DNA from: Alphaproteobacteria bacterium
Lineage (GTDB): Bacteria; Pseudomonadota; Alphaproteobacteria; UBA2136; UBA6156
Direction of reading: 5' to 3'
Assembly: GCA_027485835.1 (NCBI GenBank)
Contig: JAIXQG010000002.1
Span: 710,983-742,982, forward strand
Length of the DNA stretch: 32,000 nt
Within the stretch, counting starts at the first letter, position 1. Every line of letters starts with the position of its first letter. Under the pieces are notes generated by a model. It was given only the letters and a program-made list of their open reading frames with translations, had not been told where the DNA came from and searched no databases. Of this stretch, positions 1 to 32,000 are shown in pieces. The translations under genes were made by a program, and so were the position numbers.

Positions 1-660
1 ATCAAGGAACACGCCGACAAGGCCAGTGTGCTGCTGGCGGAAGAGCGCGGCCCGAACCCCGACGCCGCCGAGATGTTGGTGAAGGAGCGCTTCAGCCACA
101 AGATTGCGATTGCGCCGAATGCGAGCTCGAGCATCTACTGCGGTAACGCTAGCCCGGGCATCGAGCCCTACCCTTCCAACAGCTATAACCACAAGACGCT
201 GGAAGGCACCTTTAACGTGCGCAACAAGCACCTGAAGAAGGTACTGCAAAAGCACGGCATGGATGACGAGGACACCTGGACCAGCATTACCGTCAATGGT
301 GGCAGCGTAATGCACCTCGACTTCCTGACCGATGCCGAGAAGGACGTGTTCAAGACCGCGTTTGAACTGGACCAGCGCTGGCTGATTGAGCACGCCGCCG
401 ACCGTACGCCGTTCATCTGCCAAAGCCAGAGTCTCAACGTCTTCCTGCCCGCCGACGTGCACAAGCGCGACCTGCACATGCTGCACTACATGGCGTGGAA
501 GAAGGGCATTAAGAGCCTGTACTACTGCCGCAGCAAGAGCTTGCAGCGCGCCGAAGTGGTGAGCCTGCCGGGCAACCAGCCGAAGCAGCAGGTGCAGCTG
601 AAGGCGACCGGTACCGATGGTGGCGCGCAGAAATACGAAGAGTGCTTGGCCTGCCAATAG
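1..660 (+). CDS. nrdA: Class Ia ribonucleotide reductase large subunit, C-terminal ~220 aa (5' end outside window)
   Basis: Frame 1 is open from base 1 to TAG 658-660, the same frame as ORF-track 28..660. It carries C-terminal RNR-alpha-like segments (QSQSLNVFL, SLYYCRSKS) and a terminal Cys pair (EECLACQ) like the redox-shuttle tail. nrdB follows. Confidence 0.85.
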   Translation: MKEHADKASVLLAEERGPNPDAAEMLVKERFSHKIAIAPNASSSIYCGNASPGIEPYPSNSYNHKTLEGTFNVRNKHLKKVLQKHGMDDEDTWTSITVNGGSVMHLDFLTDAEKDVFKTAFELDQRWLIEHAADRTPFICQSQSLNVFLPADVHKRDLHMLHYMAWKKGIKSLYYCRSKSLQRAEVVSLPGNQPKQQVQLKATGTDGGAQKYEECLACQ

Positions 661-670
661 GTTGTGTGTC

Positions 671-778
671 GGCGAAACCGGACGGGCGATTCGGCACGTT
701 TTCGGGAGGCTTATGTACCTTTTCTGCTGTACACGGCGCCTCCCGAAACCGCACCGACTCATCCCGCCGGATTCCGCC
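671..778. repeat. Nested-hairpin intergenic repeat, family 1, copy 1
   Basis: Imperfect outer arms are 671-689 and 759-778. Inner arms are GTTTTCGGGAGGC (698-710) and GCCTCCCGAAAC (738-749). The apex is TTATGTAC-N10-GTACAC (711-734). Architecture and apical motif match 25614-25724 and 29681-29789. Confidence 0.75.
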
Positions 779-1037
779 GAAGTGCGGCTGCCGAGGTGAG
801 GAGTCCGTTCCTTCTTAGGGTACGGTTATAAGTGATGATAGGTAGCGTCTATCGAATTGATAAATATCAAATAACCCTTGCAAAATAAGGGTTGAAGCGA
901 ACCGCTGGAGGGAGGATAACCGAAGGCGGGACGGGGTAAAAAGTTTACGACGTTTGGGAGGGGATGCCCCGCAAGGGGACGGCCTTTTCCGCTGGGTGGC
1001 GCCGCACGCACCACCCCTAACCAAAGGAGAAACGGCA

Positions 1038-2210
1038 ATGACGGCAAGTGTCATTAATTTTGAGCCTGCGGCCGCGAAAGTGACCCAGCAAGCCCATGCC
1101 AAACAACGAGAAAAGGAAGGACGTACCATGCCAAACCTGAAAGAAGAACGCGTCGGCTACAAACCATTCAGCTACCCGTGGGCCTATGAAGCCTGGCTGA
1201 TGCAACAGCGCATTCACTGGCTGCCGGAAGAAGTGCCGATGGCCGATGACGTGAAGCAGTGGAGCACCGAGCTGAACCCGTCGGAAAAGAACTTGCTGAC
1301 CCAGATCTTCCGCTTCTTTACCCAAAGCGACGTGGAAGTGAACGGGGCGTACATCAAGTACTTCACCCAAGTGTTCAAGAGCACCGAAGTGCTGATGATG
1401 ATGAACAGCTTTGCTAACATGGAAACCGTGCACATTGCGGCCTACAGCCACCTGTTGGACACCATCGGTATGCCGGAAACCGAATACTCGGCCTTCATGG
1501 AATACTCGCAAATGAAGGACAAGTACGACTTTTTGCACAGTGTGAACATTGACGACGACCACAGCATTGCCGTGGCCATGGCGATTTTTGCCGCGTTTAC
1601 CGAAGGTCTGTCCCTGTTTGCCAGCTTCGCGATGCTGATGAACTTCCCGCGCTTTAACAAGATGAAGGGCATGGGTCAGATCGTGACCTGGAGCGTGCGT
1701 GATGAAACCCTGCACGTGCAGAGCATGATCAAGCTGTTCAACACCTTCATTTCGGAAAACCCGAACATCTGGACCGAGCGCCTGAAGACCGAGATCACCG
1801 ACGCCTGCAAGAAGATCGTGGAGATGGAAGACAAGTTCATCGATCTCGCCTTTGAAATGGGCCCGATTGAAGGTATGACGCCGAAGGACGTGCAGAACTA
1901 CATCCGCTTTATTGCCGACCGTCGTCTGCGCAGCCTGAACCTTGATCCGGTTTACAACATCGAGAAAAACCCGCTGCCGTGGATGGACCTGATGCTGAAC
2001 GCCGACGAGCACTCCAACTTCTTTGAGCAGCGCTCGACCGAGTACGCCAAGGCTTCGACCCGTGGTAGCTGGGACGAGGCGTTTGACGCGATGCTGGAAA
2101 CCAGCAACGAGGATACCGCCCGCAGCCCCGTTAACATGGAAACATGGGACGAGAGCAAGCTTGCGAATACCTTTAAACCGCTGCAAGAGCAGTTTGGTTT
2201 GAAGAACTAA
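1038..2210 (+). CDS. nrdB: Class Ia ribonucleotide reductase small (R2) subunit
   Basis: ORF-track 954..2210. I moved the start to ATG 1038, which is preceded by AAGGAGA (1024-1030). ATG 1128, preceded by AAGGAAGG, is an alternative. Di-iron/tyrosyl-radical-type motifs are present: NMETVHIAAYSH (E-x-x-H then Y), FTEG, RDETLH. Confidence 0.9.
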   Translation: MTASVINFEPAAAKVTQQAHAKQREKEGRTMPNLKEERVGYKPFSYPWAYEAWLMQQRIHWLPEEVPMADDVKQWSTELNPSEKNLLTQIFRFFTQSDVEVNGAYIKYFTQVFKSTEVLMMMNSFANMETVHIAAYSHLLDTIGMPETEYSAFMEYSQMKDKYDFLHSVNIDDDHSIAVAMAIFAAFTEGLSLFASFAMLMNFPRFNKMKGMGQIVTWSVRDETLHVQSMIKLFNTFISENPNIWTERLKTEITDACKKIVEMEDKFIDLAFEMGPIEGMTPKDVQNYIRFIADRRLRSLNLDPVYNIEKNPLPWMDLMLNADEHSNFFEQRSTEYAKASTRGSWDEAFDAMLETSNEDTARSPVNMETWDESKLANTFKPLQEQFGLKN

Positions 2211-2228
2211 GCTGGTTGAAATGCCAAA

Positions 2229-2258
2229 GCCCCGAACCAGTGGTTCGGGGCCTTTTTT
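2229..2258. terminator. Rho-independent terminator between convergent nrdB and the receiver gene
   Basis: GCCCCGAAC (2229-2237), loop cagtg, GTTCGGGGC (2243-2251), then C and a T6 run. Confidence 0.8.
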
Positions 2259-2268
2259 GTGCGCCGTA

Positions 2269-2679
2269 TCAGGCGGCGCGGGTAAGGGGGAAGGGTAAGA
2301 TATCGAGAATGCGGCGGATATCCCAGACCGAGTCGGCCGTGCCTTCGGCGAAGCGAAGTTGGACCATGTTGAAGTTGTGATGATGCGCCACTTTCTCCCA
2401 GAAGGATTCCACGAAGCTGCCGGCGATGATCGGTGTGGCGCGGTATCCCCGCATGGCGCGGATCCGCTGAGCAAGCTGGTGGCCGACTTCCGTGCAGCCG
2501 ATCATACTGGCAAGGCAGATCGCACCGAAGGGAGCGCCGCGTTCGTAGGCTTCGTTTAGCTTCAGGATAGCTTCTTCCGGTGTTGCTGCGACATGAACGT
2601 CGTAGCTGTAAGTCTCCAGTTGCTTGGCAAGAAGCGTACGCGAGGACGAATCGTTATCGATAATGAGTAGAGGGGCCAT
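2269..2679 (-). CDS. Stand-alone CheY-like receiver-fold protein, apparently lacking the phospho-acceptor Asp
   Basis: 136-aa ORF with GGAGA 5 nt upstream of ATG (2677-2679). It shows a receiver-like alternating pattern (LLIIDNDSSSRTLLAKQLE...ATPIIAGSF...). The beta3 segment reads FGAICLASMIG, with no Asp. Confidence 0.65.
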   Translation of the reverse strand: MAPLLIIDNDSSSRTLLAKQLETYSYDVHVAATPEEAILKLNEAYERGAPFGAICLASMIGCTEVGHQLAQRIRAMRGYRATPIIAGSFVESFWEKVAHHHNFNMVQLRFAEGTADSVWDIRRILDILPFPLTRAA

Positions 2680-2718
2680 GGGGGTCTCCGTTGGCGTAAT
2701 GGAAAAGATATCGGGTCG

Positions 2719-2747
2719 TTAACTAGAATTAACTTGCGCGGTATAAG
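2719..2747 (+). promoter_or_regulatory. Candidate sigma70-type promoter for trmD
   Basis: TTAACT (2719-2724), 17-nt spacer, TATAAG (2742-2747), about 60 nt upstream of trmD. Pattern match only. Confidence 0.35.
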
Positions 2748-2809
2748 CGGGTGGGTGCAGCGAGGCAAGAGGGCTAGCCGGGCGCGTTGCTGCATGGTAA
2801 GGAGCTGGT

Positions 2810-3505
2810 ATGGATATGAAACCACCCTTTACCGTGACGATCGTGACCTTGTTTCCGGAGGCGTTTCCGGGTTTGCTGGGCATGAGCGTGCTGGGGCGGG
2901 GTTTGAAGGCCGGTGCGTGGGAGCTAAAGGTGCTGAGCATCCGTGATTTTGCCCATGACAAGCACAAGACCGTGGATGACACCCCTTACGGCGGCGGGGC
3001 GGGCATGGTGATGAAGCCGGACATTGTGGCGGCGGCGTTGCGTGCGGCCAAGGCGGAGAACCCCGGTGCCACAACGATTTACATGGGGCCTGCGGGTAAA
3101 CGGTTTGTGCAGCCGACGGCGCGGCTATTTGCCGAAGGGGCTGGTTTGATTGTGCTGTGCGGTCACTACGAAGGGATTGACGAGCGCGTGCTGGAAGCCG
3201 AGGTGGATGAAGTTGTTTCGGTGGGAGATTTCGTGCTTTCGGGCGGCGAAAACGCGGCCATGGTGGTGGTGGATGCGGTAGTGCGGTTGTTGCCCAACGT
3301 GTTGGGCGGGGATGCCAGTTTGCAAGAAGAGAGCTTTGATATTGTGGATGAAACCGGTGCGCCGCTGGTGGAGTATCCGCATTATACGCGGCCGGTGGAG
3401 TGGGAAGGGCGTGTGGTGCCGGAGGTATTGCGGGGCGGGAACCATGGCGAGGTGGCGAAGTGGCGTTTGGCACGGGCCAAGGAGCGCACGGCGAAAGTGA
3501 AGTAG
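2810..3505 (+). CDS. trmD: tRNA (guanine37-N1)-methyltransferase
   Basis: AAGGAG (2799-2804) lies 5 nt before ATG 2810. The N-terminus IVTLFPEAFPG...DDTPYGGGAGMVMKPD and the later LCGHYEGIDERV are typical TrmD motifs. rplS is downstream. Confidence 0.92.
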   Translation: MDMKPPFTVTIVTLFPEAFPGLLGMSVLGRGLKAGAWELKVLSIRDFAHDKHKTVDDTPYGGGAGMVMKPDIVAAALRAAKAENPGATTIYMGPAGKRFVQPTARLFAEGAGLIVLCGHYEGIDERVLEAEVDEVVSVGDFVLSGGENAAMVVVDAVVRLLPNVLGGDASLQEESFDIVDETGAPLVEYPHYTRPVEWEGRVVPEVLRGGNHGEVAKWRLARAKERTAKVK

Positions 3506-3667
3506 GCGCTTTTTAGAAAAAGTGCTTGCGATTGGGGGGGATATGGGGTACTTCCCCCTTCAGACCGCATGCCTGAGGGCGTGCCGCATATGCCTCTGAC
3601 GGTGGGAATTGTTAGGAAATTCCGTAAATTATCCGTGAATGCCTGTGTTGAAATGAGGAGAAACGCC

Positions 3668-4105
3668 ATGGATATCATCGCGCAACTGAACAAAGAGAGC
3701 ATGGAAGCTCGCAACGCCAGCATCCCGGACTTTGCCGCCGGCGACACCCTGCGCGTTCACGTTAAGGTTAAAGAAGGTGACAAGACCCGCGTACAGGTAT
3801 TTGAAGGCCTGTGCATCGCCCGTCACAACAAGAGCATCGGTAGCAGCTTTACCGTACGCAAGATCTCCTTCGGTGAAGGTGTAGAGCGCGTATTCCCGCT
3901 GTACAGCCCGGTTCTGGAAAAGATTGAGCTGGTCCGTCGCGGTGAAGTGCGTCGTGCCAAGCTGTACTACCTGCGTGGCCTGACCGGTAAGGCTGCCCGT
4001 ATTGCTGAAAAGGCCCGTAAGCTGGTTCCGGCTGTGGGTTCTGCTGAAACCGCCAAGACTGCCGCTCCGGTCGATGCCGACAAGGCTGAAGGCGCCAACG
4101 CGTAA
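3668..4105 (+). CDS. rplS: 50S ribosomal protein L19
   Basis: The ORF-track start 3569 is trimmed to ATG 3668, which is preceded by GAGGAG (3655-3660). [10 protein letters not shown]...[23 protein letters not shown]...[18 protein letters not shown] is canonical L19, with an Ala/Lys-rich C-terminal tail. Confidence 0.92.
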
Positions 4106-4120
4106 GCGACTGAAAGCGTG

Positions 4121-4149
4121 AAAAGAGGTGGCCAAGGCCGCCTTTTTTT
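4121..4149 (+). terminator. Rho-independent terminator after rplS
   Basis: GGTGGC (4127-4132), loop caag, GCCGCC (4137-4142). Flanking A/T pairs extend the stem and a T7 run (4143-4149) follows. Confidence 0.75.
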
Positions 4150-4159
4150 GCGGCTTTGC

Positions 4160-4338
4160 TAAAGACGTGGTCGCCTCTTTTTTACCTAGCCTGCTAACCT
4201 ATGGACGAAGCGGAGAACGCGTTTGGATTGCGTTGTTAAAAACGTCAAATAGGGCCGCTATTAGCCATTTTTATCACCTCAACCAAACACGCTCCCGCTT
4301 CGTCATGCTAGGCAAAAAAGAGGCGACCACGTCTTTTA
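4160..4338. repeat. Long nested-hairpin element, family 2, copy 1 (179 bp)
   Basis: Stem 1 (4161-4190 with 4307-4336) pairs at 29 of 30 positions. A 10-nt one-sided bulge CTGCTAACCT lies at 4191-4200. Stem 2 is 4201-4226 with 4283-4306. The 56-nt centre (4227-4282) contains AAATAGGGCCGCTATTA (4247-4263). The plan matches 13859-14034. Confidence 0.8.
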
Positions 4339-4378
4339 ATTGCTGGGTTTTGAGAGCGAATGTGCTTATACTTGGCGT

Positions 4379-5101
4379 ATGAGGGGAGATCAGTCCGTTA
4401 TCGTCGGAGTTCCGCAGGCTATTGCCGTGATGGACTTGGTTTTGGCCGGTGTAAGCGCCGAGCTGGGTGATACCCCGTTTGACTGGTTGGGCAGCGCCAA
4501 AGCGGCTGCGAAAGAGCCTACCACCGCCCCTGCAAAAGCCGAAGCGCCCGCATTGAAGGGTGTGGAAGTGGACGATGCGCCCAAGCCCGTGTTTGCGCCG
4601 TTGTTGCCGGATAGTCCGCTTTCGGCTCAGGCCAAACCCGTACGTAAGGCACTGCCGGTTGTGGCCGAGGTTCCGGCCCGTGTGTGGCGTGAGGCCGAGG
4701 GCGCCGAGGTGGTGATGGTGGTGCAAGGCGAGATGCCGGATGAGCGGTGCCAGCAACTGGCGCGGGCGATGCTGGTTGCGGCGGGGTTGAAGGATAAGCC
4801 ACTTGGGTTTGTGGGATATGAAGGCAAGGTGGCCGCGGATGAGCTGCGTGCCGAGATTGTGACCGCCGGTGGCGCCCACGTGCTGGTGATGGGGCAGGGG
4901 CCGTTGGGCGTGTTGTTGGGCCGGAATTTGGGTGTAGAAGGCTGGCATGCCGCCGGTGGCACCGACATGTTGGGTTTGGACCGTGCCGTGGGCGTGACCT
5001 ACCCGTTGGAATTGCTATTGAAGCAACCGTTGTTTAAGCGTTTAGCGTGGCAGCATATGCTGGCGTGGGGCGAACCGTCATTTAAGAATAAGGGAGACTA
5101 A
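4379..5101 (+). CDS. Hypothetical protein with an Ala/Pro-rich linker and a conserved-looking C-terminal alpha/beta domain
   Basis: ORF-track 4340..5101 starts at a TTG inside the repeat. The first ATG is 4379 and ATG 4430 is also possible; no clear SD precedes either. No catalytic motif was recognised. Confidence 0.5.
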   Translation: MRGDQSVIVGVPQAIAVMDLVLAGVSAELGDTPFDWLGSAKAAAKEPTTAPAKAEAPALKGVEVDDAPKPVFAPLLPDSPLSAQAKPVRKALPVVAEVPARVWREAEGAEVVMVVQGEMPDERCQQLARAMLVAAGLKDKPLGFVGYEGKVAADELRAEIVTAGGAHVLVMGQGPLGVLLGRNLGVEGWHAAGGTDMLGLDRAVGVTYPLELLLKQPLFKRLAWQHMLAWGEPSFKNKGD

Positions 5102-5105
5102 GGAT

Positions 5106-7124
5106 ATGGTCCGTTGGAGTTTATTGGCGGCGCTACTGGTGATACCGGTAGGCTATGCCGACATGCAGGATGGTGCGGTGAACGAGCAAAATCTGGCAGC
5201 GATTGAACCGGCGGCCGGTGAGGATGACACCCCCGACCTGTTGGGCGAGCGCGCCAAGCAGATTCAGGATGAGGTGCGCGACGAGCTTTCCGGTGAGGAT
5301 GGCGGTAGCAAGGATGAGGCTGCGGTTGCGCCTATCGCCCCTGTGGAGAAGGGTGAGAAAGAGGATACCCGGGCGGTTTCGGCCAGCGGTATGAAGGTGC
5401 TGAGCAATAGCGACGCCAAGGCCTACCGCGAGGCGATGAAGCGCGCGCGGCGCGGGGAATTTCCGGCCCTGAAGGTGGAGGACGAGCTGCTGCTGGGCGA
5501 AGTGCGCGGGTTGTATTTGATGAACAAGCGCGGCGCGACGTTTAGCGAGCTGAATGGCTGGCTGAAGGACTATCGGGATTTGCCGATGGCGGCTTCGATC
5601 TATGACGAGGCCCTCAGTAAGCGCGAAACGCCCAAGCGTGTGTGCAAAACCAAACTGGTGACCAAGAAGGTTAAGAACAAGAAGACCGGTAAGATGGTCA
5701 GCAAGAAGGTGGATCAGAAGGTTTGTTCGTCGCAGGGTGGTTATGGCCCGATGCCGGTGAGAACCCTGCTGATGGAAAAAAAGGAAGCTACCCGTGCGGC
5801 ACAGGATGCCGCCCGTGCCAGCGACCTTGCCAAATTGCCTGCGGCCGGGCGTTCGGCCCTTGGCCAAAGCTGGCGTTTGCGCGGACAGGGCAAGTATGCC
5901 GAAGCGGCCAGCGTGATGTTGCAACCCGGCGTGCGTAACGCCGCGGGTGATGACAAGTGGCAGGGCGAACTGGTGCGTATTGCCGATTTTTATCATGGCA
6001 AGCGTATGTGGAAAGAGATGGTGCGTGTGGCCGAGCCCGCCAGCACCGCCCGTGGCCCCAACCGCGACGATGCACGCTGGTTGGCGGGGTATGGTCATTA
6101 CATGTTGGGTAACAAGGCCGCTGCGGCCGAGCAGTGGAGCCAGCTTGTGAAGGAAGAACCGGCAACGGGGACGCACAGTGCGCGTGCGGCCTTCTGGGGG
6201 GCACGCGCCTATAGCGAGCTGAACCAAGACAGCCGTGCCAAGAGCTTGCTGGAAGCGGGCGCGAAGGATCCAATCAGCTTTTATGGCCAGTTGAGTGCGG
6301 CCAAGCTGGGGAAGGCCCAACGTTTGGATTGGGATGTGCCGCATGTGGATGCCCGTGGTTTTGAACAGCTGACCCGTGTGAAGGCTGCCAAGCGCGGCTT
6401 GGCGCTGGCGCAGATTGGCGAAGTTGACATGGCGCAGCGCCAGTTGCGGGCGGCGTACGAGGACTTGCCCTACCAAGCCACCCGCACCCTTGCTGCGGCG
6501 TCTGTGCGGATGGGCCTGCCTGCTACCGCGCTGTATGCCGGTAAGCAGCTGAAGGAAGAAGGTACCGTGATGCCGGCGGCGTTGTTCCCGCTGGCGGAAG
6601 AGTGGTCTCCGAAAGAAGGCTGGACCTATGACCGTGCGTTGATGGTGGGGATCATGCGTCAGGAAAGTGCGTTTAACCCGCAGATTGGCAGCCGTGTAGG
6701 CGCGCAGGGGCTGATGCAGTTGATGCCTGCGACGTCGAAGTACATCGCCCGCCTGAGCGGCAAGAGCCTGCCGGACCGTACTGATCTGCACGACCCTGCC
6801 ACCAATCTGGGTTTGGCGCAGGACTACCTGCATTATCTGAACAAGAAACTGGATGGTAACCAGTTGCTGGTGGTGGCCGCCTATAACGGCGGGATTGGCA
6901 ACGTGCGCCGCTGGCTGGACCGTGGCGTGACCCCCGGCCATGACCCGATGCTGTGGCTGGAGAGTATTCCGTTTGATGAAACCCGTGATTATGTGGAGAA
7001 GGTGTTTGCCAATTACTGGTTGTATCAGCAGCGCATGAACCAGACGCCGTGGAGTTTGGCGGCGTTAGCAGACGGCTATTGGCCGCTCCAGTACAATGGC
7101 AACCGTAAGACGGCTTTGAAGTAA
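5106..7124 (+). CDS. slt: Soluble lytic murein transglycosylase (Slt70-like)
   Basis: Signal-peptide-like N-terminus (MVRWSLLAALLVIPVGYA), a long helical-repeat region, and a C-terminal SLT domain with the catalytic-Glu motif IMRQESAFNP, GAQGLMQLMPAT and AAYNGG. Confidence 0.88.
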   Translation: MVRWSLLAALLVIPVGYADMQDGAVNEQNLAAIEPAAGEDDTPDLLGERAKQIQDEVRDELSGEDGGSKDEAAVAPIAPVEKGEKEDTRAVSASGMKVLSNSDAKAYREAMKRARRGEFPALKVEDELLLGEVRGLYLMNKRGATFSELNGWLKDYRDLPMAASIYDEALSKRETPKRVCKTKLVTKKVKNKKTGKMVSKKVDQKVCSSQGGYGPMPVRTLLMEKKEATRAAQDAARASDLAKLPAAGRSALGQSWRLRGQGKYAEAASVMLQPGVRNAAGDDKWQGELVRIADFYHGKRMWKEMVRVAEPASTARGPNRDDARWLAGYGHYMLGNKAAAAEQWSQLVKEEPATGTHSARAAFWGARAYSELNQDSRAKSLLEAGAKDPISFYGQLSAAKLGKAQRLDWDVPHVDARGFEQLTRVKAAKRGLALAQIGEVDMAQRQLRAAYEDLPYQATRTLAAASVRMGLPATALYAGKQLKEEGTVMPAALFPLAEEWSPKEGWTYDRALMVGIMRQESAFNPQIGSRVGAQGLMQLMPATSKYIARLSGKSLPDRTDLHDPATNLGLAQDYLHYLNKKLDGNQLLVVAAYNGGIGNVRRWLDRGVTPGHDPMLWLESIPFDETRDYVEKVFANYWLYQQRMNQTPWSLAALADGYWPLQYNGNRKTALK

Positions 7125-7135
7125 GCTGAGGAACG

Positions 7136-7244
7136 GCGCGGGCTAAAACACTCCCACAGCACTTTTTGGCTGGGCTGAAATACTCTTTTCTGTATTCGGC
7201 GCCCCGCCAAAAAACACTGTGGAAGCGTTTATAGCTCCGCGCGC
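7136..7244. repeat. Nested-hairpin intergenic repeat, family 1, copy 2 (variant apex)
   Basis: Outer arms are GCGCGGGCTAAAAC (7136-7149) and GTTTATAGCTCCGCGCGC (7227-7244). Inner arms are CTTTTTGGCTGGGC (7162-7175) and GCCCCGCCAAAAAA (7201-7214). The apical stem is GAAATAC...GTATTC (7177-7197). Confidence 0.75.
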
Positions 7245-7275
7245 GGGGGCTTCCGCACATGGGCATTTCATGCGC

Positions 7276-7325
7276 GGTTGGCGCTACGAGATGGATGGTC
7301 TCCGGCCTTGTCTCGCGCTAAGAGG
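7276..7325. repeat. ~50-bp repeat module 2 (second copy at 29846-29895)
   Basis: GGTTGGCGCTACGAGAtggATGGtCtccGGCcttGTCTcGCGCtAAGAGG aligns with GGTTGGCGCTACGAGAgctATGGcCtgcGGCgatGTCTtGCGCcAAGAGG. The ends form an inverted repeat, TTGGCGC...GCGC(C/T)AA. Confidence 0.7.
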
Positions 7326-7342
7326 GATGCTGCGCATGGATT

Positions 7343-8008
7343 ATGAAGAAAGTAGAATGTATGGCTTTGGATGATGCGTTTGCGCGGCGGTTTGGGGAGG
7401 GGGTTCTCGTGGCCGGTGTGGATGAGGTGGGCCGTGGGCCTTTGGCGGGGCCGGTAGTTGCGGCGGCGGTGGTGGTGCCTGAGAGTGTGCGAGAGGCGTT
7501 GCTGAAAGTGGCGGGTGATAGCAAGGTTTTGACCGCGAAAAAGCGAGTGGCGGTGGAAGTGCTGGTGCGCGAGGGGTGTGCCTTTGGGATTGGTGAGGCC
7601 AGTGTGGCGGAAATTGATGAGCTGAATATCCGTAATGCGACGTTTCTGGCGATGACGCGGGCCTTGGCGCAGGTGCCCTATGGCGCGGTGGTGGTGGATG
7701 GCAATGCGAAGATTCCGGGTTTGAAAATGCCGCAGGAGTGCGTGGTGGGTGGCGATGGCAAGGAGCTGGCGGTGGCGTGTGCGAGTATTCTGGCCAAGGT
7801 GTACCGCGATGCGTTGATGGCCAAGCTGGGTGAGGCGTACCCCGCGTATGGTTGGGCTAAGAATGCTGGTTATGGCACGGCGGTGCATATGGATGCGCTG
7901 CGGCATCATGGGGTTACCGAACATCATCGGCGCAGTTTCGCTCCGGTACGGGATATGCTAGGTGTGGGACAACAAGATGAGAGCACCCCCGATGCCAAAG
8001 CGGCCTGA
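7343..8008 (+). CDS. rnhB: Ribonuclease HII
   Basis: VAGVDEVGRGPLAGPVVAAAVV (metal-binding DE motif region) plus a ...DSK...VDG... pattern typical of RNase HII. The start is uncertain: ATG 7343 or ATG 7361. Confidence 0.88.
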   Translation: MKKVECMALDDAFARRFGEGVLVAGVDEVGRGPLAGPVVAAAVVVPESVREALLKVAGDSKVLTAKKRVAVEVLVREGCAFGIGEASVAEIDELNIRNATFLAMTRALAQVPYGAVVVDGNAKIPGLKMPQECVVGGDGKELAVACASILAKVYRDALMAKLGEAYPAYGWAKNAGYGTAVHMDALRHHGVTEHHRRSFAPVRDMLGVGQQDESTPDAKAA

Positions 8009-9113
8009 GACAGTTCTATTCAATGCCATGCACACCACCACCGGTGGCGGCATGACCTATTTGCGCGGTGTTCTGCCGGAATTAGTCAAAGACGACCGCT
8101 TTAAGTGGATTTTGCTGGCGCCTGCCAAAACGCTGGAAGGGACGTGGGTGCCGCCCAAAGTGGAGGTGCGTGTGGTACCGGAGCTGGGCTTTGCCAAAGG
8201 CCACCTGTGGGAGCAGTGCGTATTGCCGTGGAAGGCTTGGCGGTGGGGTGCTAAGACGATTCTGTGCAATGCCAATTACACGCCGCTACTGGCGTGGCGG
8301 AGCGTGCCGATTATCCATACCACCCCGCGTGCTGCCGGACAGGCGCAGACGACGGGGATGAAGCTGTACTGGCGTGTGCTGAAGCTGCTGACGCGGCTGA
8401 GTGTGTGGAATGCTCCGCGGGCGTACAGCGTGGCGCACCATGTGATTGCTGATTATGCCAACCCGCGGAGTGCCCGTAAGGTGCGTGTGGCGCCGCCGGC
8501 GATACCTTCGGTGAAGATGGAGCAGGAGGAGCGCGACCCCAACCTGGTGGTGGCGATTGGCGATTTTTACGCCCAGAAGGATTACCCGTTGCTGGTGGAG
8601 GCGTTTGCCAAGCTGTACGCGCAGCGCCCCGCGAGCCGTTTGATGATTATTGGTCGCCCTGTGGACGCGCGTGTGCGCGATGAGGTGTTGGCGATGGTGC
8701 GGGAATTGAAATTGAGCCAAGCGGTAACCCTGACCGGTGGCATGCCGCATGACAAGCTGATGCAGGTGCTGGACCGTGCCGCCGTGTTTGTGAATGCCAG
8801 CAAGGCCGAGTGCTTCAATATTCCGGTACTGGAAGCGCTGGCGCATGGTGTGCCGGTGGTGCTGCCGGATGTGGATTTTCAGTTTGAAGTAGCCGATAAC
8901 GCCGGTGTGTATGTACCGGTGAACAAAGGTGGTGATGTGGCGGCGGCGTTTGCGGTGGCGATGTATGGTGTGTTGGAAAATACGGTTGTTGCCGATGCAC
9001 TGCGCAAAAAGGGACGTGAGCGCGCCAAGCTGTTTACGTGGGCTGCCACGGCCAAAACCATTGCTGATGGCTTAGCGGGGAAATCCTCTGATAAGGAAGG
9101 ATATGTGAAGTAA
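7992..9113 (+). CDS. Glycosyltransferase, GT-B fold (family 1/GT4-like)
   Basis: ORF-track 7962..9113. Plausible starts are ATG 7977 or 7992, both overlapping the rnhB 3' end. The C-terminal half carries the GT4-like E-x7-E region (NASKAECFNIPVLEALAHGVPVV). Confidence 0.75.
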   Translation: MPKRPETVLFNAMHTTTGGGMTYLRGVLPELVKDDRFKWILLAPAKTLEGTWVPPKVEVRVVPELGFAKGHLWEQCVLPWKAWRWGAKTILCNANYTPLLAWRSVPIIHTTPRAAGQAQTTGMKLYWRVLKLLTRLSVWNAPRAYSVAHHVIADYANPRSARKVRVAPPAIPSVKMEQEERDPNLVVAIGDFYAQKDYPLLVEAFAKLYAQRPASRLMIIGRPVDARVRDEVLAMVRELKLSQAVTLTGGMPHDKLMQVLDRAAVFVNASKAECFNIPVLEALAHGVPVVLPDVDFQFEVADNAGVYVPVNKGGDVAAAFAVAMYGVLENTVVADALRKKGRERAKLFTWAATAKTIADGLAGKSSDKEGYVK

Positions 9114-9114
9114 A

Positions 9115-10047
9115 ATGGGGCGTGTATTGGTGACCGGAGGGGCGGGGTTTATTGGCCGCCATGTGGTGCGGGCGTTGTTGGCCAAGGGCTATGCGGTGCG
9201 TGTGCTGGATGATTTCTCTAACAGCGGGCGCGAGGGGATGCCAGAGGATGCCAAGCTGGACGTGCGGGAAGGTGATGTGGCCGATGCCGCTTGTGTGACG
9301 GCGGCGATGGACGGTGTGGACCATGTGGTGCATTTGGCGGCGTTGGTAAGTGTTCCGCTCAGTGTGCAGCAGCCCCAGAAAACCTTTACGAGCAATGTGG
9401 TAGGAACCCAGGTGGTAATGGATGCCGCCCGTGTGCAAGGGGTGAAGGGCTGCGTGATGTATGCCAGCAGTGCCGCCGTATATGGCGCGCGTGAGGCCGA
9501 CGGTGGCACGCGTGAAGAGGAGGCTTTGCAGGCGCATCTGGTAAGCCCTTATGCGGTCAGCAAGGCGATGGATGAAACGCTGGGGCGGATGTACCGTGAT
9601 GTATATGGGCTTAGGACCTTGGGGCTACGCTTTTTTAACGTGTACGGCGAGGGGCAAAACCCGAGCAGCCCCTACAGCGGGGTATTGAGCCGCGTGGTTC
9701 ATACATTAAGCCGTGGCGAGACGTTTACCGTGTTTGGAGACGGTGAGCAGACCCGCGATTTTGTGGCGGTGCAGGATATAGCCGCGGTGATTGTGAACTT
9801 GTTGGAGCAAGGCGGGGACGTGCCGCCGGTGATGAATTTGGGCAGTGGCCAGCGCGTGCGGTTGCTGGATGTGATAGACGCGGTGGCGCAGGTGATGGGG
9901 GTGGAACCTCAGGTGGTGCATGGGCCGGCGCAAGCGGGGGACGTGCGCTCGAGCTGCGCTGACATTGGCTTGCTGCGCGCGACGTTGCCGCAATGGACAC
10001 CGACGTTGTTGGCCGACGGGTTGCGGCAGTGGTTGAAGACGGAATAG
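9115..10047 (+). CDS. NAD-dependent nucleotide-sugar epimerase/dehydratase (extended SDR), paralog 1
   Basis: ATG lies 1 nt after the preceding stop. Motifs: TGGAGFIG Rossmann, SSAAVYG, catalytic YAVSK (Y-x3-K). About 310 aa. Confidence 0.8.
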   Translation: MGRVLVTGGAGFIGRHVVRALLAKGYAVRVLDDFSNSGREGMPEDAKLDVREGDVADAACVTAAMDGVDHVVHLAALVSVPLSVQQPQKTFTSNVVGTQVVMDAARVQGVKGCVMYASSAAVYGAREADGGTREEEALQAHLVSPYAVSKAMDETLGRMYRDVYGLRTLGLRFFNVYGEGQNPSSPYSGVLSRVVHTLSRGETFTVFGDGEQTRDFVAVQDIAAVIVNLLEQGGDVPPVMNLGSGQRVRLLDVIDAVAQVMGVEPQVVHGPAQAGDVRSSCADIGLLRATLPQWTPTLLADGLRQWLKTE

Positions 10048-10057
10048 GGCAGTCAGC

Positions 10058-10987
10058 ATGGCGAAAATTCTGGTAACGGGTGGCGCGGGGTTTATCGGCA
10101 GCTACGTGGTGCGTGCGCTGATTGGCGGCGGCCATGACGTGATGGTGCTGGATGACTTGAGTACAGGCAAGCGTGATAATATCCCGCATGGCCGCCAGAT
10201 GGATATGATCAAGGGCGATGTGGCGGACATGGCCACGGTGGAAAAGGCTATGCAGGGCTGTGAGCATGTGATCCATCTTGCCGCGCTCGTGGATATTCCG
10301 CAGACATTAGAAAACCCGGAGCGGGCCTACCGCGTGAATGTGCAGGGTACCCACAACGTGTTGGAATGTGCGCGCAAACTGGGTTTGAGCGGGCGCCTGA
10401 TTTACGCTAGCAGCGCTGCCGTGTACGGCAATTTAAGTGACGGTGCGGTGAAGGAAGAGGACGCGGGGAATGTGAGCCTGAACAACCCTTATGCTGCTAG
10501 CAAGCGTACGGCTGAGATTCAGGCACGGATGTACAAGGACGTGTATGGCCTGAAGGTGACCACGCTGCGGATTTTTAACGCTTACGGGCCGGGTCAGGAT
10601 GAAAACGGCGGTTACAGCGGGTTGCTGAGCAAGGTGGTGGACAGCGTGCAAAACGGCACCTTGCTGACGATTTTTGGTGATGGCAGCCAGACGCGGGATT
10701 TGGTGTCGGTGCATGATGTCGCGATGATTATACGGGCGCTAGTGCAGGCACCGGTGAGTGTGGAATTGCCGTGGGTGATGAATGTGGGGAGCGGGATTGC
10801 GATTACTTTGCTGGATACCATCCGGCAGGTGGTGTCGATCAAGCGCGTGAACCCACGGGTGGAATACCGCCCCGCACGCAAGGGGGATGTAAAGCTGAGC
10901 TGTGCCGATATTACGCTGTTGCGACAGGTCTTCCCTGGTTGGAAGCCGGTAGATCTGGCGACCGGTTTGCGGCAGTGGCTGGCTTAA
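10058..10987 (+). CDS. NAD-dependent nucleotide-sugar epimerase/dehydratase (extended SDR), paralog 2
   Basis: Motifs TGGAGFIG, SSAAVYG, YAASK. It is colinear with the upstream paralog along its whole length, for example the endings RSSCADIGLLRATLPQWTPTLLADGLRQWL and KLSCADITLLRQVFPGWKPVDLATGLRQWL. Confidence 0.8.
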   Translation: MAKILVTGGAGFIGSYVVRALIGGGHDVMVLDDLSTGKRDNIPHGRQMDMIKGDVADMATVEKAMQGCEHVIHLAALVDIPQTLENPERAYRVNVQGTHNVLECARKLGLSGRLIYASSAAVYGNLSDGAVKEEDAGNVSLNNPYAASKRTAEIQARMYKDVYGLKVTTLRIFNAYGPGQDENGGYSGLLSKVVDSVQNGTLLTIFGDGSQTRDLVSVHDVAMIIRALVQAPVSVELPWVMNVGSGIAITLLDTIRQVVSIKRVNPRVEYRPARKGDVKLSCADITLLRQVFPGWKPVDLATGLRQWLA

Positions 10988-11012
10988 ACTCTTAACTTGA
11001 GGGGGGCGAACT

Positions 11013-11885
11013 ATGTACATGGTGAATGGGGTTTTAACCGCCGATAAACCGACGGTGGCGCTGGGCGATTTTGGCTTTGCGCGCGGGATTACGGTGTTTG
11101 AATTGTTCCGTGTGTATGGGCGTGTCCCGTTTAGAATGGCGGCTCACCTTAACCGGTTGGAGCGCGGGTGTGCGCTGATGGGAATTACGTTGCCGGTGAG
11201 CCGTGCGGACTTAGAGCAGCAGATTGCTATGCTGATGGCTGAACACAGTTACCCGCACAGTGTGGTGAAGATCTATGTGACGGCGGGGGAGTGTGCGGCG
11301 GCATCAGGCCTTTCCTTTGCGGCGTGTGCCGACTTTGCGCCGCAGGTGTTTATTTTGGAAGATGCGGTGAAGATGCAGCATCCGCAAGCTGCTTATGGAT
11401 TGGAAACTTACGTGCGCGGGCAAAACCTGAAAACGGTGGAGGCAATACGCGAATTGCCGGATGTGAAAACTGCCAATTACGGCATCGGGTTTGTGGCGGC
11501 GAAGCGGGCTGGTACGGCCTATGACGACGTGCTGTTTACCACACCACAGGGCCATGTGACCGAGGCGACGCGCAGCAATTTTTTTGCGGTGCTGGACGGT
11601 AAGTTGGTGACCGCCCGAAGTGGCATGCTGGACGGCATTACCCGCAGCGTGGTTTTGGAATTGGCGGCGGATGTGGGAATTGCGACCGAGGTGCGGGATA
11701 TCACCGTGGCGGAACTGGCCGGCGCGACGGAGGCGTTTACCAGCGGCAGCATTACCGAGATGGTGCCGGTGCGGAGCGTTAATGACGTGGTATTGGCCGG
11801 TGGCGACGACCGCACCCAGACGCCGGTGTATAAGGCCCTGCGCGAGGCGTTTACGGCCTTGGTGGCCAGAGAGTGTGGCCAGTAG
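11013..11885 (+). CDS. Class IV (fold-type IV) PLP aminotransferase (BCAT / D-amino-acid aminotransferase / ADC-lyase family)
   Basis: GAGGGGGG lies 6 nt upstream of ATG 11013. Motifs: GFARGITVFELFRVY, a candidate catalytic-Lys region VKTANYGIGFVAAKRA, and TEATRSNFF. Confidence 0.8.
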   Translation: MYMVNGVLTADKPTVALGDFGFARGITVFELFRVYGRVPFRMAAHLNRLERGCALMGITLPVSRADLEQQIAMLMAEHSYPHSVVKIYVTAGECAAASGLSFAACADFAPQVFILEDAVKMQHPQAAYGLETYVRGQNLKTVEAIRELPDVKTANYGIGFVAAKRAGTAYDDVLFTTPQGHVTEATRSNFFAVLDGKLVTARSGMLDGITRSVVLELAADVGIATEVRDITVAELAGATEAFTSGSITEMVPVRSVNDVVLAGGDDRTQTPVYKALREAFTALVARECGQ

Positions 11886-11887
11886 GC

Positions 11888-11916
11888 TTGACGAAACGCC
11901 TCCGGCTGCCTATTGT
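11888..11916 (+). promoter_or_regulatory. Candidate sigma70-type promoter heading a ~240-nt leader upstream of the GNAT gene
   Basis: TTGACG (11888-11893), 17-nt spacer, TATTGT (11911-11916). Pattern match only. Confidence 0.4.
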
Positions 11917-12163
11917 ACACGTATGTTTACTTCGTATACCCCCTTGGATTTGACCGCTGTGGCGGCACGGGGCGTTTTGACGGGTTCTCCGGTTCTTCTG
12001 CGACGATAGCCTGACCGTACGGCGACATTTGCCGTATGCGTTGGGTTGGTTACCTCTCTTTCGGGGATGGTTGTTTTTCTCAGCGCATACGGGAAGTGTG
12101 GTCTACCTTGGCGACATCTCCTTCCCTTTTGATTTTTATAACTATGCCCCCGAGGAGGCCGAA

Positions 12164-12898
12164 ATGAACCAACATGTGAATGGTGCAACCGAGCAGGTTG
12201 TACTGGGTGATGGCGTTGACCTGCGAGGGATCAAGCAGCCGGAGCTGAACCTGAAACTGCGGCGCTTGCGTGACCGCGACCTGCCTGCCATTTGCGCCTT
12301 GCAAAACAAGGTGAATGCCGAGCTGGTGGCCGACGGACACGGTGCCTATGTGGTGGTGCGGCGTGAGGAGAGCTTTGCGGCGCATCTGGAGGCCCTTGGC
12401 GTGATGCTGGGGGTGTTTGATGGCGAGAGGCTTGTAGCGCAGTCTTTGATGGGCCTGCCGCCGCGGGCGGACAGTGACCATGGCTGCGACTTGCAGCCGG
12501 AGGAGCCTGCCGACAAGCTGGTGGTGATGAAAGGCGTTTTGGTGGATGCGGCCTACCGTGGCAACCACCTGATGCAGCGCATGGGCGAAGTGGGCCTGGG
12601 GCTGGCCCGCCTGCGCGGACGCCACCAGCTGGTGGCCGAAGCGGCGGTGGGGAACATCGCCAGCTGGTGCAGCATGCTGGCGCTTGGTATGCGTATTGTT
12701 GCGTGTGACGAGGCGCCTTCCGACCACGAACCGCTGTATCTGGTTCGCCGCAAGGTGGCCGATAGGCCGGCGCAGACGGTTCAGCGCTACCTGAACCCAA
12801 CGCAGCCGTGGCGCGTGCAACGGAAGACGTTTGGTACTGACGGATACCACGGCGTTTGGTATCGTGGCGGCCAGATAGGCCTTGCCGCTGCCGATTAA
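12164..12898 (+). CDS. GNAT-family N-acetyltransferase with a C-terminal extension
   Basis: The ORF-track start 12029 is trimmed to ATG 12164, which is preceded by GAGGAGG (12152-12158). An acetyl-CoA-binding-type segment is present: VLVDAAYRGNHLMQRMGEVGLGLARLRG. Confidence 0.65.
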   Translation: MNQHVNGATEQVVLGDGVDLRGIKQPELNLKLRRLRDRDLPAICALQNKVNAELVADGHGAYVVVRREESFAAHLEALGVMLGVFDGERLVAQSLMGLPPRADSDHGCDLQPEEPADKLVVMKGVLVDAAYRGNHLMQRMGEVGLGLARLRGRHQLVAEAAVGNIASWCSMLALGMRIVACDEAPSDHEPLYLVRRKVADRPAQTVQRYLNPTQPWRVQRKTFGTDGYHGVWYRGGQIGLAAAD

Positions 12899-12920
12899 GC
12901 CCCACTGTGAGCGAGACATC

Positions 12921-12949
12921 AGGCCGCGGGAGATTATCTCTCGCGGCCT
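12921..12949 (+). terminator. Hairpin terminator after the GNAT gene
   Basis: AGGCCGCGGGAGA (12921-12933), loop tta, TCTCTCGCGGCCT (12937-12949): a 13-bp stem with one G-U pair. The tail is only weakly T-rich (gTcaTTaTT). Confidence 0.55.
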
Positions 12950-12975
12950 GTCATTATTGAGATAGGTAAACGAAG

Positions 12976-13851
12976 ATGGAGAGACAGGACATGATTGCCA
13001 GTTATAGCTTTGCCGGTTTGAAGCCCGGCCCCCACCTGTTGGTGATGGGGGCTGTGCACGGTGACGAGCTGTGTGGGCCACGTGCGATTGAGCGGGTTAG
13101 GGCCGAGATACGTGATGGGCGGTTGCCGCTTGAGTGCGGGCGGGTAACGTTTGTACCCGTGGCCAACCCTGCCGCTTATGCCGTGCGGCGGCGTTATGTG
13201 GAGAAGAACCTCAACCGTATTTTTGCGCGACATGAGGCGCCAAGCTGTGAGGAAGAGCGCATTGCCACCGCGCTGTGCGATGTGGTGGACAGCTGTGATT
13301 ACCTGCTGGATATCCATTCCTTCCATACGCCGGGGGTGCCGTTTGTGTTTCGGGATTACACGGATGCCACGACTGTGGCGTTTGCCGAGAATTTGGGTTT
13401 CCCCTATGTGTTGAGCGGGTGGCCGGAATTGTATGGCACCGAGGCGGCGAGTGGATTGAACATGGGGGATACGGTGCAGTATGCCCATAGTCAAGGTAAG
13501 ACGGCGGTACTGGTGGAGTGCGGCCAACATGAGGAAGAGGCGGCGGTAGCGTTGGCCGAAGCGTGTATTGCTAACGCCTTGCGACATTTAGGCCTTGTAG
13601 GCGGTGGAGCGCAGGTGGAAGCACCGCGTGAGGTGCGGTTTAGCCATGTTTGGGTGATGCCTGAACAGGGTGGCAAGCTGCTGCGTGGCTGGCAGAACCT
13701 CGATAGCGTGGTGGCGGGTGAACCGTTGGCGCAGTTGGCGGACGGCACGCTGCTGGTGGCCCCGCGTGATGGCGCGATGATTATGCCCAAGCAGGATGCC
13801 GTGGCCGGTGAGGAGTGGTTTTATTTTGGCGAGACGGTTGTACGCGCTTAA
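12976..13851 (+). CDS. Succinylglutamate desuccinylase/aspartoacylase (AstE/AspA) family zinc hydrolase
   Basis: LLVMGAVHGDELCG (H-x-x-E zinc ligands) and LLDIHSFHTPG, typical of this M14-like deacylase family. The start is ATG 12976 or ATG 12991. Confidence 0.7.
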   Translation: MERQDMIASYSFAGLKPGPHLLVMGAVHGDELCGPRAIERVRAEIRDGRLPLECGRVTFVPVANPAAYAVRRRYVEKNLNRIFARHEAPSCEEERIATALCDVVDSCDYLLDIHSFHTPGVPFVFRDYTDATTVAFAENLGFPYVLSGWPELYGTEAASGLNMGDTVQYAHSQGKTAVLVECGQHEEEAAVALAEACIANALRHLGLVGGGAQVEAPREVRFSHVWVMPEQGGKLLRGWQNLDSVVAGEPLAQLADGTLLVAPRDGAMIMPKQDAVAGEEWFYFGETVVRA

Positions 13852-13858
13852 ACGCCCT

Positions 13859-14034
13859 TAAAGCTATTCCCCTTATTCTTTACACATTCTGTAAACCTGC
13901 GGGCGGGCTAAAAAGGCATCTGGATTATGTCAAAAAACCAGAAAAATAGGGCCGCTATTATCCTAGTTTTTCGCCCTAACCAGCTCCCTTTTTATCTCCG
14001 CCATAATATGTAAAGAATAACGGGAATAGCTTTA
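13859..14034. repeat. Long nested-hairpin element, family 2, copy 2 (176 bp)
   Basis: Stem 1 (13860-13888 with 14005-14033) pairs at 27 of 29 positions. The 10-nt bulge CTGTAAACCT lies at 13889-13898. Stem 2 is 13899-13923 with 13980-14002. The 56-nt centre (13924-13979) carries the same 17-mer AAATAGGGCCGCTATTA (13944-13960). The right end overlaps the mutY stop codon. Confidence 0.8.
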
Positions 14035-15063
14035 GATATGCGCGAGAGCGTGGGTGAGGGCCTTGCGCATGAGGGTGGAGAGTGCGGGCAGGTTGTCTGG
14101 CGCATAGCGGTTGGAGGCGGGGATTTCCGGTACCTCGGTGTGCAGCAGGTTTAGCGTTAATTTGAAGTGGCTGAAGGTGTGGCTGATGCTGCCGCATTCG
14201 GTTTGGGTATCGAGTGCGAGGGGAGCGTGTTGCGGTTCGGATTTCGGTTCCCAGCCGCTGTGGGGGAGTTCGTACAACGAGGCGAGCAGGCCGGTGGCGG
14301 GGCGTTGCTGGAGGTAGAGTTGGCCGGAGGGGTCGGTAATGAGCCACGCGGTGGCGGTGTGGTGGGGTATTTGTTTTTTGGGGGCTTTGCGCGGGTAGCT
14401 GGTTTGGTCGCCATGTTGGTTGGCCTGACACCATTGTGCTACTGGACAGATTAAGCACTGCGGGGAGGTGGGGGTGCAGACCTGGGAGCCTAGTTCCATG
14501 ATGGCGTTGGCATAGAGGCGAGGCTCGGTGGGGGAGGCGAGGTGGCCTGCCAGTGTGCGGAGGGTGTTACGGGCGGCGGGGAGTTGTTGCTCTATGCGGT
14601 AGAGGCGGGAGATGACGCGCTCGACGTTGCCGTCGACCACATTGGCGGCGGTGTTGAAGGCGGTGGCGGCCAGCACGGCGGCGGTGTAGGGGCCGAGGCC
14701 GGGGAGGTTTAAAAGTTCGGATTCGGTGGTCGGGAAGTGGCCGTTATGGTCGCGCAAGATGGTTTGGGCGCACTTATGCAGCATATGGGCGCGGCGGTAG
14801 TAGCCGAGGCCTTGCCAGTGGTGCAGGACGTCGTCGATGGGGGCTTCGGCCAGAGATTGCAGCGTAGGAAAGCGGTGCAGGAAACGCTGGTAGTAGGGAA
14901 TGACTGCGGTGACGGTGGTTTGCTGGAGCATCACTTCGGCCAGCCAGATGTGATAGGGGGTGGCGTTTTCGTCCCTCCACGGCATGGCACGGTGGCCGCG
15001 CGCGTACCAGCCGAGCAGGGCGGTTTGGAATTGTTGTGAAGGAATATGGTTGGGCTGGCTCAT
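14032..15063 (-). CDS. mutY: A/G-specific adenine DNA glycosylase
   Basis: The ORF-track start 15267 is trimmed to ATG at 15063-15061 (MSQPNHIPSQQF...). Features: an HhH-GPD region (LPGLGPYTAAVLA), a 4Fe-4S loop CTPTSPQCLICPVAQWC, and a C-terminal NUDIX-like domain. Confidence 0.9.
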   Translation of the reverse strand: MSQPNHIPSQQFQTALLGWYARGHRAMPWRDENATPYHIWLAEVMLQQTTVTAVIPYYQRFLHRFPTLQSLAEAPIDDVLHHWQGLGYYRRAHMLHKCAQTILRDHNGHFPTTESELLNLPGLGPYTAAVLAATAFNTAANVVDGNVERVISRLYRIEQQLPAARNTLRTLAGHLASPTEPRLYANAIMELGSQVCTPTSPQCLICPVAQWCQANQHGDQTSYPRKAPKKQIPHHTATAWLITDPSGQLYLQQRPATGLLASLYELPHSGWEPKSEPQHAPLALDTQTECGSISHTFSHFKLTLNLLHTEVPEIPASNRYAPDNLPALSTLMRKALTHALAHI

Positions 15064-15081
15064 ATCTGGTACGTTAGGTTT

Positions 15082-15636
15082 ATGAGTGATGTTGCAGCCA
15101 AGGGCAAGGCCGGTAGTACAGGGGGCCTGAAAAAGACCTCCAGCGGGGCTGTGGTGGCAACGGGCGAGCGGATGAAGCGCGGGGTAGCGCTGGGCAATGT
15201 GCTGGCGCCGCTGGTACAGCCTGCGCTCGCCAAGCAAGGTGTGTTGCTGGCGCAGATTGTGCCGCACTGGCGGGCGATTTGCCCGTTACTGGCCGAGCAT
15301 AGCTGCCCCGAGAGTGTGAAAGGGGACGTGTTGACCGTGGCGGTGGTGAGTGATGGTGTGAAGCAAGAGTTGCATTATGTGACGCCGCAAATTGTGGAGA
15401 GCATCGGGAAACTGTTGGGCTATACCGCGATTACCAAAGTGCGAGGGATTACGCGGCATGATTTGAAACGCTCGCAGGGGCAGGGGGGCGGCCTGCGCGC
15501 GGCGCCGGTGGTGCCGCCTACCTCTGCGATGGGTGACAAGGCCGCGAGCTTGTGCAAAAGTGTGCGGGATGACGATTTGCGCGCGGCGCTGGCCGGGTTG
15601 GGATCGCAGATTTTGAACGAAAAGAGCAAGAAATAG
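15082..15636 (+). CDS. DUF721/DciA-like protein
   Basis: The ORF-track start 15046 is trimmed to ATG 15082. The segment LAQIVPHWRAICPLLAEHSCPESVKGDVLTVAVVSDGVKQELHYVTPQIVESI matches my recollection of the DUF721 pattern. Divergent placement from mutY with dsbA downstream is a common alphaproteobacterial arrangement. Confidence 0.6.
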   Translation: MSDVAAKGKAGSTGGLKKTSSGAVVATGERMKRGVALGNVLAPLVQPALAKQGVLLAQIVPHWRAICPLLAEHSCPESVKGDVLTVAVVSDGVKQELHYVTPQIVESIGKLLGYTAITKVRGITRHDLKRSQGQGGGLRAAPVVPPTSAMGDKAASLCKSVRDDDLRAALAGLGSQILNEKSKK

Positions 15637-15646
15637 GGGATTGTTC

Positions 15647-16387
15647 ATGATGAAAAAGCTAACGGTTTTGTCCGTGTTTGTAGGGATTGCCGTCGTAGGC
15701 GGTGCCGCGTGGGCCGCCGACGGTGGCTGGCTGGACGGCTGGATTAACAGCGCCAAGGCTGCCGTGACCACCCCTGCTGCCGCACCGGCCAAGCCGGTAG
15801 CTGCCCAGCCGGTGGCGAATGCGGGCAATGCGCTGGATATTCAGCCCGGTGACCGCGTGATGGGCAGCATGATGGCCCCTGTGACCATGATTGAGTATGC
15901 CAGCATGACCTGCAGCCACTGCGCCGATTTTACCCTGAAGACCATGCCGCAAGTGAAGAAAGACTGGATTGTCACAGGCAAGGTTAAGTACGTACTGCGT
16001 GACTTGGCGTGGGATGATATGGCGGTGGGGATTACCAAGGTGGCCCGTTGTGTACCAGCCCAGCAGTACTATGGAATTGTGGACGCCTTCTTTAAAAACC
16101 AGACCAATATCGTAACCAGCAATGATCCGCTGGCTGAAATTAAGAACGTGGCGGCCGGTTTTGGTTTGGATGGCGCCAAGGTGGAAGCCTGCGTGAAGGA
16201 TGCTGACTTGCATGCCCGTGTGGCGGCTAGCAAGAAGACCGCGACGGAGACGCTGGGTATCCGTGGTACTCCGACCACTTACGTAAATGGTGTGAAGCTG
16301 GATGGCGCCGTGCCGTATGAAGAACTGAAACCTGTATTGGAAGCGGCCTATGCCAAAGCGACCGGTACCGCCGCCCCCGCCAAGTAA
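15647..16387 (+). CDS. DsbA-family periplasmic thiol:disulfide oxidoreductase
   Basis: AGGGGA lies 6 nt upstream of ATG 15647. Signal peptide MMKKLTVLSVFVGIAVVGGAAWA; thioredoxin-fold active site CSHC in MIEYASMTCSHCADF. Confidence 0.85.
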   Translation: MMKKLTVLSVFVGIAVVGGAAWAADGGWLDGWINSAKAAVTTPAAAPAKPVAAQPVANAGNALDIQPGDRVMGSMMAPVTMIEYASMTCSHCADFTLKTMPQVKKDWIVTGKVKYVLRDLAWDDMAVGITKVARCVPAQQYYGIVDAFFKNQTNIVTSNDPLAEIKNVAAGFGLDGAKVEACVKDADLHARVAASKKTATETLGIRGTPTTYVNGVKLDGAVPYEELKPVLEAAYAKATGTAAPAK

Positions 16388-16601
16388 GGCGGTAGGGGAT
16401 GAGACGCCGCCGCAGGGTGGCGTTTCTTCTATGGCCGGTGTGGAGGTTGGCTTGCGGCTGGTTGTTGCCGTGATGCTGATGGGCGGGATTGGGTTTGCGC
16501 TGGACCGCTACCTTGGCAGCTTGCCGTGGCTGATGATGCTGGGGGGAGTGCTGGGGTTTGTGAGTTGGATTGTGAGTGTGGCGCGGCGCCCGCGTGCTTA
16601 G
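16350..16601 (+). CDS. atpI: AtpI/AtpZ-like small membrane protein
   Basis: The two-TM C-terminus GVEVGLRLVVAVMLMGGIGFALDRYLGSLPWLMMLGGVLGFVSWIVSV resembles ATP synthase protein I. The start is ambiguous: ATG 16350 overlaps dsbA by 38 nt, and ATG 16431 would give 56 aa. Confidence 0.6.
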   Translation: MPKRPVPPPPPSKAVGDETPPQGGVSSMAGVEVGLRLVVAVMLMGGIGFALDRYLGSLPWLMMLGGVLGFVSWIVSVARRPRA

Positions 16602-16609
16602 AGAGATAT

Positions 16610-16640
16610 AAAAAAGCCGGACGCGAGGTCCGGCTTTTTT
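16610..16640. terminator. Bidirectional rho-independent terminator
   Basis: A6, then GCCGGAC (16616-16622), loop gcgag, GTCCGGC (16628-16634), then T6. It serves atpI-like on the + strand and the small-ORF pair on the - strand. Confidence 0.85.
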
Positions 16641-16662
16641 ATACGTGATCTTTTTATCTTTT

Positions 16663-16761
16663 TCAGATGAAAAGCATGGCAGCGATAAAGGCAAATGCGG
16701 CGCCTACCAGCAGCGCATTGAGTGAGCTGGAAAGGACGTCAGTTCCTTTTCTTAGGTTCAT
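16663..16761 (-). CDS. Candidate 32-aa small membrane protein (MNLRKGTDVLSSSLNALLVGAAFAFIAAMLFI)
   Basis: Hand-translated; too short for the ORF track. AGGAGG (complement of 16767-16772) lies 5 nt upstream of the ATG (16761-16759). The tail is a hydrophobic C-terminal helix. The stop lies 22 nt from the bidirectional terminator. Confidence 0.45.
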   Translation of the reverse strand: MNLRKGTDVLSSSLNALLVGAAFAFIAAMLFI

Positions 16762-16972
16762 GGAAGCCTCCTGTGTGTGGGGGGCGGACAACTAAAACCA
16801 AGGCGAAGCTCAGGAATACGATCATTCCGAGGAGTGTGAAGGATGTGTCCAGGGAGAGGCCGATGGGGGTGCCTTTTTGGAAGGGAACGGCAACGTTGCT
16901 GATAAGAAACAGGATTGCCGCTGCGATAAGGGGCACAAGTACACATGTGCCAAGAATGCGTATGACAGTCAT
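16739..16972 (-). CDS. Candidate 77-aa two-TM small membrane protein
   Basis: ORF-track 16739..16972. GAGGA lies 5 nt upstream of the ATG. There are two hydrophobic stretches (ILGTCVLVPLIAAAILFLISNVAV and FTLLGMIVFLSFALVLVV). It overlaps the 32-aa ORF by 23 nt, and that ORF's SD is embedded in its 3' end. Confidence 0.5.
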   Translation of the reverse strand: MTVIRILGTCVLVPLIAAAILFLISNVAVPFQKGTPIGLSLDTSFTLLGMIVFLSFALVLVVRPPHTGGFHEPKKRN

Positions 16973-17184
16973 GGGAGTCCTCGTGGGAAGTCGTCATTCA
17001 GATATTTCAGGGACTTTGACGCTAGCACTTGTGAAGGTGTTTGTCATCGGGTTGTAATAATATGAATAGCTTGGGTTTTTATGGTAAGGTTGCTGAAAGT
17101 GTTGCGGGGGTGGCACGCTTTTTAGATGGTAGCGGTATGCACAGTGCAGTTGACGCGAGCGGGGAGGGTTGTTAGAAGGCTGAC

Positions 17185-17955
17185 ATGTCTCTGAATCCGC
17201 TCCACCAGTTTGAGGTAACCCCGCTGCATCCGCTGATGCTCGGTGGTTTAGATATTACCATTACCAACCAGACCCTGTGGACCGGCATCGGTACCGCTGC
17301 GGTAGTGCTGATTATGCTGCTGGGCACGATGCGTATGGCGATGGTGCCGGGTCGTTGGCAGGCGTTTGTGGAAATCACCTTCGAGTTTATCCAGAAGCTG
17401 ACCGAAAAGACCGCGGGCCGCGAGGCGATGGCGTTCTTCCCGCTGATTATTACGACCTTCCTGTTCATTGCCGCGCTGAACCTGATCGGGATGATTCCAC
17501 ACAGCTTTACCGCTACCAGCCAGATTACCACCACCGCCTACATGGGCATCATGGTGTTTATTCTGATTGTGACGGTAGGTGTGTATAAGCAGGGCTTGCA
17601 CTTCTTTGCGATGTTTGTGCCGCATGGCACGCCATGGTGGCTGCTGCCGCTGATGGTTCCGCTGGAAATCATTTCGTTCCTCGTGCGTCCGGCAACCCTC
17701 GCCGTCCGTTTGGCGGCCAACATGGTAGCTGGCCACGTGTTGCTGAAAGTGTTTGCGGCATTCTGCATCATGCTGCTGGGCCTGACGCTGGATGGCGGTG
17801 GTAGCTTGAACTATGCTTTGGCGCCGACGTCGGTCATCCCGCTGATGGTATTGGTGGCGATTACCGCGCTGGAAGTGTTTGTGGCGTTGCTGCAGGCTTA
17901 CATTTTTACGGTATTAACCTGCGTGTATCTGAATCAGAGTATTCACGGTCACTAA
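17185..17955 (+). CDS. atpB: F0F1 ATP synthase subunit a
   Basis: 256-aa polytopic membrane protein. The segment LAVRLAANMVAGHVLL contains the conserved essential Arg region of subunit a. atpE and atpF lie downstream. Confidence 0.92.
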   Translation: MSLNPLHQFEVTPLHPLMLGGLDITITNQTLWTGIGTAAVVLIMLLGTMRMAMVPGRWQAFVEITFEFIQKLTEKTAGREAMAFFPLIITTFLFIAALNLIGMIPHSFTATSQITTTAYMGIMVFILIVTVGVYKQGLHFFAMFVPHGTPWWLLPLMVPLEIISFLVRPATLAVRLAANMVAGHVLLKVFAAFCIMLLGLTLDGGGSLNYALAPTSVIPLMVLVAITALEVFVALLQAYIFTVLTCVYLNQSIHGH

Positions 17956-17967
17956 AGTTGGTATTTG

Positions 17968-17991
17968 AAAGAGGCTTCGGCCTCTTTTTTT
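17968..17991 (+). terminator. Hairpin plus T-run between atpB and atpE (terminator or attenuator)
   Basis: AAAGAGGC (17968-17975), loop ttcg, GCCTCTTT (17980-17987), followed by further T residues. Confidence 0.7.
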
Positions 17992-18003
17992 GGGCTTTTA
18001 GGC

Positions 18004-18032
18004 TTGCCTGCGGGCGGTGCTTTGGGTATAAG
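18004..18032 (+). promoter_or_regulatory. Candidate sigma70-type promoter for atpE-atpF
   Basis: TTGCCT (18004-18009), 17-nt spacer, TATAAG (18027-18032), 55 nt upstream of atpE. Pattern match only. Confidence 0.45.
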
Positions 18033-18086
18033 GGCCGCAGATTCAAGAGTTAATGAACAACGAATTTCAACTAGGAGAAACCACCC

Positions 18087-18353
18087 ATGGAACCCGTAGC
18101 TACCGTAGCAACCGTTGCCGCCACCACTGACCTGACCATGCTGAAAGCCATCGGCGCCGGTATCGCCGCCCTAAGCATGGCCGGTTCCGGTATCGGTCTT
18201 GGCATCATGGCCAGCAAGTTCTTTGAAGCCGTTGGCCGTCAGCCCTCGGTGGAAGAGCGTCTGAGCAGCTACTTCTATATCGGCGCCGGTTTTATCGAAG
18301 CTGTGGCTCTGTTCGCCTTCGCTATCGCTGCCCTCATCCTGTTCGTACTCTAA
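18087..18353 (+). CDS. atpE: F0F1 ATP synthase subunit c
   Basis: AGGAGA lies upstream of the ATG. It is a hairpin proteolipid with a GxGxGxG helix (AGSGIGLGIMA) and the carboxylate helix GAGFIEAVALFAF. Confidence 0.92.
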   Translation: MEPVATVATVAATTDLTMLKAIGAGIAALSMAGSGIGLGIMASKFFEAVGRQPSVEERLSSYFYIGAGFIEAVALFAFAIAALILFVL

Positions 18354-18381
18354 GTACGAACGCCTAAAGGGGTAAAACGCC

Positions 18382-18876
18382 ATGGAACTTTTCGTTCTCG
18401 ACTACCTGCACAGCCAGTACTTCTGGACCACGGTGGCGTTTGTCATCCTGCTCGGCATTATGTGGCGTTTTGTAGTGCCAAGCGTGCTGGGTGTGCTGGA
18501 TGCCCGTGCGGCCCAGATTGCCAGCGACCTTGATACGGCTGAACGCAGCCGCGTGCAGGCCGAAGGCACCTTGGCCGAGTATGCCGCCCAACTGGCGCAA
18601 GCCAAGAAGGAAGCCGGTGAGATTGTTTCCAAGGCCCGTGCCGAGAGTGAAGCGCTTGCCAACGAGCGTATTCGTCAGGTGGAAGCCGAACTGGCCCGCA
18701 AGGCTGAAGATGCCCGCAAGAGCATTGAGGCGGCACGTGACGAAGCGCTGCGCTCGGTGCAAAAAGACGTTGCCGAGATTGCTGTTTTGGTGGCTGAAAA
18801 GCTGCTGGAAGCCAGCGTGGATGGCAAGGTTGCCGCTACTCTGACCGATAAGGCTTTGGCCAAAGGGCTGAACTAA
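18382..18876 (+). CDS. atpF: F0F1 ATP synthase subunit b
   Basis: One N-terminal TM helix, then a long Ala/Glu/Lys/Arg-rich coiled-coil (AEYAAQLAQAKKEAGEIVSKARAE...). It immediately follows atpE. Confidence 0.85.
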   Translation: MELFVLDYLHSQYFWTTVAFVILLGIMWRFVVPSVLGVLDARAAQIASDLDTAERSRVQAEGTLAEYAAQLAQAKKEAGEIVSKARAESEALANERIRQVEAELARKAEDARKSIEAARDEALRSVQKDVAEIAVLVAEKLLEASVDGKVAATLTDKALAKGLN

Positions 18877-18887
18877 GCTCTGCTTTC

Positions 18888-18915
18888 AAAAGGGCCCTAT
18901 AAGGGGCCTTTTTTA
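18888..18915 (+). terminator. Rho-independent terminator after atpF
   Basis: AAAGGGCCC, loop tataag, GGGGCCTTTTTT: a ~9-bp stem followed by a T-run. Confidence 0.75.
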
Positions 18916-19026
18916 GGTTTGTGGATGATTTTACTTGACGTTAAGGGCGATTTTGGCGAAAAGGCCCCATTGAGCCTGGTCCGATCGTATTCGTGTGGCA
19001 GGCGTAACCAGATTGGAGAAACGACT

Positions 19027-19260
19027 ATGAAAAAAGACATTCACCCGAACTACCACTTTGTTAAGGTAGTAATGACCGATGGTGTTGAGTACATGACCCG
19101 CACCACCTACGGTGAGGCTGATGGCCGTATCCAGCTGGTTATCGACAGCAAGAACCACCCGGCTTATACCGGCGAGCGCAAGGTTCTGGACAGCATGGGC
19201 CGTATGGAAAAGTTCATGAACAAGTACGGCAAGGCTGGCGGCGCTGCTGCTGCCAAGTAA
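19027..19260 (+). CDS. rpmE: 50S ribosomal protein L31 (Cys-less form)
   Basis: The ORF-track start 18919 is trimmed to ATG 19027, which is preceded by GGAGAA. The sequence is MKKDIHPNYHFVKVVMTDGVEYMTRTTYG...HPAYTG. No CxxC zinc motif is present. Confidence 0.9.
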   Translation: MKKDIHPNYHFVKVVMTDGVEYMTRTTYGEADGRIQLVIDSKNHPAYTGERKVLDSMGRMEKFMNKYGKAGGAAAAK

Positions 19261-19276
19261 GCTTGGTTGTTTCTTT

Positions 19277-19297
19277 AAGGGGCCTGCGGGCCCCTTT
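19277..19297 (+). terminator. Rho-independent terminator after rpmE
   Basis: AAGGGGCC (19277-19284), loop tgcg, GGCCCCTT (19289-19296), followed by TGTGTGG. The T-tail is weak. Confidence 0.6.
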
Positions 19298-19311
19298 GTG
19301 TGGCCTTTATG

Positions 19312-19356
19312 AAATAACAACAACCTCGCCTAAAAGGGCGAGGCTGGTTGTTATTT
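19312..19356 (-). terminator. Long hairpin overlapping the stop codon of the 137-aa membrane-protein gene (terminator candidate)
   Basis: AAATAACAAC-AA-CCTCGCC, loop taaaag, GGCGAGG-CTG-GTTGTTATTT: stems of 7 bp and 10 bp around a small internal loop. Confidence 0.4.
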
Positions 19357-19764
19357 GCGCGGTAGCGGCTTATGCCGCGGGTAGATATGCAGGCGGGCAA
19401 AGTTTAGCAGCGCTGTATAGAGAAACCCGCTAGCCAAGACTGTCGCCGCAAGTGGTAGCAGGATGCTGAAGCCGGTCCATGTCCACCAGTCGGTACGGCG
19501 GGCGGAGGCGATCAGCACCAGCAAGATGATGGCCGCTCCCATGAAGCCGGCGCGCACCGGCGTATCCGACGTTTCGTGGCGGGTGTAGAGGGCGACGCTG
19601 ACCACGGTTGCGAGTAGATAGGCGGCCAGAGCGGTCCAGAACGGCCAGACATTGAGGTTTGGCCAGGTGTCGATGATCGTGCCGCCTAGAATCAGGCTGG
19701 TGGCCTGCACGGCGTTGTAGCTGCGGTAGTCGTGGGTGAGGAAGTCTTTCAGCTTCCTGTTCAT
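19351..19764 (-). CDS. Hypothetical integral membrane protein (about 4 TM segments)
   Basis: 137-aa ORF with AGGAGA 7 nt upstream of the ATG. It has four hydrophobic stretches and no recognisable family motif. Confidence 0.6.
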   Translation of the reverse strand: MNRKLKDFLTHDYRSYNAVQATSLILGGTIIDTWPNLNVWPFWTALAAYLLATVVSVALYTRHETSDTPVRAGFMGAAIILLVLIASARRTDWWTWTGFSILLPLAATVLASGFLYTALLNFARLHIYPRHKPLPRK

Positions 19765-19857
19765 GGAAGTGTCTCCTGTGAAAAGATGTAGATCGGCGAG
19801 GCGCCGGTTTCGATGGGTTAATCGATCTCTGTATACGTCTGTTCCATAAGGATGACA

Positions 19858-19885
19858 AAGAAAAACCGCCTCTGGAGGCGGTTTT
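19858..19885. terminator. Bidirectional rho-independent terminator downstream of cheW
   Basis: A-run, CCGCCT (19865-19870), loop ctgg, AGGCGG (19875-19880), T5. Confidence 0.8.
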
Positions 19886-19905
19886 TGACATTAAGACAGC
19901 GACGT

Positions 19906-20403
19906 TTAAGCAGCGCTTTCGAGGGCTGACATTTCGGTACTGTTGAAGACTTTACGCATGTCGATGTGCACGATCATCTTATCTTCGTGGTTGGAGATAC
20001 CCTTGATGTATTCCGACCCGATGGAGCCAGCGACCAGCGAGGGTGGCGGCAGGATGCTGTCGGCCGGGATACGTTCCACTTCGCGCACGGCGTCGACGAT
20101 CAGACCGATGACCATGCCGTTGCCGAGCTCTACCACGATAATGCGGGTTTCATCGGTGGCGTCTTGGGTATCGACACCGAAGCGCTTGCGCAGGTCGACG
20201 ATCGGGATGATCTGGCCGCGCAGGTTGATGACGCCTTCTACAAACGAGGGGGCTTGCGGCACCGGCGTGATAGCGGTGAGGCGAATGATTTCGCGGACGT
20301 CGAGAATCGGGAGGGCGAACACTTCGCCGAAGAGTTCGAAGGTGACCAGCTGGTGCAGCATGGTGGTGGCTTTTTCGGCCTGGCGGCTTTGTGCGTTGAA
20401 CAT
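19906..20403 (-). CDS. cheW: Chemotaxis coupling protein CheW
   Basis: LVTFELFGEVFALPILDVREIIRLTAITPVPQAPSFVEGVINLRGQIIPIVDLRKRFG is a canonical CheW domain. Confidence 0.9.
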   Translation of the reverse strand: MFNAQSRQAEKATTMLHQLVTFELFGEVFALPILDVREIIRLTAITPVPQAPSFVEGVINLRGQIIPIVDLRKRFGVDTQDATDETRIIVVELGNGMVIGLIVDAVREVERIPADSILPPPSLVAGSIGSEYIKGISNHEDKMIVHIDMRKVFNSTEMSALESAA

Positions 20404-20529
20404 GAGTGAGAGCCTTCGGTTTTTATTATTATGGCTTTATTGGATATTAACTTACACGGGCGGTGCAGGGTTAGGCAAGAGTTTCGGTGACAGTGTGGTG
20501 TACGGTTGCGGATTATGGCAGCATAGGCT

Positions 20530-21879
20530 GTGGAATTAACGCAACTACCCGAACTGACGCAGCGGCTTGAAACGGTGCAACTGGTACACCCCTATGGCCG
20601 CGTGGTGGCCGTGGACGGGCTGGTGGTGCGGGTGGCCGGTTTGAGTGAAGCCGGAGCCGCCACCATGGGGGCGCGTTGTCGGATAACTGATATTTCCGGT
20701 GAGCCGGCGGGCCGACCGGCCGAAGTGGTGGGGACCGCCGAAGACGGGAATACGTTGCTGATGCCGTATGGCACCATGGAAGGCATCGGCCCCGGCCAGC
20801 GCGTGTATATGGACGGGCCGAGCGGTGGCAAACTGCGCATTAACCACAGCTGGATTGGCCGTGTGGTGAATGGGCTTGGCGACCCGCTGGATGGCAAAGG
20901 CCCGCTGGCCAGCATTGGAGGTGAGGAGCGCGTATTGCGTGCGGGGCCGCCGCCGGCGTTCCAGCGCAAAATGGTCGGCGCCAAAATGGACACCGGCGTG
21001 CGTGTGCTGAACACGTTATTGCCGTTGTGTGAAGGCCAGCGGATGGGGATTTTTGCCGGAAGTGGCGTGGGTAAAAGTGTGCTGATGGGGATGCTGACCA
21101 AGCACAGCAAGGCTGAAGTGACGGTGATCGGGCTGATTGGTGAGCGTGGTAAGGAGCTCAACGAGTTTATTCAGGAAGAATTAGGCCCTGCGGGCCTTGC
21201 CCGTAGCGTGGTGATTACCGCTACCAGTGACGAGCCGCCGCTGGTGCGGCGCCAGGCCGCGTATTTGACGTTGGCAGTGGCGGAGTATTTTAGAGACTGC
21301 GGTTTTAAGGTGCTGCTGCTGATGGACAGCGTAACGCGCCTTGCCCAAGCCCAGCGTGAAATTGGTTTGGCCAGCCGCGAGCCCCCGACGACACGGGGTT
21401 ATACCCCCAGTGTGTTTGCCGAGTTGCCGCGCCTGTTGGAGCGAGCCGGGCCGGGGACGGGGACGGGGACGATTTCGGCGATTTTTACCGTGTTGGTGGA
21501 GGGCTCCGACATGGAAGAGCCGGTGGCCGATGCCGTGCGCGGGATTTTAGACGGGCACATTATTCTGACCCGCAGCTTGGCGGAACGCGGCCATTTTCCG
21601 GCGATTGAAGTGTTGAAGAGTGTCAGCCGTATGGTACCGAAATGTTTGAGTGCCGAGGAGTATGCGTTAGTGCGCCGGACACGCCAGATACTGGCGACGT
21701 ATGATGATATGGCGGAGTTGATCCGGTTAGGTGCGTACACCAGCGGCAGCGACCCGCAGGTGGATGAGGCGATACGCCTGATGCCGCGCCTGGAAACTTT
21801 TTTGAAGCAGGCGCCGAATGAGAGTTGCAGCATGGCGGATAGCTTCCGCTTGCTGGAAGAAGCGATTGGCAAAGGCTAG
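20530..21879 (+). CDS. fliI: Flagellum-specific type III export ATPase
   Basis: GTG start at 20530; the upstream in-frame region is closed by TAG. Walker A is AGSGVGKSVLMGM and Walker B is VLLLMDSVTR. It has F1-beta-like architecture and fliJ follows. Confidence 0.9.
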   Translation: MELTQLPELTQRLETVQLVHPYGRVVAVDGLVVRVAGLSEAGAATMGARCRITDISGEPAGRPAEVVGTAEDGNTLLMPYGTMEGIGPGQRVYMDGPSGGKLRINHSWIGRVVNGLGDPLDGKGPLASIGGEERVLRAGPPPAFQRKMVGAKMDTGVRVLNTLLPLCEGQRMGIFAGSGVGKSVLMGMLTKHSKAEVTVIGLIGERGKELNEFIQEELGPAGLARSVVITATSDEPPLVRRQAAYLTLAVAEYFRDCGFKVLLLMDSVTRLAQAQREIGLASREPPTTRGYTPSVFAELPRLLERAGPGTGTGTISAIFTVLVEGSDMEEPVADAVRGILDGHIILTRSLAERGHFPAIEVLKSVSRMVPKCLSAEEYALVRRTRQILATYDDMAELIRLGAYTSGSDPQVDEAIRLMPRLETFLKQAPNESCSMADSFRLLEEAIGKG

Positions 21880-21889
21880 GCCCTGAGCG

Positions 21890-22303
21890 ATGGCCGAGAC
21901 GCTAGAGGTTCTGATTAAAGTTGCCGAACGTAAGGTGGAAGCAGCGCAGCAGGCGCTGGCCAAAACCCGTGAGGCGATTGATGCGTGCCGTAACCGTACC
22001 AAAGAGCTGGAGCAGGAGGCTGCGGTAGCGTTTGTGACGGCGGTGGCGGAAGACGATGTGCTCTCGATTCAGGCCGCGGGGGCGTTTCAGGAGCGGGTGC
22101 GGCGCGAGATTGCGGAGATCCGGCAGATGGAAGCGACCTTGCTGGAGAATGAGAAAGTTCAGCAAGCCCAGCTGCAGCAGCTTTTTGCGGGGCAGAAGAC
22201 GTATGAGCTGTTGTGGGAGAAAAAAAAGCTGGAGCGTAGGAAGGAGCGGCTTAAGAAGGCGCAGAATCAGTTGGATGAAGTAGCGGGCCGCGTTCGGAAA
22301 TAA
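21890..22303 (+). CDS. fliJ: Flagellar export chaperone/stalk protein FliJ
   Basis: 137-aa Glu/Ala/Lys/Gln-rich coiled-coil-type protein starting 10 nt after fliI, in the canonical fliI-fliJ order. Confidence 0.7.
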   Translation: MAETLEVLIKVAERKVEAAQQALAKTREAIDACRNRTKELEQEAAVAFVTAVAEDDVLSIQAAGAFQERVRREIAEIRQMEATLLENEKVQQAQLQQLFAGQKTYELLWEKKKLERRKERLKKAQNQLDEVAGRVRK

Positions 22304-22348
22304 AACATAGGCGCGGGCGACTCCGCTTCGCGTCGGACTCTGAAAAAC

Positions 22349-22372
22349 AAACGCCTCTTGGAGGCGTTTTTT
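22349..22372. terminator. Bidirectional rho-independent terminator between convergent fliJ and cheR
   Basis: AAACGCCTC (22349-22357), loop ttg, GAGGCGTTT followed by further T residues. An A-run lies on the other side. Confidence 0.85.
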
Positions 22373-22381
22373 GGGTTTGTA

Positions 22382-23383
22382 TTAGACGTTGTATTTGGGT
22401 GTTCCCGGAGGGGCCTTGCTGTAGGCGATGGCGTTGGTGTGGGTTTTGTCCGGGCGCAAGATATGACGCTGGCTATAGATGTTTTCCGAGTGGCCGAGCA
22501 GCACGAAGCCGTCGTCGTTGAGAATGCTTGAGAGGTTGCGGACAACTTTTTCCTTGCTGGCTTCGTCGAAGTAAATCAGCACGTTGCGGCAGAAGATGAT
22601 ATCGAACTTGCCGAGTGCGCTGGTGCGGGTAGTGTCCATCAGGTTGCCTTCCTGGAAGCGGCACATGGACTTAATATCCGGCTTGATGGTCCAGGTTTCG
22701 GTACCGCCGCCGGTACCCATGGCGTGGTCGAAGTTCTGTTGCAGGATGGAGGCTGGCACGTTGCGGATGTTGTACTTGCGATAAACACCGGCGCGGGCTT
22801 TTTGCAGGGCGTCGTGGCAGATGTCGGTGCCGACCAGTTCAAAGGTCATATCTTTGCCGACGAGGCCCATGTCTTTCAGCATGAGGGCCACGGTATAAAG
22901 TTCGTCGCCGGTGGAGGCGGCGGCGGAGAGGATGCGGAAGCGCATTTGACGCTGGGCCTTACGCGCGAAAATCATCGGCATCAGCACTTCGTCGCGGAAC
23001 GCTTGCAGCTGTGGCTCGTGGCGGTAGAAGAAGGTTTCGTTGATGGTGATCTCGTCGATCAGGAAGCCATATTCGCTGCGGCCGGAGGGGCTTTCTAGGT
23101 ACGCCAGGTAGGCTTCGAAATTCTTGAGGCCGAGGGCTTGGACGCGGAGGTCCAGCTTGCTGGCGATGAAGTAGGATTTGTTGGCTTCGAAGCGCATGCC
23201 GGAGAGCTCGTAAATGAGAGAGGCAAACTTGACGAAGAGAGAATCTGACAACTGCGGCCGGTTGGCGGCATTCACCAAACCTAACGCGGAAGGAGCCGCC
23301 GGAGCGGATGTGGCAGACGACGCCGGTGTGGCGGATGCAAAGGGTGACGTGGAGGGCACGAGTGACATAGCCTGACCCTGCAT
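22382..23383 (-). CDS. cheR: Chemotaxis protein methyltransferase CheR with an Ala/Ser/Pro-rich N-terminal extension
   Basis: FFYRHEPQLQAFRDEVL, a SAM-binding region RILSAAASTGDELYTVALML, and FDIIFCRNVLIYFD. The start is uncertain: TTG 23410, ATG 23383 or ATG 23368, none with a clear SD. Confidence 0.88.
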   Translation of the reverse strand: MQGQAMSLVPSTSPFASATPASSATSAPAAPSALGLVNAANRPQLSDSLFVKFASLIYELSGMRFEANKSYFIASKLDLRVQALGLKNFEAYLAYLESPSGRSEYGFLIDEITINETFFYRHEPQLQAFRDEVLMPMIFARKAQRQMRFRILSAAASTGDELYTVALMLKDMGLVGKDMTFELVGTDICHDALQKARAGVYRKYNIRNVPASILQQNFDHAMGTGGGTETWTIKPDIKSMCRFQEGNLMDTTRTSALGKFDIIFCRNVLIYFDEASKEKVVRNLSSILNDDGFVLLGHSENIYSQRHILRPDKTHTNAIAYSKAPPGTPKYNV

Positions 23384-23450
23384 GGCGGGCGCGTATACCG
23401 CAAGAGGCAATATATGACACGTTTCAGATTTGAAAGAGGGTGTGTGGCTA

Positions 23451-25592
23451 TTAGGCTGTAGTGGGGAGGGGGTTGTCGGTTTCGGCCAGCATTTCGGCGC
23501 GGGGATTGACTGGGAAGCTTTGCGTGGTTTCTACCGCGATGCCGCCATTCAGGCCGTAGCTTTGCAGCATGCTGCCCACCAGTGCTTGCAGGTTTTCGGT
23601 AAAGCCGTCTTCCGGTTGCGTGGTGCGGCGGAGTTTGAGCCAGATGTCTGGGTAGGTTATCAGACCATCCAGCTGGAGGGCACCGATGTTCGACATATCG
23701 ACCTCCACCACAAAGCGTGTGGAGGTGGGGGCACGGGGGTCGTCCTTTTTCTCACGGCGCCAGAAAAAACCACCTTGGCGGGGGTCTTCGCCGGACGCTT
23801 CTACATACGGAAACAGGGTGCCACGCCATTGGTTCTCGCTTTCCGGAGAGGGGCGTTGTTGCAATTGGCTGAGTTGGGAAATGTCGGATGATAGGTCGAT
23901 TCCCATCGCTTTGAGAAGGCGAACGGCTTCGCGGTCGAGGGCCTTTTCGGGATCGTTGGTGCGTAGCGCGTTGGTGAAGGCGATGAGGCCCGGTAACATC
24001 TGGCTGAGTTGGGGGAGGCTTGCGCGCAGGCGGTCGGCTGCGATTGGCGACTGCTGTTGGAGGGCGTGGAGGCCTTGCTGGAGATTCTCCCACCGTGCGC
24101 CGATGGTGCCGACGGTATAGGCTGCCTGCGTTTGGGCGGGCAAAGTAAGACCAAGGATGGTGGCGGCGAGGGAGTCTCCGACACGGATGGTGAGGCCCGC
24201 GCCGAGCGGCATGAGCGCGGTGGGGTTGGTGAGATTGAGTGCCGCTTGCTGGCCAGCCATGGCCGGGGGTGCGGTGAGGGTGAGCAACGGCTGGCCCTGC
24301 TCGTTTTGGCCGGTAATGGTGCCCTGTACGACCATGCCCGGTGCGAGTACCGCGGTTTTGATTTGGGGCGCGACCGGTGCGGCGGTTTGCGGCGTTTGGT
24401 TGCCCTGCAGGTTGGTGTTGGGCTGTTGTTGGCTTTGACTATCCGGCGTGAGAACGCGTTGGACGGCGGCGGAGGGATTGATAGGAATATCCGGCATGAT
24501 GACGATACTTCCGGTTGGGAGGGGTTGTGGGGTGGTGAGTGTAACGGTGGCGCCGCTGGCGAGCAGGGCGGTGTGCTGGCCTGCGGGTTGACCCGGCTGG
24601 GGTGGCAGAATGCGCGCGGCGGTAGGGGTGGGAAGGAGGTCGGGTGTATCCGCAGTCGGGGGGAGAGCCGGAGCGTTTTGCAGGGCGATGGGTTGGTTGG
24701 GAATCTGTGGTACGGCGGTGCTTGGACCGGTGAGAAAGAGTGTGGGTTGGGCTTGGGGTTGTGGGGAGGATGTAGGTGTTGCGGGCGGCAAGATGATGGC
24801 CGCTTGCGGTTGGTTGGGTTTGAGCTCGACACCAAGGTTCAGGGTAATGGGCGTAGTGATGGGCCGGCTGTTGGGAAGTTGCACCGTGGGGCCGTTGGCC
24901 GGTTGCAGCGTGGCGGGTTGCGTACCGTCGGGCTTGAGAGGGCCGGTGGGCACCAGCGTGAGCGGTTGGTTGAGCAGATTTTGCGGCAAGGTGGCGGGTT
25001 GGCTGATGGCGACGGGCCCTGCGGGGACAGGCAGGGGGATCGGTTGGTTGGGGTTGCTGGGTTGTTGGATCGGTTGTGGTTGCGCCAACGCGTTGGCCAG
25101 TGCGTTGGTGATGGCGGTGCTGAGGGCTTGAGGGGAGGTGGCCTCGGCCGCCACCTGTAACACCGGATAAGGAGGTGGTGTGATGGGTTGTTGCGGTGTT
25201 GTGGTTTGGCTCGGTTGGGTAATGATGGCGGCGCCCTGCGCGCCTGCAGAAAGTGTGGCCGGTGAGGGCAAGATTTTGGCTTGAATGACAGGAGCGGTGG
25301 GGGTGGTTTGGTTGGGAAGGAGATCGGCGGGGCTGAGTTGCAGGCGCGTGCCGGTGGGCAGCGCCGGATTTACCGTCGCTTGAAAGATTTGCCCGTTGCT
25401 GGCGGTGAAGGTGAGGGTGTTGCCCTTGCCTTCGGTGACGGTCAGGGTGAACGGTTGGGCGGGGTTTTGGTTGAGAATCTGCATCTTCACGTCGGCAGGG
25501 AGTTGCGGGGTGAAGGTGATGGTGACGGTTTGAGAGACGCCATTACCGGTAAGGCGGTTGAGGAGATTGGGTAGGGCGTCTAATAAATTCAT
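23451..25592 (-). CDS. Pro/Thr/Gln-rich 713-aa protein, probable flagellar hook-length control protein (FliK-like)
   Basis: The ORF-track start 25676 lies inside a repeat, so I trimmed it to ATG 25592 (MNLLDALPNLLNRL...). A very long low-complexity P/T/Q/A region precedes a folded-looking C-terminal ~110 aa (FVVEVDMSNIGALQLDGLITYPDIWLKLRRT...LQALVGSMLQSYGL) that resembles the Flg_hook C-terminal domain. It sits next to cheR and other flagellar genes. Confidence 0.55.
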   Translation of the reverse strand: MNLLDALPNLLNRLTGNGVSQTVTITFTPQLPADVKMQILNQNPAQPFTLTVTEGKGNTLTFTASNGQIFQATVNPALPTGTRLQLSPADLLPNQTTPTAPVIQAKILPSPATLSAGAQGAAIITQPSQTTTPQQPITPPPYPVLQVAAEATSPQALSTAITNALANALAQPQPIQQPSNPNQPIPLPVPAGPVAISQPATLPQNLLNQPLTLVPTGPLKPDGTQPATLQPANGPTVQLPNSRPITTPITLNLGVELKPNQPQAAIILPPATPTSSPQPQAQPTLFLTGPSTAVPQIPNQPIALQNAPALPPTADTPDLLPTPTAARILPPQPGQPAGQHTALLASGATVTLTTPQPLPTGSIVIMPDIPINPSAAVQRVLTPDSQSQQQPNTNLQGNQTPQTAAPVAPQIKTAVLAPGMVVQGTITGQNEQGQPLLTLTAPPAMAGQQAALNLTNPTALMPLGAGLTIRVGDSLAATILGLTLPAQTQAAYTVGTIGARWENLQQGLHALQQQSPIAADRLRASLPQLSQMLPGLIAFTNALRTNDPEKALDREAVRLLKAMGIDLSSDISQLSQLQQRPSPESENQWRGTLFPYVEASGEDPRQGGFFWRREKKDDPRAPTSTRFVVEVDMSNIGALQLDGLITYPDIWLKLRRTTQPEDGFTENLQALVGSMLQSYGLNGGIAVETTQSFPVNPRAEMLAETDNPLPTTA

Positions 25593-25613
25593 TTTGCTCA
25601 AGCTAACAGAACT

Positions 25614-25724
25614 GCGCGGGCTAAAACAGCCCCCCAGCACTTTTTGGCGTGGCTTATGTACTCCATGCCTGTACACAGCGCCCCGCCAAAAAGCACCGGG
25701 ATTTCTGTTTGTAGCCCCGCGCGC
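25614..25724. repeat. Nested-hairpin intergenic repeat, family 1, copy 3
   Basis: Outer arms are GCGCGGGCTAAAACAG (25614-25629) and CTGTTTGTAGCCCCGCGCGC (25705-25724). Inner arms are CTTTTTGGCGTGGC (25640-25653) and GCCCCGCCAAAAAG (25680-25693). The apex is TTATGTAC-N9-GTACAC (25654-25676). Confidence 0.8.
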
Positions 25725-25764
25725 AGGGGCAACGTCGCTGCGCGCCGTACATTGGGCTGTGTAT

Positions 25765-26067
25765 TTACGCGGATTGGGTGAGGATGGTTTTGAGCAGGCC
25801 GGGGAAGCGTTTGTCGAGGTCGGTTTTACGCAGGCTGTTGAAGTGTGTTTGGCCTTGCTTTTCGGTGGCGATGATACCGGACTCGCGCAGGATTTTGAGG
25901 TGGTGGGTGAGCGTGCTACGCGGGGTGTCGCAGCAGACGTCGCCGCAGCTCATGCCTTCGCATTCCGACAGCTTGCGCACGATGGCGAGGCGGGTGGGGT
26001 CGCCCAGCGCGTAGAGGACCTGCGGTAGGTCGAACTCGTGGGTGTCGGGGTGCGTGAAGGAACTCAT
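25765..26067 (-). CDS. ArsR/SmtB-family winged-helix transcriptional regulator
   Basis: The ORF-track start 26316 is trimmed to ATG 26067 (MSSFTHPDTHEF...). LYALGDPTRLAIVRKLSE...STLTHHLKILRESGII is the ArsR-type wHTH signature. Confidence 0.8.
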   Translation of the reverse strand: MSSFTHPDTHEFDLPQVLYALGDPTRLAIVRKLSECEGMSCGDVCCDTPRSTLTHHLKILRESGIIATEKQGQTHFNSLRKTDLDKRFPGLLKTILTQSA

Positions 26068-26203
26068 GCTTTTGAGATAGCAGTTAGGGGTAAGATTTTC
26101 AAGGGCTATTCTGTTATTACGAAAATATCGAAATAAAGATGGACACGCCGGAGAGAGTGTGGTGGGATAGCAATAACGAAACGACAACATGAGGAAGAAC
26201 GAT

Positions 26204-26929
26204 ATGAATCTGAAAGGAAAAACGGCTTTTGTCACCGGTGGTAGCCGCGGAATTGGGGCGGCGATTGTGCGGCGTTTGGTGAAGGATGGCGCGCACGTGG
26301 TGTTTACCACCAGCAAGAGCGTAGACGCGGCGGAAGCGCTTGTGAAAGAACTGGGTGGTGCGGCGAGTTATGTGGTAGCCGACAGCACGGATATGAATGC
26401 CGTGCGCGTGGCGGTGAGAGAGGCTGCGGCCACGCATGGCAGGTTGGATATTTTGGTGAACAATGCCGGTGTGTTTAAGCATGTGGCGGGTGATGAGACG
26501 CTTTACCGATGGCAGCAAGCGGTGAATGTGGACGCGGTGTGGGCCGCCGTGCAGGAGGCGCATAAGGTGCTGGCTGAAGGTGGCCGAATTGTGAACGTGG
26601 GTAGTGTGATGGGTGAGCGGGCGATGATGCCCGGTGTGGCCGAATACAGCGCGACCAAAGCCGCGATTAAGATGTTTACGCAAGGGTGGGCCTTAGATTT
26701 TGCACCGCGTAACATTACGGTCAACACGGTGGCGCCAGGGCCGATTGATACCGACATGAACCCTGATGATGGCGGAGATTTTGCGAATGCGACCAAGGCT
26801 GCCGTGCCGCTGGGCCGCTATGGTAAGCCGGAGGATATTGCGGCGGCGGTGGCGTTTTTGGCAAGTGCCGAAGCCGGGTACATTACCGGTGTGACGCTGT
26901 TGGTAGATGGTGGGATTGGCGCGAAATAG
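26204..26929 (+). CDS. Short-chain dehydrogenase/reductase (classical SDR)
   Basis: GAGGAAG lies 6 nt upstream of ATG 26204. Motifs: TGGSRGIGAA, NNAG, and catalytic YSATKAA (Y-x3-K). The gene is divergent from the ArsR-like gene. Confidence 0.85.
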   Translation: MNLKGKTAFVTGGSRGIGAAIVRRLVKDGAHVVFTTSKSVDAAEALVKELGGAASYVVADSTDMNAVRVAVREAAATHGRLDILVNNAGVFKHVAGDETLYRWQQAVNVDAVWAAVQEAHKVLAEGGRIVNVGSVMGERAMMPGVAEYSATKAAIKMFTQGWALDFAPRNITVNTVAPGPIDTDMNPDDGGDFANATKAAVPLGRYGKPEDIAAAVAFLASAEAGYITGVTLLVDGGIGAK

Positions 26930-26947
26930 GTTAATGGAGAAGGCGAG

Positions 26948-26975
26948 GAGAGGGGCTAGGCCTCTCTCTTTTTTA
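26948..26975 (+). terminator. Rho-independent terminator after the SDR gene
   Basis: GAGAGGGGC (26948-26956), loop tag, GCCTCTCTC (26960-26968), then a T7 run. Confidence 0.8.
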
Positions 26976-27059
26976 TTGTAGGCAAGGGGTTTGATGTGTA
27001 TACGTGTGGGGGAGCTTTGGCTTGGACTGAATGTTTGGCGCCTACCTGTGGAGGGAACC

Positions 27060-27812
27060 ATGGCGAAGACTGTGATTGTGGAATTTGACGTTTTTAACGT
27101 CAACGAGTTGCCTAAAGGTGTGACCTTGAGCGATGTCGTCAGTGTACCGCGAAGTTACGAGATTTACCGTTATTTTGCCGAGCATTTCGATGTATCGGTT
27201 CTCGATATCGAAATTGAAAAAGGGTGCGTTACCAATCTCCATGTCGACGGATTGGATCGTCGCAGCTTGCCTGTAAGGGACGCTGTTCCGACGATTCTGG
27301 AATGGGCCAAGGCCCTGCCGGAAATGGTGATTTATATTCGGACCGAAGGAGATCCGGACGGTCTGTATGAATCGCCTTACCGGATCCAGCGGTCGACGCT
27401 GGAATCGAGCCTTCCGGCCCTGCTGGATGTTTTGCAAACCCAAGACAACTATGGGTTTGTGGTTGATCATGGAATTTTGGTGTCGGATGAGCTTGAGACA
27501 AACGCCTCGGAGCCATCTGAGTGTGTGGCTGATCTTTTGCTCGATGGTAGACCCGTGTCAAAAGTCCTGTTTAAAATGCTCAACCTACGTCTCTCGGAAT
27601 GCGGGTTAAGCCAGAGCTTGGAGAACAAGCTTTCCGAGAAGAATGTCTTGTATGTCGCGGAGTTGGCAACTATGACCGAGAAGGATTTTCTAGCCATGCC
27701 GAATACCGGGAAAAAGACACTCACGGCGGCGAATGAGCTGCTCGGAAGCTTAGATCATCGTTTAAAAGTAGGAATAACCCTTGAAGGTTGGACACGGCCT
27801 GAAACGATGTAA
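27060..27812 (+). CDS. 250-aa protein: unknown N-terminal domain fused to an RNA polymerase alpha C-terminal-domain-like (HhH) module
   Basis: The ORF-track start 26991 is trimmed to ATG 27060, which is preceded by GGAGGG (27050-27055). The C-terminal ~70 aa align colinearly by eye with RpoA alpha-CTD (N-x-L, Y-[IV]-x-[DE]-L, T-E-x-[DE]-[FL]-L, PN-x-GKK-[ST]-LT, LE-x-W). GC is 55/120 (46%) in 27061-27180, against 37/60 (62%) in sampled stretches of both neighbouring genes. Confidence 0.7.
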   Translation: MAKTVIVEFDVFNVNELPKGVTLSDVVSVPRSYEIYRYFAEHFDVSVLDIEIEKGCVTNLHVDGLDRRSLPVRDAVPTILEWAKALPEMVIYIRTEGDPDGLYESPYRIQRSTLESSLPALLDVLQTQDNYGFVVDHGILVSDELETNASEPSECVADLLLDGRPVSKVLFKMLNLRLSECGLSQSLENKLSEKNVLYVAELATMTEKDFLAMPNTGKKTLTAANELLGSLDHRLKVGITLEGWTRPETM

Positions 27813-27823
27813 CGCGATGCTGT

Positions 27824-27852
27824 GAGGCGGGGGTGAGAACCTCCGCCTTTTG
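27824..27852. terminator. Bidirectional terminator between the alpha-CTD-like gene and flhG
   Basis: GGCGGGGG (27826-27833), loop tgagaa, CCTCCGCC (27840-27847), then TTTTGGCGTTTTT. Confidence 0.75.
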
Positions 27853-27858
27853 GCGTTT

Positions 27859-28641
27859 TTAGGCAGCTTTTTGGGAAGGGAGGAGGAGTTTGGGGAGGAG
27901 GGCTTCGATAGCCTCGACGGCCGTGCTTTGCGGATAGGTGAGCGCGGCGATGGCTTGGCTGCGCACGGCGGTGCTGTAGAGTTTGTCGGTGGGAATAATG
28001 CCCAGCAGCGGGAGGGGTGGGAGTTTCAGGAAGTTTTCGGCGGCGGTGGAGAGGCGGGTGTGGACCTGTTGGCCTTCGGTTTTGCTGGCCTGATTGACGA
28101 TGAGGCGCGTGTTGGCGGTGCCGTGATTCTGCCAGAGCAGTTTGATGAGGGCGTAGGCGTCGGTGAGCGAGGAGGGGTCCGGCGTGCTCACCAGCAGGGT
28201 GGCGGTGCTTTGCGCGCACATGATGAGTTGAGCGGGAGCGACACCAGCGGCGACGTCGATCAGGATGACGGTGGCGTTGCTGGTGAGCGCGCGGAGGTCG
28301 GTCAGCAATTGTGTGAGTTGTGGCTGCGTGACGTTGGTGAGGCCGGAGTGGCCGGCGCGGCCGGGAAGCAGTGTGACGCTACCTTTGCCGGTGGAAAGCT
28401 GTGGGATGGGCAGGGCGATGTCGGACAGGGTGGCTTGGCCGGCGAGAACGTGGGCGAGGTCCTTTACCGGTTGCACGTTGAGCTGGACGTCGAGGTTGGC
28501 GAGGCCTGTGTCGCCATCCAGCAGCAGCACATGTTGGCCTTGTTTGGCCAGCAGGGTGGCGAGGTTGAGCGTGAGGGACGTTTTGCCTACACCGCCCTTG
28601 CCGGAGGCGATGGCGAACATCGGGGTGGAGGTGTGGATCAT
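27859..28641 (-). CDS. flhG: MinD/ParA-type flagellar number regulator FlhG (FleN/YlxH-like)
   Basis: The ORF-track start 28695 is trimmed to ATG 28641, which overlaps the flhF stop as ATGA. It has a deviant Walker A (ASGKGGVGKTSLTLNLA) and LLLDGDTGLANLDV. Confidence 0.85.
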   Translation of the reverse strand: MIHTSTPMFAIASGKGGVGKTSLTLNLATLLAKQGQHVLLLDGDTGLANLDVQLNVQPVKDLAHVLAGQATLSDIALPIPQLSTGKGSVTLLPGRAGHSGLTNVTQPQLTQLLTDLRALTSNATVILIDVAAGVAPAQLIMCAQSTATLLVSTPDPSSLTDAYALIKLLWQNHGTANTRLIVNQASKTEGQQVHTRLSTAAENFLKLPPLPLLGIIPTDKLYSTAVRSQAIAALTYPQSTAVEAIEALLPKLLLPSQKAA

Positions 28642-29654
28642 GAGGTGAACTCCCAAGGTTGGCGCGGCAGGGTGCCGAGCGATTGTGCCAGCCATTGCGG
28701 CGTAAGGTTAAGCGGCGCGGCGGCAATATTGCCGTTGTGGGCGGCGAGGCCCAGCGGTAAACCTGCGGCAACGGCGGTGTTGAGGAGGGCGCCGTAGCGG
28801 GTGGTGCAATCCAGCTTGGTGACCACCAGACTTTGCAGGTTGAAACGGTGAGTGGCGACGGGGAGCAGGCCCATATCGTCGGCGTTCATATCGGCCGGAA
28901 TGACGAGGTGGGCGGTGACCGGTAGGCCGAGTGAGTCGAGACGCTGCTTGAGTTGGGCGAAGGCTTGCGGTTGATAGGGGTTGAGCGCGGGGGTATCTAT
29001 GAGAAGCACATGGCGTTTGCCCATGCCCTGTGCGGCCGCGTGCAGGCTGCTGGTGGCGGTGAGGAGGTAGGCTTCGTCGTCGAGCGTTTCGGCGGTGATG
29101 GCCAAGGGTTCGAAGCCCGCAAGTTTTTGGTCATCGAGTGACAAAATACCCGCTTTGCGGCCGCTTTGGTGCAATTGCACCGCCAGTTTGGCGATAAGGG
29201 TGGTTTTGCCACAGCCGGGCGGGCCGAGGAAGAGGTGGGCGCCGCCGGGGGTGAGGGCTTCGGTTGCGGGGACGAAGCGCACCATTTTGGAGAGCAGCAT
29301 GTCCAGCGCTTCGGTCGCCGAAAAACCGGCGGATTGGAGGCCGGGCAGGGCGGCGGTGAGCTTGGTGATAAGCCCTTCGTTGACGCCGTGGTGGCGCAGA
29401 ATGGTATCTAGCCCCGTATGCGGTGTGGCGGTGGGAATGGCGGGGCGTGCGGAGAGGATACTGGCGGGGATGGGTTCGACCGGTTGGGAGGGGGGTTCCG
29501 GTTCGTTGACGGCGGCGGTGATTTCCAGCGTTTGCTCGCCCTGCGCGTTGGTGACCTTGCGCGTGCTGAGGATCAGCGCCTCGGGCCCCAGCTCTTGCCG
29601 GATGATGGTGAGGGCGTCGGCCATCTTTGGAGCCGTGAGGGTTTTTATGCGCAT
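28638..29654 (-). CDS. flhF: SRP-type flagellar biosynthesis GTPase FlhF (divergent G2/G3 motifs)
   Basis: The N-terminus MRIKTLTAPKMADALTIIRQELGPEALILSTRKV is typical FlhF. G1 is GPPGCGKT and G4 is TKLD. The G3 position reads DTPA (28986-28997) rather than DTAG. Confidence 0.85.
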   Translation of the reverse strand: MRIKTLTAPKMADALTIIRQELGPEALILSTRKVTNAQGEQTLEITAAVNEPEPPSQPVEPIPASILSARPAIPTATPHTGLDTILRHHGVNEGLITKLTAALPGLQSAGFSATEALDMLLSKMVRFVPATEALTPGGAHLFLGPPGCGKTTLIAKLAVQLHQSGRKAGILSLDDQKLAGFEPLAITAETLDDEAYLLTATSSLHAAAQGMGKRHVLLIDTPALNPYQPQAFAQLKQRLDSLGLPVTAHLVIPADMNADDMGLLPVATHRFNLQSLVVTKLDCTTRYGALLNTAVAAGLPLGLAAHNGNIAAAPLNLTPQWLAQSLGTLPRQPWEFTS

Positions 29655-29680
29655 ATTAACCTTTTCATTAGCATGGATTA

Positions 29681-29789
29681 GTACGGGCGGAAACGGCCCC
29701 CCAGCACTTTTTGGCGTAGCTTATGTACAATTTGTGCCGTACACGGCGCTCCGCCAAAAAGCACCGGGATGTCCGTTTCTGCCTCGTAC
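29681..29789. repeat. Nested-hairpin intergenic repeat, family 1, copy 4
   Basis: Outer arms are GTACGGGCGGAAACGG (29681-29696) and CCGTTTCTGCCTCGTAC (29773-29789). Inner arms are CTTTTTGGCGTAGC (29707-29720) and GCTCCGCCAAAAAG (29748-29761). The apex is TTATGTAC-N10-GTACAC (29721-29744). Confidence 0.8.
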
Positions 29790-29845
29790 GCAGGGGGTTA
29801 CGCTTTGCGTTGCCCTTCGGGTCCGCCGAAGGGCGACTCTTCGGC

Positions 29846-29895
29846 GGTTGGCGCTACGAGAGCTATGGCCTGCGGCGATGTCTTGCGCCAAGAGG
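29846..29895. repeat. ~50-bp repeat module 2 (copy of 7276-7325)
   Basis: See 7276-7325. The terminal inverted repeat is TTGGCGC (29848-29854) with GCGCCAA (29885-29891). Confidence 0.7.
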
Positions 29896-29933
29896 AAGGC
29901 CTTTGACCTGACTTTTTATTGAAAACTGGCGGT

Positions 29934-29949
29934 TGGCACGGCTTTTGCA
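29934..29949 (+). promoter_or_regulatory. Sigma54 (-24/-12) promoter of the flagellin gene
   Basis: TGGCACGGCTTTTGCA is TGGCAC-N5-TTGCA, an exact match to the -24 GG and -12 GC consensus core. It ends 30 nt upstream of the flagellin ATG, with AGAGGAG as SD in between. Confidence 0.8.
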
Positions 29950-29979
29950 TTGATGGGGCATAGATAGAGGAGTCCGATC

Positions 29980-31881
29980 ATGCCGGTTTCGATTACTGCC
30001 AATGTGTCTGCGCGTTATGCCCAGGCCAGTTTGACGCGCCAGAATGAGGCGATTACCCAAGGGACATTGCGCATGAGCAGTGGCCAGCGCGTGTTAAGTG
30101 CGGCCGATGATGCGTCGTCGATGGCGATTGGCTCCAGCCTCAAGATTGAAAACGCCGGTGTGAAAAGCGCTATTCTCAACGCCACCAGCGGCACCAGCAT
30201 GTTACAGATTGCGGATGGCGCGCTGGGCCAGATTTCTGAACTGTTAACCCGCATGAAGGCGTTGGCGACGCAGTCGAGCAGTGGCCAGTATGATGATGCC
30301 ACCCGCCTGTTGCTGGATGGGGAGTTTCAGGGCCTGAAAGCGGAAATCGAGCGTGTAGCGAATGGCACCACGTTTAACGATGTGAAGATGTTGGCGGGTG
30401 AAAAAGATTTTGATCTGGCCTATGGCGCGACCGGTATTGCCGGAATTTCGAATGTGCGGTTTGACCAGACGCTTGTGGGGAGCGATCAGTCGTTCCGTTA
30501 CTCGTATGACTCGGCCAGCGAAAACTTTACCCTGACACGGGTTGATGGTGGTGCGACGACGACCCAGACTATCAACATTACCGCGCTGCTGAACGGTACT
30601 GTGGGTGTGGGTGGCAACCTTGCCAACAACCAGACACTGGAGCTTGGTTTTAGCCAGCTGGGCGTGACGTTGACACTGGGTGCAGGCTTTTTGCGGACCC
30701 AAGATATTACCACCGGTGTGACCGTGGCCGATGGTGGCGTGATGGATGTGGCGTCGTCGTCGTTCGTTGGTACCGGTAACGCCCTGCCTGCCGCGGCCAC
30801 CACGACATTGACCGCCCTTGGTGCGGCGTTTAATGCCACCACCGGTGCGTTGAACTTGCCGACTACCAGTGACGGTACGGTGTTGCGTCTGGATGCGTTG
30901 GCGGGGATCAGTTACGCCGTGAACGGTGGGGCGATTGGTGCCGTGGGTGCTGCCAGCCCCGACCTTGCCAGTGCAGGCCCGACCACCGTGGACGTGTACG
31001 CCACCAGTGGCACCAGCCGTGTGTTGGTGGGCCGTGTGACGCTGGGAGACACAAGCTCTCCGGCGGCGGGTGCGGATGCGATTTCGCTTGCGGTCAAAAC
31101 ACCGGGAGCGGCGGGCATACCGGTCGCAACCGTGGCCGACCTGACCGCGCTTGGCGGTGTGTTTAGTACAGCGACCGGTGCCCTGACCCTGCCCACGACC
31201 AGTAATGGCACGACCGTGACGTTGGATGCTGTGCCCGGTGTAAGCTACGCCGTGAACGGCGGTGCGGTAGGTGCCAGTGGGGCTGCTAGCGGTGACCTTG
31301 TAGGAGCTGGCCCGGTGACCGTGGACGTGTATGTGGATGCCGCCGCGGGCGGGCAGGTATTGCTGGGCCGTGTGACCTTGGGTGATGTGGCTGCCACGGG
31401 TGTAGGCACCGGCAGCCTGACCGTAAATGTAGGTGCAGGGTTGATGACCGCCACGGATAGCGGAGAGGTGAAATCGACCTACCTGACCTATAAGGTTGGT
31501 ACCGGTGTGGCGGCGGGGATTGACACGATTGGGGTGGAGATTCCGGCGATGACCCTGACGGCGCTGAACCTTGAAACTGTGACGATTGCAACCCAAACCA
31601 ATGCGGATCTGGCGATTGATGCCATGACGGCGGCGCTGGCGGTGCTGAACCAAGGCCGCGCCAACGTGGGTGCCCAGCAGTTGCGGATGGAAGCTGTGGC
31701 GCGCAGTTTGGGTGTAGTTTCGGAAAACAACGAAGCGGCCAAGAGCTCTCTGATTGACGTGGATGTGGCGGCGGAAATTACCGAGATCACGACGAATCAG
31801 GCCATGATGGAGGCGAGCATTGCGATGCTGGGCCGTGCCAACCAGTTGCCGGATATCTTGCTCGAACTGCTGCGTAACTAA
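29980..31881 (+). CDS. fliC: Flagellin (633 aa) with a long Ala/Gly/Thr/Val-rich central region
   Basis: The conserved flagellin N-domain is present (RMSSGQRVLSAADDASSMAIGSSL...MLQIADGALGQISELLTRMKALATQS), as is the C-domain (RANVGAQQLRMEAVARSL...IDVDVAAEITEITTNQAMMEASIAMLGRANQLP). AGAGGAG serves as SD. Confidence 0.92.
   Translation: MPVSITANVSARYAQASLTRQNEAITQGTLRMSSGQRVLSAADDASSMAIGSSLKIENAGVKSAILNATSGTSMLQIADGALGQISELLTRMKALATQSSSGQYDDATRLLLDGEFQGLKAEIERVANGTTFNDVKMLAGEKDFDLAYGATGIAGISNVRFDQTLVGSDQSFRYSYDSASENFTLTRVDGGATTTQTINITALLNGTVGVGGNLANNQTLELGFSQLGVTLTLGAGFLRTQDITTGVTVADGGVMDVASSSFVGTGNALPAAATTTLTALGAAFNATTGALNLPTTSDGTVLRLDALAGISYAVNGGAIGAVGAASPDLASAGPTTVDVYATSGTSRVLVGRVTLGDTSSPAAGADAISLAVKTPGAAGIPVATVADLTALGGVFSTATGALTLPTTSNGTTVTLDAVPGVSYAVNGGAVGASGAASGDLVGAGPVTVDVYVDAAAGGQVLLGRVTLGDVAATGVGTGSLTVNVGAGLMTATDSGEVKSTYLTYKVGTGVAAGIDTIGVEIPAMTLTALNLETVTIATQTNADLAIDAMTAALAVLNQGRANVGAQQLRMEAVARSLGVVSENNEAAKSSLIDVDVAAEITEITTNQAMMEASIAMLGRANQLPDILLELLRN
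30808..31386 (+). repeat. Internal tandem duplication within the flagellin variable region (period 333 nt = 111 aa)
   Basis: Unit cores 30808-31050 and 31141-31386 encode LTALGAAFNATTGALNLPTTSDGTVLRLDALAGISYAVNGGAIGAVGAAS...VLVGRVTLGD and LTALGGVFSTATGALTLPTTSNGTTVTLDAVPGVSYAVNGGAVGASGAAS...VLLGRVTLGD. Confidence 0.85.
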
Positions 31882-31913
31882 GTTTAACCCTTACGGATAC
31901 GGAGCGTTAACAC

Positions 31914-32000
31914 ATGGCAAAGATCGGACTTGCCGCGGAACTGGCCAAACAGGCGGCGCAAGCGGCCCGTGAGGAAGTGGCCGCACTCAGCGGAGAAGCT
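31914..32000 (+). CDS. 5' end of an unidentified ORF downstream of flagellin (runs off the window)
   Basis: ATG 31914 is followed by an open frame to the window end (MAKIGLAAELAKQAAQAAREEVAALSGEA...). GGAG lies about 9 nt upstream. The fragment is too short to identify. Confidence 0.35.
   Translation, partial: MAKIGLAAELAKQAAQAAREEVAALSGEA

Follow-up and report, generated by a model that had tools for sequence, protein, structure and literature searches.

REPINs are doublets of REP sequences that form hairpins and are mobilised by RAYT Y1 transposases (Bertels & Rainey 2011, PMC3116915). The bcr1 repeats of the B. cereus group are described in PMC3184786, after Okstad 2004 and Klevan 2007, as elements of about 155 bp that form a long hairpin with compensatory changes, and the same article lists the Rickettsia palindromic elements (RPEs; Ogata 2000) as palindromic and 105–146 bp long. 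REPINs and bcr1 are thus described mobile hairpin repeats with compensatory changes, although an earlier sequence-only reading of the DNA studied here knew of no described element with its layout. Here we analyzed two long hairpins, c1 and c2, in a stretch of 32,000 nucleotides, referred to as the window, from a lineage whose DNA has 58–59% G+C and a strong GC skew. Our preferred reading, held with moderate confidence, is that c1 and c2 belong to a small family of mobile palindromic repeats, non-autonomous and not described before, that is carried by an uncultivated lineage of Alphaproteobacteria.

The c1 element spans positions 4160–4338, and its reverse strand folds better than the forward strand. 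On the forward strand, the left arm of the outer stem, AAAGACGTGGTCGCCTCTTTTTTACCTAGC (4161–4190), pairs with the right arm, GCTAGGCAAAAAAGAGGCGACCACGTCTTT (4307–4336), in 29 of 30 positions, as the sequence-only reading had stated. This is followed on the left side only by an unpaired stretch (4191–4202), consisting of CTGCTAACCT and AT and including a 10-nt indel common to c2 only, and then by an inner stem, in which 4203–4226 pairs with 4283–4304. The 56-nt centre (4227–4282), previously taken for an unpaired loop, is instead an imperfect hairpin, flanked by TGGATT and AACCA, that continues to an apical 17-mer, AAATAGGGCCGCTATTA (4247–4263), which reads AATAG-GGCCG-CTATT. The c2 element (13859–14034) has the end TAAAGCTATT, the left-only unpaired stretch CTGTAAACCT (13889–13898, forward strand), the inner stem GGGCTAAAAAG/CTTTTTATCTCCGCC and a forward-strand copy of the same 17-mer at 13944–13960.

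The two hairpins had been described as having the same layout, and this was borne out: the 33-nt arms of c1 (4161–4193 and 4304–4336) are 94% complementary and those of c2 (13859–13891 and 14002–14034) 91%, with a spacing of 110 nt in both. Folded as RNA, each gave one long hairpin, with a minimum free energy of −89.0 kcal/mol for c1 (z −11.2) and −62.7 kcal/mol for c2 (z −7.9); none of 200 shuffles was as good in either case. The 17-mer, correctly reported as identical in the two elements, occurs in the window only at these two places even when up to three mismatches are allowed, where 0.04 would be expected by chance. The TAAAG...CTTTA termini and the TGGATT...AACCA around the centre were likewise seen in both c1 and c2, the latter lying exactly 17 nt to each side of the 17-mer in both. 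The peptide KDVVASFLPS can indeed be read from both strands of c1. The open reading frames across the element, which is 165–180 bp long, are palindrome artefacts; a protein search with a concatenated six-frame query found no homologues of the translations, and a hidden peptide gene was ruled out because all frames are broken by stop codons in most copies.

A scan of 185,579 species genomes (one genome per species) for the 17-mer returned 27 loci. True relatives were found at two of them, L005, from a metagenome-assembled genome (MAG) labelled Blastochloris viridis, and L018, from a pond alphaproteobacterial MAG; the other 25 were chance matches. Both loci have a G+C content of 58.4–58.6%, the same as the window. 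The full copy in L005 adjoins lpdA and that in L018 (L018A) adjoins an RHH gene and mutL; L018 additionally holds an internally deleted copy (120–211) and a solo end (350–366). Four full copies (c1, c2, L005 and L018A) were therefore available for comparison, and the 17-mer is identical in all of them, but the 17-mer served as the query that retrieved L005 and L018, so only its comparison between c1 and c2 is unbiased. Profile searches of about 140 kb of related DNA, by nhmmer and with a covariance model (R1), added no full copy, and the density of copies was 2 per 32 kb in the window versus 0 per ~100 kb of non-redundant DNA from relatives.

Searches elsewhere gave no further members. At gathering thresholds the window had no match in Rfam, and a search by E-value brought up only hairpin models of plant miRNAs, at 24 bits against thresholds of 75–95, so no Rfam family explains the element. 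A blastn search of c1 against plasmid and phage collections had no match, the 17-mer scan of viral contigs gave one chance match, and two gapped-pattern viral scans gave nothing. A search of JGI metagenomes for the core plus AACC returned nine matches, all due to chance, and the core 13-mer was not matched on either strand in a full-text literature search. No transposase was present among the called genes of the window and the related loci, and no RAYT or autonomous partner was seen there.

When the copies were compared, all were found to start with TAAAG and end with CTTTA, beside T/A. The longer end TAAAGCWRTT is common to the c2, L005 and L018 copies, and in 149 kb of related DNA TAAAGCTRTT occurs only at element ends and at one further site, in the relative L051, that is orthologous to c2. 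The inner stem GACGGGCTAAAA/TTTTATCTCCGCCAT is shared by three of the four full copies (c2, L005 and L018A). The c1 element differs from the others in both respects and, judged by these sequences, is a divergent subfamily, with c2 in the main one. Its inner stem is still homologous to that of c2, at ~60% identity and with A–T to G–C double changes. In the outer arm beyond TAAAG, c1 and c2 match at 8 of 26 positions, which is near random, and in the centre outside the 17-mer they are 50–58% identical, much as in the inner stem. In the 17-mer itself 17 of 17 positions agree, against a background of ~55–60%. Whole-arm identity between copies is 57–74%, whereas the two outer arms within a copy are 91–97% complementary.

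These comparisons alter the earlier picture of conserved loops between unrelated stems. That the stems remain paired was correct, and the outer arms are close to unrelated; the inner stems, at ~60% identity, are not, and because three of the four full copies share a conserved inner stem, the stems cannot be said to covary freely. The contrast arose because two diverged subfamilies had been compared. The left-hand bulge is real, and CTGCTAACCT (4191–4200) and CTGTAAACCT (13889–13898) are identical at 8 of 10 positions, but it is an indel of c1 and c2 only: it is absent from L005 and from L018B, and L018A has an unrelated 14-nt tandem duplication in its place. TA flanks both ends of c2, L005 and L018A, while c1 has TA on the left and T followed by TA on the right. 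No unambiguous target-site duplication was found in the four copies; the candidates TA, TAA and TTAA, being palindromes, run into the element ends. A single end-binding transposase is hard to picture, since c1 shares only TAAAG with the other ends.

The order trmD–rplS–hypothetical–SLT–rnhB is kept in relatives whose L19 proteins are 88–95% identical. In four syntenic loci, c1 is absent from the spacer downstream of rplS, which measures 274 bp in the window versus 103 bp in L039, 133 bp in L040, 35 bp in L044 and 150 bp in L052. The flanks in L039 align to both borders of c1, and the site there reads GCGTTTAAAGGGG, leaving TTTAAAG. Similarly, c2 is absent from the 3' end of mutY in seven relatives (L040, L044, L047, L048, L051, L052 and L053). 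Presence and absence had been suggested earlier as a check. Loci that are otherwise kept between relatives may thus have the element or lack it, and copies are dispersed to unrelated loci; c1 and c2 are not a fixed gene. This, together with the conserved TAAAGCWRTT ends, leaves the earlier contrast with MITE/IS ends unsupported: the element is not the opposite of a mobile one. Because palindromes delete easily, some of the absences could reflect loss rather than gain.

We then considered how the pairing is maintained. Across the four full copies, 94.7% of the cells are standard pairs, a level reached by none of 500 shuffles and falling to 42–54% in slid registers, and in 33 of the 66 pairs both partners have changed. 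The transition-type mismatches in the arms are strongly asymmetric, forming 21 G·T wobbles on the reverse strand versus 3 on the forward strand (binomial p = 1.4e-4), mostly at differing positions in different copies. In all four copies, the reverse strand folds 15–20 kcal/mol better than the forward strand. A mutation bias related to GC skew was rejected as the cause of the asymmetry because it predicts the opposite sign: the elements have a skew of −0.08 to −0.21 compared with +0.21 for the genome, being C-rich on the G-rich strand of the genome, and a skew-driven bias would put the wobbles on the other strand. We infer that the asymmetry is not a mutational by-product, and it indicates that a single strand is constrained in its folded form.

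On our preferred reading, that of a non-autonomous mobile repeat, an enzyme whose gene lies at another place in the genome would move the element in trans. Mobilisation would require the long hairpin of one strand, namely the reverse strand of the window, as well as the extreme ends, the basal inner stem and the apex AATAG-GGCCG-CTATT, while the sequence of the ~20-bp middle of the outer arms would be dispensable. A requirement for structure only in the mid-arms would explain why arms differ between copies and stay paired within each. By analogy with REPIN/RAYT and IS200/IS605, the single-strand constraint and a uniform orientation would fit a single-stranded DNA intermediate; a constraint at the RNA level is a possible alternative.

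This orientation is shared with a second group of hairpins in the window, here called family 1, as distinct from the c1/c2 family (family 2). The family 1 hairpin at 7128–7250 shares the basal stem CGGGCTAAAA...TTTATAGCTCCGC with the inner stem of the c2 type; further copies lie at 664–785, 25606–25732 and 29672–29795, and one more is present in L039. They end in (G/A)TAGC and GC-rich palindromes, have the same orientation as c1 and c2, and show the same strand asymmetry, the reverse-strand form being better by 9–15 kcal/mol. A clear local skew surrounds nine hairpins of the two families, of which six are in the window, two in L018 and one in L039, and in every case the leading strand carries the C-rich form. 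This is consistent with insertion into one strand of the replication fork or survival there, a preference that is known for ssDNA transposons (Ton-Hoang 2010, as cited in PMC3116915). The bias is confounded with gene orientation, since most genes lie on the leading strand. An extension of the mobile-repeat reading would make families 1 and 2 one hairpin superfamily in an alphaproteobacterial genome of about 1 Mb, in which one folded strand is propagated by a structure-reading enzyme (RAYT/HUH-like or other); only the base, apex and extreme ends would be read by sequence, while the arms could change freely or be rebuilt with each move, either one arm or flanking DNA serving as the source. We regard this as a speculative extension that is unlikely to hold in full.

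The pairing data might also suggest a stand-alone structured non-coding RNA gene, transcribed from the reverse strand, with the apex and bulge as functional single-stranded motifs between covarying stems. The strong covariation, the wobbles of G·U type almost all on one strand and an element composition that opposes the genomic skew would all be expected of such a gene, and at c2 and L005 the reverse-strand form falls within the 3' UTR of mutY and lpdA, respectively. Yet the element is missing at the orthologous sites of close relatives, its neighbours are unrelated between genomes, truncated copies exist, and the supposed bulge motif is not kept across the family. A promoter scan, of limited value here, found no promoter-like site near c1 or c2, and Rfam had no match. 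Moreover, the orientation relative to transcription is inconsistent, because no reverse-strand gene lies upstream of c1, while L018A is in the forward form relative to the gene that it follows. The suggestion of a structured nucleic acid under selection is supported in that half of the pairs have changed on both sides, but we give little credence to the element being an RNA gene.

All copies of the element are found at gene 3' ends or between genes, and they can give a neighbouring gene its stop codon. The c2 element lies between a convergent AstE-like gene and mutY, and its terminal TAA is the mutY stop codon (14032–14034, reverse strand); in L018A, the stop codon of the RHH gene is inside the element end. 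The c1 element begins 10 nt downstream of the rplS terminator, GGTGGCC-AA-GGCCGCC followed by T7 (4127–4149, forward strand), which is conserved in L039, and ends 41 nt upstream of the start of a conserved 240-aa gene, with CUUUUAAUU after the hairpin. The right arm of c1 resembles the rplS terminator (AAAAGAGGCGACCA compared with AAAAGAGGTGGCCA, 12 of 14 positions), possibly by chance.

This setting raises the question of whether the host has recruited the repeat as a cis-acting element, such as a large terminator, an insulator or a stabiliser of mRNA 3' ends, the pairing being kept for the benefit of the host. The location of every copy is consistent with such a role, as are the stop codon supplied to the RHH gene by L018A, the CUUUUAAUU after c1 and the finding that c2 replaces a 4-bp overlap of AstE and mutY seen in L051 while giving mutY its stop codon. 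As a terminator, though, c1 would be redundant, lying directly 3' of a complete and conserved one; relatives lack the element at the same sites, and the better-folding strand of c1 is antisense to rplS. A terminator scan also made no call at c1 or c2, which carries little weight as it missed the obvious rplS terminator too. We therefore consider host recruitment improbable. Under the mobile-repeat reading, any effects on the host of having one large hairpin behind rplS and another between mutY and the AstE-like gene convergent with it are probably incidental.

The L051 locus bears on how the arms originate. It has the same AstE–mutY adjacency as the window, with the AstE-like gene and mutY overlapping by TTAA. 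The site orthologous to c2 reads TAAAGCTGTTCCCC, encodes the AstE C-terminus and matches the end of c2, TAAAGCTATTCCCC, at 13 of 14 positions, the c2-specific CCCC included. There are two readings of this piece: either a deletion of about 192 nt left a solo end, or the c2 end was copied from the flank. The second would suit a mobile core that acquires new outer arms each time it inserts, through fold-back synthesis in which one arm or the flanking target is copied inverted. The empty site in L039, TAAAGGGGTGG, can likewise be compared with the c1 end, TAAAGACGTGG, and the three to four different arms among three to four copies, each 91–97% paired, would also be in keeping with such copying. 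On the other hand, the end TAAAGCWRTT recurs at unrelated loci in L018 and L005, so it belongs to the element and not to the flank, which favors the deletion in L051, the simpler account. The similarity in L051 also stops at 14 nt while the arm is ~30 nt long, the GTGG in L039 can be aligned equally well with the right flank, and neither the one-sided 10-nt indel nor the wobble mismatches would survive fold-back copying. We therefore find arms made anew very doubtful. AstE homologues vary too much in their C-terminal tails for a deletion remnant to be told from an original target. If the deletion did occur, c2 would be old, given that the AstE proteins share only 73% identity; the 14-nt piece at least suggests that c2 may be old. 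We rejected insertion of a core into the loop of a pre-existing palindrome or terminator: no arms are present at the empty site in L039, and for such an insertion the arm halves of c1 are in the wrong order.

As a mobile repeat family, c1 and c2 add to what is known of a poorly known alphaproteobacterial lineage with small genomes, and they provide a clean example of a mobile repeat that is constrained by the structure of one strand and not by the sequence of its arms. In practical terms, the elements mark insertion and deletion differences among close relatives, create spurious open reading frames and, as seen at mutY, can provide a gene with its stop codon. Should the single-strand behaviour and its orientation to replication hold throughout the genome, this would extend the ssDNA logic of REPIN/RAYT and IS200/IS605 to a new type of element and would point to an enzyme worth finding. 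If the two families do form one superfamily, this would be a chromosomal mobile element with attC-like recognition of structure instead of sequence and an orientation fixed by the replication fork.

The attC sites of integrons are recognised by structure as one folded strand, in which extrahelical bases matter, and their orientation is fixed relative to replication. The c1/c2 family would resemble them in recognition by structure over sequence, a single folding strand, a role for unpaired bases and an orientation fixed with respect to replication. Unlike attC, the elements have no R''/R' boxes (RYYYAAC/GTTRRRY), integrase or cassette array; their ends are TAAAG/CTTTA, their neighbours are rplS, mutY, lpdA and the RHH gene, their apex is conserved where that of attC is variable, and they are about twice the size. 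Elements derived from IS200/IS605 have two different subterminal hairpins, lack terminal inverted repeats and insert 3' of a fixed tetra- or pentanucleotide, whereas c1 and c2 are each one continuous palindrome with inverted ends. The replication-oriented bias is behaviour shared with IS200/IS605 and no proof of membership.

Miniature inverted-repeat elements (MITEs) with TA duplication, such as the Correia/NEMIS elements and the IS630-derived MITEs, are a further comparison. Like these, the c1/c2 family is short (<300 bp) and non-coding, has terminal inverted repeats and is found at several non-homologous loci with insertion polymorphism; T/A stands beside both ends in three of four copies, and at its gene-end sites it can alter stop codons. 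It differs in that the terminal inverted repeats are not conserved between subfamilies beyond the first 5–10 nt, the whole element is one hairpin with strand-asymmetric pairing, and no parent IS was found. The Correia/NEMIS elements of Neisseria have a 26-nt terminal inverted repeat beginning TATAGTGGATTA, and the ends of c1 and c2 differ from it. The RPEs, compared by description only, are similar in being alphaproteobacterial, palindromic, from small genomes and without a known transposase, but they often lie in frame within genes and come from low-G+C Rickettsia. The bcr1 repeats are similar in size and, as described in PMC3184786, in a distribution that is not conserved between related strains. 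They belong to another phylum and have no sequence similarity to c1 and c2; the same article describes clear 5-bp direct repeats and transcription for bcr1, whereas c1 and c2 are known from sequence alone.

REPINs share several features with the c1/c2 family. Both are non-autonomous, intergenic hairpins on the scale of 100 bp, made of two inverted arms; in both, compensatory changes keep the hairpin, action as folded ssDNA or RNA has been proposed, and solo arms occur as remnants. The (G/A)TAGC heads of the neighbouring family 1 hairpins are also like GTAG-tagged REPs. Family 2 itself has no GTAG/CGTC head with a GC-rich palindrome of 20–40 nt, its ends being TAAAG(C) and AT-rich, and few copies were observed. 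Conservation is also distributed differently: REPINs have invariant ends around a variable spacer, whereas copies of the c1/c2 family agree in only 5–10 nt at their ends, diverge over the following ~20 bp and keep a conserved inner stem and apex. On present evidence the element is of an ordinary kind, unusual in some details, and it is best filed as a new family of the known mobile-hairpin kind (MITE/REPIN/bcr1) with an unusual pattern of conservation, in which the middle of the arms varies and the apex is conserved.

The 3' end of mutY, where the second copy of the hairpin element lies (window positions 13859–14034; referred to in the following as c2), looks like a hairpin-repeat hot spot. 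At the same site, two more distant relatives, L052 (8333–8427) and L053 (≈11140–11177), carry a different palindromic element (GGCTATAAACGGTTCC...GGAGCCGTTTTAGCC). The position of c2 is also the edge of a variable block, running from the glycosyltransferase/epimerase to mutY (10058–13851), in which the window, compared with L044 and L048, has genes that are missing from relatives: a second epimerase, a class IV aminotransferase, a 244-aa protein and an AstE/AspA-like gene.

Further copies of this family occur in L018, a locus from a pond alphaproteobacterial MAG, where element debris is clustered within positions 1–600, beside a gene for a 72-aa ribbon-helix-helix protein. The debris consists of a full copy (405–585), a solo end (350–366), another palindrome (254–319) and an internally deleted copy (120–211). 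The two TAAAGCTGTTTRAC ends at 120–136 and 350–366 stand in inverted orientation to each other; they could be the boundaries of a composite element 247 bp long.

In a comparison of window positions 4113–4150 with 4310–4330, the right arm of the first copy, c1 (AAAAGAGGCGACCA), matches the left half of the adjacent rplS terminator (AAAAGAGGTGGCCA) at 12 of 14 positions. This likeness may be due to chance, because both sequences resemble terminator halves.

A very strong GC skew (about ±0.2–0.3) marks the whole window and likewise L040, L044 and L018, and the G-rich strand holds nearly all genes. In this lineage, contigs are 1.0–1.4 Mb long, and DciA and flagellar genes are present; MAG names like "Blastochloris viridis" or "Pseudomonas fluorescens", as applied to its members, look like mislabels. 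The variable domain of the 633-aa flagellin has an internal duplication, seen within its gene in the window as a 190-nt direct repeat (30809–30998 and 31142–31331; 71% identical).

A second, related family of hairpin repeats (family 1), of ≈110–120 nt, has copies at 664–785, 7128–7250, 25606–25732 and 29672–29795 in the window and at 2134–2256 in L039. L040 and L044 lack the copy lying between SLT and rnhB. A conserved motif of ≈79 nt (...GCGGTTGGCGCTACGAGA...GTCT(C/T)GCGC(T/C)AAGAGG...) occurs at 7252–7330 and 29822–29900 in the window, at ≈3670–3700 in L039 and at ≈4230–4260 on the minus strand of L048. Both window copies lie just 3' of a family 1 hairpin and directly 5' of rnhB or the flagellin gene. 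A role as a shared leader or regulatory element is possible for the motif, which has no match in Rfam.

The outer stems of family 1 covary (GGGCTAAAACAG/CTGTTTGTAGCCC versus GGGCGGAAACGG/CCGTTTCTGCC), the minus strand gives the better fold in all of these hairpins, and a basal-stem motif is common to them and c2. Their right ends resemble REPs, having (G/A)TAGC and then a GC-rich palindrome.

Follow-up and report, generated by a model that had tools for sequence, protein, structure and literature searches.

A rapidly diverging alpha-CTD-like domain joined to an orphan N-terminal domain next to flhFG in an alphaproteobacterium

Gene X and its locus

Within a 32,000-nucleotide stretch of an alphaproteobacterial contig, which we call the window throughout, we analyzed a gene, here gene X, that ends on the opposing strand from flhG and recurs in a metagenome-assembled genome (MAG) and on a third contig. 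The genes and features that make up its surroundings are the following.

25765-26076, minus strand: ArsR-type HTH gene (Pfam), part of the inserted block described below
26189-26929, plus strand: short-chain dehydrogenase (SDR) gene (Pfam), part of the same block, with ArsR and SDR arranged alike in locus L002
26945-26971, plus strand: terminator-like hairpin with T-run, 3' of the SDR gene, setting the SDR gene apart from X
26991-27007, plus strand: TTGATGTGTATACGTGT, common to the window and locus L002, candidate promoter or operator
27021-27059, plus strand: leader of gene X, kept in all three loci and including GGAGG (upstream DNA alignment)
27060-27812, plus strand: gene X, encoding a 250-aa acidic protein (ORF and translation; frame kept in three genomes)
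27829-27850, no strand assigned: hairpin between the stop codons of the convergent X and flhG, in all three loci
27859-28695, minus strand: FlhG gene, convergent with X
28638-29654, minus strand: FlhF gene (Pfam/NCBIfam)
29934-29949, 5' of the gene for a 633-aa flagellin: sigma54 promoter TGGCACGGCTTTTGCA, a perfect match

Gene X starts with an ATG at 27060, preceded at a distance of 5 nt by the Shine-Dalgarno sequence GGAGG (27050-27054), encodes a protein with the N-terminus MAKTVIVEF, and terminates at a stop codon at 27810-27812. Upon aligning the three loci, we found the leader to be more conserved than the coding sequence; a candidate pairing of GGCGCC (27037-27042) with GGCG just past the ATG showed no covariation among them, and an Rfam search of the window, this leader included, returned no known RNA. 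When sigma70-, sigma54- and sigma28-type consensus sequences were looked for in the TTGATGTGTATACGTGT region, none could be assigned. A longer, TTG-started form of the protein (from 26991) is unlikely, as the orthologous locus is stop-free from only 7 codons 5' of the ATG, and the N-terminal MAKT common to all three family members likewise speaks against it. The hairpin at 26945-26971 is rated strong and is kept in locus L002 with a changed stem sequence, and that at 27829-27850 is probably a bidirectional terminator. Overall, we conclude that X is a real coding gene on which purifying selection acts, equipped with a ribosome-binding site of its own and flanked by terminators. This follows from the intact reading frame in three genomes, the Shine-Dalgarno sequence, about 45 nt of conserved leader, and a dN/dS of about 0.21 between window and MAG (0.07-0.14 for the neighboring genes), a value that is imprecise owing to synonymous sites near saturation (pS 0.66-0.80).

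Gene order is identical in the window and the MAG: a P/Q-rich ORF, ArsR (both minus strand), SDR, X (both plus), FlhG, FlhF (both minus) and flagellin (plus), followed by FliD, FliS and FliL. The contig of the third member is 1 kb long and also includes the 3' end of flhG, convergent with X and with the same intervening hairpin; X is convergent with flhG in all three genomes. The location beside flhFG and a sigma54-dependent flagellin gene, as described in the original prediction, was confirmed, with TGGCACGGCTTTTGCA being the sole exact sigma54-site match in the window. Elsewhere, the window carries ordinary core-chromosomal genes (trmD, rplS, rnhB, mutY, dciA, ATP synthase F0 genes, cheW, fliI, fliJ and cheR).

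Comparison with related loci indicated that this arrangement is a derived one. In two more distant lineages (loci L009 and L012, FlhG 36-41% identical), among the nearest in the FlhG-anchored scan described below, flhA-flhF-flhG is followed directly by an ORF of 551-652 aa that is homologous to the 741-aa P/Q-rich ORF of the window (BLASTP E 1e-8 and 5e-17), and the genes of the ArsR-SDR block are absent between flhG and this ORF. This contiguity indicates that flhF-flhG-(P/Q-rich ORF) is the older order, into which an ArsR-SDR-X block of ~2.1 kb was inserted. Around the block we found no tRNA, integrase or flanking repeats as marks of a mobile element, and no defense genes near X within the window.

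The original prediction had also read the flagellar surroundings as a hint at motility regulation, which the data do not favor. An FlhG-anchored metagenome scan yielded 80 further flhG-type loci, and in these we found neither an alpha-CTD-like ORF nor the N-terminal domain of X, so that across lineages the association of X with flhFG occurs in its own three loci only. No match to a sigma54- or sigma28-type promoter was found 5' of X, and a weak sigma54-like string was rejected as a promoter of X given that its GG is not kept in L002 or L006. A motility role deduced from the neighborhood is further weakened because the block is inserted and holds two non-flagellar genes; the position of X beside flagellar genes is probably an incidental result of the insertion site of the block, and X may serve as a warning not to deduce a function from flagellar neighbors.

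An orphan N-terminal domain, a linker and an alpha-CTD-like domain

The product of gene X is an acidic cytoplasmic protein (pI 4.7) in three parts, whose net charge of -16 is made up mostly by the N-terminal domain and the linker, the C-terminal domain being near neutral. All of its parts are encoded on the plus strand.

27060-27479, plus strand: orphan N-terminal domain, aa 1-140, net charge -11, no database match, predicted alpha/beta
27480-27575, plus strand: acidic, indel-rich linker, aa 141-172, net charge -4 (length variation, pLDDT 24-35)
27576-27809, plus strand: divergent RNA polymerase alpha-CTD-like (helix-hairpin-helix) domain, aa 173-250 (PF03118 and PDB profile matches)
27615-27617, plus strand: codon of Ser186, corresponding to the UP-element contact R265 of E. 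coli RpoA (HMM alignment)
27699-27719, plus strand: hairpin P-N-T-G-K-K-T, corresponding to E. coli P293-S299, with P-N-T invariant in the family

The resemblance of the last ~70 residues to the RNA polymerase alpha-CTD, originally noted by eye, was substantiated by profile searches. The Pfam profile RNA_pol_A_CTD (PF03118) matched residues 174-223 of X (E 3.9e-6) with 26.9 bits, which exceeds the curated gathering threshold of 23.8 bits, and the orthologue P0002 scored 20.7 bits, under that threshold. Using a profile built from the three family members, we matched solved alpha-CTD chains in the PDB over residues 178-247, with the best matches to 9zum_A (E 5.7e-10), 7ye1_A (1e-8) and the E. 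coli chains 1lb2_B and 3k4g_A (~5e-8); the check proposed together with the original prediction, a profile match of residues ~180-250 to the alpha-CTD, was thus significant. These matches indicate that residues ~173-247 are homologous to the alpha-CTD, and it is this sequence homology that points to an alpha-CTD fold. AF2 predicted helices where expected over the domain at a pLDDT of 24-48, a model too poor for use, and Foldseek with the low-confidence AF2 models of X gave no significant fold match.

An HMM alignment that included the E. coli alpha-CTD reproduced the predicted register and the serine at R265, with Ser186 of X occupying this position. The E. coli sequence used there is backed by near-identical segments in the proteins P0051 and P0069 as well as by the PDB profile matches. 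We compared the three X members with 178 other alpha-CTD-like domains from 70 proteins (phmmer-derived). At the R265 position, the X members carry Ser, Val and Ala, versus Arg in 74% of the other domains; N268 corresponds to N/K/E (kept in 69%), K298 to K/Q/K (62%), E302 to A/D/N (76%), and S299 to T/R/T. Hence, the 265 determinant (R265, N268, G296, K298, S299, E302) is not preserved as such in the X family, and neither are the positions matching the sigma70-contacting 261 determinant. Structural positions, by contrast, are retained (E286, P293, N294, G315, L318, E319, W321), and a T/P-E-x-D-[FI]-L segment, part of the '287 determinant' of E. coli, is relatively conserved. The invariant residues of the domain, weakly defined as they are by only three sequences, nearly all belong to the core or the hairpin (L, V, A, G, W, P-N-T and LEGW), and after P-N-T the hairpin continues as GKKT, GTQR and ARKT in the three members. 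We infer that the fold was retained while the surface was free to vary.

UP-element and DNA binding by the alpha-CTD depend most critically on R265, and the loss of this residue in the X family makes canonical minor-groove reading by the X domain unlikely. The binding of UP-like DNA, the second of three modes of action that had been proposed for X, accordingly lost ground upon the comparison, with R265 and E302 both replaced in X and kept in 74-76% of the other domains. The basic residues kept in the hairpin would fit a contact with the DNA backbone and a contact with protein alike.

The N-terminal ~140-170 residues, which had earlier been called unrecognizable over ~180 aa, were without match in Pfam, NCBIfam, PHROGs, PADLOC, PDB sequences (residues 1-170) and 5.8 billion protein clusters, and a word-indexed homology search with a profile of the N-terminal domain retrieved the X family itself and nothing else. 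Two AF2 runs, on the full protein and on the N-terminal domain alone, each with a three-sequence alignment, were of low confidence (mean pLDDT 42.9 and 45.6) and gave the same predicted order of elements, b-a-a-b-b-b-a-b-a-b over residues 1-136. The linker is 25-39% identical among the three members and differs in length. As had been proposed, X is not an alpha subunit: its N-terminal domain is not a diverged alpha-NTD (hhalign against genuine RpoA NTDs gave a probability of 0.3%), and eight NCBIfam rpoA models align with residues 172-247 only, at 30.9 against a whole-protein cut-off of 302, which rules out a housekeeping RpoA. Nor does the gene lie in a ribosomal-protein or rpoA operon, its neighbors being ArsR, SDR, FlhG and FlhF.

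Distribution and evolutionary rate

The X family is very small. Among about 15 billion proteins searched, we found three members, all in closely related alphaproteobacterial genomes, and X is a singleton among the 5.8 billion protein clusters. Searching 1.84 billion representatives exhaustively with phmmer, we obtained 73 matches, of which one, P0002 (251 aa, 48% identity to X, E 9e-53), was full length and the others had only the alpha-CTD in common with X; the third member, P0074 (257 aa, 61% identical to P0002), was recovered with P0002 as query. Word-indexed searches with X and with P0002 returned no proteins outside the family, the family alignment, run against GTDB species genomes, JGI metagenome contigs and IMG/VR viral contigs, retrieved nothing beyond the known MAG, and a tblastn search of GenBank phages and PLSDB plasmids gave no match. 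P0002 stems from the MAG GCA_005768725.1, whose record is labeled 'Blastochloris viridis' (Hyphomicrobiales). This label may be unreliable, the GC content of B. viridis being presumably about 68% and that of the MAG's X locus 58%. All three carriers are uncultured or poorly known genomes.

Gene X differs from its surroundings in both composition and rate. Its GC content is 49.3% in the window (~46% in the earlier estimate) and 53% in both other genomes, against 58-64% in neighboring genes and a window mean of 58.6%, so the reported GC deficit stands. Between the window and the MAG, protein identity is 49% for X versus 82-93% for six surrounding genes, and dN is 0.48 versus 0.05-0.12. All indels among the three members are in frame, and pN/pS amounts to 0.34-0.49 overall, falling to 0.15 for the N-terminal domain in the closest pair. 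Upon dividing the protein into its parts, we found the divergence to be concentrated in the alpha-CTD-like domain and the linker. For the MAG and the third contig, the closest pair, identity is 81% for the N-terminal domain, 39% for the linker and 45% for the C-terminal domain, with a dN of 0.10 for the N-terminal domain, like that of neighboring genes, against 0.59 for the C-terminal domain, which hence evolves ~6x faster; in the other two pairs, the corresponding identities are 55-56%, 25-34% and 46-47%.

Low GC and high divergence are as compatible with the fast evolution of a lineage-specific gene as with a foreign origin. The earlier view that X was probably acquired horizontally holds in part: the block does interrupt flhF-flhG-(P/Q-rich ORF), but X has been inherited in place in three genomes, has no relative in the phage, plasmid, viral-contig and metagenome collections searched, and is not accompanied by a tRNA or flanking repeats. 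The proposed survey of homologue distribution and neighborhood likewise gave three loci at the same chromosomal, flhG-convergent site, and no phage or plasmid relatives.

Interpretation and comparison with known systems

With R265 and E302 lost and the C-terminal domain evolving ~6x faster than the N-terminal domain, X probably neither reads UP elements nor serves as a faithful host alpha-CTD decoy. We tentatively favor, as a possible reading, that X is a flexibly tethered docking module of low specificity that bears a conserved orphan N-terminal domain. The alpha-CTD-type domain would contact either a protein partner or, via its hairpin, the DNA backbone, and the tethered domain would thereby place the N-terminal domain near the transcription machinery or the nucleoid, with the activity of the protein presumably residing in the better-conserved N-terminal domain. 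Its layout repeats the 'domain - flexible linker - alpha-CTD' scheme seen in RpoA itself and in many short metagenomic proteins. Such tethering was the third mode of action in the original prediction and appears the most reasonable one, although relaxed constraint or decay would explain the fast divergence of the C-terminal domain no less well than a docking role.

We consider it unlikely that X is a DNA-binding protein, in which the helix-hairpin-helix domain would bind the minor groove or backbone and bring the N-terminal domain to particular loci, as a small lineage-specific regulator or nucleoid-associated factor. The alpha-CTD is a DNA-binding domain of the (HhH)2 type, P-N-T together with one or two basic hairpin residues occurs in all three members, and related short proteins join an alpha-CTD to HTH domains (AlpA, sigma70 region 4). 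The alpha-CTD-like domain of the BREX kinase PglW has, moreover, been interpreted as a nucleic-acid-binding module (PMC12839542). Set against this are the replacement of R265 by S/V/A and the poor conservation of N268, K298, S299 and E302, the strongly acidic character of X (pI 4.7, net charge -16 to -19), and the rapid change of the domain surface.

A role as a decoy or mimic of the alpha-CTD, in which X would compete with the alpha-CTD of RNA polymerase for an activator or some other protein that binds it, perhaps in the control of flagellar genes, is more doubtful still. It would draw on the true homology of the domain to the alpha-CTD, on the relatively conserved equivalent of the '287 determinant', and on the proximity of flhFG and the sigma54 flagellin gene, the alpha-CTD being required in E. 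coli for activation of class II flagellar promoters by FlhD4C2. The host alpha-CTD is, however, among the most conserved protein surfaces in bacteria, and a mimic of a near-invariant surface should itself be conserved, whereas the X domain is only 45-47% identical among orthologues whose neighboring genes are 82-93% identical. The equivalents of the 261 and 265 determinants are not conserved either, sigma54 activators act on sigma54 and not on the alpha-CTD, X is missing from the 80 other flhG loci, and it sits within an inserted block beside unrelated ArsR and SDR genes. Titration of activators, the first of the modes originally proposed, is disfavored on the same grounds of rapid C-terminal divergence.

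We regard as similarly doubtful an origin from a conflict system or mobile element, by which a fast-evolving sensor or inhibitor, directed for example against alpha-binding phage factors, would have landed in a flagellar locus. The low GC, the very narrow distribution, the focus of the divergence on one domain and the inserted block would all suit such an origin, as would the occurrence of alpha-CTD-like domains with T5orf172, ResIII helicase and sigma70_r4/HARE-HTH modules and in the BREX protein PglW. Yet X matched no PADLOC or PHROGs profile and has no relative in the phage, plasmid and viral-contig collections, there are no adjacent defense genes, integrase, tRNA or flanking repeats, X is stably inherited at one chromosomal site, and R265, the target of ADP-ribosylation by T4, is absent from it.

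Quite improbable, in our estimate, is the more specific proposal that X is a chromosomally encoded, lineage-specific accessory factor, built on a module derived from RNA polymerase, whose C-terminal domain plugs into the interactions of the polymerase alpha-CTD (with an activator, a sigma region or an alpha-targeting phage or host protein) and diverges through an arms race or partner switching, as a new class of polymerase-surface mimic possibly wired into sigma54-dependent flagellar expression. Least probable of all is a decaying, functionless lineage-specific ORF with a degenerating duplicate as its alpha-CTD-like part, which would account for the highest divergence and lowest GC in the locus, the weak Pfam scores (26.9 bits for X and 20.7 for P0002 versus 47-92 in other single alpha-CTD proteins) and the lost functional determinants, but not for a frame, start codon, Shine-Dalgarno sequence and leader kept in three genomes despite ~50% amino-acid divergence, nor for in-frame indels throughout, the pN/pS values given above and the invariant core residues of the alpha-CTD fold.

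The docking reading can be set beside RpoA itself. X is homologous to the alpha-CTD across the whole ~70-residue domain and retains its hydrophobic core, E286, the P293-N294 hairpin, G315 and the L318-E319-x-W321 ending, and the domain is likewise placed C-terminally on a flexible linker. X differs in that it has no alpha-NTD and no ribosomal-protein operon, and in that R265, E302 and the 261 determinant are not conserved; furthermore, the genuine alpha-CTD is highly conserved, whereas the X domain evolves very fast.

A closer parallel is offered by metagenomic proteins that match PF03118 without being RpoA and that, like X, use an alpha-CTD-type domain outside RNA polymerase. Many of them (P0028, P0032, P0055 and P0070) resemble X in being short and in pairing an N-terminus that lacks annotation with one alpha-CTD at the C-terminus, which ends in LEGW/GWxxP, and one short single-alpha-CTD protein carries a phage AlpA-type HTH; in others, tandem alpha-CTDs occur together with sigma70 region 4, T5orf172, ResIII helicase or FGE-sulfatase domains. 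Some of the tandem-repeat proteins bear signal peptides. In contrast to X, with 27 bits, the domains of these proteins score 47-92 bits and most keep R265 and N268, their N-terminal parts are unrelated to that of X, and their genomic contexts differ from that of X; among three other short single-alpha-CTD proteins whose contexts we inspected, we found no common theme.

In the literature on stand-alone or alpha-CTD-like non-RpoA proteins, the sole published case that we found is the BREX type 2 kinase PglW, in which an alpha-CTD-like helical domain is interpreted as a nucleic-acid-binding component beside fast-evolving modules (PMC12839542). PglW is a large multidomain kinase in a defense operon (PMC12839542), whereas X has no kinase, wHTH or ATPase domain, no defense neighbors and no PADLOC match. 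The alpha-CTD outside RpoA is thus already known and widespread though uncharacterized, being listed by Pfam and present in dozens of architectures among our phmmer matches, and what is new in X is the orphan N-terminal domain, the lost DNA determinant and the domain-specific acceleration, of which it provides a clean example as its main value. If X indeed engages the transcription machinery, the alpha-CTD would be a docking module that bacteria also reuse, as a portable unit, in proteins other than RNA polymerase, and X would offer an experimental entry to the large unstudied set of non-RpoA alpha-CTD proteins.

Duplicated palindromic element and the flagellin promoter

Repeated element and promoter in the window:
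25620-25715, plus strand: imperfect-palindrome element (~85 bp), first copy
29690-29785, plus strand: second copy, in direct orientation to the first
29934-29949, plus strand: perfect match to the sigma54 promoter consensus, TGGCACGGCTTTTGCA

Both copies of the element follow the pattern CCCCCCAGCACTTTTTGGCG...GTAC...GTAC...CGCCAAAAAGCACCGGG, with a mean column identity of ~89% between them, and a third, weaker copy is found near 7157. Each of the two lies just 5' of a minus-strand flagellar gene, a proline/glutamine-rich (P/Q-rich) ORF and flhF, respectively, such that together they bracket ArsR-SDR-X-flhG-flhF. In L002, the locus of MAG GCA_005768725.1 that carries an orthologue of X in the same gene order, the element survives upstream of flhF only in diverged form and is not shared by the sequence 5' of the P/Q-rich ORF, and hence the duplication looks specific to the window genome. 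A promoter or operator that was duplicated is one possible identity of the element, a small REP/MITE-like element another. The sigma54 match at 29934-29949, the only zero-mismatch occurrence of this consensus in the 32-kb window, is located 30 nt 5' of the flagellin gene (633 aa, 29980-31881).

Flagellar genes around the block

P/Q-rich ORF, its homologues and a gene found in the MAG:
window 23451-25676, minus strand: P/Q-rich ORF, 741 aa
L009 (distant-lineage flhG locus) 6680-8638: unannotated homologue directly after flhG
L012 (distant-lineage flhG locus) 6765-8420: unannotated homologue directly after flhG
L002 4370-5338, minus strand: Peptidase_S74 gene (tail-spike chaperone-type), 322 aa, between fliJ and cheR

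The 741-aa P/Q-rich ORF gave no Pfam match, is 82% identical between the window and the MAG, and shares homology over its C-terminal ~300 residues with the ORF directly after flhG in distant lineages. This flagellar-locus protein is conserved yet uncharacterised and may be hook-length-control-like; its translation likely starts not at the GTG at 25676 but at an internal Met, the first residue of MNLLDALPNLL (about 25592). The FlhG start is ambiguous, as gene callers picked both 260/261-aa and 279-aa versions in related loci; in the window, the longest flhG ORF has 278 aa and shares 58 nt with the end of flhF (28638-28695, minus strand).

Plus-strand GC skew is positive over all of 20000-32000 (0.04 to 0.54) and reaches its maximum over the P/Q-rich gene (24350-25550), where the proline and glutamine codons of the minus strand raise the G content of the plus strand. 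Comparison with window 22304-22381 showed that the window genome lacks the Peptidase_S74 gene of the MAG. The record title of this MAG (L002/L005) reads 'Blastochloris viridis', a label that may be unreliable, since the GC of its locus, 58%, seems low for that species.

Alpha-CTDs outside RpoA

Proteins sharing only the alpha-CTD with X:
P0003, P0011, P0024, P0029, P0068: 3-10 tandem alpha-CTD repeats, signal-peptide-like N-termini
P0010, P0012, P0017, P0020, P0022, P0025, P0031, P0034, P0038: family of ~700-aa proteins that combine two alpha-CTDs with sigma70 region 4 and have a long C-terminal region
P0005, P0007, P0042: T5orf172 with alpha-CTDs
P0015, P0049: ResIII helicase with four alpha-CTDs
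P0008: FGE-sulfatase enzyme with two inserted alpha-CTDs

These non-RpoA alpha-CTD proteins (P0003-P0073) constitute a large and diverse set that is apparently undescribed.
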